From Rhodothermales bacterium (GTDB lineage Bacteria; Bacteroidota; Rhodothermia; Rhodothermales; JANQRZ01), in contig CBDCBW010000010.1 in assembly GCA_965214485.1 (NCBI GenBank), forward strand, positions 130,594 through 194,593: a DNA stretch of 64,000 nt, given 5' to 3'. Under the pieces are notes generated by a model, which saw nothing but the letters and a program-made list of their open reading frames with translations, was not told the origin of the DNA and made no database searches. Below are positions 1-64,000 of the stretch, one piece after another. The position numbers and the translations under genes are program-made. Position 1 is the stretch's first letter. Each line of letters opens with the position of its first letter.

Positions 1-90
1 GTGCTCCGCCCTCGCCTCCCGCTCGACCGACCGACCGTGGACGTGCCGTCGTTTTTCCGCGCGGAGCACGCGGTGGAGGTTCCCGAGTGA
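1..90 (+). CDS. 3' end of an upstream gene (partial, product unknown)
   Basis: Frame 1 is open from the window edge to TGA at 88-90 (VLRPRLPLDRPTVDVPSFFRAEHAVEVPE*). The stop overlaps the GTG start of the next gene (GTGA junction), suggesting an operon. Too short to assign a product. Confidence 0.3.
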   Translation: MLRPRLPLDRPTVDVPSFFRAEHAVEVPE

Positions 91-1454
91 GCCCGCCTAC
101 GATCCCCGACCCCGTCCGCGCCGCTGCCTGCGCCCGGCCCGACGCGCCTGCACTCATCGCGCCGGAGAGAGTCGTGACGTACGCCGACCTCCACTGGCGC
201 GTGGCAGCAACCGCTCGCCGCCTGGCCGAATACGGCCTCGCACCCGGCGAGCGTTTTGCGGTCTACCGGCTTCCTGACGCCGACGCCCTCGTCGCGGTGC
301 TCGCGGCCCTCCGGGTGCGCGCCGTCGTTTGCCCGGTCAGTGCGCGGCTGCCGGTCGCTGCCGTGCCGGGGCTGCTCGACCCGCTCGGCATCAGCGTGAT
401 CGCCACGGCTTCTGACGGGATGGGGGACGAGGCGAGCGTGCTCCGCCTCGACACCTCCGCCGACGGCTCGGACGGGGAAGGCCCCGCGCCGTGGGGGCTC
501 ACGGATCCGGCTACGCTCGTTTTCACCTCCGGGAGCACGGGCGTGCCGAAGGCGGCGCTCCACAGCGTCGGCAGTCACGTTGCGAGCGCGCGCGGTTCCG
601 TCGCTTTCCTCGGACTGAGGCCCGGCGACCGCTGGCTCCTCACCCTTCCGCTCTACCACGTCGGCGGCCTCGCCGTTCTGTTTCGGTGTGTGCTCGCGGG
701 CGCGGCAGTTGTGCTCCCGGACGAGGGCGTGCCGATAGAACAGGCGGTCTCGGAGCACGGTGTCACCCACACGTCGCTCGTAGCGACGCAGCTTCTTCGC
801 GTGCTGCGAGGTGGCCGGCCGGAGGCCCTCGGCAGGATGCAAGCGGTTCTGCTCGGAGGAAGCGCGGTCCCGCCGGGCCTCGTCGCCGAAGCGCACGCGC
901 TTGGCCTCCCGATCCACACGTCGTACGGGCTCACCGAGATGGCCTCGACCGTCGCCGCCACCCCGCCCGGTGCCTCGCTCGACGCCCTCTCGACCTCGGG
1001 CGTTGTGCTGCCCGACCGCGCGGTGAGGCTGGCCGACGACGGCGAGATTCTCGTCCGGGGCGCGACGCTCTTCGAGGGGTACGTCGAAGGCGAAACGGTC
1101 GCGCTGCCGACCGGTGCCGGGGGCTGGTTTCCCACGGGCGACCTGGGCGCGTGGGCCGAGACCGACGGGGGCCGGATGCTGCGCGTGGTCGGGCGGAAGG
1201 ACCACCTGTTCATCTCCGGCGGCGAGAACGTGCAGCCCGAAGAGATCGAGGCCGCGCTCGGGCGGATCAACGGCGTCCGGCGGTCGGTCGTCGTGCCTGT
1301 CGGCGATGACGAGTTCGGGCAGCGGCCCCTCGCATTCGTGGACGCGGAAGAGTGGACCCCGGAGGCGTGGCGCGAGGCGCTCAGCGCCGTGCTGCCTCGG
1401 TTCAAAATCCCCGATGCGTTCCACCCCTGGCCGGACGATGCGCCGCCTGGATGA
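87..1454 (+). CDS. AMP-dependent synthetase/ligase, o-succinylbenzoate-CoA ligase (MenE)-like
   Basis: 455-aa ORF with adenylate-forming motifs TSGSTGVPKAA, LYHVGGL, SYGLTEM, GDLG and ISGGENVQPEEIE. Size and LYHVGG motif are typical of MenE-type ligases. Confidence 0.7.
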   Translation: MSPPTIPDPVRAAACARPDAPALIAPERVVTYADLHWRVAATARRLAEYGLAPGERFAVYRLPDADALVAVLAALRVRAVVCPVSARLPVAAVPGLLDPLGISVIATASDGMGDEASVLRLDTSADGSDGEGPAPWGLTDPATLVFTSGSTGVPKAALHSVGSHVASARGSVAFLGLRPGDRWLLTLPLYHVGGLAVLFRCVLAGAAVVLPDEGVPIEQAVSEHGVTHTSLVATQLLRVLRGGRPEALGRMQAVLLGGSAVPPGLVAEAHALGLPIHTSYGLTEMASTVAATPPGASLDALSTSGVVLPDRAVRLADDGEILVRGATLFEGYVEGETVALPTGAGGWFPTGDLGAWAETDGGRMLRVVGRKDHLFISGGENVQPEEIEAALGRINGVRRSVVVPVGDDEFGQRPLAFVDAEEWTPEAWREALSAVLPRFKIPDAFHPWPDDAPPG

Positions 1455-1508
1455 AGCCGGACCGGGTGTGGCTCCGGGACCGGGGACGCAGGGCTGGGTC
1501 GGGGCGCT

Positions 1509-1577
1509 ATACCCAATCCGTTTGATCCGCGCGTGATTGCTTAGGCGGCCCCTCCCCCCGGTCCCCTCCCCCCCTCC
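1509..1577. repeat. Dispersed intergenic element, copy A (first half only)
   Basis: atacccaatccgtttgatccgcgcgtgattgcttaggcggcccctccccccgg closely matches 13102-13150. It begins with a YPNPF-codon-like string (compare taccccaatccgtttgcc encoding YPNPFA at about 41200). Confidence 0.6.
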
Positions 1578-1578
1578 A

Positions 1579-1635
1579 GAAAATTATGCTAATTAATTTC
1601 AATATATAACTTTTTTTGACGTATGTTTCACATGG
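1579..1635 (+). promoter_or_regulatory. AT-rich island, probable promoter region for the 1885 gene
   Basis: gaaaattatgctaattaatttcaatatataactttttttgacgtatgtttc is a sharp AT-rich patch in high-GC DNA, about 250 nt upstream of the ATG at 1885. No exact consensus boxes could be assigned. Confidence 0.35.
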
Positions 1636-1884
1636 ATGCACCTGTGTTGAAAAGGAGAACGTGTGACGACGGAGGGACATCCACAGCGCTACGAGCCGGA
1701 GTGTGACCCTTTCTGCTCGCGGCGGTAGCGCCTCTCACCCCTTCTCACCTCAAGCCAGGGATGGTCTCACCTTTCAGGTATACGGGCTAGCGACCTAGCG
1801 CCCACGCGTTTTTTCGGTACTCGGCCTCTGTGCGGCCGTCGTGATGGAGGAGGGGATGCTGTTCACCCCAACCCCCAACCCATC

Positions 1885-4800
1885 ATGTCTCACCCCATTT
1901 CCTCTGCGAGCCTCTCCGGGCCGCGCTCCGTCCCGCTCGCGCCGGCCCTTCTCCGCGCGGCGCTGCTCCTGCTGCTTCTCGTCGGGAGCGGCCTGACCGC
2001 CACGGTCTCTGCCCAGGGAGCCGTCGTAGACTTCATCCTCGTCGACGCTGAGGTGGACCGTGACCTCTCGGACTTCGGGAGCGAGTCCACGCTCGATACG
2101 AAGACCCTTCCCCCGTTCACGATCCGGGCCGAGACCGACCCGGACCAGGTCGGGAGCGTGCGGTTCGTGCTCACGAACGACTCGACCGGCGGCACCGTTC
2201 AGCAGGAGAACGACAACGTGCCGCCCTACGCGCTCAACAACGACGACGCCGGGGACTTCACCGCGCTCGCGCTCGCGGACGGGTCGTACACCCTCACGGC
2301 CACCCCCTACTCGGGCAGCAACGCGGGCGGCATGGCCGGCGACTCGCTCGTGGTCACCTTCACGGTGGTCTCGGATTCCACCGGCTCAGAGATCGAGTCG
2401 GGCGTCGAGGCCGAGGCCGAGGCCGAGGCCGAGGCCGAGGTCGAGGCTGAAGTGGCAGACGGCGTGGGCGCAGCAGCGGCGGCCATCGGCGCGGCAGCGG
2501 CGGCCTCGGGCAGCAACGCCGTCGCCGAGGCTTCCTCCTCGGCGTCCGGCGTGATCTCGCACCGCACCCCGGCCCCGCGCGACCCGGGCGCGCAGGCCCA
2601 GGACCCGTTCGCCGGACGGGCCTCGGCCCCGCCGACCCAGGCGCGCACCTTACTCGAGAGCGCCGAGGCGGAGTCCGAGTCCGAGGTCGAGGCTGAAGCC
2701 GAAGCCGAAGTGACGAACGGCGCTGCGGTCGCGATCGGCGGCACCTCGGCCGCCGCCGCCGCCGTCGGCACGAGCGTCTACCTCTTCGACGACGGCTCCA
2801 TCGACCCCATCCCCGGCGACACCGACGTGCGGACCGAGATTGGAACCTCGACCATCACCGACGTATCGCGCCTCCTCATTCCCTACTACGTGGACGACCA
2901 GGGGGACGAAGGTAGCGGTTCGGCGTCGCGGTCGCAGGACCCGGTGCTCGAAATCGACACCGAGGCCGAAGTCGAGGCCGAAGTTGAAGTCGAGGCCGAG
3001 GTCGACGTCACGCCGGGGGCCGCCGCAGCGGTCTCGACGGGCGGGGCTGCCGTCTCCGCCGCCGGGGACTTCGCCCGCACCGACACCGACCTCTCCGTCG
3101 CCACGTCCGCCGTCACCTCGACTGTGCGCGAGCGCCGCCCGGCCCTCTTCCAGGACCGCGAGGACGGCCCGAACGAAAACGGGGGCGGCGCGTCGCGCGG
3201 CACCTTCGACGAGGACTTCGCCTCAGTTCGGCGCGGGATGACCGACGGCAAGGGGCTGTTCGAGGCTGAGGCCGAAGCCGAGGTCGAAGCCGAAGCCGAG
3301 GCCGAGGCCGACAACAACGCGGCCGCCGCCGCGGGCGTCGCCAGCGGCGGGGGCGGCTCGACCGGGCTCGGGGCGACCTCGCAGGTCGCGGCCTCCACCA
3401 CGGCCTCGACCTCGACGCGCCGGTGGGCGGGCTACCTCTACCGCCTCACTGACGGCTACGCCTACTACCTCAACCGCCGGCGGGCCGGCGTGATCGTGGA
3501 CGAGGCCGAAGCCACCGCCGAGGTCGATCCCGTCATAGCCACCGCCACGATCCCTGACGACGGCCCGCCCATGACGACGGCCTCTTCGACGGCGACGGCC
3601 GACGGCGACGCCACCGCCACCGCCACGTCCAACCTCGCGGGGAGCTACGGATCCAACGCCGCGCGGGACGGCGGCGAGCCGGTTCTCCTTTCGGGCGGCT
3701 CGCTCGGCGGCGCGCAGCGCGAGGCCGGGACCCACGCCGCGCGGCCCGAGCGCTCGCCCGTCCTCGCCTCGGCGCACCGGAGCGGCAACCTCGAGTCCGA
3801 GGTCGAGTCCGAGGCCGAGGCCGAAGCCGAAGCCGAGACGGACTTCGAGTCGGCCTCGGCGGCGGCGGCGGCGGTGGCGGTGCAGGCCGAGAACGGGCTG
3901 CTCCCGACGCCCGCCGACGCCGCGGCGGCGACCTCGACCTCGACGAGCGTCTTCAACCGGGGCCAGAACCGCAACGCCGAACGCGTCGAGCCCGGCCCCG
4001 CGCCGGAGGGCGACCGGGGCGGCCTGCCGCGCCCGATCATCGACCTGTCGCACTTCGCCTTCGAGGTCGAGGCCGAAGCCGAGGCCGAGGCCGAGGTCGG
4101 CTACGTCGCCGGGGCCGCTGCGGCCTCCGCCGCCGGGGCGGGCCGCGACGACCTCCAGGCCGACACCCGCGCGGCGACGTCGCCCTACGCCGCCGCTGCC
4201 GCCGCCGCCACCGGCCCCGTCATCACCCTCTCCGTCTCGATCCCGACGGGGAACAGCTCAGGGTCCGTCACCGCGACCGCCACCGCCGACGACCCCGACT
4301 GCAAGGCCGTCGCCGTCGCCGTCGCCGTTGCGGGCACGCCGCACCTCGACGGCTCGGACAACGAGTCGGAGTGGGAGGACGAGACCGAGCCCGGCGAGTG
4401 CCGCCCGCTGTCGGTCTCGGTGAGTGTGCAGACGGACCCGTCCTCGGTGGAGACGCCCCAGTTCGCGCTCGAGGACCCCGGCCCCGCCGACAGCACCAAC
4501 GGCGGAGGCAGCGGCCCGCCGCCGCAGTTCGTCGAAAACGGCTTCGGCATCGAGAGCGAGTCCGAGGCCGAAGCCGAGGCCGAAGCCGAAGCCGACTACG
4601 GCGTCGCCGCCGCCGCCGTCGGGTCCGCCGCGGCCGGCCGCCGGCCCGTCGTCTCGGCCCGGACCTCGACCTCGACGCGGACCTACCGGGGGGGCTACGA
4701 CTTCCCCGACAGCGGGAGCTTCGCCCGGATCTCGGACCTCACCGGGACCGCCGAGGGCGACCGGGCCACGCTCCGGTGGGAGGCCGCCGACGGCGTCTTC

Positions 4801-5295
4801 CTCGTCGAGCACCGGCAGGGCGAGGACTTCGCGCTCGTCGGGACCGTCGAGGGCATCAGCGAGGCCCCGGCGCGGCGCGGCTACCTGTTCCGCACCGAAG
4901 CGCTCGCGCCGGGCCGCCACCGGCTCCGCGTGCGCCTGGCCGAGGGTGCCCCGCCCTCGCGCGGGACCGCCGCCGGGCCGGACGCGCAGAGCCTCACCGG
5001 GATTGAGGTGGACGTGGACATCGAGCAGGTCGAGCCCGTGACCGTCGGCGTCTACCCCAACCCGTTCCGGGATCGGACGCAGCTCGTCCTTCGCCTCGCG
5101 CGGGACCAGGAGGCGACGGTCGAGGCGTTCGACGTGCTCGGCCGGCGCGTGGCGCTGCTGCACGAGGGCGACCTCGAGGCGGGCACGACGCACACGTTCA
5201 CGCTCGACGCGCGCAGCCTCGCCAGCGGGGTCTACGTCCTCCGCGTCCAGGCGGGCGACGTGGTCCAGAACCACCGCGTCACGCTCGTCCGCTAG
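1885..5295 (+). CDS. Large secreted T9SS-sorted protein with repeated (Glu-Ala/Val/Ser)n + poly-Ala/Gly modules
   Basis: 1136 aa. N-terminal signal-like hydrophobic stretch (LLRAALLLLLLVGSGLTATVSAQG). At least 7 tracts such as EAEAEAEAEVEAEV, each followed by an Ala/Gly-rich segment. The C-terminal about 80 aa (VYPNPFRDRTQLVL...SGVYVLRVQAG...VTLVR) match the T9SS C-terminal sorting domain pattern. Confidence 0.8.
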   Translation: MSHPISSASLSGPRSVPLAPALLRAALLLLLLVGSGLTATVSAQGAVVDFILVDAEVDRDLSDFGSESTLDTKTLPPFTIRAETDPDQVGSVRFVLTNDSTGGTVQQENDNVPPYALNNDDAGDFTALALADGSYTLTATPYSGSNAGGMAGDSLVVTFTVVSDSTGSEIESGVEAEAEAEAEAEVEAEVADGVGAAAAAIGAAAAASGSNAVAEASSSASGVISHRTPAPRDPGAQAQDPFAGRASAPPTQARTLLESAEAESESEVEAEAEAEVTNGAAVAIGGTSAAAAAVGTSVYLFDDGSIDPIPGDTDVRTEIGTSTITDVSRLLIPYYVDDQGDEGSGSASRSQDPVLEIDTEAEVEAEVEVEAEVDVTPGAAAAVSTGGAAVSAAGDFARTDTDLSVATSAVTSTVRERRPALFQDREDGPNENGGGASRGTFDEDFASVRRGMTDGKGLFEAEAEAEVEAEAEAEADNNAAAAAGVASGGGGSTGLGATSQVAASTTASTSTRRWAGYLYRLTDGYAYYLNRRRAGVIVDEAEATAEVDPVIATATIPDDGPPMTTASSTATADGDATATATSNLAGSYGSNAARDGGEPVLLSGGSLGGAQREAGTHAARPERSPVLASAHRSGNLESEVESEAEAEAEAETDFESASAAAAAVAVQAENGLLPTPADAAAATSTSTSVFNRGQNRNAERVEPGPAPEGDRGGLPRPIIDLSHFAFEVEAEAEAEAEVGYVAGAAAASAAGAGRDDLQADTRAATSPYAAAAAAATGPVITLSVSIPTGNSSGSVTATATADDPDCKAVAVAVAVAGTPHLDGSDNESEWEDETEPGECRPLSVSVSVQTDPSSVETPQFALEDPGPADSTNGGGSGPPPQFVENGFGIESESEAEAEAEAEADYGVAAAAVGSAAAGRRPVVSARTSTSTRTYRGGYDFPDSGSFARISDLTGTAEGDRATLRWEAADGVFLVEHRQGEDFALVGTVEGISEAPARRGYLFRTEALAPGRHRLRVRLAEGAPPSRGTAAGPDAQSLTGIEVDVDIEQVEPVTVGVYPNPFRDRTQLVLRLARDQEATVEAFDVLGRRVALLHEGDLEAGTTHTFTLDARSLASGVYVLRVQAGDVVQNHRVTLVR
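2407..4594 (+). repeat. In-frame GAG/GAA-GCC/GTC hexanucleotide tracts (coding EA/EV repeats)
   Basis: Tracts start near 2407, 2662, 2962, 3262, 3792, 4072 and 4552. The first four are spaced about 255-300 nt apart. They generate the many RP-, GL- and AS-rich shadow ORFs in the track. Confidence 0.8.
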
Positions 5296-5319
5296 GCGCT
5301 GCCTGGCCGACGCAGCATC

Positions 5320-5353
5320 GGGAGCCGCTGCCCCTCACCGGGCGGCGGCTCCC
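5320..5353. terminator. GC-rich hairpin between convergent genes (possible bidirectional terminator)
   Basis: gggagccgc (5320-5328) pairs with gcggctccc (5345-5353) around a 16-nt loop. It lies between the stops at 5295 (+) and 5366 (-). No clear U-tract. Confidence 0.4.
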
Positions 5354-5365
5354 AGCGCGTCGGCC

Positions 5366-6754
5366 CTAGGCTTCCTGCTGCGCGTAGGCGTCGAGGAAGC
5401 GGATCGAGGCCTCGATGCCCTGGTGGAAGCGGTCGAGGCCGAAGCGCTCGTTGGGGCTGTGGATGGCGTCGGAGTCCAGGCCGAAGCCCATCAGCACGGT
5501 GTCGAGCCCGAGCAGCCGCTTGAAGTCGGCGACGACGGGGATCGACCCGCCCTCGCGCGTGAAGTGCGGGCGCTGCCCGAAGACACCCTCGAGCGCCTGC
5601 GCCGCCGCCTGCATCGCCGGAGCCGAGGTGTCGACGATGGCCCCGTGGCCGCCGTGGAGGTCGCGGAAGTCGAGCGTCATCGTCTCCGGAAGGTGCGCCT
5701 CGAAGTGGCGGCGGAGCTTGGCGGTGATCTCGTCCGGGGTCTGGTCCGGGACGAGGCGGCACGAGATTTTGGCCGTCGCCTTCGACGGGAGCACGGTCTT
5801 CGCCCCCTTGCCGGTGTAGCCGCCCCAGAGGCCGTTCACGTCGAGTGTCGGGCGGCCGGAGGTGCCCTCGAGGACGGTGTACCCCTGCTCCGTCTTGGCG
5901 GCCTTGACGCCGGCCTCCTCGCGCCACCGGGCCTCGTCGAACGGGAGCCGGCGGTAGCCCTCGCGCTCCTCGTCGCTGAGGTCGCGGACGCGCTCGTAGA
6001 AGCCCTCGACGGTGACGCGGTGGCCCGCGTCGTGCAGGTCCGCGATCATCCTGCACAGGGCGTTGACCGGGTTCTCGACGCCGCCGCCGTAGACGCCCGA
6101 GTGGAGGTCGCGCGCCGGGCCGGTGAGCTCGACCTCGACGTAGGCCAGCCCGCGCAGGCCGTAGGCGATCGACGGGACGCCGGGCGCGAAGAGCGACGTG
6201 TCCGAGACGAGCACCACGTCGGCGGCGAGGAGGTCCCGGTGCTGCTCGATGAACGGCGCGAGGTGGACGCTGCCGCTCTCCTCCTCCCCCTCGACGAGCA
6301 TCTTGAGGTTCACCGGCAGCTCGGCCCCGCTCTGGAGGTACGCCTCGGCGGCCTTGACGTGCATGAAGGCCTGCCCCTTGTCGTCGGCGGCCCCGCGCGC
6401 GACGAGGTTGCCGCCCTTGACGACCGGCTCGAACGGCGGCGAGTCCCACAGCTCGAGCGGGTCGGGCGGCTGCACATCGTAGTGCCCGTAGACGAGCACC
6501 GTCGGGGCGTCGTCCGAGACGCGGTGCTCGGCGTAGACGATGGGGTGGCCCGGGCTCGTGGGCGAGCCCGTCTCCATGACCTCGACTTTCCGGACCCCGA
6601 TGCGCCGAAGGTCGGCGGCGAGCCAGTCCGCCGCGCGGCGGGTGTCGGCGTCGTAGTCGGAGTCGGTCGAGATCGAGGGGATGCGGAGCCAGTCGGTGAG
6701 CTGCTCGACGAAGGGGTCGGCGTGGGACCGGGCGTAGGCGAGGGCGTCTTGCAT
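5366..6754 (-). CDS. M20-family dipeptidase / metallopeptidase
   Basis: 462 aa with the M20/M25/M40 pattern: IPSIS near the N-terminus, YGHYDVQP, GRGAADDKG, EGEEESGS. Confidence 0.75.
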   Translation of the reverse strand: MQDALAYARSHADPFVEQLTDWLRIPSISTDSDYDADTRRAADWLAADLRRIGVRKVEVMETGSPTSPGHPIVYAEHRVSDDAPTVLVYGHYDVQPPDPLELWDSPPFEPVVKGGNLVARGAADDKGQAFMHVKAAEAYLQSGAELPVNLKMLVEGEEESGSVHLAPFIEQHRDLLAADVVLVSDTSLFAPGVPSIAYGLRGLAYVEVELTGPARDLHSGVYGGGVENPVNALCRMIADLHDAGHRVTVEGFYERVRDLSDEEREGYRRLPFDEARWREEAGVKAAKTEQGYTVLEGTSGRPTLDVNGLWGGYTGKGAKTVLPSKATAKISCRLVPDQTPDEITAKLRRHFEAHLPETMTLDFRDLHGGHGAIVDTSAPAMQAAAQALEGVFGQRPHFTREGGSIPVVADFKRLLGLDTVLMGFGLDSDAIHSPNERFGLDRFHQGIEASIRFLDAYAQQEA

Positions 6755-6782
6755 GAGGCTGTTAGCTGTTGACCGTTAGCTG

Positions 6783-7562
6783 TCAGGTGGAGAGCGAGGA
6801 GCTAATGGCTGAAGAGCCAACAGCTTTTCTCGCCACCAAAATAAGCCGGGGCGACCCGGCGGTGTGCGGTCCGCCGTCGTAGCCGCCGAAGGTGGACTCG
6901 AGGGCGAGGCCGGCGGCGGCGTACATCCGGCGGAAGTCTTCGCCCTCGAGGAGGCGGACGCTCTCGGCGAAGGCGTGCGTGTCGCCGTCGCGGTGCAGCG
7001 TGATCTGCTTCTCGACGCGGCGGCCGCCGGCCCCGTCCACGATCCGGCGGCGCTGCACGATGCGGACCCCGTCGACGCTGCGCTCGCTGCGGGGCACGAG
7101 GTGCTCGGCGAGGTACGGCGCGTTGAGGAAGTCCTGGACGAACCACCCGCCCGGGACGAGCGCCCGCGCCACGCCGTCGATCACGCGCTGGTGGTCGGCC
7201 TCGTCGTCGAAGTAGCCGAATGAGGTGAACAGGTTGACGGCCCCGTCGAACTCCGCGCGGAACGCGAGGGCGCGCATGTCGGCCTGCCGGAAGGTGACCG
7301 CCAGCCCTTCGCGCTCGGCGCGGCGGCGGGCGGACTGAAGCGCGTTCTCGGAGAGGTCCACGCCGGTCACGTCGTAGCCGCGCGCGGCGAGGATGCGCGA
7401 GTGCCGCCCGCGCCCGCACGCCACGTCGAGCACCCGGCCGCCCGGCCCAGGCCGCACCGTCCGCTCGATGAGGTCCGCGAGGCGGCGGGCCTCGGAGAGG
7501 TCGCGCTGATCGTAGACCAGCTCGTACGCATCGGAGTCGAACCAGTCTTCGTACCAAGCCAT
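6783..7562 (-). CDS. Class I SAM-dependent methyltransferase
   Basis: 259 aa with motif I VLDVACGRGRHS and acidic-loop GVDLS. Substrate unknown. Confidence 0.7.
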   Translation of the reverse strand: MAWYEDWFDSDAYELVYDQRDLSEARRLADLIERTVRPGPGGRVLDVACGRGRHSRILAARGYDVTGVDLSENALQSARRRAEREGLAVTFRQADMRALAFRAEFDGAVNLFTSFGYFDDEADHQRVIDGVARALVPGGWFVQDFLNAPYLAEHLVPRSERSVDGVRIVQRRRIVDGAGGRRVEKQITLHRDGDTHAFAESVRLLEGEDFRRMYAAAGLALESTFGGYDGGPHTAGSPRLILVARKAVGSSAISSSLST

Positions 7563-7610
7563 AGCGGAGGGCTGAGCTACGAGGGTCGAGGCACGAGTGG
7601 ACGCTTGGTA

Positions 7611-8876
7611 TCAATCATTCGGCACTCGCCACTCGGCATTCGTCACTTCGAAGAGGGCGTCTTCGACGGAGCGCGTCGCCGGGAACCAGCCGAGGACCCG
7701 GCGGACGACGCCGTCGAGGAGGGCGTCCGGGCACGAGGCCCCGGCGGTCAGGACGATGTCCACGGGGCGCTCGGCGGCGGTGGGCCACGGGAACCAGCCC
7801 TCGGTCTCGCGGACGCGGTGGGCGTGCAGGTCGAAGTGGCGGATCGCGCCGCGCCCGATGTCCTCGGCCCCGGAGACGAAGTAGGTCGGCATCCGGGTCT
7901 CGCACAGCTCGACGAGGTGGCTGGTGTTGGACGAGTTGTAGCCGCCGACGACGACGGCGAGATCGGCCCCGTCCTCGATCAGGGCGTAGGTCGCGTCCTG
8001 GTTCTCCTTCGTCGCGTAGCAGAGCGTGTCCGAGGTGTCGGCGAAGTGCTCGCTGAGCTCGCCGGGGTAGCGCGCGGCGACGGCCTCGCGGAGCAGGTCG
8101 GCGATGGCCTGCGTCTCGGTGGCGAGCATCGTGGTCTGGTTGACGACGCCGATGCGCCGGAGGTCGCGCTCGGGGTCGAAGCCGTCGGTGGCGCGGTCGG
8201 CGAAGCGCTCGAAGAAGAACGCCGCGCCCTCGTCGCCCCGGACGACGGCGGCGAGGGCCTCGGCCTCCTCGATGTCGCGGACGACGACGACCGGCGCGCC
8301 GGCCTTCGCGTGCGAGATCGTCGCGCGCGTCTCCTCGTGGTAGCGCTTGCCGTGGACGACGATCGTGTAGTCCTTGCGCCCGATCTGCTCGCTGCGCTTC
8401 CAGACCTTCTCGACGAACGGGCACGTCGTGTTGTACGCCTCGGTCGAGACGCCGCGCGCGCGCAGGTCCGCCTCGATCTCGCGCGTGGTCCCGAAGGCGG
8501 GGATGATGACGAGGTCGTCCGGGCCGAGAGCGTCGAACGGGATGAGCTGCTCGCCGGCGGTGGTCCGGAGGAACCGGATGCCGCGCGCCTCGAGGTCCGC
8601 GTTGACGTGCGGGTTGTGGATCATCTCGGAGAGCAGAAAGACGCGCCCGGCGGCGGCCTTGCCGGGGTGCTCGTCGAGGGCGCGGTAGGCGATCTCGATG
8701 GCGTTCTCGACGCCGTAGCAGAAGCCGAAGTGGCGGGCGATCTTGAAGCGCACCGGGCCGAAGTCGAGGATGCTCGGCGCGAGGTCGCGCTTGCGCGGAT
8801 CGGCCTCGCGGCGGGCGACCTTGACGGCCGAGATGATCGAGCTCTGGTAGAAGTCGGGGACGTCGAACTGGCGCAT
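7611..8876 (-). CDS. ispH: 4-hydroxy-3-methylbut-2-enyl diphosphate reductase (IspH/LytB)
   Basis: FGFCYGVENAIEIAY, NTTCPFVEKVW and SSNTSHLVELC correspond to the three Cys-containing IspH motifs. Start moved to the ATG at 8876 (MRQFDVPDFYQSS); the upstream 50 codons of the track ORF are R/S/P-rich. Confidence 0.85.
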   Translation of the reverse strand: MRQFDVPDFYQSSIISAVKVARREADPRKRDLAPSILDFGPVRFKIARHFGFCYGVENAIEIAYRALDEHPGKAAAGRVFLLSEMIHNPHVNADLEARGIRFLRTTAGEQLIPFDALGPDDLVIIPAFGTTREIEADLRARGVSTEAYNTTCPFVEKVWKRSEQIGRKDYTIVVHGKRYHEETRATISHAKAGAPVVVVRDIEEAEALAAVVRGDEGAAFFFERFADRATDGFDPERDLRRIGVVNQTTMLATETQAIADLLREAVAARYPGELSEHFADTSDTLCYATKENQDATYALIEDGADLAVVVGGYNSSNTSHLVELCETRMPTYFVSGAEDIGRGAIRHFDLHAHRVRETEGWFPWPTAAERPVDIVLTAGASCPDALLDGVVRRVLGWFPATRSVEDALFEVTNAEWRVPND

Positions 8877-9016
8877 GGACGAGAGCGGTGAGCGGCTCCG
8901 GTGAGGAAAGGCGGGGGTGATACGTGGGGGCAGAGACCCGGTTCGTGAAAGGCGCGTGACGGAGGCGACGGCTCCGGAACCACGCCTCGCAGCGCCGAGT
9001 CTGTGTCGCTCCCGGA

Positions 9017-9067
9017 CACTGTGCAAGCTATACCACTGTGCAAGCTATACCACTGTGCAAGCTATTC
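9017..9067. repeat. 17-bp tandem direct repeat x3 in a divergent promoter region
   Basis: cactgtgcaagctatac occurs at 9017-9033 and 9034-9050, and again at 9051-9067 with one mismatch. It lies between the ispH start (8876, -) and the secreted-protein start (9113, +). Confidence 0.9.
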
Positions 9068-9112
9068 CGGGCCGCTTGTGTTCGCCTCTCTCTCGCACGC
9101 CCTCTCCGAATC

Positions 9113-10684
9113 ATGTCTGTTGCACCCCGCCTCCTCGGCCTGCTCACCGCGCTCCTCGTGCTCACTGCTCCGGTCCGCGCGCAGTGGATCAACGAAGTCC
9201 ACTACGACAACACCGGCGGCGACGCGGGCGAGGCCGTCGAGGTCATCCTCCCCGAGAGCGCCGACCCCGCCGCCTTCGACCTCTACCTCTACAACGGCAA
9301 CGGCGGCGCGGTCTACACCGGCCCGCTCAACCTCGCAGGCTCCTTCACCGAGGGCGACACGGAGAATGGCTTCACGGTCTACTCGCGCGCCGTCGTGGTG
9401 CAGAACGGAGACCCGGACGGCCTCGCCCTGGCCGAGAACGGCGTGCTCGTCCCCGGCCAGTTCCTCTCCTACGAGGGCACCTTCACGGCCGTCGGCGGGC
9501 CGGCGGACGGCGCGACCTCGACCGACATCGGCGTGACCGAAGATGGGGACACACCCGTCGGGGCCTCGCTTCAACTTGGCGGGACAGGGTCGGCCTACGA
9601 GGACTTCTCGTGGCAGACCTCAGCAGACGACTCCTTCGGCAGCGTCAACGACGGGCAGACGCTGTCAATGCCCCTCCTGGCGCAGCTTCAAATCATCCAC
9701 AACGCGCCCGACCCGGCCTTCGCCGAGGTGGACGTCTATGTCAACGGCGACCTGCTCGAGGACGACCTCGCCTTCCGCAGCGCGACGCCGTTCCTCGGCG
9801 TCGCAGCGGACACCGAGCTGGAGGTCGCCGTTGCGCCCGGCACGTCGAGCAGCGCCGCCGACGCCATCTTCACCCAGACCTATGCCCTCGACGACGAGCT
9901 GAGCTACCAGCTCGTCGCCACCGGCGTCGGCGACGGCGACTTCGAGGCGAACCCCGACGGCAACGACATCGCCTTCACCCTCCTCGTCAACCCCGACGCC
10001 CGCCTCTTCTCGCCTACCCCCGACTCGACGCCGGACTTCAACTTCGTCCACGGCACGCCGGACGCCCCGGCCATCGACGTCCGCACCGGGGCGACGCAGG
10101 ACATCATCATCTACAACGATGTCGCCTTCGGCGAGCTCGCCCCCTACCAGCCCATCGCCGCTGAGCCGCAGACGATCGAGGTCACCACCGCCGACGGCAC
10201 CGCGAGCGTGGCGATGTTCGAGCTCGACCTCTCGGGCCGGCCCGAGGCTGCCGGGACGATCCTCGCCTCGGGCTTCCTCACGCCGGACAACGAGGACGAC
10301 GCCAACGGCACCCCGCCGGCCTTCGGCCTGCTCGTCGTCTTCGCCGACGGCTCCGAGACCTTCGCCGAGCCCCTCTCGGTTTCGAACGAGGGCGGCGCGG
10401 CGCTGCCGACGGCCTTTGCGCTGCGCGGCAGCTACCCCAACCCGTCGGCGACGCGGACGACGATCGCCTTCGACCTCCCCGCCGACGCCTCGGTCGGCCT
10501 CGACCTCTTCGATGTGCTCGGACGCCGGGTGCTGAGCCGCGCCCCGGAGCCGGTCGCAGCCGGCGCGGACCGGCGGCTGGCGGTCGAGGCGGCGCTGCCG
10601 AGCGGGGTCTACGTCTTCCGTCTGACGGCGGAGACGGCGGGCGGGCGGCTCGTCGAGAGCGGTCGGATGACGGTGGTGCGCTAG
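9113..10684 (+). CDS. Secreted T9SS-sorted protein, lamin-tail-like N-domain + DUF4397-like repeats
   Basis: Start at the ATG at 9113 gives a signal peptide MSVAPRLLGLLTALLVLTAPVRAQ. WINEVHYDNTGGDAGEAVEV resembles LTD domains. LQIIHNAPDPAFAEVDVYVNGD resembles DUF4397. The C-terminus has YPNPSATRTTIAFDL...GVYVFRL (T9SS CTD). Confidence 0.7.
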   Translation: MSVAPRLLGLLTALLVLTAPVRAQWINEVHYDNTGGDAGEAVEVILPESADPAAFDLYLYNGNGGAVYTGPLNLAGSFTEGDTENGFTVYSRAVVVQNGDPDGLALAENGVLVPGQFLSYEGTFTAVGGPADGATSTDIGVTEDGDTPVGASLQLGGTGSAYEDFSWQTSADDSFGSVNDGQTLSMPLLAQLQIIHNAPDPAFAEVDVYVNGDLLEDDLAFRSATPFLGVAADTELEVAVAPGTSSSAADAIFTQTYALDDELSYQLVATGVGDGDFEANPDGNDIAFTLLVNPDARLFSPTPDSTPDFNFVHGTPDAPAIDVRTGATQDIIIYNDVAFGELAPYQPIAAEPQTIEVTTADGTASVAMFELDLSGRPEAAGTILASGFLTPDNEDDANGTPPAFGLLVVFADGSETFAEPLSVSNEGGAALPTAFALRGSYPNPSATRTTIAFDLPADASVGLDLFDVLGRRVLSRAPEPVAAGADRRLAVEAALPSGVYVFRLTAETAGGRLVESGRMTVVR

Positions 10685-10709
10685 CTCCGACGGTGGTGCG
10701 CTAGCTCCG
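10670..10709 (+). repeat. 20-bp tandem duplication spanning the stop codon
   Basis: acggtggtgcgctagctccg is present twice in tandem (10670-10689 and 10690-10709). This duplicates the last four codons plus the TAG. Confidence 0.85.
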
Positions 10710-10726
10710 GAGGTCGGTCGGGACGA

Positions 10727-10758
10727 GCGCGGGCGGGGCCGATGTGCCCCGCCCGCGC
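10727..10758 (+). terminator. Strong GC hairpin, probable terminator
   Basis: gcgcgggcggggc / cgatgt loop / gccccgcccgcgc forms a 13-bp perfect stem, followed by ctgtgtttc. An almost identical copy lies at 13062-13093. Confidence 0.6.
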
Positions 10759-10859
10759 CTGTGTTTCGCCCGGCTCTACGCCTCCACATGTTTGCGAACC
10801 GGAGGCATTCCCTCTATCTTTGCCTCCTCTCCTGTTGTCTCTTTCTGAAACTCTATGTC

Positions 10860-12857
10860 ATGCGTATTCTTTTTTCGTTTAGCCTGCTTCTAGCCGTCAG
10901 CCCTGAGGTCCTCGGCCAAAGCGTCCGGATCAACGAGCTTCGCACCGGGCTGGTGGGGACCATCGGTGTCCAGGAGTACGTCGAGTTGGCGGGCCCGCCG
11001 GGCACCTCGCTCGACGGGCTGAGCTACCTCGTGATCGGGGACTCGCCCGAGGGCCGGAGCGGCGTCGTCGAGCATGTTACCACAGGGGGCGCGGGGACGA
11101 CTCTGCCGGACGACGGCCTCTTCGTGATCGGGGAGGGCCTGAGGCCCGGGCTGTCCGACGTGGAGGCACTGCTCAACTTCGAGGACCACGACAACGTCAC
11201 CCACCTCCTCGTGCGCGGCTTCACCGGCACCAACGGCGACGACCTCGACCTTGACGACGACGGCACGCTCGACGTGACACCGTGGGCCGAGGTGCTCGAT
11301 GCGGTCGGGCTCGAGGAGAGCACCACGATTGGCGACCCGGTCTATGCCGGGCAACTCGGCGGCCCGGTCGTCTCGCTGGTCACGCCCGGCCACGCGTGGC
11401 GCGACGGGGAGACGAGTGAGTGGCGAACCGGGTACGAGGGTCAGACCTTCGCCGAGGACACGCCGGGGGCGGCGAACAGCACGCTCGTCGGAGTTCCGCC
11501 CGTCTTCTCTCTGGCGAGCAGTCGCGCCTATGTGCTGGAGGGCGAGACGTTCGAGGTCCCCATCGTTCTCGACTACCCCGACGACCGACCTGACGGGCTT
11601 CCGGTCACCCTTCTCGTCGGCCCTTCGCACTTCCCCGACATTTACGCCGGTCTCTTCTTCGAGCGAACCACGCAGTACCTCACCTTCGACGGGACAGCGG
11701 ACGACGACACACTCGCTGTCCGCTACACGGTCGTGGAGGATGGGATACCGGGGACGAATGGATTGCAAATCTATTCGCTGGGCACCGGAGTTGCCGAAGG
11801 GGAGGCCACGCGGGCACCGGGGTTCGGGTTCGGGGTCTACATCGTCAACCGGGAAGCTCCCAGAAAACCTCGACTCCAACTCGTCCACAACGCCCCCGAC
11901 CCCGTCATGCACACGCTCGACGTGACGCTCACACCCACCGGTGGGAACGAGGCAACCGTCTTCGAGGACCTGGCCTTCCGCTCAGCCACCCGGTTTGCCG
12001 ACATCGACGGCGGGACCTACGAGGTCACGGTCTCCGACAGCGCAGACCCCAGCGTGGTCTACCTCTCGCAAACGGTGACGCTGGAGGCCGCCCGCAAGTA
12101 CCAGCTCACCGTCGCCGGCGTCGCCGACCCGAGCCGGTTCGCGCCGAACCCGGACGGGCAGGACATCTCGGCGCGCGTCCTGGTCAACCCGAACGTACTC
12201 GAACCCTGCTGCTTCGGAATCGAGACCACGTCTGCTGGGTTCACGCATGCCGCGCCCGACGCCCCGGCCATCGACCTTTACAACACCCGCATCGTGCCGG
12301 GCAACAATATCGTGTTTGGCTCCTTTAGCCCGGACTACGACGGCTCCTTTGGTTTCAACGCCGTCTCTGCCGAGACCTCAGAGGGCAGTGTAGACCTCGG
12401 CGGCGTCTCGCTCCCCTTCCAGCCGGACGGGGACTTTCCCTCGATGGTGCAGGCATCGGGCTTTCTCTCGCCCGAGGCTAACCAGAACGGCCCGGCCTTC
12501 GGGCTTATGATCGTCACACCGGGCGGCAGCACGTCGCTCTTCTCGGAGCAGCAGGATGCGGTGCAAACCGCTGCCAGCCTGAACGAGTTCGCCCTCCGTG
12601 GGGCCTATCCCAACCCCTTCGCCACCCGCGCCACGATCGTCTTCGACCTCCCCGCCGACGCCTCGGTCGGCCTCGACCTCTTCGACGTGCTCGGACGCCG
12701 GGTGCTGAGCCGCGCCCCGGAGCCGGTCACAGCCGGCGCGGACCGGCGGCTGGCGGTCGAGGCGGCGCTGCCGAGCGGGGTCTACGTCTTCCGTCTGACG
12801 GCGGAGACGGCGGGCGGGCGGCTCGTCGAGAGCGGTCGGATGACGGTGGTGCGCTAG
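10860..12857 (+). CDS. Secreted T9SS-sorted protein, paralog of 9113-10684 (LTD-like + DUF4397-like)
   Basis: Start at the ATG at 10860 gives the signal MRILFSFSLLLAVSPEVLGQ. INELRTG...YVELAGPPGTSL is LTD-like and LQLVHNAPDPVMHTLDV is DUF4397-like. The last 217 nt differ from the 3' end of 9113-10684 at only 2 positions. Confidence 0.7.
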   Translation: MRILFSFSLLLAVSPEVLGQSVRINELRTGLVGTIGVQEYVELAGPPGTSLDGLSYLVIGDSPEGRSGVVEHVTTGGAGTTLPDDGLFVIGEGLRPGLSDVEALLNFEDHDNVTHLLVRGFTGTNGDDLDLDDDGTLDVTPWAEVLDAVGLEESTTIGDPVYAGQLGGPVVSLVTPGHAWRDGETSEWRTGYEGQTFAEDTPGAANSTLVGVPPVFSLASSRAYVLEGETFEVPIVLDYPDDRPDGLPVTLLVGPSHFPDIYAGLFFERTTQYLTFDGTADDDTLAVRYTVVEDGIPGTNGLQIYSLGTGVAEGEATRAPGFGFGVYIVNREAPRKPRLQLVHNAPDPVMHTLDVTLTPTGGNEATVFEDLAFRSATRFADIDGGTYEVTVSDSADPSVVYLSQTVTLEAARKYQLTVAGVADPSRFAPNPDGQDISARVLVNPNVLEPCCFGIETTSAGFTHAAPDAPAIDLYNTRIVPGNNIVFGSFSPDYDGSFGFNAVSAETSEGSVDLGGVSLPFQPDGDFPSMVQASGFLSPEANQNGPAFGLMIVTPGGSTSLFSEQQDAVQTAASLNEFALRGAYPNPFATRATIVFDLPADASVGLDLFDVLGRRVLSRAPEPVTAGADRRLAVEAALPSGVYVFRLTAETAGGRLVESGRMTVVR

Positions 12858-13061
12858 GCCCCGTCCCGTTAATCCGGGTCCTGGCTCGGCGAGGCCCCTG
12901 AAGGGCCCTGCGGCGTTGTCCTCCTCGCCCGATGCTACGGCATCTGGCTTGTCGGACGCCTGGCCGGGTCCCTCCAGGCGGCCGGGTCCCTCCGGGGTCT
13001 CTCGCTCGCCGACGGACCGACCTACGCGACAGAGCCTAGCTCCGGAGGTCGGTCAGGACGA

Positions 13062-13093
13062 GCGCGGGCGGGGCCGATGCGCCCCGCCCGCGC
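13062..13093 (+). terminator. Second copy of the GC hairpin terminator
   Basis: gcgcgggcggggc cgatgc gccccgcccgcgc, preceded by the same ctagctccggaggtcggtc.ggacga context as at 10701-10726. Confidence 0.55.
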
Positions 13094-13101
13094 TGTGCTT
13101 C

Positions 13102-13195
13102 ATACCCAATCCGTTTGCTCCGCGCACTGCTTCGGCGGCCCCTCCCCCCGGCCCACTGCGTAGGGAGGGAGAGAGAAGTTGGGAGTGCCCGTTCG
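13102..13195. repeat. Dispersed intergenic element, copy B (full length)
   Basis: The first half matches 1509-1560. The second half (cggcccctcccc..gcgtagggag..gtt.ggagtgcccgtt) matches 23732-23781. It contains a CCCTCCC/GGGAGGG inverted repeat. Confidence 0.65.
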
Positions 13196-13349
13196 ACCTG
13201 ATCCATTTCAGCCGGACTTGGGATCAGCCGGTGTCCAGCGGCTCGTGGTCTACCAATTATTTAGCAGACCGCCGCTGCGTGAAATGAGTCGTATGCCATA
13301 TATTGTACTACTCTTCTCGTTTGCGTCCAAGACCTAGCATTACCTAGCC

Positions 13350-13874
13350 ATGCCGAGAGAAAAAGGCGTCATCCGCATCGACTCCGATTCGACGCACGGA
13401 TGGCAGGTCCGCGTATACCGACACGGAAAGACCTACTCCAAGCTTTTCAGTGACCGCAAGTGTGGGGGCAAAGAAGAAGCCTTCCAGGAGGCCGTCGCGT
13501 ACCGCGAGGAACTCCAACAGGACGTGGACGCCATGCCCGAGAGCGAGCCCAAGCGCCGCCCCATCCGCCACAACAAGAACAACGCGACCGGCGTCCTCGG
13601 CGTCTCGCGCACCTTCAAGCGGGACCGCCACGGCCACCGCCACGAGGTCTACGCCGTCTCGTGGAACCCCGCCCCCGGTCAGGCGCGCGGCACGTCCTTC
13701 TCGATCCGCAAATACGGCGAGGCGACGGCCTTCAAGATGGCCTGCAAGCTGCGCTATCAGAAGATGAAGGACATCTACGGCGACCGCTACCCGGTGACCT
13801 CGTACCAGGAGCTCTACGACCAGGGCAAGGGCCACCTCGGGCAGAGTGAACGCGCCGCCGACGAGAAACCCTAG
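13350..13874 (+). CDS. Tandem AP2-domain DNA-binding protein
   Basis: 174 aa with two AP2-like units: THGWQVRVYRHGKTYSKLFS...EEAFQEAVAYREEL and TGVLGVSR...YAVSWNPAPGQARGTSFSIRKYGEATAFKMACKLRY. An AT-richer promoter-like region lies upstream. Confidence 0.6.
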   Translation: MPREKGVIRIDSDSTHGWQVRVYRHGKTYSKLFSDRKCGGKEEAFQEAVAYREELQQDVDAMPESEPKRRPIRHNKNNATGVLGVSRTFKRDRHGHRHEVYAVSWNPAPGQARGTSFSIRKYGEATAFKMACKLRYQKMKDIYGDRYPVTSYQELYDQGKGHLGQSERAADEKP

Positions 13875-13903
13875 AAGAAGAGCACCCGGAAAAAGCAGCG
13901 CGC

Positions 13904-14428
13904 CTAACCGACGCCGGGCTCGCCCTCCAGCCTGAGCGCTTCGACCACCCCCTGGACGACGGCCTCCAGGCTCCCTTCGGCAGAGACCCGGGTGGCCTCC
14001 CCCGATGCCGGGGGCTCGAGCGCCCTCACCTGGCTCGCTAGCAGGTCCGGCTCGGCGAAGTGACCTCGGCGGGCTGCAAGCCGCTCGGCGATGACGGCGC
14101 GAGGGGCATCGAGCCAAACGACCGCGACGCGGGAATCGCCCCGGCCTAGCTGCGCGCGGTACGACGCCTTGAGGGCCGAGCACGCGAGCACGGCCGGAGC
14201 CTCTTCCGCGAGGCGCTTTTCGATGAGGGAGCGAATGGCCCGGAGCCACGGCTCCCGGTCGGCGTCGCTCAGCCCTTCGCCCCGGTGCATCTTCGCCACG
14301 TTCGCCGGCGGGTGGAGGTCGTCGGCGTCGAAAAATCGCCATCCGAGGTGCTCGGCCACACGCCGCCCGACGGCTGTCTTGCCGACGCCGGAGACGCCCA
14401 TCAGCACGAGGAGGGTAGGAGAGGGCAT
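13904..14428 (-). CDS. gntK: Gluconokinase (GntK/IdnK family)
   Basis: P-loop LMGVSGVGKTAVG, then FFDADDLHPPANVAKMHRGEGLSDADREPWL and CSALKASYR. Start set at the ATG at 14428 (MPSPTLLVLMG); the track ORF begins 34 codons earlier. Confidence 0.75.
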   Translation of the reverse strand: MPSPTLLVLMGVSGVGKTAVGRRVAEHLGWRFFDADDLHPPANVAKMHRGEGLSDADREPWLRAIRSLIEKRLAEEAPAVLACSALKASYRAQLGRGDSRVAVVWLDAPRAVIAERLAARRGHFAEPDLLASQVRALEPPASGEATRVSAEGSLEAVVQGVVEALRLEGEPGVG

Positions 14429-14552
14429 CGGGCCGAGGTCGACGTGGAGGTCGGCCAGAATACCACGTAACGCCCCCGCATAACCCCGAGCAGACCGAGC
14501 ATCGCTTATTATCTTCAGGGCGTGCCTCACCTCTCACCTTCCCCTCTGCATC

Positions 14553-15404
14553 ATGGCCTCCCCTAACCCCGCGTCTCACGGCCTGCAGGACGCCGCCGAG
14601 TCCGATACCGTCGAGAAAATCGCCCGGCTCGGGTACGCGGTCAAAGGCGTGCTCTACTTTGTGATCGGGGTGCTCGCGGTGATGGCGGCCTTCGGCGGGG
14701 GCGGCAAGACGGCGGGCTCGCGCGGCGCGATCAGAACGCTCTCCGAGGCGCCGTTCGGCCAGGTGCTGCTTTGGGTCGTCGCCGCCGGGCTGGCGGCCTA
14801 TGCGCTCTGGCGCTTCGTCCAGTGCTTCCTCGACCCCGACGACAAAGGCTCCGACGCGGGGGGCATCGTCAAGCGGATCGGGTACTTCGCCAGCGGCCTG
14901 CTCCACGCCGGGCTGACGGTCTGGCTCGTCCAGGCGCTCCTCAGCGGCGGCGGACCCAGCGGCGGCTCGGGCAGCGGCTCCGGCGGTGCCCAGGACTGGA
15001 CGGCGACGCTGATGCAGCAGCCGTTCGGGCGCTGGATCGTCGGGCTCGGCGGCCTCGCCGTGATCGGGTACGGGCTGTACCAGCTTTACAAGGCCGCCAC
15101 CGTAGACTTCTCCGACAAGTTCAAGACCGAGGAGATGAGCGAGGCGGAGCGGAAGGCGGCGCGGGTCGCCGGACAGACCGGGCTGGGCGCGCGCGGGGTC
15201 GTCTTCGGGCTGGTCGGCGGGTTCGTCCTCTACGCGGCGCTGAGCGCGGACCCGAGCGAGGCGCGCGGGCTGGGCGGCGCGCTCGACACGCTCGCCGCGC
15301 AGCCGTTCGGGCCGTGGCTCCTCGGGGCCGTCGCCCTCGGGCTGGCGGCCTACGGGGTCTACTGCTGGATCAACGCCCGCTACCGCGAGATTCCGAGCGC
15401 CTAG
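14553..15404 (+). CDS. DUF1206-like integral membrane protein
   Basis: 283 aa with three repeats of a paired-helix unit (ARLGYAVKGVLYFVIGVLAV...; RIGYFASGLLHAGLTVWL...; ARGVVFGLVGGFVLYAAL...), as in DUF1206 proteins. Confidence 0.55.
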   Translation: MASPNPASHGLQDAAESDTVEKIARLGYAVKGVLYFVIGVLAVMAAFGGGGKTAGSRGAIRTLSEAPFGQVLLWVVAAGLAAYALWRFVQCFLDPDDKGSDAGGIVKRIGYFASGLLHAGLTVWLVQALLSGGGPSGGSGSGSGGAQDWTATLMQQPFGRWIVGLGGLAVIGYGLYQLYKAATVDFSDKFKTEEMSEAERKAARVAGQTGLGARGVVFGLVGGFVLYAALSADPSEARGLGGALDTLAAQPFGPWLLGAVALGLAAYGVYCWINARYREIPSA

Positions 15405-15473
15405 GCGCACCGTTCAGTCGGGCCTTTCCACGGGGCATCGTTCGGGGCCCCCAATGCTGAGCCAACTCGTAAA

Positions 15474-16110
15474 GTGGCGGTCATGATGACTCCGAGTAGA
15501 AGGCGCGCGCTCAGCCTGACCGTCCTCGTCTTGGGTCTCGGCGCCTTCGGCCTGACGGGGCTGCGGAGCAGTTGGGAGACGGGCCACCGACGTGTCCCGG
15601 CGGGCGATTTTGCAACGTACTACTACGCGTTCGAGGCGGCGGCCAGTGGCGGGGACCCGTACGACACGGACGAGCTCCGCCGTTTGGCGCGTGAAGACGG
15701 GGTCCGGCGCGGGGTGCCAGGCTCGTGCTCCTCGGGCTGCTTGGGGCGCTGGCCGTGATGGCCGCCCCCAGGCGCGACGCGCTGGGGGGCGCTTGCCTGT
15801 GGGGACGTTCACGGCCGTGATGGTGCTCACGCCGGTCTAAGCCTACGAGCACCACCTCGTCAACTTCCTTCTGCCTATCGCCGGCGTTGCGACGGCGCTG
15901 TGCGCCCGACGCCTGCCGTGGTGGAGCGCCTCCCTCTTCCTCGTGGCCTACGCGGCGCTCGCCATGCCGCTCGACGCCCTGCGCGCGGCAGCGGAGGGCT
16001 TCCCCGGGGCTACCTGGTGGATCCAAGAGTCTAAGTTCTTCGGCGCCGTGCTGATGGGGGCCTTAGCCGCGTGGGCCTGCGCACGCAGTCCGGTCGAAGG
16101 CGAGGGGTGA
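15474..16110 (+). pseudogene. Degraded GT87/DUF2029-like membrane glycosyltransferase remnant
   Basis: The N-terminal piece (frame 0) has GDFATYYYAFEAAASGGDPYD, typical of GT87. Reading continues only after a frame change (LVLLGLLGALAVMAAP...). An in-frame TAA at 15838-15840 then precedes AYEHHLVNFLLPIAGV...stop at 16110. The total is about 210 codons, whereas such enzymes are usually over 400 aa. Confidence 0.4.
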
Positions 16111-16184
16111 GCGCAGCGGCCGGCCTCCGGGCCGGCTGAGGGGGGATACGCCTGGGAGAACGGCGACTCGGGGGCCGCGCCGCG

Positions 16185-17693
16185 CTAGGCATCGTCCGAC
16201 GATGCCTGCGACCGGGACGGCGCGCCGTCGCCGGACTTCGGCGGGACGAGGCGCGGCGGCTCGCCCTGCGTGCCGCCGCCGGTGAGGCGCTTGGCGAGGG
16301 CGTTGAGGTCCACGCCGGCGACGGTGCCGAGCATCTCGTTCGACGACGCCATGAGCTCGGTGACGTAGCCCGCGACGCGGCCCGCGCCCTGCCCTGAGCC
16401 GGTGTCGACGACCGAGATTTTGTCGATGCTCGCCAGCGGCGCGGCGACGCGGCCGGCGAACTCGGGAAGCATCGTCGCGATGATGTCGAGCACGGCGGCC
16501 TCGCCGTACTTCTCGAACGCCTCGGCGAGCTTCTCCTTGGCTTCGGCTTCGGCGAGGCCTTTGGCGCGGATCACGTCGGCTTCGGCGGAGCCCTCGGCGC
16601 GCGTGCCCTCGGCGCGGGCCTTGGCCTCGGCTTCGATGGCGAACTGCTGGGCCTCGGCCTCGCGGATGCGCTGGCTCTTGGCGGCCTCGGCGGCCTGCTC
16701 GACGCGGTAGCGCTCGGCGTCGGCCTTCTTCTTGACCTCGGCGTCGTACTCGCGCTCGCGGCGCTCGATCTCGAGCGTTTCGAGCTCGACCTCACGCTGC
16801 TTGCGGACGAGCTCGACCTGCATCTGCTCCTCGACGACCTGGCGCTGGCTCGAGGCCTCCTGCACGGCGTAGGCGAGGTCGGCCGAGGCGCTCGCCGTGT
16901 CCTGCTCCTGCTTGAAGGCGGCGATCTTGAGCTCCTTCGACTTCGTCGCCTCGGCGACGTTCGTGTCGCGGATGAGTTCGGCCTTCTGGGCGTTCTCGTC
17001 GGCCTCGGCCTTCTTGATCCGGGAGTCGCGCATCGCCTCGGCCTCGGCGATGTCGGCGTCGCGCTTGACGGCGGCGATGCGCGGGCGGCCGAGCGCCTCG
17101 AGGTAGCCGTTCTTGTCGCGGACGTCCTTGATCGTGAAGCTGACGATCTGGAGCCCCATCTTCTTCAAGTCGCGTGCGGCGACCTCCTGGACCTCCTGCG
17201 CGAACTTGTCGCGGTTGCGGTAGACCTCCTCGACGGTGAGCGTCCCGAGGATGGCGCGGAGGTGGCCTTCGAGGACCTCGCGGGCCTCGGCCTGGAGCAT
17301 CTCGTCGGGCTTGCCGAGGTACTGCTCCGCGGCGGTCGCCACGTCCTCGACCGAGGAGCCGACTTTGATGACCGCCACGCCGTCGGTCATCACCGGGACG
17401 CCCTGGACGGTGTAGACCTCGGGCGTCATCACGTCGAGCTTGTGCGAGAGCAGCGAGAGCCGCTCCTGCTGCTGGACGATGGGCATGATGAACGCCCCGC
17501 CGCCGCGGACGATTTTGACCTTGCGCCCGGACTCGTCGGTGAGGACGTTCTTGCCGCCCATCGCCGAGCCGGTGATGATCATGGCCTCGTCCGGGCTGAC
17601 GGTTTTGTAGCGCGACGCGAGGATCGTCACGAGCAGGACGAGGACGACGATCGGGATGATGATCGCAAGCAGGGTCGGGTCGAGGAGTTCCAT
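16185..17693 (-). CDS. Flotillin / SPFH (band 7) domain protein
   Basis: 502 aa with an N-terminal TM segment, an SPFH domain, and a long EA-rich coiled-coil (AEAEAMRDSRIKKAEADENAQKAE...) typical of flotillin FloT/YqiK. Confidence 0.8.
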   Translation of the reverse strand: MELLDPTLLAIIIPIVVLVLLVTILASRYKTVSPDEAMIITGSAMGGKNVLTDESGRKVKIVRGGGAFIMPIVQQQERLSLLSHKLDVMTPEVYTVQGVPVMTDGVAVIKVGSSVEDVATAAEQYLGKPDEMLQAEAREVLEGHLRAILGTLTVEEVYRNRDKFAQEVQEVAARDLKKMGLQIVSFTIKDVRDKNGYLEALGRPRIAAVKRDADIAEAEAMRDSRIKKAEADENAQKAELIRDTNVAEATKSKELKIAAFKQEQDTASASADLAYAVQEASSQRQVVEEQMQVELVRKQREVELETLEIERREREYDAEVKKKADAERYRVEQAAEAAKSQRIREAEAQQFAIEAEAKARAEGTRAEGSAEADVIRAKGLAEAEAKEKLAEAFEKYGEAAVLDIIATMLPEFAGRVAAPLASIDKISVVDTGSGQGAGRVAGYVTELMASSNEMLGTVAGVDLNALAKRLTGGGTQGEPPRLVPPKSGDGAPSRSQASSDDA

Positions 17694-17748
17694 AGCCGGT
17701 TCCGGTTAGGTGAGCAGGGTCAGGAAAAGCAGAATCGAAAGAGCAGAA

Positions 17749-18333
17749 TCAGGAAGGTAGGCGCGGCGGCATGTCTGGCGGCAGCGTGTCGGGCAGCGGC
17801 GTGCCGTCGATGGGGGTCAGCTCGTCGAAGGGCGTCACGAGGAGGTCGCCGTCGCGGACTTCGACGACGACGACGCGGGTGCCGCGCGGGATCGGCTCCC
17901 CGCCGAACGAGCCGGCGGTCTGGAAGGTGTTGCTCGCGCCCATCCTGACGAGGACCTCGCCGAAGCCCGTCGCGGGGATCGCGGTGATGACCTCGCCGAG
18001 CTTGCCGTGGTACTCCCGCATCGAGAAACCGGTCGAGTTCTCGCTCCGCTTCATCGGCTTGACGTAGACGAAGTGCATCGCTACGGCGAGCCCGAGGCCG
18101 ACGAGGGCCGCGAGGCCGGCGGTGGCCCCGGTGCCGAGGTCCGTCACCTCCTCGAGGAGCACCCCCGCGCCGCCGAAGACCGTCAGCCCGCCGACGAACG
18201 AGAGCGGATCGAGGAATTCGCCGAGCCCGTCGAACCCATCGAAGTCGAGGCTGTCGAGGAGATCGCCGAAGAGGAGCGTGAGGACGCTGAAGACGAGCCC
18301 TCCAAACAGACAGATCCAATACACGTCGGTCAT
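17749..18333 (-). CDS. NfeD/YqiJ-like membrane protein (flotillin partner)
   Basis: Start at the ATG at 18333 (MTDVYWICLFGGLVFSVLTLLFG). It has TM helices plus a C-terminal OB-fold-like segment (GKLGEVITAIPATGFGEVLV...GTRVVVVEV). It lies directly upstream of the flotillin gene, as in yqiJK/yuaF-floT. Confidence 0.6.
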   Translation of the reverse strand: MTDVYWICLFGGLVFSVLTLLFGDLLDSLDFDGFDGLGEFLDPLSFVGGLTVFGGAGVLLEEVTDLGTGATAGLAALVGLGLAVAMHFVYVKPMKRSENSTGFSMREYHGKLGEVITAIPATGFGEVLVRMGASNTFQTAGSFGGEPIPRGTRVVVVEVRDGDLLVTPFDELTPIDGTPLPDTLPPDMPPRLPS

Positions 18334-18629
18334 GGCGCGTCTCCCCGCAAATCGGTGGAAGATGATACAGCCGAGGCTACGGGAGCGCAAGGCGGGGGGT
18401 TACGCCGCGCGTTCGTAACGGCCTTCGCGGAGGCTTCACGACGGATCGCCGACGGGCTGCCAGGCCGTTGACATCCTGCGAGGACACTATGCCTCGTTCT
18501 GCGCCCGCCCACGGGATTCTACGAAGGACACACTTCTGTAGGAAAGAGCCCCGCCGATAACGTCACCGTCTGTGCTCCTCTGAGGAACGTATTCCTCTCG
18601 TTTTTGCCTCACCAACCCCATCCCACTCC

Positions 18630-18839
18630 ATGTACACCACCAAAGGCGTCGAAGCCATCGCGAGCATCACCGAGCTGCGCACCTACACCTCGGAGCTCGT
18701 GGAGCAGGCTAACAAGATCAAAAGCGGCGTGCTGATCCAAAAGAATAACGAACCCTACGCGGTGCTCCTCACCTACGATCTCTACAAGGAGCTGCTGGCG
18801 GCTCGCGACAAACTGAACGAGAAGGGCAAGGGCCGCTAG
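18630..18839 (+). CDS. Phd/YefM-family antitoxin-like protein (no adjacent toxin)
   Basis: 69 aa. IASITELRTYTSELVEQANKIKSGVLIQKNNEPYAVLLTYDLYKELL fits the Phd/YefM N-terminal fold pattern. Only 23 bp separate it from the convergent next gene. Confidence 0.55.
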   Translation: MYTTKGVEAIASITELRTYTSELVEQANKIKSGVLIQKNNEPYAVLLTYDLYKELLAARDKLNEKGKGR

Positions 18840-18862
18840 CCGGCCCCCGGCGGGGCGGCACC

Positions 18863-19420
18863 TCAAGGCCGGCCTCCTTCGCGCTCGTAGAACGGGTTCG
18901 TCTCCGGCGCGAGCTCGCCCCGGTACATCGCGCTCATGCGGACGTAGTGCGCCGCGTTGGCCCGGATCGTCTGGACCTCCTCCTCGGTGAGCGGGCGGAC
19001 GACCGTCGCCGGGCTGCCGAGCACGAGCGAGCGCGGCGGCACCACCGTGCGGCCCGTCACGAGCGCGCCGGCCCCGACGAGGCTGCCCGCGCCGACGACG
19101 GCCCCGTCGAGCACGACCGCCGCCATCCCGATCAGGCAGTCGGCCTCGACCGTGCAGCCGTGCACGACCGCGTTGTGCCCGACCGTCACGCCGGCCCCGA
19201 TCACGCAGGGGTGCGTCCCCCGGCTGACGTGGACGGTCGCGTTGTCCTGGACGTTCGAGCACGCGCCGATGCGGATGAAGTGCACGTCGCCGCGCAAGCT
19301 CGCGCCGTGCCACACGCTGGCCCCGAGCCCGAGCGTCACGTCGCCGATGACGGCAGCGGTGGGAGCGACGAAGTTGTCCCCTTCGAGCCGGGGGTGGGTG
19401 CCGAGGAAGGGTTCGGTCAT
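18863..19420 (-). CDS. Gamma-class carbonic anhydrase-like / hexapeptide-repeat protein (YrdA/PaaY family)
   Basis: 185 aa with left-handed beta-helix hexapeptide repeats and His ligand motifs (VWHGASLRGD, HV..G...IG..VTVGHNAVVHGC). Confidence 0.8.
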   Translation of the reverse strand: MTEPFLGTHPRLEGDNFVAPTAAVIGDVTLGLGASVWHGASLRGDVHFIRIGACSNVQDNATVHVSRGTHPCVIGAGVTVGHNAVVHGCTVEADCLIGMAAVVLDGAVVGAGSLVGAGALVTGRTVVPPRSLVLGSPATVVRPLTEEEVQTIRANAAHYVRMSAMYRGELAPETNPFYEREGGRP

Positions 19421-19479
19421 GGCCGGGCGGAATCACGGAGAGGGGCGGGGCGTTAGAACGAGACCTCGCCTCGTCCGTC

Positions 19480-19620
19480 ATGTCCGAAACCGTTCCCCCG
19501 CCCGAGCGCAAAGCTACGACGTGGCTCAGGCGTCTGGGCGCGGCCGGGTTTCTCTTCTTCCTCGTCAAGGGGCTGCTCTGGCTGAGCCTTCCGGCGCTCC
19601 TCGTCTGGCTCGGCTGCTGA
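19480..19620 (+). CDS. Small hydrophobic protein (46 aa), hypothetical
   Basis: ATG at 19480 to TGA at 19618-19620: MSETVPPPERKATTWLRRLGAAGFLFFLVKGLLWLSLPALLVWLGC. It has one clear TM helix. It is below the ORF-track size cutoff and was read directly from the sequence. Confidence 0.35.
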   Translation: MSETVPPPERKATTWLRRLGAAGFLFFLVKGLLWLSLPALLVWLGC

Positions 19621-19652
19621 CTCCTGCGCCCTCGTACGGCCCCTCTCCTCGC

Positions 19653-19931
19653 ATGGCCCACATCGACGTAGTCCGCGCTCACGCCCTCGGCCTCGCCGGA
19701 GCCCGCCGGGCCGCCGAGGAGGTTGCCGCCGAGCTTCGGGACGAGCTCCCGTTCCGCACGCACTGGGAGGGCGATACGCTCGTGGCCCGCGGCGCAGGCT
19801 TCGACGCGCAGTTCGTGGCCGACGACGAGGCGGTGCGCGTGCTGGTCAGGCTCGGCCTCGTGCTCCGCCCGATGCGCCGCAAGATTCACGGCGAGATCGA
19901 AGCCTACCTCGACCGCTACATTCCGGCCTGA
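19653..19931 (+). CDS. Polyhydroxyalkanoic-acid-system-like small protein (family assignment tentative)
   Basis: 92 aa from the ATG at 19653: MAHIDVVRAHALGLAGARRAAEEVAAELRDELPFRTHWEGDTLVARGAGFDAQFVADDEAVRVLVRLGLVLRPMRRKIHGEIEAYLDRYIP. This resembles the small 'PHA system protein' family recalled from memory. Confidence 0.45.
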   Translation: MAHIDVVRAHALGLAGARRAAEEVAAELRDELPFRTHWEGDTLVARGAGFDAQFVADDEAVRVLVRLGLVLRPMRRKIHGEIEAYLDRYIPA

Positions 19932-20014
19932 GTCCGCCCCATTCCGGTCTGAGTCTGCCCCGCGCTGCTCAGCCTCTCTTCTCTCCCTTCTCTCCTCCAT
20001 CCCCCACGTCTCCG

Positions 20015-20692
20015 ATGCGCTCTCACGTCCTCCGCTTTCTCTACAACCGCGCCGTCGGGGGCCTCCCGGTCCTCGGCACGCCTGCCGAAACGGCGGGCCG
20101 CTTTCTCTCCGGCCCCGGCACGCTCGCCGAGCGCGCCGAGGAGATGAGCAAAACCCACGTCATGCTCTGCGCGAGCACCGGCTTCGTGCTCGGGCTGCCG
20201 GGCTTCCTGATGCTGCCGATCACGCTGCCGACCAACCTCGCGGGCGTGGCCCTCGTTCAGCTCCACCTCGCCGCCGCCACGGCCTTCATGGGCGGCCACG
20301 ACCCGCACGACAAGGCGGTGCGCGAGCGCGCCGTGGCGTGCCTGCTCGGGCGGGGCACCGAGGAGCCGACCGAGGAGGACGAGGCCGTCGAGGTGATCGA
20401 CCGCTCGGCGGTGAAGCTGGCCGAGCGCGGGATCCGGTTCCTCGCCGAGGGCGCGGTCGGGCTGGCGACGCGGGCCGGGCGCTGGGGGGCGACGAAGGTG
20501 GTGACCCGGCAGCTTCCGCGCCGGAGCCTCCCGCTCGTCGGCGGCGTGCTCGGGGGGGCGTCGGACGCCTACAGCGCGGGCAAAGTCGCCGAGGCCGCGC
20601 GCCGGGCTTTTCTCGATGTCGAGCCGCCGCTCTCCCTCGTCGCCGAGATCGAGACGTCCGAGATCGAGGCGTCGGGCGACGGGGCCGGCTGA
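20015..20692 (+). CDS. EcsC-family protein
   Basis: 225 aa. The stretch THVMLCASTGFVLGLPGFLMLPITLPTNLAGVALVQLHLAAATAFMGGHD resembles the EcsC family core. Confidence 0.5.
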   Translation: MRSHVLRFLYNRAVGGLPVLGTPAETAGRFLSGPGTLAERAEEMSKTHVMLCASTGFVLGLPGFLMLPITLPTNLAGVALVQLHLAAATAFMGGHDPHDKAVRERAVACLLGRGTEEPTEEDEAVEVIDRSAVKLAERGIRFLAEGAVGLATRAGRWGATKVVTRQLPRRSLPLVGGVLGGASDAYSAGKVAEAARRAFLDVEPPLSLVAEIETSEIEASGDGAG

Positions 20693-20826
20693 GCGAGCGT
20701 CGGCGCTCTCTTTGGTGGGAGACCGGCGTATGTTCGCGGAGGGTGCTATTTTTAATCGGCAGTGGCAGCCCCGGGTTCAGTCCGCCGGGGAGTCTCCCGA
20801 TACCGCTGCCGACGCCCCGCCCCGCT

Positions 20827-22773
20827 ATGGCCGCATCCCCGCACCCCTTCGCGCAGCGCTCGGTGATCGAGCAGGCGCTCGTCAGCGTCTCGCACTTGCT
20901 GGTCTCCTCGAGCGAGGCCGACCTGCGCGAGGTGCTCCGCATTCTCGGCGAGGCGCTCGGCGCGGAGTGCGCTTACCTCGTCACCGTGCCCGACGAGAAC
21001 CACGCCCTGACCGAGGCCGCGACGCCGCTCGGCACGATGACTCGGTGGCACCGCGACGGGGCCTCGAGCGAGCAGTCCCTCTTCGACGGAGACCGCGACG
21101 CGAGCAGCCCGACGCTGCGGCTCCTCGCCAACGCGCAGCACCACCCGGGCCGAGACGTCCACGTCCAGACCGGCTCCGACGGGAGCGAGTCGGCGGGGGT
21201 TGCCATTCCGCTGCTCTCGAAGCAGGACCGGTTCGTCGGCTACCTCGGCATCGAGCACGCAGCGCTGCCGGACCAAGCCCTGCGCGAGCACGGCCGGGTG
21301 CTCTCCGTCTTCGGCGACCTCCTCTCGGGCTACCTCAGCCGCCGCGACGCCGAGCGGGCCCTCTCGGAGAGCGAGGAGCGCTGGCGCAAGTTCGTCGAGT
21401 TCAACCCCGAGCCGATCCTCATCACCACCGCCGACACGATCCTCTACGCCAACGAAGCCTGCATGCGCCTCCTCGGCATCGACGAGCCAGAGGCCCTCCA
21501 GGACTACGCGCTGCGCGACTTTCTCCCGGCCGACCAGGTCCACCTGATCGAGACGCAGCAGGCCATCGCCTCGGACCAGGCCCCCCTGGAGCACGACATC
21601 GTCCGGCTCGACGGCGAGGAGCGGGTCGTCGAGACCATCGCCGTGGCGGTGCGCTTCCAGGGCCTCGAGGCCGTGCAGATGGTGATGCGCGACCTCACCG
21701 ACCGCAAGCGCAGCCAGGAGCGCTACCGCACGTTCGTCCAGACGATCTCCGAGGGGGTCTGGCGCATCGACATCGCTAAGCCGGTCTCCGCCCTGGCCTT
21801 CCCCACGCTCCAGGCCGATCAGATGCTCGAGCACGGCTACCTCGCCGAGTGCAACACGATGATGACCCGGCTCCTCGGCGCTTCCCGCACCGAAGCCGTC
21901 GTCGGCAAGCCGCTCCGGACGCTGGTGCCGGCCCTCGGCAGGGGCATGGTCGAGACCTTCGTCGAGAACGGCTACCGGCTCCACAACCACGAGGTGTCGT
22001 TTCAAGGGGCAGGCCGGTCCCCGCGCCACTTCTCGCTCAACGCCGTCGGCCGGATCGAGCGGGGTGCGCTGGTCCGCATCTGGGGAAGCTGCGTCGAGGT
22101 CACCGAGCGCGTCGAGATGGAGCGCCGCATGGTGGCCGTGCTCGAGGAGCAGCAGGAGCGCATCGGGCGCGACCTGCACGACAGCGTGGGGCAGCTCCTG
22201 ACGGGGATCCGGATGCTGAGCGAGAACCTCGGGACGCGCCACTTCAGCCCTGGGGAGGAGGGCTACGCCGCCATGCAGAAGGTGACCACCTTCGCCGAGG
22301 ACGCCCTCCAGCGGGTGCGCGAAATCTGCCGGGGCCTGGTTCCGCCGCAGCTCTACCAGGAGGGCCTCGGGTCCGCGCTGCACGGGCTGTGCGCCACGCT
22401 CGATGTGCTCTCCGACGTCCGCTGCTCGTTCACCCAGCATGAAGAGACCGAGGTCGAGAGCTACGAGACGCAGCTCCAGCTCTACCGGATCGCGCAGGAG
22501 GCCGCCAACAACGCCCTCAAGCACGCCGAGCCGGAGCACATCTGGCTTCGCCTCACGCGCGAGAACGGGTTCGTCACCCTCGAAGTAGAGGACGACGGAC
22601 GAGGCTTCGAGGAGGAGCAGCACACCGGACGCTCCCTGGGGCTGTACAGCATGCGCCGCCGGGCGAGCAGCATCCGGGCTACGCTCGTCATCGACTCCGA
22701 GATCGAGGTTGGGACGCTGGTAAAGGTGGTGCTTCCGGCGAAGGAACCGGCGCAGGAGACGGCCGAGGTGTAG
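20827..22773 (+). CDS. Sensor histidine kinase (GAF-PAS-PAS-HisKA_3-HATPase), NarL-type partner
   Basis: Start at the ATG at 20827 (MAASPHPFAQRS). It has two PAS-like segments ending in MRDLTDRKRSQE, the H-box HDSVGQLLTGI, and the ATPase N-box IAQEAANNALKHA with DDGRGF. The 368 codons upstream in the track ORF overlap the EcsC gene out of frame. Confidence 0.8.
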   Translation: MAASPHPFAQRSVIEQALVSVSHLLVSSSEADLREVLRILGEALGAECAYLVTVPDENHALTEAATPLGTMTRWHRDGASSEQSLFDGDRDASSPTLRLLANAQHHPGRDVHVQTGSDGSESAGVAIPLLSKQDRFVGYLGIEHAALPDQALREHGRVLSVFGDLLSGYLSRRDAERALSESEERWRKFVEFNPEPILITTADTILYANEACMRLLGIDEPEALQDYALRDFLPADQVHLIETQQAIASDQAPLEHDIVRLDGEERVVETIAVAVRFQGLEAVQMVMRDLTDRKRSQERYRTFVQTISEGVWRIDIAKPVSALAFPTLQADQMLEHGYLAECNTMMTRLLGASRTEAVVGKPLRTLVPALGRGMVETFVENGYRLHNHEVSFQGAGRSPRHFSLNAVGRIERGALVRIWGSCVEVTERVEMERRMVAVLEEQQERIGRDLHDSVGQLLTGIRMLSENLGTRHFSPGEEGYAAMQKVTTFAEDALQRVREICRGLVPPQLYQEGLGSALHGLCATLDVLSDVRCSFTQHEETEVESYETQLQLYRIAQEAANNALKHAEPEHIWLRLTRENGFVTLEVEDDGRGFEEEQHTGRSLGLYSMRRRASSIRATLVIDSEIEVGTLVKVVLPAKEPAQETAEV

Positions 22774-22950
22774 TCCTATCCCGCTGTGCTCTATATTAAC
22801 GGCACGTTAGCGGCGCGCACCCGTGGTCTAGCGCTGTACGTCTCGCTTTGCTATAGCGGACGGGCACGGTTCTTGGCGGAGAGGCCCTCGAGCGGACTTC
22901 CTCCTTCCACCAACTAGGACCGTGCCCCGCCAGCGCCCCAAGATAACGGC

Positions 22951-23670
22951 ATGAACTCGAGCCCCTCTCCAGCCTCCCCGGACACTCCCGCCGCCTCGGC
23001 CCCGATCCGCGTCGTCGTCGTCGACGACCACCCGGCCATCCGCGAGGCCATCGCCGACACCATCCGCGCCCAGCCCGGACTCGAACTCTGCGGCGTCGCC
23101 GGCAGCGCCACCGACGCCTTCGACCTCGTGCGCGAGACCCAGCCCGACGTCGCCGTCATCGACATCTCGCTCGGCGACGCCCACGGCCTCGACCTGGTGC
23201 AGAACCTCCGCGCCCAGCACCGCTCGCTCGAGGTCGTCGTCTTCTCGATGTACGACGAGGAGGTCTACGCCGAGCGCGCCATCCGCGCCGGTGCCCGGGG
23301 CTACGTCATGAAGAGCGAGCCGACCCAGAGCGTCGCCGAGGCGATCCGGTGCGCGGCCTCGGGCGAGATCTACCTCAACCGCCGCGCCGCCAGCCGGATC
23401 CTGTCGAAGGTCGCCGCCGGGCACACCGGTGCCGGGCGCACCGGCGAGGCGGCGCCGGGGCTCGAGGACCTGACGGACCGGGAGATGGCGGTCTTCCAGA
23501 TGCTCGGGCAGGGTCGCCCGACCGAGGAGATCGCCGAGCGGCTGAACCTGAGCCGCAAGACGGTCGAGACCTACCGGCGGCGGGCGAAGGAGAAGCTGGG
23601 CTTCGAGACGGTGACCGAACTCCTCCAGTTCGCCATACGGTGGACCTACGCCCAGGGCAACGGCCCCTAG
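22951..23670 (+). CDS. NarL/LuxR-family response regulator, copy 1
   Basis: 239 aa with a REC domain (VVVVDDHPAIRE...DVAVIDISLGD...MKS) and a LuxR HTH (LTDREMAVFQMLGQGRPTEEIAERLNLSRKTVETYRRR). Confidence 0.85.
   Translation: MNSSPSPASPDTPAASAPIRVVVVDDHPAIREAIADTIRAQPGLELCGVAGSATDAFDLVRETQPDVAVIDISLGDAHGLDLVQNLRAQHRSLEVVVFSMYDEEVYAERAIRAGARGYVMKSEPTQSVAEAIRCAASGEIYLNRRAASRILSKVAAGHTGAGRTGEAAPGLEDLTDREMAVFQMLGQGRPTEEIAERLNLSRKTVETYRRRAKEKLGFETVTELLQFAIRWTYAQGNGP
23020..23643 (+). repeat. 624-bp block identical to 24370-24993
   Basis: Line-by-line comparison of the two regions shows no mismatch over the block (offset 1350 bp). It covers nearly the entire response-regulator coding sequence. Confidence 0.9.
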
Positions 23671-23731
23671 TGTCGCGGTCTCGCTCGTGCGCGGCCCCCC
23701 GGCCGTCAGCCCCTCGCTGTGCTCAACGGTC

Positions 23732-23781
23732 CGACGGCCCCTCCCCACAGCGTAGGGAGAAGTGTTTGGAGTGCCCGTTTG
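23732..23781. repeat. Dispersed intergenic element, copy C (second half only)
   Basis: cgacggcccctccccacagcgtagggagaagtgtttggagtgcccgtttg matches the second half of 13102-13195. It lies between the two response-regulator copies. Confidence 0.6.
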
Positions 23782-24303
23782 CTCGGAGCGGAGCGATGGC
23801 AGCGGAAGCGGGGGCCAGCCTGCGAGCAACGGTCTTCCGCTGTGGCAGTGCGGCGGGGCGGCTCTGCGGTCCTGGGCGTGAAGAACCCCTCGACTTCGGC
23901 CTACGGGACACGTCCTACGGCCCCCGCCCAGGATGACGGGACAAGGGGAGGCCATCGCGGCGCGCGGCTCCGTCTCCCGAGCCGGCACGCGGGCGAGGCG
24001 ACCGAGGCGCTTCCGACGCGATGACCGGTGAGTGTCCCGGAAAGGACCAGGGTGAGCTTGCCCCGGCACCGATCCCTCTTTTCGGCGCAGCGCGGGGGGT
24101 ACAGAAGCACTAGGCGGGATGCGCCCAAACTACCCCCTTGCATGTGCTAAAACTCAAGGGTTTCCTACCGCCCCAGCGGGTACTTTTAGATTGCCCTTCC
24201 TGCTGGTCCACGCCTCCGACCCTCTCCGCCTAACCGCCCCGGCTTCGTGTTCGCTTCCTTCTTCCCGGTCGCTGACCATGTGCCCCCCGAGGCCACCCGG
24301 ATC

Positions 24304-25029
24304 ATGCCCGTCCCTTCTCTCCATTCCGCCGCCACGGCCGCGAAGCGGGCCCCGATCCGCGTCATCGCCGTCGACGACCACCCGGCCATCCGCGAGGCCA
24401 TCGCCGACACCATCCGCGCCCAGCCCGGACTCGAACTCTGCGGCGTCGCCGGCAGCGCCACCGACGCCTTCGACCTCGTGCGCGAGACCCAGCCCGACGT
24501 CGCCGTCATCGACATCTCGCTCGGCGACGCCCACGGCCTCGACCTGGTGCAGAACCTCCGCGCCCAGCACCGCTCGCTCGAGGTCGTCGTCTTCTCGATG
24601 TACGACGAGGAGGTCTACGCCGAGCGCGCCATCCGCGCCGGTGCCCGGGGCTACGTCATGAAGAGCGAGCCGACCCAGAGCGTCGCCGAGGCGATCCGGT
24701 GCGCGGCCTCGGGCGAGATCTACCTCAACCGCCGCGCCGCCAGCCGGATCCTGTCGAAGGTCGCCGCCGGGCACACCGGTGCCGGGCGCACCGGCGAGGC
24801 GGCGCCGGGGCTCGAGGACCTGACGGACCGGGAGATGGCGGTCTTCCAGATGCTCGGGCAGGGTCGCCCGACCGAGGAGATCGCCGAGCGGCTGAACCTG
24901 AGCCGCAAGACGGTCGAGACCTACCGGCGGCGGGCGAAGGAGAAGCTGGGCTTCGAGACGGTGACCGAACTCCTCCAGTTCGCCATACGGTGGGAGCAGA
25001 GCCAGACCAGCCCGCGCTCGGACTCGTAG
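24304..25029 (+). CDS. NarL/LuxR-family response regulator, copy 2
   Basis: Identical to copy 1 except for the N-terminal about 25 aa and the last about 12 aa. Start chosen at the ATG at 24304 (MPVPSLHSAATAAKRAPIRVIAVDDH); the track ORF begins at the GTG at 24247. Confidence 0.8.
   Translation: MPVPSLHSAATAAKRAPIRVIAVDDHPAIREAIADTIRAQPGLELCGVAGSATDAFDLVRETQPDVAVIDISLGDAHGLDLVQNLRAQHRSLEVVVFSMYDEEVYAERAIRAGARGYVMKSEPTQSVAEAIRCAASGEIYLNRRAASRILSKVAAGHTGAGRTGEAAPGLEDLTDREMAVFQMLGQGRPTEEIAERLNLSRKTVETYRRRAKEKLGFETVTELLQFAIRWEQSQTSPRSDS
24370..24993 (+). repeat. Second copy of the 624-bp identical block
   Basis: See 23020-23643. Confidence 0.9.
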
Positions 25030-25103
25030 TCCGGCCAAGACTCGCCGTGCCGCAGAGCCGGCGCAGAGCCGGCGCGGAGCCTGTGCACCGCCGGGGCTCC
25101 GGG

Positions 25104-26231
25104 CTAGTCGGTCTCGGGGAGGTAGAGCTCTGCCGTCCGGCGCGCGGCGGAGTAGGCCCCGTACCGCAGCCCGCCTGCGACGCCGTCCTGCGCCAGCACG
25201 TTGAGCCGCACCCGGTCCCAGTACGGCTCGACCTTCATGTGAGCCTGTTTCGGAAGCCGCTCCAGCAGGTCGTGCCCCAGCGTTCTCACGCGGTGGTCGC
25301 GGCGGATGTCGTCCCGGACGTGCTTCGGCAGCGGAGCCGCCAGGAGGTCAGCGGCGAGCAACAGGCCGAGCCGGAGGATGCGGCGGCTGCGCATCGCGCC
25401 CATCCGGTCGTAGACGGCGTGCCAGTCCAGGCCGGGGTAGGCGCGGACGAGCTCGGCGACGTCGCAGATGTACTTGAACCGGTCCCACCGATTCTTCAGG
25501 CCGTGGTAGCACAGCACCTGGAGGAGGTCCTCCGTGCCCAGCGTGCGCACGTCGCGCCCGGCGATGGGCACCGTCACCGAGCGCGCGAGGAGGGCGTCGA
25601 AGCTCTCCGAGTACCGGTAGCCCGGCGGCATTATGGCCGTGTGCACGTCGATGAAAGCCTGCGCTTCGCCGAGGCTGTGGATGCGCCGCCAGAACGTGTA
25701 TTGGCCGTTGAGGTAGAGATAGCTCGCCTTCCGAAACGGGGTCAGCGGCTTGGACCCGTAGCCTTCGCGGGCCAGCATCCGGTCGAGCCGGTCGAAGTCC
25801 TCGCGCCGGACGACCAGGTCGATGTCGACGAACGGGCGGGCGGCGATGCCTCCGTAGACGCTCTGCGCAAGCACGGCCCCTTTGACGGCGAGCGTCGGGA
25901 AGGCCTCGCGCTCGAACACCTCGGACAGGCGCCCGAGCTCCTGCATCAGGATGAGGCTGTGGGCCGAGCGCGCCCCGACGACCCCGCGCAGCCACGTCAT
26001 GTGCGGCTCCGAGAGGAGGGCGTCGTCCATCTCGCGCAGGTGGCAGTAGAGGAGCGGCTGCACGCCGTGGTAGCCGGCCAGCGTGACGAGGTAGCCCCAC
26101 TGCAGATCGTCGTCGCGGAGGTGGTGCGCGACCTGTTCGGCATGGGACGGCTCGAGCTCCGTCCGGCAGCAGAGCCGCATGATGTTGTATTCGGGGCGGG
26201 AGCCGGCCTCGTCGGGGTGAATCGTAGCCAT
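25104..26231 (-). CDS. Uncharacterised nucleotidyltransferase family protein (NTP_transf_5-like)
   Basis: Start at the ATG at 26231 (MATIHPDEAGS...). The protein has PFVDIDLVVRREDFDRLDRMLAREGY and the overall helical N-domain typical of the PF14907-type family that often accompanies lasso-peptide/HPr-kinase-like clusters. Confidence 0.6.
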   Translation of the reverse strand: MATIHPDEAGSRPEYNIMRLCCRTELEPSHAEQVAHHLRDDDLQWGYLVTLAGYHGVQPLLYCHLREMDDALLSEPHMTWLRGVVGARSAHSLILMQELGRLSEVFEREAFPTLAVKGAVLAQSVYGGIAARPFVDIDLVVRREDFDRLDRMLAREGYGSKPLTPFRKASYLYLNGQYTFWRRIHSLGEAQAFIDVHTAIMPPGYRYSESFDALLARSVTVPIAGRDVRTLGTEDLLQVLCYHGLKNRWDRFKYICDVAELVRAYPGLDWHAVYDRMGAMRSRRILRLGLLLAADLLAAPLPKHVRDDIRRDHRVRTLGHDLLERLPKQAHMKVEPYWDRVRLNVLAQDGVAGGLRYGAYSAARRTAELYLPETD

Positions 26232-26240
26232 CAATCTCTC

Positions 26241-26292
26241 GTCATCAGAAGGGTGCCTCTTGTCCTCGGACCTCGTGTCATCAGAAGGGTGC
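26241..26292 (-). promoter_or_regulatory. Two 16-bp direct repeats in the promoter/5' region of the nucleotidyltransferase gene
   Basis: gtcatcagaagggtgc occurs at 26241-26256 and 26277-26292 (36-bp spacing). An AT-rich stretch follows, with TTGACG on the minus strand (attattgacgtgc) just upstream. Confidence 0.45.
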
Positions 26293-26461
26293 ACGTCAAT
26301 AATTCAGAACACACCGGTAGGCCTGACCGGGGCACAGCCGCCGCCGGAGGCATCGCGCGGCGAGCAGAGAGGCTGAGCGCGAGAAGGGGGTTCCGGCAGC
26401 GGGCGTCGGGGCAGTAAGATATCGCATGTTGTCCAACTTGCCTAAGGCTCCGCCAGCGCGC

Positions 26462-27598
26462 TCAGGGCTCGGACGGCCTCCGTGCAGCCTGAGCCGATGG
26501 CTTCAGCACCAGCTCGGCGATGACCGCCCGGTGGTCGGAAACCAGGTCGGGGTCCACGCGCGCGCGCCGGACCACCCAGTCGTCGCTGGCGAGCACGTAG
26601 TCGATGCGGACGAGGGGTAGGCCCGCCGGGAACGTCCCGCCCCAGCCCGTCCCGGCCTCGTCGAAGGCGTCCCGAAAGCCGTGCGCGAGGTGGGTGTAGG
26701 CCCAGTTCCGCGGCGTGCTGTTGAAGTCGCCGCACACGAGGAACGGGTGGGGCTCCGCGTCGAGCATCGCGCGTAGCTGGCGGGCCTGCTCGGCCCGGAC
26801 CTCGAAGTCGCGGCCGTAGGCGTGGAAGGCATCGAGCCAGGCGCGCGGCGAGAACCGCTGGTCCTCCCGCCGCCACGGGCGCTGGCTGCTGAACGAGTGG
26901 AGGTGCACGTTGTAGACCATGATGGTCCGGCCCTGCCACCGGTAGGCGCGGCGCGTGATGCCGCCGGAGCTCCACAGCCCCTCCGGGGGGTTGCCCCGCA
27001 CCAACTCGCTTCGCCCCACCGCCTCGATGCGCGAGAAGAGGGGCCGCGAGAACATGAAGTCCTTGCCGCCATCGGGCCGCGACATCTCGTAGGCTTTGTC
27101 CTTGAGCAGCGGGCCGAGCAGCGGCGCGCCCCAGGTCACGCCGGTGTCGCGGAGCAGGCGGATCGAGAACTCCTGGAGCGCGATGAGGTGGGGGCGGTCG
27201 CGCGCCAGCACGTTGGCGAGGACGTGCTGCTTGCCGCCGCCGTCCTTGCCTGCGTTGAACGTCATCACCGTGAGGCCGGGCGCGTCGGCGGCGGCGGTCG
27301 CGGGGTCAGCGCTGGCGTTCAGCTCCGGCATGAGCACGGTGGCGAGGCAGAGGAGGAGGTGAAGCGCAGCGAGAGCCCAGCGCCGCTTCACGATGAGACC
27401 GACGGCTACGAGCGCCGCCGCGACGAGAACAAGCGTGCCGAAGATGGCGACGACCTGGAGGCCCCAGAGCTGCTCCGGCGGCACGAAGGGGGCCGCGTTC
27501 GCCGCCGCGAGGAGGCCGACGAGCGCGGCGTCTGCCCCCCAGAGAAGCCATCGCCCCCTCCGGGACGGCGGGCGCTTCGGAACCGCTTCGGTCGTCAT
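26462..27598 (-). CDS. Membrane-anchored endonuclease/exonuclease/phosphatase (EEP) family protein
   Basis: 378 aa with about three N-terminal TM helices. The EEP motifs are VMTFN, IALQEF, VYNVHL, CGDFNSTP, RIDYVL and SDHRAV. The start overlaps the upstream stop (ATGA at 27595-27598). Confidence 0.75.
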   Translation of the reverse strand: MTTEAVPKRPPSRRGRWLLWGADAALVGLLAAANAAPFVPPEQLWGLQVVAIFGTLVLVAAALVAVGLIVKRRWALAALHLLLCLATVLMPELNASADPATAAADAPGLTVMTFNAGKDGGGKQHVLANVLARDRPHLIALQEFSIRLLRDTGVTWGAPLLGPLLKDKAYEMSRPDGGKDFMFSRPLFSRIEAVGRSELVRGNPPEGLWSSGGITRRAYRWQGRTIMVYNVHLHSFSSQRPWRREDQRFSPRAWLDAFHAYGRDFEVRAEQARQLRAMLDAEPHPFLVCGDFNSTPRNWAYTHLAHGFRDAFDEAGTGWGGTFPAGLPLVRIDYVLASDDWVVRRARVDPDLVSDHRAVIAELVLKPSAQAARRPSEP

Positions 27599-28503
27599 GC
27601 CGGAATGTAGAACCGCATCAGGACGAGGACGAAGGCGGCCACGTAGAGCGCCGGGGCGTACCGGAAGGTCTCACGCTCGCACTGCATGATCCCCATCGCC
27701 ACGATGAGCCACGCGAAGTACAGGATCGGCGCGACGACGTAGGTCGAGAAGACGAACGCCAGCAGCACCGCGTCGCGCCACTTCGCCAGCCAGAACCTCC
27801 TCGGGAGCAGAAAGGCCACGGCCACGGCTCCCTCGATGGCGAGCGTCCACCACGTCATCAGCGCGGCGAGCCAGCGCGCCTCCGCCGCCAACGGCACCGC
27901 GAGCGCCCCCGCCGGATCGCCGAAGGCGGTGTAGACCACCCGCTCAAGGCGCGCCCGCGCCAGCACCCCGGCGTCGAGCCCGACGAGGTGCTCGGCGAAC
28001 AGCCCGAAGCGCGTGTCCTGAAGCAGGAAGTAGTTGAAGAACGCGCCGCTCACGTAGTCCGGCGAGAGCACCTTCCACAGCGTGGCGAACAGGAAGCACA
28101 GCCCGATGAGCACGCGGGCGTTCACCCGCACCGCCTTCAACGGCTCCACCGCGAGGAGCGAGACGCCGAGGCCGAGGCACCAGTAGAGCTTGAGGAAGTC
28201 GTGGTTGTTCTGCTGGTGCCACGTCTGCCAATAGGCGAGCACGAGCACCCCCACGAGCCCGAGCCACAGCAGCGGGTTGCGCATGAGCGGCCGGAGCACG
28301 AGCGCCGTCACCGTGAGCGTGGTGAGGCCGAGCTGGATGTGCCACGCCGGCTCGTGCAGCGAGAGCACGATCATCACGAGCGTCATCGCCGCCCCGAGCT
28401 CGAACAGGTCGGCCCCGAGGAGCGCATCGACGGGCCGGCGGGCGAGCGTACGCAGCCGGCTCGGTGGTCGAGGGTGCACAGGGGAGAGGGGGGCGGAGTC
28501 CAT
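27595..28503 (-). CDS. Polytopic membrane protein, HTTM / vitamin-K-dependent gamma-carboxylase-like membrane domain
   Basis: 302 aa with about 8 hydrophobic helices. WHQQNNHDFLKLYW resembles the WNNHSYLYGLL motif of GGCX. LWKVLSPDYVSGAFF resembles GVKKLDADWVEGYSM around the catalytic Lys. MTWWTLAIEGAVAVAFLLP resembles VHWGGLLLDLSAGFLLF. The comparison is from a recalled human GGCX sequence, not a search. Confidence 0.45.
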   Translation of the reverse strand: MDSAPLSPVHPRPPSRLRTLARRPVDALLGADLFELGAAMTLVMIVLSLHEPAWHIQLGLTTLTVTALVLRPLMRNPLLWLGLVGVLVLAYWQTWHQQNNHDFLKLYWCLGLGVSLLAVEPLKAVRVNARVLIGLCFLFATLWKVLSPDYVSGAFFNYFLLQDTRFGLFAEHLVGLDAGVLARARLERVVYTAFGDPAGALAVPLAAEARWLAALMTWWTLAIEGAVAVAFLLPRRFWLAKWRDAVLLAFVFSTYVVAPILYFAWLIVAMGIMQCERETFRYAPALYVAAFVLVLMRFYIPA

Positions 28504-28509
28504 AGGGTG

Positions 28510-29118
28510 CTACTCGGCAGCGCTCGGTTGCACCGTCGCCTCGGCGATGCGCTCCCAGCGAAGCAGCTCGGCGTCGGGGTCGAAGACGGGCCTCCAGACC
28601 TCGACGCGCGCGCCCTCGACCTCGGCGTCGGTCGGGAGGCCGTTGTAGGGCGCGCGGCGCGGGTCGAAGGCCAGGTGGCTGGGGTAGAGACCGGAGGCAT
28701 CGACCGACGCCGAGTCCGCCCACGCCGCCTGCCACGCCTCGGAGGTGCGGAAGTAGTGCTGGAGGAAGTCCGGCAGCGACGGCCAGACCGTGCGGTACGT
28801 CGAGGCGTCGTAGACCCGCCAGTCCTGCGCGGCGACGGTGCGCGCCGCCGCCTCGAGGCGGGCCTGCGTCGGCTGCGTGTAGACCAGGCGCGTCTTGACC
28901 CCGAAGCGGGGCTCGACGACGAGCGCCTCGCCCCGGTCCGTCAGCACGTAGGCGCGGAGGGCGCGGGCCCCGGGCACGTCCACGGTCGAGAACATCCCGA
29001 AGCCGCCGCCGGCCCACTGTGTCTGGCCGTGGACCTCGACGTTGTAGCGCTGCAGCGCCACGCCGGCGATCAGCACGATGGGGGCGAGTCCGTAGGCGAG
29101 CCGCTGCGGGAGTCTCAT
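28510..29118 (-). CDS. Single-pass membrane/exported protein, resembles the start of the extracytoplasmic domain of HTTM/VKGC-family proteins
   Basis: Start at the ATG at 29118 (MRLPQRLAYGLAPIVLIAGVALQ), overlapping the ABC exporter stop (ATGA). GGGFGMFSTVDVPGARALRAYVLTDRGE resembles the GYSWDMMVHS...VKITYRDGRTGE segment that follows the membrane domain in GGCX. Otherwise there is no recognisable motif. Confidence 0.35.
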   Translation of the reverse strand: MRLPQRLAYGLAPIVLIAGVALQRYNVEVHGQTQWAGGGFGMFSTVDVPGARALRAYVLTDRGEALVVEPRFGVKTRLVYTQPTQARLEAAARTVAAQDWRVYDASTYRTVWPSLPDFLQHYFRTSEAWQAAWADSASVDASGLYPSHLAFDPRRAPYNGLPTDAEVEGARVEVWRPVFDPDAELLRWERIAEATVQPSAAE

Positions 29119-31025
29119 CGCGGTACGGCGGTGGGGTCCGGAGCAGGGGTCACCTCGGCGGTCTCGTCCCCGGCCTGCCCGTCGCCGACGATGGGCTCCG
29201 CCGTGCCGTCCTCCTGCCGCATCTGCGCCCGCCACGACGCCGCGTACCGCCCGCCGAGGGCAATCAGCTCGTCGTGCGTGCCGGTCTCGACGACCTGCCC
29301 GGCGTCCATGACGTGGATAATGTCGGCCTGCATCGCAGTCGTGAAGCGGTGGGTGATGAGGAGCGCCGTCCGGCCCTCGACCATCCGGCGGAACCGCGCC
29401 AGCCACTCGTTCTCGGCCCACGAGTCCATCGAGCTCGTCGGCTCGTCGAGCACGACGATCGGGGCTTGGCGGAAGAAGGCCCGCGCGAGCGCGACCCGCT
29501 GCCACTCGCCGCCGCTCAGCTCGCTCCCCGTCTCGAACCACCGCCCGAGGACCGAGTCGTACTTCCGGGGCAGCTTCTCGATGACCTCGTGCGCCCCCCC
29601 GCCGACGGCTGCCGCCTGCACGGCGTCGAGATCGACCTCGCGGCCGAGGTCGCCGAGGCGGATGTTGTCCTCGGCCGTCATCTGGTACTTCATCGGGACC
29701 TGGAACATCACCGAGACGTGGCGGCGCAGGTCGGTCTGCGCGAACTCCCGCAGGTCGATGCCGTCGACCGTGATGCGCCCGGCGGTCGGGTCATAGAACC
29801 GGCAGAGGAGCTTGATGAAGGTGCTCTTCCCCGCCCCGTTCTCGCCGACGATGGCGACGATCTTGCCCGACGGGATCGTGAGGTTGAAGCCTTCGAGCGC
29901 CTTCCGCTCGAAACCGGGATAGCTGAACGAGACGTCCTCGAACCGGACGCCCTCGTCGATCCGGTCGGGAAATGGGGTGGGCGTTGCCGGCTCGGCGAGG
30001 CCGTTCTCCTGGTCGAGGAAGTCGAAGAGGTGTTCGAGGAAGAGCGTGTTGGTGTAGACCTGTCCCATGTTCTGGAGCAGCCCGCCGACGAGCGCCTGCC
30101 CCTGGTTGAACGCCTGGTAGAAGAGCGCGAGGTCCCCCAGCGTGGCCGCGCCGCGCGTCGCCCGGAGCACGACCCACAGCATCGCCCCGCCGGTGGCAAT
30201 GAGGCCCATGAAGGTGGCGAAGATGCGCGCGACGACCTGGTTCTTGAGCAGCTTCAGGCGCTCCTCCCGAAGGGCCCGGCGCAGCGCGAGGTAGCGGCTG
30301 CGGAAGTACTCGCCGGTGTTGTTGATCCGCACCTCGGCCGCCGACGCATCGAAGGTCACCATCAGGTCGAAGTACTGCGCGAGGCGGCGGCGGGCCGTCG
30401 AGGCCTTCCACCACGCATGGTACTTCTTGTTGTGACGGACGACGACGAAGAACGCCGGCAGCGTGCTGACGATGAGCACGAGGGGCAGCCACAGGCTGTA
30501 GCTCAGCAGGATCGCCGAGATCGAGAGCAGCGTCACGGTCGCGCTGAGCAGCCCGCCGATGTTGCCGAGGAGCTGCAGCACCCGGCTGTTGGCCTGCGAG
30601 TTGACCTGCTCGAGCTTGTCGTGGTAGTCCGCCGACTCGTAGAAGCCGAAGTCCACCTCGGTCGCTTTCTCGTGGACGAGGGCCTTGACTCGGTCCCCGA
30701 CGAGCTCCGCCTGCGCGGTCGAGACCCACTCGTTGATCCCGCCGAGGACGCGCTGCAGAATCATGACCCCGCCCATCAGCGCCGCCGGAGCGATCACCAC
30801 CGCCAGCGCAGCCTCGCCCGCGACCGCCGCCGCGAGGCTATCGACGAGCCACTTCGTGAGGTAGACCACCGCCGCCGGCAGCGTCCCCTGCACGGCCAGG
30901 AGGAGGAACCACACCACGGTCCACCGGCTCGCCGCCGACCAGATCAGCCGGAGCGCCATCCCCACGTAGGACGCCCGCAGCCGGAGGTCGTCGGCCTTGT
31001 GCCGCCACGTCTGCGTTGCCGTCAT
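29115..31025 (-). CDS. ABC exporter, fused permease + ATPase (lasso-peptide D-type transporter)
   Basis: 636 aa with a six-helix TMD. The NBD has Walker A GENGAGKSTF, signature LSGGEWQRV and Walker B IVVLDEPTS. It sits inside the lasso operon. Confidence 0.85.
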   Translation of the reverse strand: MTATQTWRHKADDLRLRASYVGMALRLIWSAASRWTVVWFLLLAVQGTLPAAVVYLTKWLVDSLAAAVAGEAALAVVIAPAALMGGVMILQRVLGGINEWVSTAQAELVGDRVKALVHEKATEVDFGFYESADYHDKLEQVNSQANSRVLQLLGNIGGLLSATVTLLSISAILLSYSLWLPLVLIVSTLPAFFVVVRHNKKYHAWWKASTARRRLAQYFDLMVTFDASAAEVRINNTGEYFRSRYLALRRALREERLKLLKNQVVARIFATFMGLIATGGAMLWVVLRATRGAATLGDLALFYQAFNQGQALVGGLLQNMGQVYTNTLFLEHLFDFLDQENGLAEPATPTPFPDRIDEGVRFEDVSFSYPGFERKALEGFNLTIPSGKIVAIVGENGAGKSTFIKLLCRFYDPTAGRITVDGIDLREFAQTDLRRHVSVMFQVPMKYQMTAEDNIRLGDLGREVDLDAVQAAAVGGGAHEVIEKLPRKYDSVLGRWFETGSELSGGEWQRVALARAFFRQAPIVVLDEPTSSMDSWAENEWLARFRRMVEGRTALLITHRFTTAMQADIIHVMDAGQVVETGTHDELIALGGRYAASWRAQMRQEDGTAEPIVGDGQAGDETAEVTPAPDPTAVPR

Positions 31026-31053
31026 CGGATTGCATTCTCAGCCAACCCGGAGG

Positions 31054-31962
31054 CTAGCTGTGTGTGGGGACCGCATCGAGGTCTGCCTCGACCAGAGCGA
31101 AGATGTCGGGCAGGGCATCGAGAGACATGATACGCTCCAGAAGCGCCACCGGCGTGTGCTTGGCGAGCTGGGCGCACTGCTTGAAGTGCTCGGAGACGTA
31201 CTCGGGGGCGGTGATCCAGTTCGTCGAGTGCGTGTGGGCGACGAGGTGCATCGGCACCTCCTGCGTGCCGAGCTGCGTGACCCGGTTCGCCTCCGAGGTC
31301 TGCCGCCGCAGCACGTAGAGCTTCGACAGAGGTATCGACCGCACGTCCTCCCCCTTTAGAAGGCGCAGCCGCTTGGGCGAAATCTCGGTGACGAGCGGCA
31401 GGCTTTCGTGGTCCTCGACGAGCCGCTCGGCGGAGTTCGGGCGGAGGCGGACCTGTTTGATGCCCGGCGGGACGCGCGTCGGCTCGGTCTCCGTGCCGGG
31501 GAGCACCACCATCACGTCGTCCGTGATGAGCTCGTAGCCGTTCTGGCAGAAGTACTCGGCGAGGGTCGACTTGCCCCACCCGGAGTTGCCCAAAAACGCG
31601 ACCGCCCGCTCGCCGTCCGACACCGCCGAGCCGTGCAGCACGAGGAGGTGGCGCTGCCTGAGCGCCGCCGCGAGCAGCGCGCCCTGCACGAAGCTGCGGA
31701 GGAGGTCCTCCGAGATCGGCTTCAGCGTGTCGTAGGTGACGACCCTGCCCGCGTTGAGGTGGAAGAGGAGGTCGAGGTCCCACTCGTCTTCCTTGATGTG
31801 CCCGGAGACCACGTCCCCGTAGCGCGCGTCGGCAGCGCTCTTGCGCACGCGGAGGTTGCCTTTTTGGATCGTGACGTCGGGCGGACCGTCGTCGCCGGGT
31901 GCGAAGCCGGAGAGCTCGATGTCGGAGTGGATGGAGAGTCCGAAAGCCTTGTGGCGATGCAT
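31054..31962 (-). CDS. HPr-kinase-C-terminal-domain-like Ser/Thr kinase (lasso-peptide kinase type)
   Basis: Start at the ATG at 31962 (MHRHKAFGLSIHSDIEL). LHGSAVSDGERAVAFLGNSGWGKSTLA is the P-loop context seen in HprK-related kinases of paeninodin-type lasso clusters. Confidence 0.65.
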   Translation of the reverse strand: MHRHKAFGLSIHSDIELSGFAPGDDGPPDVTIQKGNLRVRKSAADARYGDVVSGHIKEDEWDLDLLFHLNAGRVVTYDTLKPISEDLLRSFVQGALLAAALRQRHLLVLHGSAVSDGERAVAFLGNSGWGKSTLAEYFCQNGYELITDDVMVVLPGTETEPTRVPPGIKQVRLRPNSAERLVEDHESLPLVTEISPKRLRLLKGEDVRSIPLSKLYVLRRQTSEANRVTQLGTQEVPMHLVAHTHSTNWITAPEYVSEHFKQCAQLAKHTPVALLERIMSLDALPDIFALVEADLDAVPTHS

Positions 31963-32021
31963 CGTGTGGTGGGCTGCAGGCGGCGGGACCTGGGTTGCAG
32001 AGATGAGAGCACCCCATTCTA

Positions 32022-32057
32022 GCGAAGGCTCCGAGGAATGATCCCCGAAGCCTTCGC
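32022..32057 (-). promoter_or_regulatory. Hairpin downstream of the precursor gene (possible attenuator/stabiliser)
   Basis: gcgaaggct (32022-32030) pairs with agccttcgc (32049-32057) in a 9-bp stem plus 2 further pairs. It lies about 45 nt after the precursor stop and about 60 nt before the kinase start. Confidence 0.4.
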
Positions 32058-32102
32058 CGAGTCGTGCTCCGGCCACCTGGGCCGGTCGTGTAGAGGCGAG
32101 CC

Positions 32103-32288
32103 CTACGGATCGATCATGCACGTTTCCTGGTTGACGGTCGGGCACTGGTCGACCGAGTTGAGTCCTTCCTCGATCACGTTGCCGTCCAGGTCGAACGACT
32201 GATCGCCCGTGAAGGGGTCGCCCAGCGTCGCCGTGATCTCCGCCACATCACCGTAAGCGGTGAGTTGAGGTGCGATATAGGTCTTCAT
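32103..32288 (-). CDS. Lasso-peptide precursor (A), 61 aa
   Basis: MKTYIAPQLTAYGDVAEITA|TLGDPFTGDQSFDLDGNVIEEGLNSVDQCPTVNQETCMIDP. The leader fits the lasso motif YxxPxLx3Gx5Tx exactly (Y4, P7, L9, G13, T19). Asp sits at core position 9. The gene lies between the cyclase and the kinase. The ATG at 32288 is internal to the 102-aa track ORF. Confidence 0.7.
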   Translation of the reverse strand: MKTYIAPQLTAYGDVAEITATLGDPFTGDQSFDLDGNVIEEGLNSVDQCPTVNQETCMIDP

Positions 32289-32361
32289 GGTGAAGTACCT
32301 CTTGGTTGTGTTGTTGTGAAGGTCTACGAGGCGTGTTCCCCGTAGGATGTGGCCGTCCGGG

Positions 32362-32373
32362 CGAACCGGTTCG
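32362..32373. promoter_or_regulatory. Perfect 12-bp palindrome upstream of the precursor gene
   Basis: CGAACCGGTTCG lies about 75 nt upstream of the precursor ATG, inside the 202-bp lower-GC gap between cyclase and precursor. It is a possible operator. Confidence 0.3.
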
Positions 32374-32490
32374 GCCAGGTGGTGCAGGCGGAGAGCAAAT
32401 GCTACTTCCAAGCCTGCCTAAGTCTACACCCTGAAAAGTCGTACGGAGTGTGCCGGATGGAGCCTTCTGTATGCGCCTAAGGCGACTCTG

Positions 32491-34587
32491 CTAGACCGGC
32501 ATCTCCCCACCTTCCGGTTTCGTGAGCGAGGGGGTACTCTCCGCCGTGTCCACGAATCTCTTCTTTAGCCAGAAAGACAGGGTAGCCACACGGGCGAGCT
32601 GGGCCTGTTCGATGTTGGAAACGTCTTTCCCCCCGCGGTAGAGGCTATCGACCTCGGCTTCGTCCACGTAGGGGCGGAGCGCCCCGAGGTCCGTGATGTG
32701 TTCGTCGAGGAGGCCGCGGTCTTGCTCGTAGAGGCCGCGCTCGAAGTTGGGAGCGAGCCACGCCTTGCCCACGCGCCACTGCACTTTCTTCGGCAGGACG
32801 CCCTCGAGCGCGCGGCGCAGGATGGACCGCGTCCACCCGTCTTTCAGGCTCTGCCCGGGCGGGAGCGCGAGGCAGAACTCGACGAGCCGTTTGTCGAAGA
32901 AGGGGTGACGGATTTCGATGCGGTGTGCTGCGCTGGCGTGGGTGGTGAGCTCGAGCGCCGTTTGGATGCGGGAGCCGTTGAGCAACTGGCGCTGCACGTC
33001 GCGCACCGTCGTTAGCCGAGGCTTCTGGACCTCGAAGGCCTGCAGGCGCTCGGCGACCCCGATGCGTTCGGCAAAGGCGGGGTTCAGCAGCGGCAGGAGC
33101 GGCTCGGGGCGGCGCTCGGCCTTGGGGCCGCTGCGCCAGGCGTCGCGGGCGCGCTGCAAAGCCAGCGGTTGCATCAGCCAGCGCCGGTAGCGCCGGAACA
33201 GCTCGGCGCGCTCAACGCCGAAGAGCCGGTGCGCCGCCGAGGCTTCGCGGACGAACTGCCAGCGCTTGCCCTGCTCGGCGAGACGCTGAAGCCGGGCCAG
33301 CCCGAACCGCTGGAACGCCGTGTTGAGGTTGGCGAAGCTGTCCTCGAAGTTGTGGCGCTGCTCGGTGCTCTGGAACTGCCGCGCCGCAGCCTTGCTCTCG
33401 TGGGCGAACGTCTCCCAGTCCCCAGCCTCCGCTAGCTCCTTGAGATAGAGCAGCCCGTGCCCGACGACGTTGTCCCCGTCGAGGCCATCGAGGAGCACGC
33501 GGACGCCCGCCTTGCGAGCGGCAGCCTTCGCGGCCCACACGAGATGCTGGTTGCCGCTGGCGAGGCCGTCGTCGAGGTAGGTGTACACCTCGTCCAAATT
33601 GGAGAGCGGCCCGAGCTGGTCCCCTCGCACGAAGTGCGGGATGAAATCGCCTTGCTCTAGCACCGCGTCGATGAACGGGCGCTCGTCGCACGTCGCGACG
33701 TCCTCGTAGACGAGCGAGACCGTGTGGAGCGGCTTCCCCTCTTTCTCCAAGAGCCGCGCTGCCACAGCCGTGATCGACGACGAGTCCATCCCCCCACTCA
33801 GTTCAGAGCCGACGGGGAACGCGCTGCGGAGGCGGGCGCGGACGGCCTCGGTGAACAGCTCCCGGAAGCGCGCCTCGTACTCGGCGTCGGAGGCGTCGGG
33901 TGGCACATCGGCCGCCGGGGCCAGCGTGTAGTAGCGCCAGCGCCGCAGCCCGTCCGGGGAGACGGTGAGCGCGTGCGAGGCCGGGAGGCGGAGGACCTCT
34001 TCGTAGATCGTGTTCTCCGGGTCCTCGCGCATGGTCGCGAGGAAATCGGCGAGGCGGACCTCGTTGAGCCGCTCCGGCACCTCGGGTACGGCGAGCAGGG
34101 CTTTGATCTCCGTCCCGCAGGCGAAGTGGCTCCCCTCCCGGTAGTGGTAGTAGAAGGGTCGGATGCCGAAGTGATCGCGCGCGCAGAACAGCCGCTGCGC
34201 CGGGCCGTCCCAAATGGCAAAGGCGAAATCCCCGATGAGATGATCGAGGCAGCCCTCGCCCCACGCCGCGTAGGCGGCCAGAATCAGGTTGCTGTCGGTG
34301 ACGGGCTCCGCCTGGTCGCCGAGCCGCAGCCGGGCGAGCAGCGCGTCCCGGTTGTCGATCCGGGCATCGGCGGTGATGGCGAGCCCCGCCTCGGTCGCCA
34401 ACGGCAGCGCTTCGTGCAGCGATTCCGGCGTGGTGTGGAGCATCCGGTGCCCCAGCCCGATCGGCCCCTCGGCCCACACGCCCGCGCCGTCAGGGCCGCA
34501 GTGCGCCACGGCGTCGCCCATGCGGCGCAGCGCGTCCCGGTCCACGCCGTGACCGTCGAGTCGGTATAGCCCGGTGAGTGCGCTCAC
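32491..34587 (-). CDS. Lasso-peptide cyclase (asparagine-synthetase-like, C protein)
   Basis: Start at the GTG at 34587 (VSALTGLYRLDGHGVD), overlapping the B2 stop (GTGA). There is no N-terminal Cys nucleophile. It has the PP-loop SELSGGMDSS and is 698 aa. The 121 upstream codons of the track ORF overlap B2 out of frame. Confidence 0.8.
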   Translation of the reverse strand: MSALTGLYRLDGHGVDRDALRRMGDAVAHCGPDGAGVWAEGPIGLGHRMLHTTPESLHEALPLATEAGLAITADARIDNRDALLARLRLGDQAEPVTDSNLILAAYAAWGEGCLDHLIGDFAFAIWDGPAQRLFCARDHFGIRPFYYHYREGSHFACGTEIKALLAVPEVPERLNEVRLADFLATMREDPENTIYEEVLRLPASHALTVSPDGLRRWRYYTLAPAADVPPDASDAEYEARFRELFTEAVRARLRSAFPVGSELSGGMDSSSITAVAARLLEKEGKPLHTVSLVYEDVATCDERPFIDAVLEQGDFIPHFVRGDQLGPLSNLDEVYTYLDDGLASGNQHLVWAAKAAARKAGVRVLLDGLDGDNVVGHGLLYLKELAEAGDWETFAHESKAAARQFQSTEQRHNFEDSFANLNTAFQRFGLARLQRLAEQGKRWQFVREASAAHRLFGVERAELFRRYRRWLMQPLALQRARDAWRSGPKAERRPEPLLPLLNPAFAERIGVAERLQAFEVQKPRLTTVRDVQRQLLNGSRIQTALELTTHASAAHRIEIRHPFFDKRLVEFCLALPPGQSLKDGWTRSILRRALEGVLPKKVQWRVGKAWLAPNFERGLYEQDRGLLDEHITDLGALRPYVDEAEVDSLYRGGKDVSNIEQAQLARVATLSFWLKKRFVDTAESTPSLTKPEGGEMPV

Positions 34588-35045
34588 GCGGCGTCCGGGT
34601 GGACCGGGCTCAGCGGCGTGTACCGGACCTGCGACAGCCCTCCCCCGATGACGACGTAGCCGTCGCGCTCGAGCCATGCATGCGCCAGGAGTTTGCGACC
34701 GTCCTTGCTGACGCCGAGGTGAAGCGAGGTTTCGTAGCCGCCCCGCCGCAGCATCCGCTGCGCGACGAGCGCCTGCGTCAGGCACGGCTTGTCGCCCAGC
34801 GTCCGTCGTCCCACCGCCTCCACGGCGGCGACGACGCGCTGCCGGAAGGCTGCCCCCTCTTGGATAGTGACAGGAGCTACCTCTCTTCGCCCTGAACTCG
34901 TTAGACCTGAGCCTGCCAGACGCTGCACCGTGCGATAGGGCAGCACCCACAACCCCACCCGCACCGCCGCTACCAGCGCAAGCGCGTGCAGCAGGAGCAT
35001 CTTGTCCTCCCCGGACCGGTCTAGGAATTTACGAAGGGCTCCCAT
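34584..35045 (-). CDS. Lasso-peptide leader peptidase (B2, transglutaminase-like Cys protease)
   Basis: 153 aa. N-terminal LRKFLDRSGEDKMLLLHALALVAAVRVGLWVLPYRTV, catalytic Cys context KPCLTQALVAQRMLRRGG and His context LLAHAWLERDG are all typical of lasso B2 proteins. Confidence 0.8.
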   Translation of the reverse strand: MGALRKFLDRSGEDKMLLLHALALVAAVRVGLWVLPYRTVQRLAGSGLTSSGRREVAPVTIQEGAAFRQRVVAAVEAVGRRTLGDKPCLTQALVAQRMLRRGGYETSLHLGVSKDGRKLLAHAWLERDGYVVIGGGLSQVRYTPLSPVHPDAA

Positions 35046-35319
35046 CCGTGATCTCGATGAGCTGACGCTGCTCCATCTCGTGCAAAAACGCGAGGAGGTC
35101 TTCCTTCAGCTTACTCTCCTTCACATCGTACTCCTGGAGCAAGGCGTCCATGATGCGTTCCACCGAACGCGGTTTCCGCACGAGGTCGAAGATGCGGGCT
35201 CCTAGCTCGTTCAGGCCGTAATAGCGCCCCGAGTTAGGGTCCAGCACGACGGCCTCTCCACCGAGATCAGCAGCCGTCAAGCCCGGCGTCACTACAACAG
35301 TCGATTGCTCTGTCATCAT
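35029..35319 (-). CDS. PqqD-family RiPP recognition element (lasso B1)
   Basis: GEAVVLDPNSGRYYGLNELGARIFDLV...ERIMDALLQEYDV is the PqqD/RRE pattern. ATG at 35319, with an alternative TTG at 35331. It overlaps the B2 start by 17 nt. Confidence 0.75.
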   Translation of the reverse strand: MMTEQSTVVVTPGLTAADLGGEAVVLDPNSGRYYGLNELGARIFDLVRKPRSVERIMDALLQEYDVKESKLKEDLLAFLHEMEQRQLIEITDGSPS

Positions 35320-35477
35320 GAGCAGGTTCAAGGTGAGTTACCTCCGAAGGGATTTAAGGGCACAGTATAGAGCGCGTCCGACTGAAGTGCCTACGCCCGC
35401 CCGAGATTCTACCGAGCAACGTGCCGTTTTGGTGCCAGCACATCCTGTGCCGTGAGCCTGCCAAGCACCGAGAGTTC

Positions 35478-36758
35478 TCAGGACGCTGCCCCCGACATAT
35501 TGAAGCCCGGTCTCGGACTGAGCCGCTGGCCTCCGTGCTCCTGAGCTTCCTGGATCCTTCCTGCAGCCACCGGCTCCGCAGGAGCATCCTGCTCCACGTC
35601 ATTCTCGAAAGCTGTGGCATACGACGCCAGCTCTACGTGCTCCCGAAGCCGGTCCTCAGTTCCGAGCGAAGGCACCCCGATCGGGTGAACGTCCGGTCCG
35701 ACGTAGCTACGCCGGAGATATTTCAGCCTGTTCAACCCGAGGCCAGCCAAAGCGAGCACGGCAACGACGATTCCGACGCTATAGGCAGCCGAGGTCACGC
35801 TCATCATCACAGCCGCGCCTCCGAACGAAACCGCCACCGCGTAGAGCACCAGCACAGCCTGGCGGTGCGACAGCGTCCGCGTGAGCCGGTGGTGAATGTG
35901 GTCCCGATCCGGCGCGAAGATCGCCTGCTGCCCGAGGAAACGCCGAGCGATGGAGAGCGCCGTGTCGATCAGCGGCAGGCCGAGCACGACGGCCGGGATG
36001 AGCACGGCCAGCCAGGGGTTGGGGTGGCCGGTGCCGGAGAGGCTGTACGTCGCCAGCAGATAGCCCAGGAACAGGCTCCCGGAATCGCCCATGAAGATAG
36101 ACGCCGGGTTGAAGTTGAACAGCAAGAACCCAGCGAGCGCCCCGGTGATGATGAGAGCGATCAGGACGAGGCCCAACTCGCCGTTGAGCCCGAAGATCAG
36201 TCCCAGCGACGCGAAGGCGATCAGCGACACCCCGGCGGCGAGGCCGTCGAGGCCGTCAAGCAGGTTGACGGCGTTGATCACGCCGACGACCCAGAGCAGC
36301 GTCAGCGGCATCGAGATGAGCGCGTGCGTGTAGGGGTCCTCGCCCAGGAACGGTATTCCCGCCAGGTCGATCCGGTACCCGGCGTGCAGCAGGGCGTACG
36401 CGACGAGGAGTTGGACGAGGAACTTGCCCTTGAAGCCGAGGCCCCGGATGTCGTCGTAGAAGCCGGCGGCCACAATCACGAGCGCGCCCACCCACAGAGC
36501 CGACGAGGGGAACTGAACATCGAAGTGCAGCAGGTCCCGGACCGCGTGCAGGTAGGCAAGCCCCACGGCGAACCCAATCGCGATGGCGACGCCGCCAACA
36601 GCCGGGACGATGGCCGCGTGTAGCTTCCGCTGTCCATCCGGGTGGTCAACCCAGTCCCGTTCAATTGCAAGACGCCGTACGACCGGCGTGAGCAGGCCCG
36701 TCGTCCCGAAAGCGACGAAGAAGCCTGTGATGAGGGTGATGAGTACCGAATACTCCAT
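35478..36758 (-). CDS. Polyprenyl-phosphate HexNAc-1-phosphate transferase (MraY/WecA/WbpL family, GT4 superfamily)
   Basis: 426 aa with about 10-11 TM helices and motifs YDDIRGL, NAVNLLDGLDGLA, NPASIFMGDSGSLFLGY and DRDHIHH. It also has an about 90-aa non-membrane C-terminal tail. Confidence 0.8.
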   Translation of the reverse strand: MEYSVLITLITGFFVAFGTTGLLTPVVRRLAIERDWVDHPDGQRKLHAAIVPAVGGVAIAIGFAVGLAYLHAVRDLLHFDVQFPSSALWVGALVIVAAGFYDDIRGLGFKGKFLVQLLVAYALLHAGYRIDLAGIPFLGEDPYTHALISMPLTLLWVVGVINAVNLLDGLDGLAAGVSLIAFASLGLIFGLNGELGLVLIALIITGALAGFLLFNFNPASIFMGDSGSLFLGYLLATYSLSGTGHPNPWLAVLIPAVVLGLPLIDTALSIARRFLGQQAIFAPDRDHIHHRLTRTLSHRQAVLVLYAVAVSFGGAAVMMSVTSAAYSVGIVVAVLALAGLGLNRLKYLRRSYVGPDVHPIGVPSLGTEDRLREHVELASYATAFENDVEQDAPAEPVAAGRIQEAQEHGGQRLSPRPGFNMSGAAS

Positions 36759-37156
36759 AGGACCGAGGGTGCGTGTCTCAGAGGGTGCTACCTACCGTAG
36801 GCAAGTAGTCCTTCCGCATTGGGCTGAAGGTAGTCGGTATGGAGTAGGTACCGGAATCGTGCCTTTTGCAGATGAGAGCGAGGACCTGTAAAGGGCTAGG
36901 CCCATATTCGCGCCCTGTTCAGAGTCTACAGCTTCAGAGAAGCTACGCCAAGCACCCTAGCTATCTTTGGAGAACAGAGGATGCGCCTTTGAGAGCTCGC
37001 GCCTAGCACCTCAGGCGTAGCAGCGGTGAGCTTAAAGCCAGACACGTCCTCCGCGCTAGGCAGAGGTCATTATCATCAGGTGAAATCTTGAAGGGGCTCT
37101 CCCCTCCCGAGACGGCTCTGAGGACGTGGAATGCCCGCCGGGCTAGTTGAACCGGG

Positions 37157-37651
37157 CTAATTGAACACTGAATAGAGGCGGAGGCCGAGCAGAGTCAGAC
37201 TCGCTAGTTCAGAGGCTAGCCTGAGCACCTGTCTGTAGTCGAAGGATCTCAAGGCCTGGGTCTCGATGGCGATGGCATCTCCGTCCTGCAGGGTAGGGTA
37301 GGCGTTAGCCTGAACGACCAGCTCTCCGGTCCTCGCCTCGTAGATCACGGTCCGCTCGCCGCCTTGCTCGCGCAGCACGCGCACGGTCTTTCTGACCTCC
37401 ACCTGGTCCGTCTCCCGCTCGAAGAACGAGACGCCGGCCAGGGCAAGAAACTTGTCTAGGGCGACGGATTCCCCAATCACGTAGACGCCGCTCCTCGTGT
37501 CCCCCATCAGTATCACTTCGTTCGTGGCCTCGCCGGGGAGGGCGAAGACGGTGCTGCCGGGATAGGGGACTTCCTGTGCCTTCACTTCTGCGGGGAAAAC
37601 GAGAAGCAGAGTCAGAGCACAGGCGGTGCAGAACGGTGCAAGACGTTTCAT
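37157..37651 (-). CDS. SLBB-domain periplasmic polysaccharide-export-like protein (short Wza-like)
   Basis: Start at the ATG at 37651 gives a signal peptide (MKRLAPFCTACALTLLLVFPAEVKAQ). The SLBB-like pattern is GVYVIGESVALDKFLALAGV ... LQDGDAIAIE. It is shorter than canonical Wza. Confidence 0.45.
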   Translation of the reverse strand: MKRLAPFCTACALTLLLVFPAEVKAQEVPYPGSTVFALPGEATNEVILMGDTRSGVYVIGESVALDKFLALAGVSFFERETDQVEVRKTVRVLREQGGERTVIYEARTGELVVQANAYPTLQDGDAIAIETQALRSFDYRQVLRLASELASLTLLGLRLYSVFN

Positions 37652-37767
37652 GGGCGTCGTAGAGGAGAGGGGGAACATAGCCGTGCGCCGTGTGCATCGG
37701 CCAGCAAGGCGTTACACACGGCGCACAGTGGAAGGGGGCCTAAGCCCTGGAACGGGAATATAACGCG

Positions 37768-40158
37768 CTAGGCCTTCTGGGACCAGCGCGACGGCTTCCA
37801 CCACGGCTCGACGGCCTGCTCGCCAGGGCCGTAGCTGTACTTCGAGTACGGTCCGTAGACCCCGTAGCTGTACTTGTAGCCGTAGGCCAGCGATAGGTCG
37901 AACCGGTTGAGCAGCGTCCCGACGACGTGGGCACCGACATCGGACAGGCGCTCGAGGCTGTGGTCGAGGTCGCCCTCTTTCGTCTTCCCTGCTGCCGCGA
38001 CGATAATCGTCGCGTCGGCCTGAGTCGAAAGAAGGACCGCCTCGGTGGCGGCGAGCACCGGCGGCGTGTCAATGATGATCATGTCGAACTGGCCGCGCAG
38101 CATCTCGAGCACGTCGCGCATCCGCTTCGAGCCGAGCAGCTCCGAGGGGCTTTCTATGAGCGTCGGATCGGGGTCGTCCGTCAGGTCCTGCTCGTCGAAG
38201 CCATTGTCGAGAAGGCCTCCGGCGGGCATGACGTAGAGGTTCTCGTCGAGCGAGCTCTGGAAGGCCTGCAGCGACTGCTCTCCGTCGAGGAGCACCTGCA
38301 CGAGGCCCGGCTCCAGACTGCGCCCGAGCAGCGAGTGCTGCTTCGGACGCCGAAGGTCGGCATCGATCAGCAGCGTCCGGCGCTTGGCCTGCGCCATCGT
38401 CAGCGCGAGGTTGGCCGCCGTCGTGGACTTCCCCTCGGAGGGGGCGGCACTCGTCACGAGAAGCGTCTGGACGATCACGCCGGGCCGGCTGAACTGGATG
38501 GCCGTCCGGAGGTGGCGGTAGGCCTCCGCCGCGGCCGAGAGCGGATCGAGCAGCGTGGTGAGACTCGTCGCCACGTTCATCCCTCGGAACTCGGTCACCT
38601 CGTCGCCGCCGTAGGCCTGTTTGATGTGAGGCTCCATGTTGGGAATCACCCCGATGACGTTCTGGTCCCGGTCGCGGAGCTGGTCCGGTTTGTAGATTCG
38701 GTTGTCGAGCTTGTCGCGCACGAAAGCCAGCGCGATGCCCAGAGCGAGGCCCAGCAGCAGGCCCATCGCTATGGTGTTCCAGCGGCTCGGACCCTCGGGC
38801 AGGCCCGGGACCTGCGCCGCGCGGAGGACGCGAGCGTATCCCGGCTCAGACTCCTGAGCGATCTCCGTTTCCTGAAGGCGCTCGACGACGAAGGAGTACA
38901 TCTGCTCGGCCTGCTGGCGCTGGCGCTCTAGACGAGCCAGGTCCGTGGACTGCCCTGGAATCTGGCTCAGTTCGCCCTGCATCTCTCCGATCCGGCGGTC
39001 CATCAGGTTGATGCGGGCGTCGATGCCGTTCATCGTGATGTCGTCCGATATCATCTGCCGGCTCAGCTCGGCGGCGTAGCTGACGGCGCTGGGGCCCTGA
39101 TCGATGCCGCCCGCTGCCAGCACGTCCTCGACGTAGGTTTCCGAGAGCCGCTGCCTCTCGGCTCGGGCAGCCGACAGCCGTCGGTCGATGACAGCAAGCT
39201 CCTCGGCGCGCTTCTGCTGAGCGGCTGTAGCGTCGGTGCCGATCCCGGCTTCAAAGCTCAGGATCGTCTGCTTCCGGTTCTCGAGGCTGGCGATCTCCTG
39301 CTCGAGGGAGACCAAACGCTGGTCCGTCTCCGAGGTCATGCGCTCGACGAGTTGGGGGCTGATCTGTGCCAGCGCCTCCTCGGTCGTCGCCATCTGTGCC
39401 CGGCGCATCTGCCGGTCGAGCTCTGCGCTCTCGCGCTGTGCCTCGAGGCTGGCGATCTGCGAGACCATGGCTTCACCGGACTGGGTGAGGCCGGCAGCCT
39501 GGTTGGTTTCCATAAAGCGCTGCACCTCGTCCTCGGCGGCGCGCAGCTCTTCCAGACGCTGCTCAGCCTGCTCCTCCAAAAACTCGTAGGTCTGGTCGAG
39601 GTACGTCCGGCTCACGTCCTGCGTCTGGCGGACGTATTCCTCGGCGTAGATGTTCGCCAAGCGCGCGGCCTCCTGCCGGTCCAGGCTCTCCGAGGTCACC
39701 TGAATCGCGTTATCCAGCGTCCGGCTCGCAGGGCCGAACTGGACGCGCCCCGTCGGGGGGTAGTTCACGTCCGGGTCCTCGTCGTTCATCTCCTCCAGCC
39801 GCTGGTAGACCCGGCGGTGGATATTCTGGTCGTTCTGGAGAATGAACAGCTCCGTCACCATGGAGCGGTCGCTGCGGACGAAGGGGGTGCCCGAGGCTTC
39901 CGGGGCACCGCTGCCGCCACTCGGTGCCCGCTGGAGCTCGAGCATGACCAGCGCTCGGGCTTGGTACTCGGGCTCCAGCGTCAGGCTGTAGATAAGCGCA
40001 CCGGTGGTGACGAGTACCAGCGCTACGATGATGATCAGCCGCCGCCGGTAGAGGGTGTCGAGAAGTTGCTCCAGCTGCTTGTTCTTCGTCTGCGAAGGGA
40101 TATACGAGTATCCTCCGGAAGAAGCACTACGCTCGCGGTCGGTCTCAGGAGTTTGCAT
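37768..40158 (-). CDS. wzc: Polysaccharide co-polymerase fused to BY-tyrosine kinase (Wzc/GumC-like)
   Basis: 796 aa with an N-terminal TM segment, a long coiled-coil periplasmic region and a second TM segment. The kinase has Walker A SAAPSEGKSTTAANLA, A' LLIDADLRRP and B IIIDTPPV. The C-terminal Tyr cluster is YGYKYSYGVYGPYSKYSYG. Confidence 0.85.
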   Translation of the reverse strand: MQTPETDRERSASSGGYSYIPSQTKNKQLEQLLDTLYRRRLIIIVALVLVTTGALIYSLTLEPEYQARALVMLELQRAPSGGSGAPEASGTPFVRSDRSMVTELFILQNDQNIHRRVYQRLEEMNDEDPDVNYPPTGRVQFGPASRTLDNAIQVTSESLDRQEAARLANIYAEEYVRQTQDVSRTYLDQTYEFLEEQAEQRLEELRAAEDEVQRFMETNQAAGLTQSGEAMVSQIASLEAQRESAELDRQMRRAQMATTEEALAQISPQLVERMTSETDQRLVSLEQEIASLENRKQTILSFEAGIGTDATAAQQKRAEELAVIDRRLSAARAERQRLSETYVEDVLAAGGIDQGPSAVSYAAELSRQMISDDITMNGIDARINLMDRRIGEMQGELSQIPGQSTDLARLERQRQQAEQMYSFVVERLQETEIAQESEPGYARVLRAAQVPGLPEGPSRWNTIAMGLLLGLALGIALAFVRDKLDNRIYKPDQLRDRDQNVIGVIPNMEPHIKQAYGGDEVTEFRGMNVATSLTTLLDPLSAAAEAYRHLRTAIQFSRPGVIVQTLLVTSAAPSEGKSTTAANLALTMAQAKRRTLLIDADLRRPKQHSLLGRSLEPGLVQVLLDGEQSLQAFQSSLDENLYVMPAGGLLDNGFDEQDLTDDPDPTLIESPSELLGSKRMRDVLEMLRGQFDMIIIDTPPVLAATEAVLLSTQADATIIVAAAGKTKEGDLDHSLERLSDVGAHVVGTLLNRFDLSLAYGYKYSYGVYGPYSKYSYGPGEQAVEPWWKPSRWSQKA

Positions 40159-40694
40159 GTCGTAAGGCCTGGTAGGCGTCTGTCGGCGTAAAATAAAAGG
40201 GTGTTAAGCGCGGAGACTTCCTCGCGCTCCACACGCGGCCTAGCACTAAGCCAGTACTAAGAACGTCAACTCTGCAGCCTAAAGGAAATGAAGAAGGTAC
40301 CACTTCCAGCAGGATCACGTCGGCGTCATCAGGCGCAGCGCCCATAGGCTTCTGGCGCAATGGGTGCTGGGCGATTCGCTCAAGGGTTATCGGCCCCCGC
40401 TACGAGCACTCCAGCATAGGCAAGAGCCATTCCGATTCTCGCCCGGCCGATTTCAAATTGTTCGAGCATTTCGAAATTCCCCCTCGGTACCTCTCTATCT
40501 ACTGCTCCTGCTACACACACCCTGCACCTTGCCGCTAAGAGAACCGCACGATTTGTAAGCGCGGCGTCACGCGGGGTGCATAGAGGTGTCAGTAACGGGC
40601 TGCTAAAGGAATCCAGGCCAAACCAGCGCCCCGCACGGTATGTCGCTTGTCAAACGTGGGAGTACGAAACGTGCCCACGACTACCGACAACCCC

Positions 40695-41444
40695 ATGCGA
40701 ACGCGTCTCTGCTTTATCCTCATCGCCCCTCTTTTGCTAAGCCTGGCGAGCGTTGTACGCGCCGATCCTCATTTTGATACGTGCAGCGCGCGCACGGGCA
40801 GCAATGCCACCATCGTAGTCCCCCTTTCTACCGCACGCATCAACGGGGCTCCCATGGAAGAGGGCGACGAGATGGCGATCTTTACCCCGGATGGGGTGTG
40901 CGCCGGCTACACGGTGTGGGAGGACGACCACGCCGTACTCGTCGCCTGGGAAAACAGCCCACTGACCACGGTGGCCGATGGCTTCGAACCGGGACAGCCG
41001 CTGGCGTATGCCATTTGGGATGCCTCCACAGCCGTTGAGTACGGGCGGGGTTTCGGTGGAGTGTACGTAGCCTACAACCTCGTGGTCGCCGAGAGCGAGC
41101 TGTTCGAGACCGATGCCATCTATGTGGTGTCAGACCTCGCTGCCTCGGACGCGGTATCGAACGAAGCATCGGCTCCGGCGACGTTTGCACTCGGCTCTAA
41201 CTACCCCAATCCGTTTGCCCAGCGGACGACCATCCGGTACGAGCTACCCGAGGGTACCCCTGTGACGCTCGAGGTCTTCGACATGATGGGACGCCGGGTG
41301 GCCGTTCTCGTCAACGAGACCATGCCTGCGGGCGAGCACGAGGTCAGCTTCGACGCGGAGAGCAGCTTGTCCAGCGGCGTCTATCTCTATTCGATCCGAG
41401 CAGGGGCATACGCGTCGAACCGAAAGATGACGATCCTCGGCTGA
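40695..41444 (+). CDS. Secreted T9SS-sorted protein of unknown function
   Basis: Start at the ATG at 40695 gives the signal peptide MRTRLCFILIAPLLLSLASVVRA. The C-terminus NYPNPFAQRTTIRYEL...SGVYLYSIRAG...MTILG is a T9SS CTD. Confidence 0.65.
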   Translation: MRTRLCFILIAPLLLSLASVVRADPHFDTCSARTGSNATIVVPLSTARINGAPMEEGDEMAIFTPDGVCAGYTVWEDDHAVLVAWENSPLTTVADGFEPGQPLAYAIWDASTAVEYGRGFGGVYVAYNLVVAESELFETDAIYVVSDLAASDAVSNEASAPATFALGSNYPNPFAQRTTIRYELPEGTPVTLEVFDMMGRRVAVLVNETMPAGEHEVSFDAESSLSSGVYLYSIRAGAYASNRKMTILG

Positions 41445-41679
41445 GCGGCCCTAGGCTTCGCGGGCACCGGCCCGGACTCCACCGACGAGTCCAGGCCAGC
41501 TTTCTTTGGCCGAGCCTTGAACGCAGGATTATGGTTCGGTGAGGTTCGGCAATTATTCGTTCTGGCTGCATTTTTGAGGTTTAGTTTTGGATACAGAAGC
41601 AGACTAGGTCGAAGGCTGAAGGGGAGAGCCCAGGACGCTGGGTGCCTCATGCGCTTCCAGCTATCGGAGAGGACACCTT

Positions 41680-43476
41680 ATGTGCGGGATTGCAGCAGCG
41701 TTTGCCTACGGCGGCTCGGGCGTGGACCCGGCCTGGCTCGGGCGAGCGTGCGACGCGATGGCCGCGCGCGGGCCGGACGGTTCGGGCCTCTGGATGACCC
41801 CGGACAGCCGCGCTGGGCTGGGACACCGCCGCCTCTCGATCATTGATCTGTCCGAGGCCGGCGCACAGCCGATGGCCTCCGGTGCCCACGTCCTCTGCTT
41901 CAACGGCGAGATCTACAACTACCGGGCGCTGCGCGATAACTTGGAGCGCCGAGGGCACCGCTTCGCCTCGCACTCGGACACCGAGGTGCTGCTTCGCCTC
42001 TGGGCCGAGCACGGCGAGGGCATGGTCGAGCACCTCCGGGGGATGTTCGCCTTCGCGCTCTGGGACGCCGAGCGCGGCGGGCTCTTCCTCGCCCGCGACC
42101 CCTACGGCGTCAAGCCGCTCTACCTCGCCGACGACGGCGCAACGTTCCGCGCGGCCTCTCAGGTGAAAGCCCTGCTCGCGGGCGGCGGCATCGACACGTC
42201 GCCGGAGCCGGCGGGCCACGTCGGGTTCTTTTTGTGGGGGCACGTGCCGGAGCCCTACACCTTGTATAAAGGTATCCGCGCGCTGCCCGCCGGGCATACG
42301 CTGTGGATCGACGGCTCGGGCGAGCGCCGCGAGCGCGCGTTCACGACCGTCGACGCCGTGCTGGCCGAGGCCACGCCGGAGCACGTCAACGGAGAGGCCC
42401 GGCACCGGCTCCGCGAGGCGCTGCTCGACAGCGTGCGGCACCACCTCGTGGCGGACGTGGACGTGGGCGTCTTCCTTTCGTCGGGCCGGGACTCGGCGAC
42501 GCTCGCGGCGCTCGCCGCCGAGGTCGGAGGGCGGCTCCGCACCGTCACGCTCGGCTTCGCCGAGTACCGGGGGAGCGAGCACGACGAAGTCCCCCTCGCC
42601 GAGCGCGTGGCGGCGCACTACGGGGCCGAGCACAACACCGTCTGGATCGGCCAGAGCGATTTCCGCGACGCCTTCGAGCGTTTCCTCGCCGCGATGGACC
42701 AGCCGACGACGGACGGCCTCAACAGCTATTTCGTCAGCCGGGCGGCGGCGCAGGCCGGCCTCAAGGTGGCCCTCTCCGGGCTGGGCGGCGACGAGCTCTT
42801 CGGCGGCTACCCGAGCTTTACCGAAATCCCCCGGCTCGTGGCTCTCACCCGGCGCATCCCTCTCGCGGCGCGGATCGGGCCGGGCGTGCGGGCGGTGTCG
42901 GCCCCCGTGCTGCGGCGCTTCACGTCGCCCAAGTACGCCGGGCTGCTCGAATACGGCACCGACTACGCCGGGGCGTACCTCCTGCGCCGGGGGATGTTCA
43001 TGCCGTGGGAGCTGCCCGAGGTTCTCGACCCGGACCTCGTGCGCGAGGGCTGGCGCGCGCTCGATACCCGCGCCCGGCTCAAGGCCACGGTCGCCGATAT
43101 CCGCGCGAGCCGGTTAAAAATCTCGGCGCTGGAGTCGATGTGGTATATGCGGAACCAGCTTCTTCGAGACACCGATTGGGCGAGCATGGCGCATTCGCTC
43201 GAAGTCCGGGTTCCGCTCGTCGATGTCGCGCTGCTGCGCGCCGTCGCCCCGCTCCTCGTTGCCCGGCCCGACCTCGGCAAGCACAGTCTCGCCGAGACGC
43301 CGGCCCGCCCGCTCCCCGACGCCATCTTGCACCGTCCCAAAACCGGTTTCACCACGCCCGTCCGCCAGTGGATGCTGGAGGACGGCACGGTCGCGCCGAG
43401 CGACCGCGGGCTGCGCGGTTGGGCGCGGCAGGTCTACGCGCGCACCTGGGACGCCGCCGCCGGGCCGGTCGCATGA
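41680..43476 (+). CDS. Asparagine synthase (glutamine-hydrolysing)-family amidotransferase
   Basis: 598 aa. The N-terminal MCGIAA provides the Cys2 nucleophile. It has GLGHRRLSIIDL and the PP-loop FLSSGRDSA. In glycan clusters this family commonly amidates uronic acids. Confidence 0.8.
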   Translation: MCGIAAAFAYGGSGVDPAWLGRACDAMAARGPDGSGLWMTPDSRAGLGHRRLSIIDLSEAGAQPMASGAHVLCFNGEIYNYRALRDNLERRGHRFASHSDTEVLLRLWAEHGEGMVEHLRGMFAFALWDAERGGLFLARDPYGVKPLYLADDGATFRAASQVKALLAGGGIDTSPEPAGHVGFFLWGHVPEPYTLYKGIRALPAGHTLWIDGSGERRERAFTTVDAVLAEATPEHVNGEARHRLREALLDSVRHHLVADVDVGVFLSSGRDSATLAALAAEVGGRLRTVTLGFAEYRGSEHDEVPLAERVAAHYGAEHNTVWIGQSDFRDAFERFLAAMDQPTTDGLNSYFVSRAAAQAGLKVALSGLGGDELFGGYPSFTEIPRLVALTRRIPLAARIGPGVRAVSAPVLRRFTSPKYAGLLEYGTDYAGAYLLRRGMFMPWELPEVLDPDLVREGWRALDTRARLKATVADIRASRLKISALESMWYMRNQLLRDTDWASMAHSLEVRVPLVDVALLRAVAPLLVARPDLGKHSLAETPARPLPDAILHRPKTGFTTPVRQWMLEDGTVAPSDRGLRGWARQVYARTWDAAAGPVA

Positions 43477-44609
43477 GAATCCTCGCGCTCATCACCGACG
43501 GCTTCGGCACCTCGGGCGGCATCGGCAAGTTCAACCGGGACTTGATGGAAGCGCTGTGCACGCACCCCGACGTGCGCGAGGTCGTGGCGCTGCCCCGGCT
43601 GATGGCCGACGGCACCGAGGCCCCGGCCAGCGGCCCGTTCGAGAAGCTGACCTACCTCACCGACGGCGTCAACGACAAGGCTCGCTACGTGCTCACGCTC
43701 GGGCGGCACCTCCTGCGCGATGCGGACTACGACCTCGTCCTCTGCGCCCACATCAACCTTTCGCCGCTCGGGTGGCTGTGCCGCCTGCGGACCGGGGCGA
43801 CGCTCGTCCAGGTCGTCCACGGCTCCGAGGCGTGGCACCCGACGGGCCGCGCGATCATCGACCGAGCCGTCCGCAGCATGGACGGTTTCATCACCGTGAG
43901 CGGGGTCACGAAGGGGCGCTTCTCACGCTGGACCGGCCTCGCCCCGGAGACGGGCTTCGTCCTCCCCAACTCCATCGACGCCGAGCGCTTCACGCCGGGG
44001 CCGAAGAGCCCCGCGCTGCTCAGCCGCTACGGGCTGCACGGCAAAACCGTCCTCCTGACGCTGGGTCGCCTCGACGCGGGGGAGCGGGCGAAGGGCTTCG
44101 ACGAGGTGATGGAGGTCCTCGGCGCGCTGGCCGAGGACACGCCCGACCTCGCGTACCTCATCGTCGGCGACGGCTCGGACCGGGCGCGGCTCGAAGCAAA
44201 AGCAGAGCGCCTCGGGCTGGGTGAGCGTGTGGTCTTCGCGGGGTTCATCCCGGAGGACGAAAAAGTCGACCACTACCGGCTGGCCGACGCCTACGTGATG
44301 CCGAGCAAGTGGGAAGGCTTCGGGATCGTGTACCTCGAGGCGATGGCGTGCGGCCTCCCGGTCGTCGGCAGCAGCATCGACGGGAGCCTGGAGGCCATCC
44401 CCGACGAGAGCTTCGGCCTCACCGTGGACCCGGCCAAGCCCGAGGAGCTCAAAGGCGCGGTGCGCGCGTCGCTCGCCCGAGGCCACGGCGTGCCGGAGCG
44501 CCTGAACCACTTCTCGTACGAGAACTTTTCACGCCGAGTGCACGGGATCATCGATGCCTTCGCCGGTACTACGTCGGAATCTGTAGACCGACCGAAGGAA
44601 GCCGCCTAA
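43473..44609 (+). CDS. Glycosyltransferase, GT4-like (GT-B fold)
   Basis: The ATG at 43473 overlaps the upstream stop (ATGA). MRILALITDGFGTSGGIGKFNRD is followed by the C-terminal E-x7-E region YVMPSKWEGFGIVYLEAMACGLPVV. Confidence 0.8.
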   Translation: MRILALITDGFGTSGGIGKFNRDLMEALCTHPDVREVVALPRLMADGTEAPASGPFEKLTYLTDGVNDKARYVLTLGRHLLRDADYDLVLCAHINLSPLGWLCRLRTGATLVQVVHGSEAWHPTGRAIIDRAVRSMDGFITVSGVTKGRFSRWTGLAPETGFVLPNSIDAERFTPGPKSPALLSRYGLHGKTVLLTLGRLDAGERAKGFDEVMEVLGALAEDTPDLAYLIVGDGSDRARLEAKAERLGLGERVVFAGFIPEDEKVDHYRLADAYVMPSKWEGFGIVYLEAMACGLPVVGSSIDGSLEAIPDESFGLTVDPAKPEELKGAVRASLARGHGVPERLNHFSYENFSRRVHGIIDAFAGTTSESVDRPKEAA

Positions 44610-44666
44610 GCGCGTGCACGGGAGACACGCGCCTACCCCCTTTTGAATTCCGCAAGCCGAAACCAG

Positions 44667-45599
44667 ATGAACGAGTCCGACATCACCGTGATCGAGAGAG
44701 AGCCCGAGCCGCTGACGGCAGCGGCCCTGCCCAGCGCGAACGGGCACCCCGCCGAGCCCGAGGAGTTCGTGCGCATCGAGCCGCCGAGCGGGTGGCAGTT
44801 CGTCAACTGGCGCGAGGTCCTCCAGTACCGCGACCTGCTCTGGACGCAGGTGCACCGGGGCGTGACGGTCGCCTACAAGCAGACCGTGCTCGGGTTCGGC
44901 TGGGCCATCATCCGCCCGATATCGAGCATGATCATCTTCACCGTCATCTTCGGCAACCTCGCCAAGGTGCCGTCGGACGGTATGCCGTACGCGCTGTTTT
45001 CGTACGCCGGCCTCCTGCCGTGGCAGTACTTCGGCGGCTCGCTCGGCGGGACGACGAGCAGCCTCGTCGGCAACAAGGGCCTCTTCACGAAGGTCTACTT
45101 TCCGCGCCTGTTGCTCCCGCTCATCCCGCTGGGCACCGGGCTGGTCAGCTTCGGCATTTCCTTCTGCATCTTCATCGCGCTGATGGTCTGGTACGGCGTC
45201 GCCCCGACGGCCTGGGCGGTGTTCGTGCCGGTGCTCCTGCTGATCCTGATGATGACGGCGCTCGGGGCGGGGCTGTGGCTGTCGTCGCTCGCGCTGCAGT
45301 ACCGCGACGTCGGCAAGATGGTCGGCTTCTCGTCGCAGCTGCTGATGTACGCGGCCCCGGTGGTGTGGCCGGTCTCGCTGATCGCGGAGAAGTTTCCCAA
45401 CAGCTACGAGACCGTCCGGCTGCTCTACGGCCTCTACCCGATGGCGGGCGTCATCGAGGGCTTCCGGGCCTCGCTCCTCGGGACCGTCCCGATGCCGTGG
45501 GACCTAATCGGGATGGGGGCGCTCACGGCCGTGACGCTCACCGTGACCGGCGCGTTCTACTTCCGGCGCACCGAGCACCTTTTCGCCGACGTGGCTTGA
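44667..45599 (+). CDS. wzm: ABC-2-type polysaccharide transporter permease (Wzm/KpsM/TagG-like)
   Basis: Six-helix ABC-2 permease pattern (YKQTVLGFGWAIIRP..., LFTKVYFPRLLLPL). ATG at 44667, with an alternative TTG at 44643. Confidence 0.8.
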   Translation: MNESDITVIEREPEPLTAAALPSANGHPAEPEEFVRIEPPSGWQFVNWREVLQYRDLLWTQVHRGVTVAYKQTVLGFGWAIIRPISSMIIFTVIFGNLAKVPSDGMPYALFSYAGLLPWQYFGGSLGGTTSSLVGNKGLFTKVYFPRLLLPLIPLGTGLVSFGISFCIFIALMVWYGVAPTAWAVFVPVLLLILMMTALGAGLWLSSLALQYRDVGKMVGFSSQLLMYAAPVVWPVSLIAEKFPNSYETVRLLYGLYPMAGVIEGFRASLLGTVPMPWDLIGMGALTAVTLTVTGAFYFRRTEHLFADVA

Positions 45600-45629
45600 G
45601 GCCGCCTCGGCTCGCTGCTGCGGGGAGCT

Positions 45630-46544
45630 ATGGAGCGCATCATCGTCGGCGGGATGCCCCGGACGGGCACGAGTTGGACGGGCCGGGTGCTCGGCTTCGC
45701 TCCCGGCTACACCTACTACCGCGAGCCGGACAACTTTGACAACGTCGAGGGCATCGAGCGCTACGTGCCGTACCTCTACCTGCCGAGCGGCGGGGACCAC
45801 GCGCCGTACCGACGCCACATGGACCGGGCGCTCAGCGGCAAGATCGCCACGCCGTTCACCATGCGCGATGCCGGCGGCCCCCTCCTCAGCCGTCTGCCGC
45901 CGCGGTGGCGGGGCCTCGGCCGCCGCCTCCCGGCGCTCTACCTTCGCCGGCCGAACACGATCGTCAAGCTCGTCCACTCCAGCTTCGCGCTCGACTGGCT
46001 CCAGGCCCGGTACCCGGCGGCCCGCGTCGTCTACCTGCTCCGCCACCCGTGCGGGCAGTTCGCCAGCGTGCGGCGCCTCGGCTGGCAGCCGAAGCCGCAC
46101 CGCCTGCTGTGGAGCGACGCCCTCGTGGGGGACTACCTCCGGCCATTTGAGGACCTGCTCCGGTCCGCCGAAACTTTCTGGGAGCGAGCCGGTGCGCTGT
46201 GGGGGGCCACGAACTACGTCGTGCACCGGCAGTACGCGCGCGGCACCCCGCGGGCGCTGCTCCCCTTCGAGTGGCTCTGCCAGGACCCCGCCGCCCGGTT
46301 CCGCCTGCTCTTCGAGCGCCTCGGCCTCCGGTGGACCGCCGACGCCGAAGCGTTCGTCGCCGACCGGCCCGCCGAGACCTCCGACCGTCCCTTTTCCCTG
46401 AACCGAAAGTCCGAAGAGCAAATCGACAAGTGGCGGACGGAGGTCTCGGCGGAAGACGCCGAGACGTGCCGCCGCTTCGCCGAGCCCTTCGGGCTGCCGT
46501 TCTACGCAGACTTCGACCCGTGGGCGGCTGAGGCCCTCTGGTAG
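45630..46544 (+). CDS. Sulfotransferase (PAPS-dependent, cytosolic type), paralog of 48891-49853
   Basis: 304 aa with the 5'-PSB loop GGMPRTGTSW and the 3'-PB-like YLLRHPCGQFAS. Its C-terminal half aligns with the 48891 gene (DKWRTE...FA.PFGLP). It lies between wzm and wzt. Confidence 0.7.
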   Translation: MERIIVGGMPRTGTSWTGRVLGFAPGYTYYREPDNFDNVEGIERYVPYLYLPSGGDHAPYRRHMDRALSGKIATPFTMRDAGGPLLSRLPPRWRGLGRRLPALYLRRPNTIVKLVHSSFALDWLQARYPAARVVYLLRHPCGQFASVRRLGWQPKPHRLLWSDALVGDYLRPFEDLLRSAETFWERAGALWGATNYVVHRQYARGTPRALLPFEWLCQDPAARFRLLFERLGLRWTADAEAFVADRPAETSDRPFSLNRKSEEQIDKWRTEVSAEDAETCRRFAEPFGLPFYADFDPWAAEALW

Positions 46545-46577
46545 GCCCCCTCCCCTCTCGCGCACTCCCTCCCTGTT

Positions 46578-47900
46578 ATGCCCCGTCCCGCAATACGAGT
46601 CGAGAACCTCGGCAAACGCTACCGCATCGGCGTCGAAGAAGAGCAGCACGAGACGCTCCTCGGCGCGATGGGGTCGTGGGTCACGGCCCCGCTCTCCAAC
46701 TACCGCCGGCTCCGAGAGCTCAGCCACTTCGGCGACCCCGACGAGGAGCGCGCCGACGTGATCTGGGCGCTGCGCGACGTGTCGTTCGATATCCAACCCG
46801 GCGAGGTCGTCGGGTTCATCGGACGCAACGGGGCCGGCAAGTCGACCCTGCTCAAGCTCCTCTCGCGCATCGCCTACCCCACGCTGGGCTCGATCGAGCT
46901 GGTGGGCCGCGTCTCGGCCCTGCTCGAGGTCGGGACCGGGTTCAACGGCGAGCTGACGGGGCGCGAGAACGTCTTTCTCAACGGGACCATCCTCGGGATG
47001 CCGAAGAGCGAGATCACCCGGAAGTTCGACGAGATCATCGAGTTCTCCGGCGTCGGGCAGTTCATCGACACCCCGGTCAAGCGCTACTCGTCAGGGATGA
47101 AGGTCCGCCTCGGGTTCGCGGTCGCGGCCCACCTCGAGCCGGACATCCTGGTCGTCGACGAGGTGCTCGCCGTGGGCGACGTCGCCTTCAAGAAGAAGTG
47201 CCTCGGCAAGATGGACGAGGTCTCGCAGTCCGGCCGGACGGTGCTCTACGTCAGCCACGAGATGAGCACCGTGACCAACCTGTGCCAGCGCGCCTACGTC
47301 CTCGACGCGGGCCGGATCGTCTACGAAGGGCCCGTGGACGAGGCCGTCGAGTGGTACCTCGACGACATGGAGGTGATCGACCGGAACAACCTCCGCCTCG
47401 ACGAGATCGACGCCGAGGACCGGGGCGGCGACGGCCGGCTGCGCTTCACAGCGGCCTACCTCGTCAACGAGAAGGGGCGGCAGACGCGCGCGCCGATGTC
47501 GGGCGAGCCGGTGGACCTGGTGCTCGAGTACGAGGCCGAGGAGGACCTGCCCCGCGTGACGGTCTGGTTCAACATCGAGAACCACCTCGGCGTCCCGGTG
47601 TCGATCTGCCACATGCGCTCCCACGAGGAGACCTACCACATCCGCAAGGGCCGGGGGCGCATTCGGTGCCGCCTCTCGAAGCTCCCGCTCCCGGTCGGTA
47701 CGTACCAGATCAAGCCGCACGCGAAGGACTACCTGATGCGCCAGAAGCTCGACGACGTGGACGCGGCGCTCGAGTTCGAGGTCGGGGCCAGCACGTTTTT
47801 CAAGTCGGGCTACATCCCCGACATCCGCTACTCGACCGTACTGCTCGACCACGAGTGGGCCCACGAGGAGACCGTCGACGAGCCGGTCGCTCAGCCCTAG
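46578..47900 (+). CDS. wzt: ABC polysaccharide transporter ATPase with C-terminal glycan-binding-type domain (Wzt/TagH-like)
   Basis: 440 aa. The NBD has Walker A GRNGAGKST, signature YSSGMKVRL and Walker B ILVVDE. An about 190-aa C-terminal extension has Wzt_C-like beta-sandwich character (RLRFTAAYLVNEKG...VDLVLEYEA...). Confidence 0.8.
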   Translation: MPRPAIRVENLGKRYRIGVEEEQHETLLGAMGSWVTAPLSNYRRLRELSHFGDPDEERADVIWALRDVSFDIQPGEVVGFIGRNGAGKSTLLKLLSRIAYPTLGSIELVGRVSALLEVGTGFNGELTGRENVFLNGTILGMPKSEITRKFDEIIEFSGVGQFIDTPVKRYSSGMKVRLGFAVAAHLEPDILVVDEVLAVGDVAFKKKCLGKMDEVSQSGRTVLYVSHEMSTVTNLCQRAYVLDAGRIVYEGPVDEAVEWYLDDMEVIDRNNLRLDEIDAEDRGGDGRLRFTAAYLVNEKGRQTRAPMSGEPVDLVLEYEAEEDLPRVTVWFNIENHLGVPVSICHMRSHEETYHIRKGRGRIRCRLSKLPLPVGTYQIKPHAKDYLMRQKLDDVDAALEFEVGASTFFKSGYIPDIRYSTVLLDHEWAHEETVDEPVAQP

Positions 47901-47925
47901 CCCCCACCGGAAGCCCGACAGCATC

Positions 47926-48861
47926 ATGGACCTCTCCCTGAGCACGGCGGACCTGTGGGCCGAGGCCGAGGCCTGCACCGGGCGCGCCACCGTCTTCATC
48001 GTCGGCAGCCCGCGCAGCGGGACGACGTGGCTCCAGCGGCTGCTGGCGAGCCACTCGCGCGTCAAGACCGGGCAGGAGTCGCACCTCTTCAGCCAGTACC
48101 TCGCGCCGCAGCTCCGGCAGTGGCGCAGGTCGCTCGCCCGCACGGCCGACCCCGAGTTCCAGGGCCGGAGCGGCCTCGGCCTCGGCGGCTACCTGAGCGA
48201 AGACGAGTTTCTGAGGGTCCTCCGGGTCTACGTCGTGGCGATGCAGCGAGCGGCGGGGGTGGAGCGCGGGGACCTGTTTCTGGAGAAGAGCCCGTCGCAC
48301 GCCCGCGTGATGCCGGAGATCAGGGCGGTCCTGCCCGAGAGCCGGTTCGTGCATCTCGTCCGCGACCCGCGCGACGTCGTGGCCTCGCTCGTGGCGGCGT
48401 CCCAGGGCTGGGGCAGCAAGTGGGCACCCAGCGACGTGACCGAGGCCGCCCGCGTGTGGGTCAGCCACGTCGAAGCCGTGCGCGAAGCCGCCGCCGACCT
48501 GCCCCCGGGCGCGTTCACGCAGGTGCGCTACGAAGACCTCGCCGCCGACACGCCGGGGGCCCTGCAGACGCTCTGCGGTTTCCTCGGGCTGGAGTGGGAC
48601 GCGGAGCAGATCGCCCGCGCCGTAGACGCCAACCGGCGGGACAAGGCGAGGCAGGGCGGCGGCACGCCGATCCCGCTCTACGGCCACCACCGAAAGCACG
48701 AGGGCGACGTGGCGGTCGAGCCCGAGGGGTTCGTCCGCAGAGCCGGGGAGAGCGGCGGCAAAGACGCCCTGTCGCTCAAGGAGAAAAAGCAGGTCTGGAC
48801 CGAGGTGCACCCCACGATGAAGGCCCTCGGCTATTCCTGGAAACTCACCGACTGGCTCTGA
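47926..48861 (+). CDS. Sulfotransferase (PAPS-dependent)
   Basis: 311 aa with the 5'-PSB loop VGSPRSGTTWLQRLL and the 3'-PB HLVRDPRDVVASL. Confidence 0.75.
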   Translation: MDLSLSTADLWAEAEACTGRATVFIVGSPRSGTTWLQRLLASHSRVKTGQESHLFSQYLAPQLRQWRRSLARTADPEFQGRSGLGLGGYLSEDEFLRVLRVYVVAMQRAAGVERGDLFLEKSPSHARVMPEIRAVLPESRFVHLVRDPRDVVASLVAASQGWGSKWAPSDVTEAARVWVSHVEAVREAAADLPPGAFTQVRYEDLAADTPGALQTLCGFLGLEWDAEQIARAVDANRRDKARQGGGTPIPLYGHHRKHEGDVAVEPEGFVRRAGESGGKDALSLKEKKQVWTEVHPTMKALGYSWKLTDWL

Positions 48862-48890
48862 ACACGCTGCCTGCAGGCCCGCCGATCCCC

Positions 48891-49853
48891 ATGCCCACTC
48901 TCTCGCCCCTCGCCGGAGCCGGCCGCGTCGCGGCCCTCGTTCGCAGCGCCCGTGCGCTGCCGAGCGATCTCCGCGCGGCCCGCCGCCCGCCGGTCTTCGT
49001 GATCGGGCTGCCGCGCTCGGGGACGACGTGGGTGGCCTCGACGCTGGCCCGGGCCGAAGGCGTCCGCTACCTCCACGAGCCGTTCAACGCGACGCACATC
49101 CCGGCGGCCCGACCGTTCTACATGCGCTACCTCCGCGCCGCCGACCCGGCCCCGGCCTTCGAGCGCTACAGCCGCGCCGCCTTCGCCGGGCGCGCCGACT
49201 ACAACGGGCACCACGGCGCGAAGGCCGACCACGCGCTTCAGCGGCGCTGGTGGTGGCCGAGCCGCGCGCTCGTCAAAGACGTCCACGCCTGCCTCGCGCT
49301 GGACTGGATCAGCCACCACATCGGGCCGCAGATCGTGATCGTGCTCCGGCACCCGTGCGCCACCGCGGCCTCGTGGGCGCGGCTGCGCGAGCGCGCGCCG
49401 ACCGACTGGAACTGGCGGAGCATGGACCCGCACCTCGGCACGCTCCTCTCGCAGCCGGCCCTCCTGGACGACCACCTCGCTCCGTTCCAGGAGGTGCTGG
49501 AGTCCGCAGAGACCTATTTCGAGAAGCTCGGCGCGTTCTGGGGCGCGTCCAACTACGTCATGCTCCGGCAGCAGGAGCAGCACCCGGAGTGGCTCGTCGT
49601 GCAGCACGAGGCGCTGTGCCTGGAGCCGGAGGAGGCGTTCCGCGAGCTCTTCGGCATCCTCGGGCTGGAGTGGTCCCGCGAGGCGCAGCAGCGGCTCGAG
49701 CACGACACCACCGCGACGAGCAACCGCCCCTACGTCCTCAAGCGCGTCTCGAAGGAGGAGCCCGACAAGTGGCGGACCGAGCTGAACCAGGCCGAGGCCG
49801 ACGAGGTCCTCCGCTTCGCCCGCCCCTTCGGCCTCCCCGTGTCGATCGACTGA
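48891..49853 (+). CDS. Sulfotransferase (PAPS-dependent), paralog of 45630-46544
   Basis: Start at the ATG at 48891, in frame with the 47955 track ORF. It has IGLPRSGTTWVASTL and VLRHPCATAASW. Confidence 0.7.
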   Translation: MPTLSPLAGAGRVAALVRSARALPSDLRAARRPPVFVIGLPRSGTTWVASTLARAEGVRYLHEPFNATHIPAARPFYMRYLRAADPAPAFERYSRAAFAGRADYNGHHGAKADHALQRRWWWPSRALVKDVHACLALDWISHHIGPQIVIVLRHPCATAASWARLRERAPTDWNWRSMDPHLGTLLSQPALLDDHLAPFQEVLESAETYFEKLGAFWGASNYVMLRQQEQHPEWLVVQHEALCLEPEEAFRELFGILGLEWSREAQQRLEHDTTATSNRPYVLKRVSKEEPDKWRTELNQAEADEVLRFARPFGLPVSID

Positions 49854-49866
49854 CGAGAGATCCCCT

Positions 49867-50937
49867 ATGCCCGTCCCCTCTTCGGACCAGCGCTCGCCCG
49901 CCGTCAGCGTCGTGATGTCGGTCTACAACGGCGCGCGGTACCTGCGCGAGGCGCTGGACAGCGTCCTCGCCCAGACCTTTACCGACTTCGAGGCGGTGTG
50001 CATCGACGACGGCTCGACGGACGAGACGCCGGCGATTCTCGCCGAGGCTGCGGAGCGCGACGGTCGGGTGCGGGTAATCTCGCAGGAGAACCAGGGGCTG
50101 ATCGCGGCGCTGAACCGGGGGTGCCGCGAGGCGCGCGCCCCGCTCATCGCCCGGATGGACGACGACGACGTGTGCCACCCCGAGCGCTTCGAGCGCCAGC
50201 TCGCGTTCCTCGACGCCCACCCCGAGGTCGGCGTCCTCGGCACGGTGGCGGCGTACATCGACGCCGGCGGGGAGCTCACCGGTGGGCGGTGGCCACGCTG
50301 GTCACCCGCGGGGGCCAACGGCTGGAAGACGCTTTTCCGCACCAACGTCTGCCACCCGACCGTCGTCATGCGACGCGCGGTGCTGGAGACCCTCAGCGAC
50401 GACGCCGGCCCCTACCGTGCCGGGGCGCTCCACGGCGAGGACTACGAGCTGTGGACGCGGGCGCTCTTCGCGACGCGCATCGCCAACCTGCCCGAGGCGC
50501 TCCTGACGCGGCGCAAGCACGACGGCACGATCGGCGCGCAGCACGCCGAGCGCCAGGAGCAGACCGTCGTCGAGGCGATGCAGCAGGCCCACGCGCGGCT
50601 GCTCGGGCGCGAAATCCGGCTCGGCACCGTGGCGCTCGTGCGGCACCTCGTCCTCCGCAACGCCGCGCCCGAGGCACCGCCGGAGCGCCTCGAAGCGGCA
50701 GCCGTCCTCATCCGCGACCTGTACGATGCCTACACGGCGCAGTTCACGCTCGACGCCGACGAGGCGGCGTGGGTCCGGCGCGACGCCGCCCGGAAGCTGC
50801 TCCGGCTCGCCCAACGGGTCCGCCCACGGTCCGCCGGCACCTACCTCACGGTCATGAACCTGCTGATGCGCGTCGAGCCGCGCGCGATGCTACGCGAGGT
50901 CGGCGCGCGGCTCCGGCGCAAGGTAGCCCGGACCTAA
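49867..50937 (+). CDS. Glycosyltransferase family 2
   Basis: VSVVMSVYNGARYLREALDSVLAQTF..FEAVCIDDGSTDET...MDDDD is the GT-A DxD pattern. Confidence 0.8.
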   Translation: MPVPSSDQRSPAVSVVMSVYNGARYLREALDSVLAQTFTDFEAVCIDDGSTDETPAILAEAAERDGRVRVISQENQGLIAALNRGCREARAPLIARMDDDDVCHPERFERQLAFLDAHPEVGVLGTVAAYIDAGGELTGGRWPRWSPAGANGWKTLFRTNVCHPTVVMRRAVLETLSDDAGPYRAGALHGEDYELWTRALFATRIANLPEALLTRRKHDGTIGAQHAERQEQTVVEAMQQAHARLLGREIRLGTVALVRHLVLRNAAPEAPPERLEAAAVLIRDLYDAYTAQFTLDADEAAWVRRDAARKLLRLAQRVRPRSAGTYLTVMNLLMRVEPRAMLREVGARLRRKVART

Positions 50938-50975
50938 GCCCGGCACGCCCCCTCCCTCTTCCATCCGGTCTCCCC

Positions 50976-52055
50976 ATGTCCCTCCGCGTGTTCAGCGTCC
51001 CGCCCAAGAGTAAGAACCCCTACATCCAACTGTTCTACCAAGCCCTCGAGCCCTACGGCGTCGAGCACGCCGACGAGTTCCACCTGTCGCCGAAGTGGGT
51101 GGAGGAGGAGCTCGGTCCGGGGGATGTGCTCCACTTCCACTGGCCGGAGATGCTCTGGGCCGGGGAGCGCTCCACGGTGAAGGTGCTCGCCAAGCTCTGG
51201 CGGATGCTGCGGGCCGCCGGGCGGCGAGGCGTCAAGCGCATCTGGACCGTCCACAACTTCGACCTCTTCGAGGAGGACACGTGGCTCGACCGGCTCGGCC
51301 TCCACCTCCTCGCCCGCCACAGCGACCTCCTCATCGTCCACCGCCCGACGATGGTCGAGTGGGTCCAGGACCGCTTCAAGCCGAGCGCGCCCGTCATCGT
51401 GATGCCACACGGGAACTACGAGGGGTACTACCCGCCGCCGCGGCCCCGCGCCGAGATCATGCGCGACCTCGGCATCGACGAGGGCCAGACGCTGCTCTGC
51501 TGCCTCGGGCGGATCCGCGACTACAAGGCGCTCGAGGTGGCCTGCGAAGCCTTCTCCCAACTCGGTGACGGGGTGTCCCTCATCATCGCCGGGAAGGTGC
51601 ATCAAGGCTATGACATCACGGTCATCGAGGACTACGCGGCGAAGCTGCCGGGGCTGACCCTCATGCCGACCCACATCTCGGACCAGGAGCTCGTCGACAT
51701 CCTCGCCGCGAGCGAGGCGACGCTCCTGCCCTACCGCCAGATCACCGGCAGCGGGACCCTCATTCTGGCCTGGAGCCACGGCTGCGGCGTCGTCGCCTCG
51801 GACCTCGAGTTCTTCCGCGAGATCATCCCCGCCGACTCCGCCGCCGGGCTGCACTTCCCCGTGGACGACGCCGGGGCGCTCGCCCGAGCCATCGGCGCGT
51901 ACCTTGACGTGCCCCGCGCCGAGCGGAAGGAGGCTGCCCTCGCCGAGGCCGCAAAATACGACTGGGACAAGTGCGTCGCCCCGCTCGGTGCCATCCTCCA
52001 GAGCTGGCAGGAGACCCATCCATCCTCTGACCTCGCCACCCAGCCCGCCTCCTGA
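50976..52055 (+). CDS. Glycosyltransferase, GT-B fold (GT1/GT4-like)
   Basis: Start at the ATG at 50976 (MSLRVFSVPPKSKNPYIQLF). The C-terminal half has LLCCLGRIRDYKALE...LLPYRQITGSGTLILAWSHGCGVV. Confidence 0.6.
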   Translation: MSLRVFSVPPKSKNPYIQLFYQALEPYGVEHADEFHLSPKWVEEELGPGDVLHFHWPEMLWAGERSTVKVLAKLWRMLRAAGRRGVKRIWTVHNFDLFEEDTWLDRLGLHLLARHSDLLIVHRPTMVEWVQDRFKPSAPVIVMPHGNYEGYYPPPRPRAEIMRDLGIDEGQTLLCCLGRIRDYKALEVACEAFSQLGDGVSLIIAGKVHQGYDITVIEDYAAKLPGLTLMPTHISDQELVDILAASEATLLPYRQITGSGTLILAWSHGCGVVASDLEFFREIIPADSAAGLHFPVDDAGALARAIGAYLDVPRAERKEAALAEAAKYDWDKCVAPLGAILQSWQETHPSSDLATQPAS

Positions 52056-52876
52056 TGCCGACCGCTACGTCCCTCCTTCGGCGCGCCTACCGCAAAGTCC
52101 GCCCCCACGGTGCGTCGCGGGCGGTGGAGCTGGAGAGGCTCTTCTTCCTCCACATCCCCAAGTGCGGGGGCACCTCGATCGACGCCGCCCTGCTCGATGC
52201 CTACCGCGCCGCCGGGGCTCTCTCCACCCACCTCGATCCCCGCGCCTCGGCGCGCGCAGCCGAGGCAGCCGGAGAGAACATCCACGACTTCCGGCACCAC
52301 CTGCTGCTCTACTACATGGCTAGCCGAGCCCGTCACCTCTCGGGACACTTCCGGTTCAGCGAGACCGCGCGCGGGGCGTTTGAGGAGTGGCGCTACGTGA
52401 CGGTCCTGCGCGACCCCGTCAAGCGCTGGCTCTCGAACTTCTTCTTCAACAAGTACAAGGACGACGGGCACTTTCAAATCGACGAGCCCATCGAGCGCTT
52501 CATCGAGTCGGAACGGGCCGAGTTCTACGGGTGGAACTACGTCTCGTGCCTCACCGACCGGGCCCTTTCGGCCTCCCCCGGCACCGAGGAGGCCATCGAG
52601 CGGGCTGTTGCCAACGTCGAGGCATTCGCCGTGGTCGGGGTGCTGGAGCGGCTCGACGTGTTCACGGCCGACTGCGAGCGCTACTTCGGCGTGAGCCTCA
52701 ACGTCGAGCACCGGAACAGGAGCCCGCACCCGGCGGGGCAGCAGCGCGAAGAGCTGAGCGACGAGATGCACGAGCGCATCCGCGCGCTCTGCGAGCCCAA
52801 CCGCCGGGTCTACGACGCCGCCCGCGCCCGCATCGACCGCCATGGCTCCTGGCTCACCGCACCGCCCTCGCCCTGA
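52055..52876 (+). CDS. Sulfotransferase family 2-type enzyme, module copy 1
   Basis: 273 aa with FLHIPKCGGTSID (5'-PSB of the membrane-type carbohydrate sulfotransferase family) and LRDPVKRWLS (3'-PB). Confidence 0.7.
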   Translation: MPTATSLLRRAYRKVRPHGASRAVELERLFFLHIPKCGGTSIDAALLDAYRAAGALSTHLDPRASARAAEAAGENIHDFRHHLLLYYMASRARHLSGHFRFSETARGAFEEWRYVTVLRDPVKRWLSNFFFNKYKDDGHFQIDEPIERFIESERAEFYGWNYVSCLTDRALSASPGTEEAIERAVANVEAFAVVGVLERLDVFTADCERYFGVSLNVEHRNRSPHPAGQQREELSDEMHERIRALCEPNRRVYDAARARIDRHGSWLTAPPSP

Positions 52877-53250
52877 CTGTGACCCCTCCCGCGACCCCCA
52901 TCCCCCTGAGCGCCGTCATCCCGACCTACGGGCGCGCGGCGCTCCTGGCGCGCACGCTCGACTCGCTCGCCGCCTGCGCCCGCCCGCCGGGCTACGCCGG
53001 CACGCTCGTCGTCGAGAACGGACCGAAGGGCGCGGCCGAGGCCCTCGTCGCCGAGGCCGCGGGGCGGCACCCGGGGCTGGGCCTGCGGTATCTGCACGCC
53101 GAGCGCGCCAACAAGAGCGCCGCGCTCAACGCCGCGCTCGCCGACGAGTCGCTGCGGGGCTTGCTGGTCTTCTTCGACGACGACGTGCGCATGGCCCCGG
53201 GGCTGCTGGAGGCCTACGCCGCCGCTGCCGCGGCGCACCCCGAGGGCGGC
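52774..53250 (+). repeat. 477-bp block identical to 54582-55058
   Basis: By-eye comparison shows no mismatch at offset 1808 bp. The block spans the 3' end of the sulfotransferase, the junction, and the first about 124 codons of the downstream GT2. Confidence 0.9.
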
Positions 53251-53862
53251 GCGTTCTTCGGTGGGCCGTTCAGCGTGGACTACGAGGAGGCCCCGCCGGG
53301 GTGGCTCCTGCGCCACCTCCCGTGGTCGGCGCGGGGCATGGAGTTCTCCGGCCCGGACGCCGAGAAGCGCCCCGACTACTACCTCGGATTCAACTGGGCC
53401 GCCTTCGCCGGCGACATTCGGGCGGCGGGCGGCTTCGACCCGAACTTCGGCCCCGGCTCGCCGACGGGTGCCCGAGGGCAGGAGACGTACATGCAGAAGG
53501 CCCTCCGGCAGTGCGGGGCCGAGGCCGTAGACGTACCCGAGGCGCGGGTCTGGCACTATGTCCCCCGCGAGCGCTGCTCGCCGCAGTGGGTGGTCCGCCG
53601 GCTCCACAGCTCGGGCCGGAGCCGGGGCAGCGAGGAGCGGCGGGCGCACGAGCGCCGCCGGACGAAGCGCGCCGTGCGGTCCGTCGCCAAGCTCCTGCCT
53701 CGCGCGGCCCGGCTGCTGCACCGGCGCGGCACCCGCGAGTGGTACCACGTCGCCATCCCGCTCTCGTGGTCGCTGGGCGTGCTGCGCGGCTACCTGATCC
53801 CTGCCTCCCCGCCGCAGGCGCGCCGCGACGCCGGGCGCACCTCCGCCACCTCGCACCCCTAA
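52879..53862 (+). CDS. Glycosyltransferase family 2, module copy 1
   Basis: GTG at 52879 (VTPPATPIPLSAVIPTYGRAALLARTLDSL), 3 nt after the upstream stop. The DxD-like motif is FFDDDV. Confidence 0.7.
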   Translation: MTPPATPIPLSAVIPTYGRAALLARTLDSLAACARPPGYAGTLVVENGPKGAAEALVAEAAGRHPGLGLRYLHAERANKSAALNAALADESLRGLLVFFDDDVRMAPGLLEAYAAAAAAHPEGGAFFGGPFSVDYEEAPPGWLLRHLPWSARGMEFSGPDAEKRPDYYLGFNWAAFAGDIRAAGGFDPNFGPGSPTGARGQETYMQKALRQCGAEAVDVPEARVWHYVPRERCSPQWVVRRLHSSGRSRGSEERRAHERRRTKRAVRSVAKLLPRAARLLHRRGTREWYHVAIPLSWSLGVLRGYLIPASPPQARRDAGRTSATSHP

Positions 53863-53868
53863 GCTCCG

Positions 53869-54684
53869 ATGCCCCCCTCGTTACTCCGAAGAGCGTACCG
53901 CCGCGTCCGCCGAGGCAGCCGGCCGGCCCCGGGCCCGCTGGAGAACGTGTATTTCCTGCACATCCCCAAGTGCGGCGGGACGTCGGTGGACGTGGCGTTC
54001 CAGGAAAGCTACCGCGCCGCCGGGCACGCCACGGCGCAGCTCGACGTGCACGCCTCGGAGCAAGCCGCGAAGGTGGCCGGCATGTGGGTCGAGCCGTACC
54101 GGCGTCGCATCCTCCTCTACCACCTGGCGTCGGAGAGGACGCGCTACCTCTCGGGCCACTTCAACTACAGCGGCTCCGCTCAGCGCGCCTTCCCCGACTG
54201 GCACTACGTCACGATCCTGCGCGACCCTGTCAAACGGTGGCTTTCGCATTATTTCTACAACCGGTACCAGAGTAAGGAGTACCGCATCGCCGAATCGCTC
54301 GACGCCTTCCTCGACTCGAAGCGGGCGCGGCGCTACGGGCTGAACTACGTGTGGAGCCTGGCCGAGGGCTTCAAGATGAAGCAGGCCGATTCCCCCGAGG
54401 CGATCGCGGCGGCGGTAGCCAACCTCGAACGCTTCGCCGTCGTTGGCCTGCTCGAACGCCTCGACGTTTTTGCCAGCGACTGCGAGCGGGCCTTCGGCCT
54501 CGACCCCGCCATCGGCCACCACCGCCGCAGCACGCGCGCCGCGCAGCAGCAGCAGGAGGACGTCAGCGACGAGGCGCTCGGGCGCATCCGCGCGCTCTGC
54601 GAGCCCAACCGCCGGGTCTACGACGCCGCCCGCGCCCGCATCGACCGCCATGGCTCCTGGCTCACCGCACCGCCCTCGCCCTGA
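53869..54684 (+). CDS. Sulfotransferase family 2-type enzyme, module copy 2
   Basis: 271 aa with FLHIPKCGGTSVD and LRDPVKRWLS. It is diverged from copy 1 except for an identical C-terminal 32 aa. Confidence 0.7.
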   Translation: MPPSLLRRAYRRVRRGSRPAPGPLENVYFLHIPKCGGTSVDVAFQESYRAAGHATAQLDVHASEQAAKVAGMWVEPYRRRILLYHLASERTRYLSGHFNYSGSAQRAFPDWHYVTILRDPVKRWLSHYFYNRYQSKEYRIAESLDAFLDSKRARRYGLNYVWSLAEGFKMKQADSPEAIAAAVANLERFAVVGLLERLDVFASDCERAFGLDPAIGHHRRSTRAAQQQQEDVSDEALGRIRALCEPNRRVYDAARARIDRHGSWLTAPPSP

Positions 54685-55058
54685 CTGTGACCCCTCCCGC
54701 GACCCCCATCCCCCTGAGCGCCGTCATCCCGACCTACGGGCGCGCGGCGCTCCTGGCGCGCACGCTCGACTCGCTCGCCGCCTGCGCCCGCCCGCCGGGC
54801 TACGCCGGCACGCTCGTCGTCGAGAACGGACCGAAGGGCGCGGCCGAGGCCCTCGTCGCCGAGGCCGCGGGGCGGCACCCGGGGCTGGGCCTGCGGTATC
54901 TGCACGCCGAGCGCGCCAACAAGAGCGCCGCGCTCAACGCCGCGCTCGCCGACGAGTCGCTGCGGGGCTTGCTGGTCTTCTTCGACGACGACGTGCGCAT
55001 GGCCCCGGGGCTGCTGGAGGCCTACGCCGCCGCTGCCGCGGCGCACCCCGAGGGCGGC
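54582..55058 (+). repeat. Second copy of the 477-bp identical block
   Basis: See 52774-53250. Confidence 0.9.
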
Positions 55059-55610
55059 ACGTTCTTCGGCGGCCCGATGAGCGTGGACTACGAGGAGGCC
55101 CCGCCGGGGTGGCTCCTGCGCCACCTCCCCTTCTCGGCGCGAGGCGTCGAGTTCGACCAGGGGCCTCGGCCCGACCACTTCATGGGGTGCAACTGGGCCG
55201 CCTTCGCCGGCGACGCGCGGGCGGCGGGCGGGTTCGCAGAAGACTTCGGCCCCGGCTCTGCGACCGGAGCGACGGGCCAGGAGTCCGAGATGCAGCGCCG
55301 GATGAGTCGGGCGGGGGTCAAGCGGGTGTACGTGCCCGGAGCCCGCGTGTGGCACTACGTCCCGCGCGAGCGCTGCTCGCCGCAGTGGACGCTCGGGCGC
55401 AAGTACCAAGCCGGGATCGAGAAGGGCACCTTCGTCCACGCCCGCCACGGTCGGCAGCCTCGGCGGCTTTGGAAACAGGCGGGGATGGGCCTCCGTGCCC
55501 TCGCGCACTGGGCCAGGGCCAGGCTCCAGGGCGACCCCGCCGAGGCCTTCACCGCCCACGCCGCTCTCCGGAAGAGCACCGGCTTCATCGTCGGCTATTT
55601 GTTCCGCTAA
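54687..55610 (+). CDS. Glycosyltransferase family 2, module copy 2
   Basis: The GTG at 54687 is in the same junction context as 52879. The N-terminal about 124 aa are identical to copy 1 and the rest is diverged. Confidence 0.7.
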   Translation: MTPPATPIPLSAVIPTYGRAALLARTLDSLAACARPPGYAGTLVVENGPKGAAEALVAEAAGRHPGLGLRYLHAERANKSAALNAALADESLRGLLVFFDDDVRMAPGLLEAYAAAAAAHPEGGTFFGGPMSVDYEEAPPGWLLRHLPFSARGVEFDQGPRPDHFMGCNWAAFAGDARAAGGFAEDFGPGSATGATGQESEMQRRMSRAGVKRVYVPGARVWHYVPRERCSPQWTLGRKYQAGIEKGTFVHARHGRQPRRLWKQAGMGLRALAHWARARLQGDPAEAFTAHAALRKSTGFIVGYLFR

Positions 55611-55673
55611 CTTGACGCAGCCCACGCGGCGCGCCCTCGCTGGGCCCCGCGTGCCTCCCCCTCCCCACCGGCC

Positions 55674-57590
55674 ATGCCTGCTCCAGCCTCCTCTTCGGTT
55701 TCCGTCGTCATTCCGTGCTACAACGTCGAGACCTGCGTCGCCGACGCGGTGGCCTCGGCGCTGGCCCAGACGCACGCCCCGCTCGAGGTCATCTGCGTCG
55801 ACGACGGCTCGACCGACGGGACGACGGCGGTGCTGGCCGGCCTCGCGGCGGAGCACCCGGAGGTCGTCCGGGTCGTCGAGGGGGCGCACCGGGGGGCACC
55901 GGCGGCGCGCAACGCGGGGCTCGCGGCGGCCGGCGGCACTTTCGTCCAGTTCCTCGACGCCGACGACCTCCTCTCCCCGCCGAAGCTCGCCCACCAGGTC
56001 AAGCTCGCCGAAGCGCAGCAGGCCGACATCGTCGCGGCGAGCTACTGGCGGCACCTGATCGGGAAGGACCCGTGGCTGCGGCCGGTCGAGCCGGGCGAGG
56101 TGTGGCTGAGCCTCATCAAGGGGCGGCTCGGGATCACCTCGGCCAACCTGTGGCGGCGCGCGGCGGTCAACGCTGCCGGGGGGTGGAACGAGGCGTGGAA
56201 GAGCAGCCAGGAGTACGAGATGATGTTCCGGATGCTCAAGGGCGGTGCGCGCCTCGCCTTCGACGAGGAGCCGCTGACGACGCTGCGCGAGTGGCCCGGC
56301 TCCGTCAGCAGCTGGCACAAGCCGGACGTGCGCGAGCGCCACGTGCGGCTGCGCGTCGAGGTGCTCGAATACCTGCTCGCGCACGAGGGGGTGTCGGAGA
56401 GCCTGCGCCGCGAGGCCCTCGACGCGGTGTTCTTCCGGCTCCGCCGCCTCTACTCGCTCAGCCCGGAGGCGGCCCGGAGGTTCCACCGCCAAGTCATCCC
56501 CCGGGGCTACGTGCCGCCCCGCGAGCTCTACAGCTCGCCGGCCTACGGGCTCGCCTACCGCCTCTTCGGCTTCCACGCCGTCGAGCAGCTCCGGGCGCGG
56601 CTCAGGCGTCCCCCCATCGTCGTCCTGAAGGAGCAGAGCGAGGCCGAGCCCTCTCCCCCTCCGCCGGAGGCCCACCCGCTCGTCTCGGTCGTCATTCCGT
56701 GCTACAACGTCGAGACCTGCGTCGCCGACGCGGTGGCCTCGGCGCTGGCCCAGACGCACGCCCCGCTCGAGGTCATCTGCGTCGACGACGGCTCGACCGA
56801 CGGGACGACGGCGGTGCTGGCCGGCCTCGCGGCGGAGCACCCGGAGGTCGTCCGGGTCGTCGAGGGGGCGCACCGGGGGGCACCGGCGGCGCGCAACGCG
56901 GGGCTCGCGGCGGCCGGCGGCACTTTCGTCCAGTTCCTCGACGCCGACGACGTCATCCTGCCGGAGAAGATCGAGCGGCAGGTCGCGCTTGCGCAGGGGG
57001 CGCGGGCGGACATCGTCGCGGGGGCGTTTCTCCGCTGCTACGACGACGGGCGCGAGGTGCTCCGCGAGGTCGGCGAGGACCCGTGGGTGTCGCTCGTCTG
57101 GAGCCAGCTCGGCGTGACGAGCGCGAACCTGTTCCGCCGGTCCGCCGTCGAGGCCGTCGGCGGCTGGCGCGAGGGGCAGCACAGCAGCCAGGAGTACGAG
57201 CTCATGTTCCGCATGATGAAGGACGGCTCGCGCGTCATCTTCGACCGGACGGTCCACATGCGCAAAGGCATCCGCGACGACTCGATCAGCGGCCCCTACG
57301 ACGCACCCGTCCGCGAGAGCTATCTCGCCTTGTGCACCGACGTGCTGGAGCACCTCCGCGCCGAGGGCTCGCTCACGCCGGAGCAGGAGCAGCGCGTCCT
57401 CGACAGCATCTTCGTCAAGGTCCGCAACCTCTACCCGCTCGACGCCGAGGCCGCGCTCCGCCACCACCGCCGCGCCGTCCCGTGGCGCTACCTCCCGGGC
57501 GACGGCACCGGGACCGGCCTGCCGTTTACGCTGACCTACAAGCTCTTCGGGCTGCGCGCCGCCGAGCGCCTCCGCACCCTCGCCCCGTAG
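55674..57590 (+). CDS. Tandem double GT2 glycosyltransferase (two GT-A domains in one polypeptide)
   Basis: 638 aa. Both halves begin VSVVIPCYNVETCVADAVASALAQTHAPLEVICVDDGSTDGT...FLDADD. The halves then diverge. Confidence 0.8.
   Translation: MPAPASSSVSVVIPCYNVETCVADAVASALAQTHAPLEVICVDDGSTDGTTAVLAGLAAEHPEVVRVVEGAHRGAPAARNAGLAAAGGTFVQFLDADDLLSPPKLAHQVKLAEAQQADIVAASYWRHLIGKDPWLRPVEPGEVWLSLIKGRLGITSANLWRRAAVNAAGGWNEAWKSSQEYEMMFRMLKGGARLAFDEEPLTTLREWPGSVSSWHKPDVRERHVRLRVEVLEYLLAHEGVSESLRREALDAVFFRLRRLYSLSPEAARRFHRQVIPRGYVPPRELYSSPAYGLAYRLFGFHAVEQLRARLRRPPIVVLKEQSEAEPSPPPPEAHPLVSVVIPCYNVETCVADAVASALAQTHAPLEVICVDDGSTDGTTAVLAGLAAEHPEVVRVVEGAHRGAPAARNAGLAAAGGTFVQFLDADDVILPEKIERQVALAQGARADIVAGAFLRCYDDGREVLREVGEDPWVSLVWSQLGVTSANLFRRSAVEAVGGWREGQHSSQEYELMFRMMKDGSRVIFDRTVHMRKGIRDDSISGPYDAPVRESYLALCTDVLEHLRAEGSLTPEQEQRVLDSIFVKVRNLYPLDAEAALRHHRRAVPWRYLPGDGTGTGLPFTLTYKLFGLRAAERLRTLAP
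55704..55967 (+). repeat. 264-bp intragenic block identical to 56688-56951
   Basis: By-eye comparison shows no mismatch at offset 984 bp. The block covers the first about 88 codons of each GT2 domain. Confidence 0.9.
56688..56951 (+). repeat. Second copy of the 264-bp intragenic block
   Basis: See 55704-55967. Confidence 0.9.
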
Positions 57591-57613
57591 TCCCTCCCCG
57601 ACTCCAGCCTCGC

Positions 57614-58627
57614 ATGAACTTCCGCAGCATCGCCCAACTCAGCGACCAACTCGTCAACTGGTCGAAGGAGCTCCCGCACGAGTTCGACCTCATCGTGGGC
57701 ATCCCGCGCAGCGGCCTGCTCGCGGCCAACATGCTCGCGCTCTACCGCAACCTCCCGCTCGCCGACCTCGACGGCTTCCTCGCCGGGCGGTGCATCGGGA
57801 CGGGGAGGACGCGCAAGACGGCCCTCGACGCGAGCGGCGGCTCGGGCGGCTTTCTGGACCAGCCGCGCGACGTGCTCGTGCTCGACGACAGCATCTGGTC
57901 CGGCGAGGCGCTGCACGAGGCGATGGCGAAGGTCGAGGCCGCCGGGCTGCCGCACCGCGTCCGCTACGCGGCGGTCTACGTCACCCCCGACACCGCCGAC
58001 CTGCCGGACTTCTACTGCGAGGTCCTCCGCTATCCCCGCTGCTTCGAGTGGAACGTGCTCCACCACCACGTCCTCCACTGGTCCTACCTCGACATGGACG
58101 GCGTGCTCTGCGCCGACCCGCTCGACCACGAGAACGACGACGGCGAGCGCTACCGGCAGTTCCTCCGCGAGGCCCGCCCGCTCCACCTCCCGAGCGACCG
58201 CCTCAAGGGCATCGTCACGAACCGCCTCGAGAAGTACCGCCCCGAGACCGAGGCGTGGCTCCGCGACCACGGCGTCGAGTACGGCGAGCTCATCATGATG
58301 GACTACCCCGACGGCGCGACGCGGCGGCGGATGAACGCCTACAGCGCGCACAAGGCCCAGGCCTACCGCGACGACGACGAGTCCCGGCTCTTCATCGAGA
58401 GCAGCATCAAGCAGTCCGTCGAGATCGCCGCGCTCTCGAACAAGCCGGTGCTCTGCATCGACACGATGCAGCTCGTCCAGCCGGGCGGCCTCCCCACGGC
58501 CCGGCCGGGGTGGCCGCTCACCGACGCCTACGAGCCGACGCTCTCGCGCCGCGTCGCGCGCCGCGTGCTCCCGGACCCGGTGCGCGAGCGGCTCTACGCC
58601 GTCCGCCGCGCATTCAACGGTAGCTAA
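57614..58627 (+). CDS. Phosphoribosyltransferase-domain / HAD-like phosphatase-domain fusion protein
   Basis: Start at the ATG at 57614. The N-half has DLIVGIPRSGLLAANMLA and the PRPP-binding loop VLVLDDSIWSGEAL. The C-half begins YLDMDGVLCADP (HAD motif I, DxDGV). Confidence 0.6.
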   Translation: MNFRSIAQLSDQLVNWSKELPHEFDLIVGIPRSGLLAANMLALYRNLPLADLDGFLAGRCIGTGRTRKTALDASGGSGGFLDQPRDVLVLDDSIWSGEALHEAMAKVEAAGLPHRVRYAAVYVTPDTADLPDFYCEVLRYPRCFEWNVLHHHVLHWSYLDMDGVLCADPLDHENDDGERYRQFLREARPLHLPSDRLKGIVTNRLEKYRPETEAWLRDHGVEYGELIMMDYPDGATRRRMNAYSAHKAQAYRDDDESRLFIESSIKQSVEIAALSNKPVLCIDTMQLVQPGGLPTARPGWPLTDAYEPTLSRRVARRVLPDPVRERLYAVRRAFNGS

Positions 58628-58643
58628 CCGATCTAGCTGACCG

Positions 58644-59609
58644 ATGCAGCCGCTCGTCTCCGTCCTCATCGCCGCCTACAACGCCGAGCCGTGGCTCGCC
58701 GAGACGCTCGACTCGGCCCTCGGGCAGACGTGGCCGCGCACCGAGGTCATCGTCGTGGACGACGGCTCGACCGACGGCACGCTCGCCGTGGCGCGGCGCT
58801 ACCGGGGGCGGGTGCGCGTCGTCGCGCAGGAGAACGCCGGGGCGTGCGCCGCCCGCAACGCCGCCCTCGCCCTCGCCCAGGGCGACTTCGTCCAGTACCT
58901 TGACGCCGACGACCTCCTCGACCCGGAGAAGATCGAGGTCCAGGTGCGCCGCCTCGCCGGCGAGCCGCCCGGCACCGTCGCCTCGTCGGCGTGGTCGCGC
59001 TTCTACGGCGACGACCTGGGCACGGCGGACCTCACGCCGCAGCCGGGCTGGCGGGACTTCGACCCGGCGCACACGTGGCTCATCGAGGCGTGGAAAGGGT
59101 GCGGGATGATGCCGCTGTTCGGCTGGCTCATCCCGCGCGCCGTCGCCGAGGCGGCGGGGCCGTGGGACGAGACGCTCCGGCGGAACCAGGACGGGGAGTA
59201 CAACGCCCGGGTGCTCACACGCGCGGCGAAGATCGCCTTCTGCCCCGAGGCGTGGGGGTACTACCGCAGTGGGATGGCCGGCAGCATCAGCCGCCGCCGC
59301 GACGACGGCGCGCTGCGCTCGCTCTTCGACTCCTACGCTTTGTGCCAGGCGCACCTCCTCGGCGTGGACGACTCCGCCGAGGCGCGGCACGCCGTGGCGT
59401 GCTCGTGGCAGACCTTCCTGTTCACCGTCTACCCCCGCGTGCCGGACCTCGTGCGCGAGGCCGAAGCCCGCGTCAGAGCGCTCGGCGGCGGCAGCCGGAC
59501 ACCCGGCGTCAGCCGCCCGTTCCGCCCGGTGCGCGACCTCATCGGGTGGAAGCCCGCCCTGCGCTTGCAGCGGCTGTGGTACCGGCTCCGCTACCCCGAA
59601 TACCTCTGA
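58644..59609 (+). CDS. Glycosyltransferase family 2
   Basis: VSVLIAAYNAEPWLAETLDSALGQTWPRTEVIVVDDGSTDGT...YLDADD. Confidence 0.8.
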   Translation: MQPLVSVLIAAYNAEPWLAETLDSALGQTWPRTEVIVVDDGSTDGTLAVARRYRGRVRVVAQENAGACAARNAALALAQGDFVQYLDADDLLDPEKIEVQVRRLAGEPPGTVASSAWSRFYGDDLGTADLTPQPGWRDFDPAHTWLIEAWKGCGMMPLFGWLIPRAVAEAAGPWDETLRRNQDGEYNARVLTRAAKIAFCPEAWGYYRSGMAGSISRRRDDGALRSLFDSYALCQAHLLGVDDSAEARHAVACSWQTFLFTVYPRVPDLVREAEARVRALGGGSRTPGVSRPFRPVRDLIGWKPALRLQRLWYRLRYPEYL

Positions 59610-59614
59610 GCCCG

Positions 59615-60862
59615 ATGGCACGAATCGCAATCGCGACCGGCGCTCACCTCTGCCGCAACCCGCGCGTGGTGAAAGAGGCCACGGCGCTCCGCGACGCCGG
59701 GCACGACGCCGTAGTCCTCGGGCCGGCGCTGGACGAAGCCCTAGTCGAGGAGGACGCCCGGCTGGCGCGCGAAGGGGGGTTCGAGCACCGCTTCGTCGTC
59801 GACGTGCGGCGCGGGGCCCGGGGCCGGGAGCGCCACCGCCTCGTCCGCCGCGCCGCCACCGAGGCCGTCGCGCGGCTCGGATGGGAGCGCCCCGAGGCCC
59901 TCGGCTACGGCGTGCGCCGCACCCTCGACGCCGCCCGCGCCGAGCGGGCCGACCTCACGATCGGACATCAGGAAATCGGCGTCTACGTCGCGGCCCAGCT
60001 CGGGCGCGAGGGCCGGCGGGTCGGGGCCGACATCGAGGACTGGCACTCCGAGGACCAGCTTCAGAGCGCGGCGACGCGCCCGCGCCGCCTGCTGCGCGCC
60101 AGCGAAACGGCCCTTGTCCGCGAGGCCGCCCACGTCACGACGACCTCGCAGGCGCTCGCCGACGCCCTCGCCAAGGCGGCCGGGGCCCGCACCCCGGCGG
60201 TGCTTTACAACGCCTTTCCTTGGGCGGACCGGGCCGCCCTCGACGGGCGCGCCGTGGACCGACCGGCGGGCGGCGAGCGCGCGTCGCTCCACTGGGTCTC
60301 GCAGACGGTAGGCCAGGGCCGGGGACTGTCGACGCTCTGCGAAGCCCTCGCTGCCGTCGCCCGGCCCGTCGACCTGCACCTGCGCGGGCGCACGAGCGCC
60401 GAGGACGAAGCGTGGCTCCGCGCCCGCTTCCCGGCGGCCCCCGGCCACCGGCTCTTGCTGCACGGCCTCGTCCCGCCGGGCAAGCTCCTCAGCCGCATCG
60501 CCGAGCACGACGTCGGGCTCGCGCTCGAGGAGTACGAGCCGCCGAGCCGAAACCTGACGGTGACCAACAAAATCCTGCACTACCTTCTGGCCGGCCTCGC
60601 CGTCGTCGCGACCGACACGGCGGGGCAGCGCGAGGTGGCGGCCCAGGCTCCGGGGGCCGTCGCCCTCTGCCGGGGCGGCGACGCCGACAGCCTGGCCGCC
60701 GCCCTCAACACCCTGCTGGCTGCGCCCGAAGCCCTCGGCACCGCCCGAGCCGCCGCCCTCGACGCTGCCGAGGCGACGTTCTCGTGGGAGCGCCAGGTGC
60801 CCGTGCTGCTCGAAAGCATCGAGCGCGCCCTGTCCCCTGTCCGCACCACCTCAGCGCCGTAG
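59615..60862 (+). CDS. Glycosyltransferase, GT-B fold (GT4-like)
   Basis: Start at the ATG at 59615 (MARIAIATGAHLCRNPRVVKEA). The C-terminal half has VGLALEEYEPPSRNLTVTNKILHYLLAGLAVV. Confidence 0.6.
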   Translation: MARIAIATGAHLCRNPRVVKEATALRDAGHDAVVLGPALDEALVEEDARLAREGGFEHRFVVDVRRGARGRERHRLVRRAATEAVARLGWERPEALGYGVRRTLDAARAERADLTIGHQEIGVYVAAQLGREGRRVGADIEDWHSEDQLQSAATRPRRLLRASETALVREAAHVTTTSQALADALAKAAGARTPAVLYNAFPWADRAALDGRAVDRPAGGERASLHWVSQTVGQGRGLSTLCEALAAVARPVDLHLRGRTSAEDEAWLRARFPAAPGHRLLLHGLVPPGKLLSRIAEHDVGLALEEYEPPSRNLTVTNKILHYLLAGLAVVATDTAGQREVAAQAPGAVALCRGGDADSLAAALNTLLAAPEALGTARAAALDAAEATFSWERQVPVLLESIERALSPVRTTSAP

Positions 60863-61174
60863 CTCTCCCGTCCCCGGTCTCCTTTGCCTTTCTCTCTGCC
60901 CTGGAAGCCGAGCCTGCTCAGGCGTCCCTCTGAAAAAGGCACTCCCGAAACACGTTCACGCCGCGCTTAGGGGTACCTTGCACACGGTAAACGAAACGAC
61001 TAACACGAAGCTCTGCCCTCCGCTGTCCCCTGCCGTCCGGTCTTCTGCCGCCCTCGAGCTCGTGGACCGGTCCTGCTCGCGGGACGAAGACCGACAGGAG
61101 AGGCACTTCGGCCGCGGCCCGGAGCGTGCTCGGTTCACCCTCTCGCCGCGCCCAGGGCTGAGCACCCGCACCCC

Positions 61175-62479
61175 ATGAAACGAGTCCTCATCGTAGCGCC
61201 ACACTTCCCACCGTCCAACCTCGCGGCGGTGCACCGGAGTCGGCTCTTCGCCAGGCACCTTCCGGCGTTCGGGTGGGAACCGGTCATCCTCACCGTCCAC
61301 CACAAGTACTACGAGGAGCGGCTCGACTGGAACCTGCAGGGGCTCGTCTCGGACGATCTCTGGGTGGAGCAAGTAAAGGCCCTCCCGACGCGGCCCCTGC
61401 GCGTCGTCGGCAACATCGGCGTGCGCGGCTTCCTGCCGATGCTCCAGCGGGCGCTCCAGATCATCGACCGCGAGGGCATCGACTTCCTCTACATCCCGAT
61501 TCCGTCGTTTTTCGCGGCCCCGCTGGGCCGCATCATTCACCGCCTCCGAGGCGTCCCCTACGGGCTGGACTACATCGACCCGTGGATCCACGAGTGGCCC
61601 GGCTCCGAGCAGGTGTTCACGAAGCACTGGGCGAGCCGCCGGCTCGCCGACGTCCTCGAGCCGTTCTCCGTCAAGGAAGCCTCGCTGATCACGGGCGTCG
61701 CCGAGGGCTATTACCGCGCCGTGCTCGAGCGCAACCCGCACCTCGAGGCCCGCGCGATCACCGCAGCGATGCCCTACGGCGGCGAGGCCGAAGACCACCG
61801 CCGCGTGAGCGAGCTGGGTGTGCAGCCGTACCTCTTCGGGAGGGAGCCGGGCGTCTTCCAGCTCCTCTACGCCGGGGCGCTCCTGCCGCGCGCCTTCAAG
61901 CCGCTCGACCGGGTGTGCCGCGCGATGGCCGAGCACCGCAGCCTGTTCGAGAACGTCCGCTTCCACTTCGTCGGGACCGGCACCTCGCCCAACGACGCCG
62001 AGGGCTACAACGTCCGCCCGATCGCCGAGAAGTACGGCCTGTGGCAGACCGTCATCACCGAGCACCCGGCGCGCATCCCCTACCTCGACGTGCTCGCCCA
62101 CCTCGACGTGGCCGACGCCGTGTTCATCCTGGGCAGCACCGAGCCGCACTACACCCCCTCGAAGGTGTACCAGGGCGTGCTCTCGGAGAAGCCGATCCTC
62201 GCCCTGCTCCACGAAGCCAGCACGGCCTGCGCGGTGCTCCGCGAGACCGGAGCCGGGCACGTCCTCAGCATCGCCGGCGAGGAGGACCTGGGCCGGATCG
62301 AGCGCGAGTTCGCGCCGGCCTTCGAGGACTTCCGCCGGTTCGCCGCCACGTTCGACCCCGCCCAGGTGGACCGGGCCCAGTTTGACAAGTACTCGGCGCG
62401 GAGCGTGACCCACATCCTCGCCGAGGCCATGGACCGCGTGCTCCAGCGTGACAGGGAGACGATGAGGCAACTGACCTGA
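61175..62479 (+). CDS. Glycosyltransferase, GT-B fold (family uncertain)
   Basis: 434 aa. MKRVLIVAPHFPPSNLAAVHRSRLFARHLPAFGWEPVILT is a typical GT-B N-terminal beta-alpha-beta unit. The gene lies in glycan-cluster context. Confidence 0.5.
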   Translation: MKRVLIVAPHFPPSNLAAVHRSRLFARHLPAFGWEPVILTVHHKYYEERLDWNLQGLVSDDLWVEQVKALPTRPLRVVGNIGVRGFLPMLQRALQIIDREGIDFLYIPIPSFFAAPLGRIIHRLRGVPYGLDYIDPWIHEWPGSEQVFTKHWASRRLADVLEPFSVKEASLITGVAEGYYRAVLERNPHLEARAITAAMPYGGEAEDHRRVSELGVQPYLFGREPGVFQLLYAGALLPRAFKPLDRVCRAMAEHRSLFENVRFHFVGTGTSPNDAEGYNVRPIAEKYGLWQTVITEHPARIPYLDVLAHLDVADAVFILGSTEPHYTPSKVYQGVLSEKPILALLHEASTACAVLRETGAGHVLSIAGEEDLGRIEREFAPAFEDFRRFAATFDPAQVDRAQFDKYSARSVTHILAEAMDRVLQRDRETMRQLT

Positions 62480-62481
62480 CG

Positions 62482-64000: not shown

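Follow-up and report, generated by a model that had tools for sequence, protein, structure and literature searches.

A predicted lasso peptide precursor with a long, acidic and highly conserved core from a kinase- and nucleotidyltransferase-encoding gene cluster of Rhodothermales

Kinases of the paeninodin type, as well as the kinase of the pseudomycoidin pathway, act on the C-terminal Ser of the linear lasso precursor peptide (PMC8498205). In pseudomycoidin biosynthesis, the nucleotidyltransferase PsmN is further required to place one or two hexoses onto the phosphoserine (PMC6993621; reviewed in PMC8498205). The kinase BsfK phosphorylates an internal residue, Ser3 of the core, in a precursor that ends in Asp (PMC10368454). 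Lasso peptides with a tail-tail disulfide are grouped as class IV, as exemplified by LP2006, the felipeptins, and pandonodin (PMC13352647, PMC7549694, PMC7689547). According to a 2026 review, the largest characterised lasso peptide is pandonodin, with 33 aa, and the largest loop comprises 20 aa. Lasso peptides predicted by RODEO range from 12 to 160 aa.

The gene described here, termed A, is located on the minus strand of a 64,000-nucleotide stretch of DNA from a Rhodothermales bacterium (GCA_965214485.1 CBDCBW010000010.1:130594-194593), which was analysed at its full length and is referred to as the window. Retranslation yields the peptide MKTYIAPQLTAYGDVAEITATLGDPFTGDQSFDLDGNVIEEGLNSVDQCPTVNQETCMIDP followed by a stop codon, in exact agreement with the ORF sequence and coordinates given in an initial annotation of the window, in which an unusual lasso precursor had been proposed. 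The gene and the principal parts of its product are as follows:

32103–32288, minus strand: precursor gene A, 61 codons plus stop (assigned from translation, NCBIfam, homologues, and dN/dS)
32229–32288, minus strand: predicted leader peptide MKTYIAPQLTAYGDVAEITA, codons 1–20, with Y4/P7/L9 as the B1/RRE recognition motif and T19 as Thr(-2)
32106–32228, minus strand: predicted core, codons 21–61, 41 aa after A20
32202–32228, minus strand: predicted 9-residue macrolactam ring TLGDPFTGD, with a predicted bond from the T21 amine to the D29 side chain

Gene A is a real and conserved gene under purifying selection that bears a lasso leader signature and sits among maturation genes. It lies between the genes for a lasso cyclase (C) and an HPr-kinase-like protein (K), and is preceded by a GAGG Shine-Dalgarno-like site (32298–32301), located 9–12 nt 5' of the ATG. 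The encoded peptide passes two NCBIfam precursor models, namely NF033528 lasso_cyano (34.0 bits, cut-off 33, E = 2.1e-8) and NF033521 lasso_leader_L3 (21.6 bits, cut-off 19), and B1, B2, and the cyclase adjoin it; the lasso-precursor reading of the initial annotation is thus borne out on both counts. The NF033528 match is confined to the leader and the first four core residues, with residues 2–24 of A aligned to profile positions 3–25 without net indel, and no domain was found in a Pfam scan of the peptide. Comparison with 17 homologous genes gave dN/dS values of 0.15–0.42. As remarked at the outset, gene A and its upstream gap are poor in GC (0.58–0.60 over 32100–32600, versus 0.65–0.75 in the flanking genes). 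A search of the 64-kb window for a second copy of A found none, leaving A as a single copy there, and a scan for promoter and terminator consensus sequences gave no match near the gene.

The genes surrounding A, listed here in the order of the conserved block discussed below, include recognisable lasso maturation genes:

37768–40158, minus strand: Wzc-like tyrosine autokinase/chain-length protein (Pfam/NCBIfam)
37157–37678, minus strand: 173-aa protein (synteny next to B1)
35478–36758, minus strand: WecA-like GT4 (Pfam/NCBIfam)
35029–35331, minus strand: B1, PqqD-type RRE leader-binding protein (Pfam PqqD, 3.3e-19; NCBIfam lasso_PqqD_Bac, 3.3e-20, 72 bits, under the cut-off of 80)
34584–35045, minus strand: B2, leader peptidase, transglutaminase-like (NF033537 lasso_biosyn_B2, 90.9 bits, cut-off 33)
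32491–34587, minus strand: C, lasso cyclase, Asn-synthetase-like (NF033535 lass_lactam_cya, 760.5 bits, cut-off 525)
31054–31962, minus strand: K, divergent HPr-kinase-related peptide kinase, 302 aa (TIGR04352, Pfam, PDB 1jb1)
29115–31025, minus strand: D, fused permease/ATPase ABC exporter (Pfam ABC_tran, 9.7e-33; ABC_membrane)
28510–29118, minus strand: conserved gene U200 (synteny)
27595–28503, minus strand: membrane protein M302 (synteny)
26462–27598, minus strand: membrane-anchored EEP-family protein (Pfam EEP, 2e-20; synteny)
25104–26294, minus strand: N, PsmN-type uncharacterised nucleotidyltransferase (Pfam NTP_transf_5, PF14907, 4.4e-52)
22951–23670 and 24247–25029, plus strand: two tandem LuxR-type response regulators, convergent with N (Pfam)
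within 19723–25029, plus strand: PAS-HisKA_3 histidine kinase, start uncertain (Pfam)

The likely start of C is a GTG codon at 34587, directly after the B2 stop; the model match begins at residue 32 of the 728-aa reading. The conserved block comprises 13 genes, some of polysaccharide type, plus the adjacent two-component regulator, and runs in the order Wzc-like protein, 173-aa protein, GT4, B1, B2, C, A, K, D, U200, M302, EEP, and N, followed by the convergent LuxR-type regulator with or without the PAS-HisKA_3 kinase. This full order recurs in the related loci L001, L002, L008, L017, and L027; in L014, whose contig breaks off at this point, only the portion beginning with C is visible. U200, M302, and EEP are syntenic in all six. 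The flanks of L017 are unrelated and plasmid-like (Rep3, ParA), yet its block order is the same, and the response regulator, with or without the kinase, occupies the same place in L017 and L027. Distant members, found in the cyanobacterium Kaiparowitsia and in an 8.7-Mb genome, keep B1-B2-C-A-K-D-N and have glycosyltransferase or Wzz genes nearby. Conservation of the ORF at homologous loci, on which the initial annotation had made its reading depend, holds in every related cluster found, each of which carries B1-B2-C beside A. U200, M302, and the 173-aa protein gave no match in Pfam or NCBIfam even at E = 10, and the AF2 single-sequence model of M302 (pLDDT 48) was unusable. Synteny suggests that the Wzc, GT4, U200, M302, and EEP genes may belong to the pathway.

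The gap between A and K contains a conspicuous RNA structure:

32023–32056, minus strand: stem-loop CGAAGGCUUCGGGG-AUCA-UUCCUCGGAGCCUUCG between A and K (fold energy)

The enclosing 116 nt (31990–32105) have a fold energy of -56 kcal/mol (z = -4.5). The same hairpin is present in four close clusters (L001, L002, L008, and L014), and other strong hairpins take its place in L017 and L027. A strong hairpin is thus either kept or replaced at this gap, which fits the attenuator or stabiliser elements often located 3' of RiPP precursor genes; the stem-loop is probably an intercistronic element of this kind. A smaller hairpin in the 5' untranslated region of A (32324–32346) shows two compensatory pairs among six loci.

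The A family consists of approximately 45 close and 45 distant homologues. A search of 5.8 billion proteins returned 27 full-length homologues of 58–70 aa (63–82% identity, E 1e-15 to 1e-27), and a profile-based search against 1.84 billion representative proteins gave 55 matches, approximately 46 of them being 53–79-aa peptides of the same build as A. No homologue was found in the plasmid collection searched. Within the close family, mean column identity is 0.69 in the leader, rises to 0.97 in the ring, and falls from 0.83 over residues 30–51 to 0.47 in the last ten residues. Moreover, A shares 74% identity with its counterpart in the distant cluster L017, whereas B1, B2, C, K, N, and EEP share 34–50%. 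By these measures, the family appears atypical of antibiotic lasso peptides, in that the ring and loop hardly vary even though the enzymes have diverged.

The leader fits the published lasso motif YxxPxLx3Gx5Tx, as initially reported, with Y4, P7, L9, G13, and T19 all in position. In an alignment of 42 diverse members (A2), the only invariant residues are Y4, P7, T19, and D29, and G13, G23, G36, S45, and C57 are conserved in at least 90% of sequences. Residue 21 may be T, I, V, L, Y, A, F, Q, R, or D across these 42 members, and is T, I, or V only within the close family. Because T19 is invariant and residue 21 varies freely, T19 rather than T21 would represent the leader Thr(-2), which would place cleavage after A20 and lead to a 9-residue T21-D29 ring. 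Counted from the residue following T19-x, D29 is always core residue 9, a predicted Asp acceptor inside the 7–9 range expected of lasso precursors, and the cyanobacterial members share the same layout (T-x, then x8-D). Reading T19 as Thr(-2) puts Tyr at -17, Pro at -14, and Leu at -12, in keeping with the constant register for B1 recognition (PMC10368454). The initial annotation had preferred cleavage after Ala20 with a Thr1-Asp9 ring and offered a G1-D7 ring as an alternative; the invariance of T19 and D29 and the leader register favour the former, and the free variation of residue 21 speaks against the latter. To our knowledge, a β-branched Thr at core position 1 (Ile or Val in some members) is unseen in characterised lasso peptides. 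The near-invariant G23 could alternatively mark the core's N-terminus.

The predicted core contains six Asp and three Glu, and lacks Lys, Arg, and His, matching the earlier count of 41 aa with nine acidic and no basic residues. Its length had been presented as exceptional; it does exceed that of all characterised lasso peptides, but long cores are common among predicted ones. The two cysteines, correctly placed in the initial annotation at core positions 29 and 37, define a further feature:

32118–32144, minus strand: Cys49...Cys57 (core positions 29 and 37), a pair predicted to close a disulfide loop within the tail, as in class IV (Cys conservation)

Both residues lie beyond the ring and are invariant in 28 close homologues, and C57 is near-invariant in the wider family; 19 residues separate the ring of A from the first Cys. 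The tail location of the pair thus agrees with the unusual disulfide topology that had been proposed, but this topology is already recognised as class IV. An AF2 model of precursor A, which is of low confidence (pLDDT 60), shows strands at residues 30–32 and 38–41. The core segment SFDxDGNVIEEG resembles YD-type hairpin repeats of large proteins met in the profile search; since the large proteins matching the tail profile carry YD/RHS-like repeats (YDxRGNVIExAxFGxDGxPT), only a β-hairpin resemblance was retained. A hairpin in the core loop is plausible on the basis of this model and resemblance. A thrombospondin type-3 or EF-hand calcium repeat was also considered for the tail (DxDGN...QCPTxNQ) and rejected, as a Pfam scan of the large proteins matching the tail profile detected neither TSP_3 nor EF-hand. 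That the acidic DxDG segment binds calcium is speculative.

Kinase K is very divergent and scores under all curated cut-offs. It matches TIGR04352 HprK_rel_A (3e-8), HprK-related kinase B, HPr(Ser) kinase, and Pfam Hpr_kinase_C (PF07475; 7.7e-4), and can be aligned with PDB 1jb1 over both the P-loop and the DD pair. Its motif H-x14-G-x2-G-x-GKS-x15-DD has spacing identical to that of the BsfK catalytic residues, the importance of which was shown by mutagenesis (PMC10368454). N is conserved in L017, L027, L022, and L024. The presence of K together with a PsmN-family N in the cluster predicts phosphorylation followed by glycosylation. A search for a conserved C-terminal Ser in A and its homologues found none, and A ends in Pro. 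The initial annotation had singled out this absence; the observation stands, but it has a precedent in BsfK and its internal Ser3. In A, core position 3 is Gly, with no Ser or Thr available there. The best candidate is located further along the core:

32154–32156, minus strand: Ser45 (core Ser25), candidate phosphorylation site of K (conservation)

S45, which stands in the context GxxS-x-D-x-C, is invariant in alignments A1 and A3 in addition to its conservation in A2. No other hydroxyl residue of the core is invariant across the wider family; T51 shows such invariance within the close family alone. On these grounds, S45 is tentatively proposed as the phosphate acceptor for K, an assignment in which our confidence is low.

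Scanning one genome per species detected 16 A loci, confined to four Rhodothermales/Bacteroidota MAGs. Each of the four contains one full cluster and one to five further A loci, some of which are tandem; in other lineages, two or four tandem copies occur inside the cluster. The orphan loci have no biosynthetic genes within 10 kb, and their neighbours are housekeeping genes, including holA with an ECF sigma factor, T9SS cargo with a glycosyltransferase, dxr with rseP, and NAD kinase with pepF. Because the orphan positions are syntenic between genomes, these copies are old and maintained. Indeed, they are intact ORFs that retain the leader invariants and the GAGG site, and their dN/dS values of 0.18–0.42 indicate purifying selection. 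Their C-termini mostly read C(F/H)FNEG(G/S)xP, whereas those of the cluster copies are variable. For the cores, identity averages 0.91 among copies of one genome and 0.82 among those of different genomes, or 0.84 when syntenic orthologues are compared; for the leaders, it is 0.70 either way. That the cores, and not the leaders, are more alike within than between genomes suggests homogenisation of the cores through gene conversion or through co-evolution with a genome-specific partner. As each genome has a single cluster and dispersed copies that keep the leader signature, the orphan copies are most likely matured in trans by that cluster.

Taken together, these observations indicate that A is probably the lasso peptide precursor of the surrounding B1-B2-C-A-K-D...N cluster, which would be of the kinase/nucleotidyltransferase (paeninodin/pseudomycoidin/Bsf) type, with the predicted maturation. 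The main competing reading concerns the cleavage site. If B2 cut after L22, the leader would have 22 residues with T21 as Thr(-2), and a 39-aa core would carry a 7-residue Gly1-Asp7 ring, GDPFTGD, which would make it similar to GGPLAGE, the 7-residue ring of xanthomonin. Lasso cores usually begin with Gly, and some weight is left to this ring by the near-invariance of G23 and by the T, I, or V found at residue 21 in the close family, these being residues reported at -2 in kinase-type clusters. The NF033521 match, which spans residues 4–23 over 18 profile positions, would likewise be compatible with a 2-residue insertion before the profile Gly. Nevertheless, the wider family also places L, Y, A, F, Q, R, or D at residue 21 while T19 never changes, four homologues (P0038, P0061, P0069, and P0076) lack Gly at position 23, NF033528 aligns across the junction without net indel, and Tyr, Pro, and Leu would be shifted to -19, -16, and -14, out of the constant register. 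Cleavage after L22 is hence unlikely, although it deserves more weight than either of the following proposals.

One of these retains the cleavage after A20 and supposes that the 41-aa core is not the final product, its Cys-containing C-terminal part being removed before or after cyclisation, for example after S45, to give a peptide of approximately 25 residues with a C-terminal Ser. Such trimming would reconcile the cluster with the known kinases, which except for BsfK need a C-terminal Ser; S45 is invariant in alignments A1 and A3, core residues 1–25 would equal the size of characterised lasso peptides, and conservation is poor after C57 (0.47). However, residues 46–51 (xxQCPT) and both cysteines vary little or not at all, an argument for a role of this segment in the product; in addition, no protease gene is conserved in the block, and the known kinases act on the uncut precursor, where S45 is internal. 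We therefore consider trimming improbable. Still further down the scale is the proposal that the ORF, or at least its dispersed copies, is not a RiPP substrate at all, and is instead either a small acidic protein that is secreted or an ORF that arose by chance or is decaying in a GC-poor gap. Although peptide A has no Pfam domain, the orphan copies lack biosynthetic neighbours, and the conservation of the core is protein-like, the cut-offs of the NCBIfam lasso models are exceeded, cluster and orphan copies share the same invariant lasso leader residues, A is constantly placed between C and K, and dN/dS is well under 1. This proposal is thus extremely improbable.

With A read as a lasso precursor cleaved after A20, a five-step maturation can be envisaged. 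Held with the greatest confidence is the initial step, in which B1 would bind Y4/P7/L9 and B2 would cut after A20, with T19 as Thr(-2). Next in confidence, C would join the T21 amine to the D29 side chain, producing a 9-residue ring and a 32-residue loop-plus-tail. Third, residues 30–41 may form a β-hairpin around the DxDGN turn. Fourth, a class-IV-type tail disulfide between C49 and C57 would form after export by D. Ranked last is tailoring, in which K would phosphorylate a Ser or Thr that is not C-terminal, S45 being the best candidate, and N would then add hexose to the phosphate, as PsmN does.

A is not categorically new: it is a kinase/nucleotidyltransferase-type lasso precursor, a kind that is known, and homologues (P0004 and P0093) are already auto-named 'lasso peptide' in NCBI records. 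Judging from the sequences, the family is distinct in its 41-residue, nearly invariant acidic core, the non-Gly N-terminus of the predicted 9-residue ring, the class-IV-type Cys pair, the absence of a C-terminal Ser despite K and N, and the dispersed, maintained precursor genes of related genomes. No paper describing the A family was found in the literature collection searched, and a full-text search for 'lasso peptide' with 'Rhodothermales' returned no paper; no characterised lasso peptide from Bacteroidota/Rhodothermales was encountered.

A core conserved far beyond its own enzymes, and homogenised among paralogues, runs opposite to what is usual in RiPPs, and this inverted conservation points to a constrained partner (a receptor, metal, or surface) rather than to an arms-race antibiotic. 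The product might have a physiological role instead of being a conventional antibiotic: a conserved lasso peptide, phospho-glycosylated and longer than 40 residues, its dispersed precursor genes being matured in trans by one cluster and core and partner co-evolving in each genome; we regard this composite view as possible but doubtful. Examples of such roles would be signalling to the adjacent PAS-kinase/LuxR system, a calcium-binding surface, or an exopolysaccharide-associated role. If correct, this would be the first lasso system to combine distributed precursors with a conserved core, and its product would be the largest lasso peptide found in nature. Precursor genes that are dispersed yet keep a leader signature would represent a genomic arrangement new to lasso peptides, and the predicted 41-residue product, with a loop region of approximately 20 residues and a disulfide-closed tail, would probe how far threading and the cyclase can be stretched. 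With K and N present but no C-terminal Ser, the cluster provides, after BsfK, a second case in which to test how lasso kinases select their site, as well as a route to the poorly understood chemistry of PsmN.

Among described systems, pseudomycoidin from Bacillus pseudomycoides (psmCAKB1B2ND; PMC6993621) is similar in that its lasso cluster includes an HPr-kinase-like K and an NTP_transf_5-type N, so that phosphate followed by hexose is predicted here as well. It differs in gene order, phylum, and core length (41 aa here), and its acceptor is a C-terminal Ser, whereas A ends in Pro. The BsfA/BsfK system of Bradymonas sediminis (PMC10368454) shares with A a kinase-type cluster, a precursor devoid of a C-terminal Ser, the kinase motif spacing, and the YxxPxL register. 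However, in Bsf residue -2 is Ile, the ring is Gly1-Asp8, and the phosphosite, Ser3, lies within that ring; A has Thr(-2), a predicted Thr1-Asp9 ring, and Gly3. As in paeninodin and related phosphorylated lasso peptides of Firmicutes and Proteobacteria (PMC8498205), an HPr-kinase homologue adjoins the precursor gene, but those peptides are defined by a C-terminal Ser, are much shorter in the core, and contain no Cys.

The class IV peptides LP2006, felipeptins, and pandonodin (PMC13352647, PMC7549694, PMC7689547) resemble A in having a single Cys pair, with both residues in the tail. They originate from Proteobacteria and Actinobacteria, in clusters without kinase or N genes, and pandonodin has 33 aa with an 18-aa tail, compared with 41 aa predicted for the core of A. 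At the level of protein families, peptide A and cyclase C meet the NCBIfam models NF033528 'lasso_cyano' and NF033535 'lass_lactam_cya', respectively, which carry sequence-level information only on the product. Outside the lasso peptides, the prochlorosins are lanthipeptides whose precursor genes are dispersed around the chromosome and served by one enzyme, and their cores are hypervariable. The A family would share with them the use of one enzyme set for several scattered precursor genes; it belongs to a different RiPP class, and its cores, unlike those of the prochlorosins, are nearly invariant and appear homogenised within each genome.

Two predicted hairpins bracket the precursor gene, both on the minus strand:

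32023..32056, minus strand: stem-loop with a 15-bp stem, between the precursor and HPr-kinase-related genes
32324..32346, minus strand: small CCUACGGGG...CCUCGUAGG-like hairpin, within the 5' UTR of cluster-encoded precursor copies

The intergenic stem-loop, which has no downstream U-run, recurs in each of the four close clusters; at the same position, distant clusters carry other, still stronger hairpins. Comparison of six loci revealed compensatory A-U to G-C changes in the 5' UTR hairpin, which could be either an RNA element or a palindrome bound by a protein.

Three further features lie within or beside the conserved block:

19723..25029, plus strand: PAS-HisKA_3 histidine kinase gene followed by two LuxR-type response regulator genes, convergent with the cluster
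27595..29118, minus strand: the block gene pair U200 and M302, the latter encoding a membrane protein
40647..43476, plus strand: T9SS C-terminal-sorting-domain protein and second asparagine-synthase homologue (598 aa), immediately outside the block

The two response regulators are near-duplicates arranged in tandem. Because a regulator occupies the equivalent place beside the distant clusters L017 and L027, this two-component system may regulate the lasso peptide cluster or sense its peptide. At the block edge, the T9SS-domain protein and its asparagine-synthase partner also flank the close clusters L001 and L008; the partner is an ordinary asparagine-synthase homologue and is not to be taken for a second lasso cyclase.

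Searches of Pfam and NCBIfam returned no matches for either U200 or M302. A paralogous pair (33-43% identity) was found in two MAGs (L005 17192..18766; L006 17044..18651), where it lies beside a GT4-family glycosyltransferase gene and approximately 7 kb from the "alpha" orphan, one of the precursor genes located far from any maturation enzymes. Upstream of this orphan by approximately 460 nt, and in the same orientation, three MAGs (arrangement at L005 8858..10186; L006; L011) carry an ECF-type sigma factor gene; the position downstream of such a gene is the usual site of an anti-sigma factor gene. Orphan precursors share a C-terminal extension, C(F/H)FNEG(G/S)xP (L003, L004, L006, L007, L009, L011, and L012), which is absent from the cluster-encoded copies. 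The divergent orphan in L012 (15379..15543, minus strand) has Val at residue 21 and an altered Cys spacing (ICSFAC).

Annotation of such loci can be misled by shadow ORFs, as high GC content gives rise to long spurious ORFs in alternative frames of the window. One of these, a 331-aa Arg-rich ORF (31022..32017, minus strand), overlaps the kinase gene, and tblastn identity of these frames to related loci is still 55-60%.

Comparison with clusters from other genomes showed that, in one lineage (L017, 1..1371; L018/L020), the whole block, with four precursor genes in tandem, resides on a 50-55 kb contig adjoining Rep3-family replication and ParA genes, which suggests that this copy of the lasso system is plasmid-borne. 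An 8.7-Mb genome (L022 7090..19216) contains two kinase-type lasso clusters side by side, one encoding a 63-aa precursor with a long core and the other a 35-aa precursor (MNSQIKKSYIAPELTTHGNVEEITLQGVFTECRCT) with neither Asp nor Glu at core positions 7-9.

Follow-up and report, generated by a model that had tools for sequence, protein, structure and literature searches.

The window is a stretch of 64,000 nucleotides from a Rhodothermales bacterium. The genes wzm, D and wzt lie consecutively on its plus strand within positions 44667–47900 (Table 1). GC3 is 0.93–0.95 in the reading frame of wzm, D and wzt, and because the gaps between neighboring genes are only 25–33 bp, the three are read as an operon. 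An earlier note on this DNA had placed a sulfotransferase gene between a permease gene and an ATPase gene here; Pfam and GC3 confirm this arrangement. According to Pfam the cluster around them (41.7–63.7 kb) encodes five sulfotransferases (D, F, G, J and L) and at least 11 glycosyltransferases. The only non-glycosyltransferase tailoring genes are those for the sulfotransferases and one AsnB-like enzyme, the product of gene A, which scores 384 bits against TIGR01536 and exceeds the cutoff. A domain search among the cluster genes found no methyltransferase, kinase or Kdo-transferase domain, and the nearest methyltransferase gene (6783–7562) is on the opposite strand, far beyond the cluster. The start of gene B was set by the GC3 frame switch. 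The modules J-K and L-M are paralogous and share an identical stretch of 477 bp. Three divergent genes upstream probably act in the same pathway, judging by their adjacency and by the same pairing in two other loci (L041 and L075). We tentatively regard 44667–47900 as encoding the transporter at the core of an operon that spans at least 22 kb (41.7–63.7 kb) and would produce a heavily sulfated glycan by an ABC transporter-dependent route. The EPS of R. marinus carries sulfate esters as revealed by FTIR (PMC9590192).

Table 1. Features of the wzm/wzt region of the window.
Feature	Position	Strand	Description	Supporting match
WecA-like gene	35478–36758	-	divergent; initiating phosphoglycosyltransferase	Glycos_transf_4 E 6e-41; TIGR02380
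OPX-like ORF	37157–37678	-	divergent; small, secreted	signal-like N-terminus
Wzc-like gene	37768–40158	-	divergent; PCP tyrosine kinase	Wzz, GNVR, AAA_31; Wzc models
A	41680–43476	+	AsnB-like glutamine amidotransferase; opens conserved block	Asn_synthase E 8e-60; GATase_7
B	43473–44609	+	GT4-family glycosyltransferase	Glycos_transf_1 E 3e-34 on enclosing ORF
wzm	44667–45599	+	ABC-2 permease	ABC2_membrane E 2e-10
D	45630–46544	+	PAPS-type sulfotransferase, 304 aa, between wzm and wzt	Sulfotransfer_3 E 2e-11
wzt, NBD	46578–47378	+	residues 1 to ~267	ABC_tran E 1e-21
wzt, C-terminal CBD	47379–47900	+	residues ~268–440	Wzt_C (PF14524) E 3e-13
wzt, codons K379-P380-H381	47712–47720	+	strand homologous to T346/A348 floor of A. 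aeolicus methyl pocket	translation checked
wzt, codon D393	47754–47756	+	position of A. aeolicus W362	translation checked
F	47926–48861	+	sulfotransferase, immediately 3' of wzt	Sulfotransfer_3 E 6e-40; Sulfotransfer_1 E 2e-17
G	48891–49853	+	sulfotransferase, D paralog, second gene past wzt	Sulfotransfer_3 E 1e-12
H	49867–50937	+	GT2	Pfam
I	50976–52055	+	GT1-type	Pfam
J	52055–52876	+	Sulfotransfer_2-like	
L	53869–54684	+	Sulfotransfer_2-like	
J-K and L-M	52055–55610	+	tandem modules, each a Sulfotransfer_2-like gene and a GT2 gene	Pfam
N, O, P, Q, R, S	55674–63663	+	N double GT2; O PRTase-like; P GT2; Q/R/S GT4/GT1-type	Pfam

Six loci, including the window, carry Wzt proteins of one clade (the others are L001, L002, L003, L044 and L045). 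The block AsnB-GT4-wzm-D-wzt-F is kept in L001–L003 and L044. In 5/6 of these loci D separates wzm from wzt; the exception is L045, where wzt follows wzm directly and sulfotransferase genes lie downstream. An F-type gene is found directly 3' of wzt in all six. Gene A is syntenic, with 81–83% identity in L001/L002 and 69% in L044, gene B is syntenic in L001–L003 and L044, and Wzm is 76–77% identical in L001–L003. H and I are syntenic in L001–L003, and G has orthologs in L002 (65%) and L045 (54%).

The PAPS motifs of D, P10-R11-x-G13-T14-S15-W16 and R138-H139-P140...S146 (RHPxxxxxxS), are invariant or nearly so among 21 homologs. Its AF2 model (pLDDT 90) is a compact single domain, and all matches listed in a PDB fold search with this model are sulfotransferases or sulfotransferase domains, including TPST, the CurM sulfotransferase and heparan-sulfate sulfotransferases. 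By fold and PAPS motifs D is a PAPS-dependent sulfotransferase with predicted activity. G had been called a close paralog of D two genes downstream of wzt. It is a paralog and occupies that position, but at 37% identity it is not close. The sulfotransferase F, which among solved structures is closest to the CurM sulfotransferase and TPST, was absent from the earlier note; J and L bring the total to five.

Wzt (440 aa) aligns over its full length with A. aeolicus Wzt (8DKU, E 2e-63). The residues of the NBD motifs GRNGAGKST, YSSGM and ILVVDE (Walker A, signature and Walker B, respectively) are invariant in 65 homologs. A C-terminal extension of about 190 aa had been reported; the extension is present, and it is about 175–180 aa long. 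Pfam places a Wzt_C match at residues 280–409 (50.4 bits; cutoff, 30.4), and the family profile of this carbohydrate-binding domain (CBD) matches the A. aeolicus CBD structures 8DKY and 6O14 at E 1e-11. The AF2 monomer model of the CBD has a pLDDT of 89. In a Foldseek search of the PDB with this model the top 17 hits were all Wzt CBDs; they include the domain of the O12 system, which binds Kdo (5HNO/5HNP), that of A. aeolicus, which binds methyl, and 2R5O, the C-terminal domain of an E. coli Wzt, which we take to be the O9a protein. The region is thus predicted to fold as proposed, and the window Wzt has a genuine jelly-roll CBD of the cap-binding type, for which cap binding is predicted from sequence and model.

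Wzt proteins with a CBD export capped chains only, the cap being the ligand of the CBD (PMC9445017, PMC11231755). The A. aeolicus WzmWzt system, which recognizes a 3-O-methyl-mannose/rhamnose cap (8DKU, 8DKY, 6O14; PMC9445017), resembles the window in its architecture, Wzm together with a Wzt in which a C-terminal jelly-roll CBD follows the NBD. Foldseek aligned the isolated A. aeolicus CBD with the window CBD model at a target-normalized TM-score of 0.78–0.80. In A. aeolicus L300, T346 and A348 form a small hydrophobic methyl pocket and W362 stacks on the methyl cap (PMC9445017). An HMM alignment for which the invariant G-x-Y motif served as anchor, and which gives side-chain orientation by homology only, pairs I299/L300, T346, A348 and W362 with W330/F331, K379, H381 and D393 of the window. 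The small hydrophobic pocket and stacking Trp of a methyl-cap-type CBD are therefore missing from the window Wzt. Its trap loop is basic, unlike that of A. aeolicus, and 1–2 residues longer than in the nearest relatives from loci that lack sulfotransferases; the locus itself has sulfotransferases and no methyltransferase. A test for a basic sulfate-binding pocket had been proposed. Lys and His do replace T346 and A348, by homology, but the overall charge of the CBD is ordinary (pI 6.0–8.7 vs 4.7–9.3 in relatives).

In most relatives from loci without sulfotransferases residue 379 is small and residue 393 is Trp. Lys was found at 379 in 6/8 sulfotransferase-linked loci and 1/34 others, or in 6/7 and 0/16, respectively, when only adequately flanked loci were counted, and an aromatic residue at 393 in none of the eight sulfotransferase-linked loci and 27 of the 34 without a sulfotransferase; these counts are not phylogenetically independent, as four of the eight linked loci are close relatives. 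Two loci, L044 and L045, carry sulfotransferases yet have A or M at 379. Lys-379 together with a non-aromatic residue at 393 recurs in two other sulfotransferase-linked wzm/wzt loci that are only distantly related. The first, L048, has the order sulfotransferase-wzm-wzt-GT-GT-sulfatase, and the nearest relatives of its CBD are domains not linked to sulfotransferases, with N, S or T at 379 and mostly Trp at 393. The second, L075, was chosen for its Lys alone; its context, seen only afterwards, is wzm-wzt followed by four sulfotransferase genes. These results support a cap pocket rebuilt toward a basic, non-aromatic character, with a sequence signature that tracks sulfotransferase-linked loci in three lineages.

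Comparison with characterized systems shows where the window departs from them. In the WbdD-Wzt systems of E. coli O9a/O8 (K. pneumoniae O3/O5), too, wzm/wzt adjoin a tailoring gene and the Wzt carries a CBD. The kinase-methyltransferase WbdD contains a coiled-coil ruler, whereas D is a single-domain sulfotransferase in whose AF2 model no coiled coil was seen. A crude check of all cluster proteins, by length of stretches free of P and G, found none longer than 54 aa. As an anionic cap, the methyl-phosphate of the WbdD-Wzt systems sets a chemical precedent for sulfate in this role (PMC9445017, PMC11231755). The best Foldseek match of the window CBD (E 3e-9) is that of the WbbB-Wzt system of K. 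pneumoniae O12 and Raoultella terrigena, which has a beta-Kdo cap (5HNO, 5HNP). This CBD recognizes an anionic terminal residue, as is proposed for the window; sequence similarity between the two is too low for a comparison of their pockets. The O12 cap is a sugar added by the GT99 module of a coiled-coil protein (PMC11231755), unlike the window cluster, which has no such module. Set beside the ruler-type terminators WbdD, WbbB, ORF6-O7 and ORF7-O4, the window likewise has candidate genes adjoining wzm/wzt (D and F), an arrangement kept in its relatives, but no methyltransferase, kinase-methyltransferase or Kdo-transferase domain was found in the cluster and no coiled coil was seen.

A sulfotransferase-domain gene also directly adjoins wzt in Aeromonas salmonicida A450, as judged from its published description. 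In that O-antigen cluster wzt (438 aa) is followed by a sulfotransferase-domain ORF and then by WbbB; no sulfate was found in the repeat unit and the authors left the sulfotransferase gene unexplained (PMC4483657). From its length alone the A450 Wzt should carry a C-terminal extension. Unlike the window, A450 is a gammaproteobacterium with one short (216 aa) sulfotransferase-like ORF, and its WbbB homolog is possibly itself the terminator.

We suggest, at somewhat less than even confidence, that the CBD reads a terminal sulfate added by D or F and so licenses export. About 11 glycosyltransferases would build the glycan on a lipid carrier in the cytoplasm, where the five PAPS-dependent sulfotransferases would sulfate it, and Wzm/Wzt would then flip it over the inner membrane. 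The CBD pocket is rebuilt with K379, H381, D393 and a longer basic trap loop where A. aeolicus holds its 3-O-methyl cap. Export would be licensed once the CBD has bound a non-reducing terminal sugar that bears sulfate, and the licensing sulfate would come from one of the Sulfotransfer_1/3 enzymes, D or F, whose genes adjoin those of the transporter. The gene content and order, the CBD fold, the sulfotransferase fold and PAPS motifs, and the pocket substitutions with their sulfotransferase association are results of the analysis, whereas a sulfated ligand, the terminal position of the sulfate, its stopping of polymerization and the choice of enzyme are inferred. The idea of a sulfate cap read by the Wzt CBD, already put forward in the earlier note, is partly supported, by the CBD itself, by the pocket signature and by the finding of no other terminator domain in the cluster; sulfate is a putative terminator. 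The choice of D as cap enzyme fares less well. D does sit between wzm and wzt, but its family occurs without these genes, its slot is empty in L045, and F is more consistently linked to wzt.

The sulfotransferases could instead be decorative. All five would then act on internal residues of the repeat unit, the CBD would read some other cap, such as a residue that the AsnB-like enzyme has amidated or a unique terminal sugar from one of the ~11 glycosyltransferases, and the position of D would be meaningless; the genes would be in the operon because PAPS is cytoplasmic and sulfation must come before export. We consider this rather doubtful, though several observations are consistent with it. The D family occurs at 50–58% identity in 33 other genomes (Gemmatimonadales, Novosphingobium, Rhizobium, Nocardioides, Acidimicrobiia and others) that lack wzm/wzt within 10 kb. 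The two contexts viewed gene by gene, in Sphingobium lignivorans and a Gemmatimonadales MAG, have D homologs with 50–57% identity and all PAPS motifs, which, unlike D, adjoin Wzx-type (Polysacc_synt) flippase genes and GT2 genes. Their sulfation must be on the repeat unit rather than the polymer terminus, and the D family is therefore not dedicated to termination. Besides the empty slot of L045, unrelated genes fill the wzm-wzt slot in other loci: a DCC1-like protein, an FkbM methyltransferase with an epimerase, or an unknown protein. Sugars such as Kdo are among the known caps (PMC11231755), and AsnB-like genes adjoin wzt in L041 and L046, the nearest relatives without sulfotransferases, and also in L058 and L070. 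Purely internal sulfation nevertheless leaves the change of Thr to Lys and the loss of the stacking Trp, specific to sulfotransferase-linked loci in three lineages, unexplained, and no Kdo-transferase-like or other recognizable terminator domain was found in the cluster.

If the cap is a sulfate, the gene may still be another one. An unlikely alternative is that F or G adds the recognized sulfate and D decorates internal residues. It fits the 6/6 linkage of F-type genes to wzt, against 5/6 for D, and the gene after wzt in L075, whose Sulfotransfer_1 product matches the model of the F family. F (51–66% identity) and the CBD (63–65%) also diverge fastest in the block, compared with 70–77% for D and 84–88% for the NBD. 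Adjacency and divergence rates are weak evidence, however, and the sole sulfotransferase gene of L048 precedes wzm, and its product matches the D model and the F model only weakly. Five sulfotransferases make internal sulfation very likely, so sulfate alone may not mark the terminus and the basic pocket could equally bind internal sulfates. This leads to the quite improbable reading that the CBD binds the sulfated chain anywhere, as a recruiting module with no termination checkpoint, and that another component, for example the neighboring Wzc-like protein, sets chain length. The polysulfated polymer indicated by the gene content and the lack of a detected coiled-coil ruler in the cluster agree with it, as does a Wzc-type chain-length/co-polymerase gene next to the operon, paired in the same way in L041 and L075. 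On the other hand, every characterized Wzt CBD binds a terminal epitope (PMC9445017, PMC11231755), and the substitutions fall exactly at the cap-pocket positions rather than surface-wide, with net charge ordinary.

Recognition of a terminal sulfate by the CBD would be a plausible variant of capped-glycan export with a sulfate tag. That a terminal sulfate ester is an export license read by a Lys-lined Wzt CBD pocket, and that at least three distant lineages (the Rhodothermales clade, L048 and L075) have evolved or acquired this variant, is proposed with considerable reservation. If true, sulfate would join methyl, methyl-phosphate and Kdo among the caps known so far, and the sulfate-cap variant would be recognizable by sequence from Lys at the T346 equivalent and loss of the aromatic residue at the W362 equivalent.

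According to the established model, Wzt proteins with a C-terminal carbohydrate-binding domain (CBD) export capped chains only, and methyl, methyl-phosphate and Kdo are the only caps demonstrated so far (PMC9445017, PMC11231755). Since the window has a G+C content of about 70%, gene calls followed the reading frame whose third codon positions are rich in GC. The + strand carries every gene between 41.7 kb and at least 63.7 kb, with gaps of 0–63 bp. The wzm permease gene, the sulfotransferase gene and the wzt ATPase gene that the earlier note placed at 44667-47900 are all real and lie at those coordinates. The note spoke of two sulfotransferases, but the cluster actually holds five (D, F, G, J and L). 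The downstream gene it regarded as a close paralog of D, gene G, is indeed related to D but is not close, with an identity of only 37%.

Genes of the glycan operon (A to S), the divergent genes upstream of it and the probable lasso-peptide gene cluster, in window coordinates
Gene	Position	Strand	Assignment
NTP_transf_5 nucleotidyltransferase	25104-26294	-	lasso-peptide cluster
ABC exporter	29115-31025	-	lasso-peptide cluster
HprK-related kinase-like gene	31054-32145	-	after lasso cyclase
Lasso cyclase	32491-34950	-	lasso peptide isopeptide-bond-forming cyclase; NCBIfam NF033535 at 760 bits (cutoff 525)
WecA-like	35478-36758	-	initiating transferase; upstream of operon, divergent
OPX-like	37157-37678	-	small secreted ORF; upstream of operon, divergent
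Wzc-like	37768-40158	-	tyrosine-kinase co-polymerase; upstream of operon, divergent
A	41680-43476	+	AsnB-like amidotransferase
B	43473-44609	+	GT4
wzm	44667-45599	+	ABC2_membrane
D	45630-46544	+	Sulfotransfer_3
wzt	46578-47900	+	ABC_tran + Wzt_C
F	47926-48861	+	Sulfotransfer_3/1
G	48891-49853	+	Sulfotransfer_3
H	49867-50937	+	GT2
I	50976-52055	+	GT1-type
J	52055-52876	+	Sulfotransfer_2-like
K	52879-53862	+	GT2
L	53869-54684	+	Sulfotransfer_2-like
M	54687-55610	+	GT2
N	55674-57590	+	two GT2 modules
O	57614-58627	+	phosphoribosyltransferase match, weak
P	58644-59609	+	GT2
Q, R, S	59615-63663	+	GT4/GT1-type

Genes for a Wzc-type PCP tyrosine kinase and a small OPX/SLBB protein adjoin the Wzm/Wzt(CBD) pathway in the window and in two other loci, L041 (5501-8324), which encodes one of the nearest CBDs outside the window's Wzt clade, and the distant L075 (3747-6872). 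Pairing of a Wzc-type PCP with OPX normally goes with Wzy-dependent systems. The presence of these genes beside Wzm/Wzt suggests a capsule or EPS, not an LPS O-antigen, as the product. Sulfate esters were detected by FTIR in the EPS of R. marinus (PMC9590192), an experimental precedent for sulfated polymers in this order.

Gene O, 337 aa long and inside the glycan cluster, may be a candidate PRPP-dependent ribofuranosyl-adding enzyme by analogy; a PRPP-using step has been described for K. pneumoniae O4 (PMC11231755). The tandem modules J-K and L-M share 477 bp of perfect identity (52774-53250 and 54582-55058) and are only 55–70% identical outside it, a pattern that points to recent gene conversion or assembly collapse. 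Gene N, an internal duplication, has the same pattern: about 230 bp near each module start are 99–100% identical and the remainder 45–75%. Elsewhere in the window is the probable lasso-peptide gene cluster (25104-34950), with two genes of unknown or phosphatase-like family between its ABC exporter and NTP_transf_5 genes. T9SS C-terminal sorting domains (Por_Secre_tail) occur in proteins encoded at 1885-5295, 9038-12857 and 40647-41444, two of them with DUF4397; one such gene is directly upstream of the glycan operon.

D carries PAPS-binding motifs that are invariant among 21 homologs. Its AF2 model is single-domain and confident (pLDDT 90), with no additional domain or coiled coil seen. The fold matches listed are without exception sulfotransferases or sulfotransferase domains, namely TPST, the CurM sulfotransferase, and heparan-sulfate 3-OST and NDST. 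Motifs and fold bear out the earlier assignment of the gene between wzm and wzt as a PAPS-type sulfotransferase. In none of the cluster proteins did a crude scan detect a long stretch compatible with a helix. Outside the clade, D-family genes were found in 33 genomes at 33–58% identity, mostly 48–58%, with hosts that include Gemmatimonadales, Novosphingobium, Rhizobium, Nocardioides and Acidimicrobiia. In none of the 33 does wzm, or a wzt with a Wzt_C domain, lie within 10 kb of the gene, and a tie of the D family to Wzm/Wzt was therefore rejected outside close relatives. Both D-family contexts inspected have Wzx-type flippases instead. This distribution argues that the D family, taken as a whole, consists of ordinary glycan sulfotransferases and is not dedicated to termination.

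The C-terminal extension of Wzt has the Wzt_C fold that the earlier note attributed to it, as Pfam, profile, AF2 and PDB comparisons agree. Wzt_C scores 50 bits on the window protein (Pfam cutoff 30), and alignment of the full-length protein to A. aeolicus Wzt extends over part of the CBD. A profile built from 31 CBDs finds 8DKY and 6O14, crystal structures of the A. aeolicus CBD, with E 1e-11; the family profile was required, as phmmer of the CBD against the PDB gave nothing relevant. AF2 models residues 262-440 as an all-beta sandwich (mean pLDDT 89). Wzt CBDs account for all 17 top PDB matches of this model: 5HNO/5HNP, the O12 domain that binds Kdo; the methyl-binding domain of A. aeolicus; and 2R5O, the C-terminal domain of E. 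coli Wzt. The CBD alone found no match in a 5.8-billion-protein index, which was then queried with full-length Wzt. For the metagenome scan the 31-sequence CBD alignment was too diverse and a 7-sequence clade alignment was used; it returned only distant relatives (at most 47% identity) and no further clade members.

In the A. aeolicus CBD the 3-O-methyl group lies in a small hydrophobic pocket of L300, T346, A348 and W362, which is closed by a trap loop, residues 352-356 (PMC9445017; PDB chain numbering is the paper's plus 1). These positions were mapped by profile alignments anchored on the invariant G-x-Y motif. The window Wzt has W330/F331 at I299/L300, K379 at T346, H381 at A348 and D393 at W362, and translation confirmed the pocket codons. 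The trap loop corresponds to DYLMRQK, which is basic and 1–2 residues longer than in the nearest relatives without sulfotransferases. By alignment, then, methyl-binding features were lost and a lysine and a histidine gained. H345, R347, H349 and R363 are further basic residues particular to the clade. For the basic sulfate-binding pocket that the earlier note proposed to test for, K379 and H381 are candidate residues. Global basicity of the CBD was rejected since pI and net charge overlap those of relatives; the differences are confined to local residues of the pocket.

Rhodothermales MAGs are the closest genomes, with D 70–77% identical. The block AsnB-GT4-wzm-D-wzt-F is syntenic in the close loci L001 and L002, from GT4 onward in L003, and again in the more distant L044 (NBD 73–74%, CBD 47% identical). 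In L045, of the same Wzt clade (CBD 50% identical), wzm directly precedes wzt, which is followed by F-type and G-type sulfotransferases. An F-type gene is directly 3' of wzt in 6/6 clade loci, and D lies between wzm and wzt in 5/6. The nearest non-clade CBDs, 42–46% identical to that of the window, come from loci without sulfotransferases. The idea that they too sit with sulfotransferases was rejected; there is instead a methyltransferase directly after wzt in L043, pyruvyltransferases in L042 and L046, and an AsnB-like gene after wzt in L041 and L046.

AsnB-like genes, of two different types, recur beside wzm/wzt in this CBD family, including sulfotransferase-free loci (L041 11282-13081, L046 7961-9751, L044 4336-6213, L058 7-1509 and gene A of the window). 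They might provide an amide-type modification relevant to the cap. Only one of 29 more distant metagenome loci, L048, has a sulfotransferase, in the order regulator-sulfotransferase-wzm-wzt-GT-GT-sulfatase. The sulfatase (10867-12249) at the end of this small operon is odd in a biosynthetic locus and could trim sulfate after export.

Every locus of known context was tabulated, 8 sulfotransferase-linked and 34 other. Lysine at position 379 is present in 6/8 sulfotransferase-linked and 1/34 other loci (Fisher p ~4e-5), and an aromatic residue at 393 in 0/8 and 27/34, respectively (p ~6e-5); both tests are at locus level and ignore relatedness. Among loci with room for neighbouring genes, the lysine counts are 6/7 and 0/16. 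The relatedness problem is reduced by two distant loci. L048 has K and R at 379 and 393, while its nearest CBD relatives, from sulfotransferase-free loci, have N/S/T and mostly Trp, so the change in L048 looks independent. Protein P0177 was chosen solely for Lys-x-His at the pocket positions, before the context of its locus, L075, was seen. L075 has wzm-wzt, three sulfotransferases, a GT and a fourth sulfotransferase, with a CBD only about 24% and sulfotransferases 23–33% identical to those of the window. The exceptions are L044 and L045, which are sulfotransferase-linked yet have A or M at 379. The sole other locus with the lysine, L078 (P0138), is on a short contig, and a 2-residue insertion makes the alignment there ambiguous; its Wzt, with 560 aa, is atypical, and no sulfotransferase gene comes next. 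Arg or His at 379 was rejected as a sulfotransferase predictor, as L076 and L077 lack sulfotransferases. Most CBDs of sulfotransferase-free loci in the alignment of L046-L074 keep Trp at the W362 position and a small residue at the T346 position. Methyl-type caps may thus be the default in this CBD family, and two alignment columns may suffice to read cap chemistry.

Judged by its genes, the system operates in the manner of capped O-antigen export in E. coli O8/O9a, K. pneumoniae O12/O4/O7 and A. aeolicus; the transporter belongs to the same family. No coiled-coil protein was seen in the cluster, nor was a methyltransferase, kinase or Kdo transferase found, which sets the system apart from the prototype terminator class. 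No known type of cap-making enzyme was found in the locus, and sulfotransferase genes flank wzt on both sides. The best-supported reading, given somewhat less than an even chance, is that the CBD recognises a residue bearing sulfate and that this residue most likely sits at the non-reducing end. Between D and F as the enzyme that would add this sulfate, conservation beside wzt favours F, if anything. Since there are five sulfotransferases, internal sulfation of the polymer is almost certain too, in which case the epitope would be a particular sulfated terminal sugar and not sulfate as such.

There are two main rivals. All of the sulfotransferases may only decorate the chain while the CBD reads some other cap, or the CBD may bind internal sulfates of the chain. 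In one published O-antigen cluster, that of A. salmonicida, an unexplained sulfotransferase-domain gene adjoins wzt, and the repeat unit showed no sulfate (PMC4483657). As the earlier note supposed, a sulfate terminator appears undescribed: literature searches found no description of a sulfate cap or terminator. The 2019 Glycobiology census of Mann, Kimber and Whitfield, which reportedly predicted new capping chemistries, may already name sulfotransferases as candidates.

Even if the sulfate cap idea is wrong, the locus is a clear example of an ABC-dependent glycan cluster with five sulfotransferases. Sulfated bacterial polysaccharides are of biotechnological interest as heparin-like or carrageenan-like polymers, and for engineering them it would be useful to know the sulfation step that gates export. 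The identity of the residue at the T346 position, together with whether the stacking Trp is kept, may offer a cheap genome-based predictor of cap chemistry. Export of capped glycans by Wzm/Wzt is a well-studied quality-control mechanism. A sulfate cap, if true, would add a new chemistry to the known caps and would connect export control with the poorly understood sulfation of bacterial polysaccharides.
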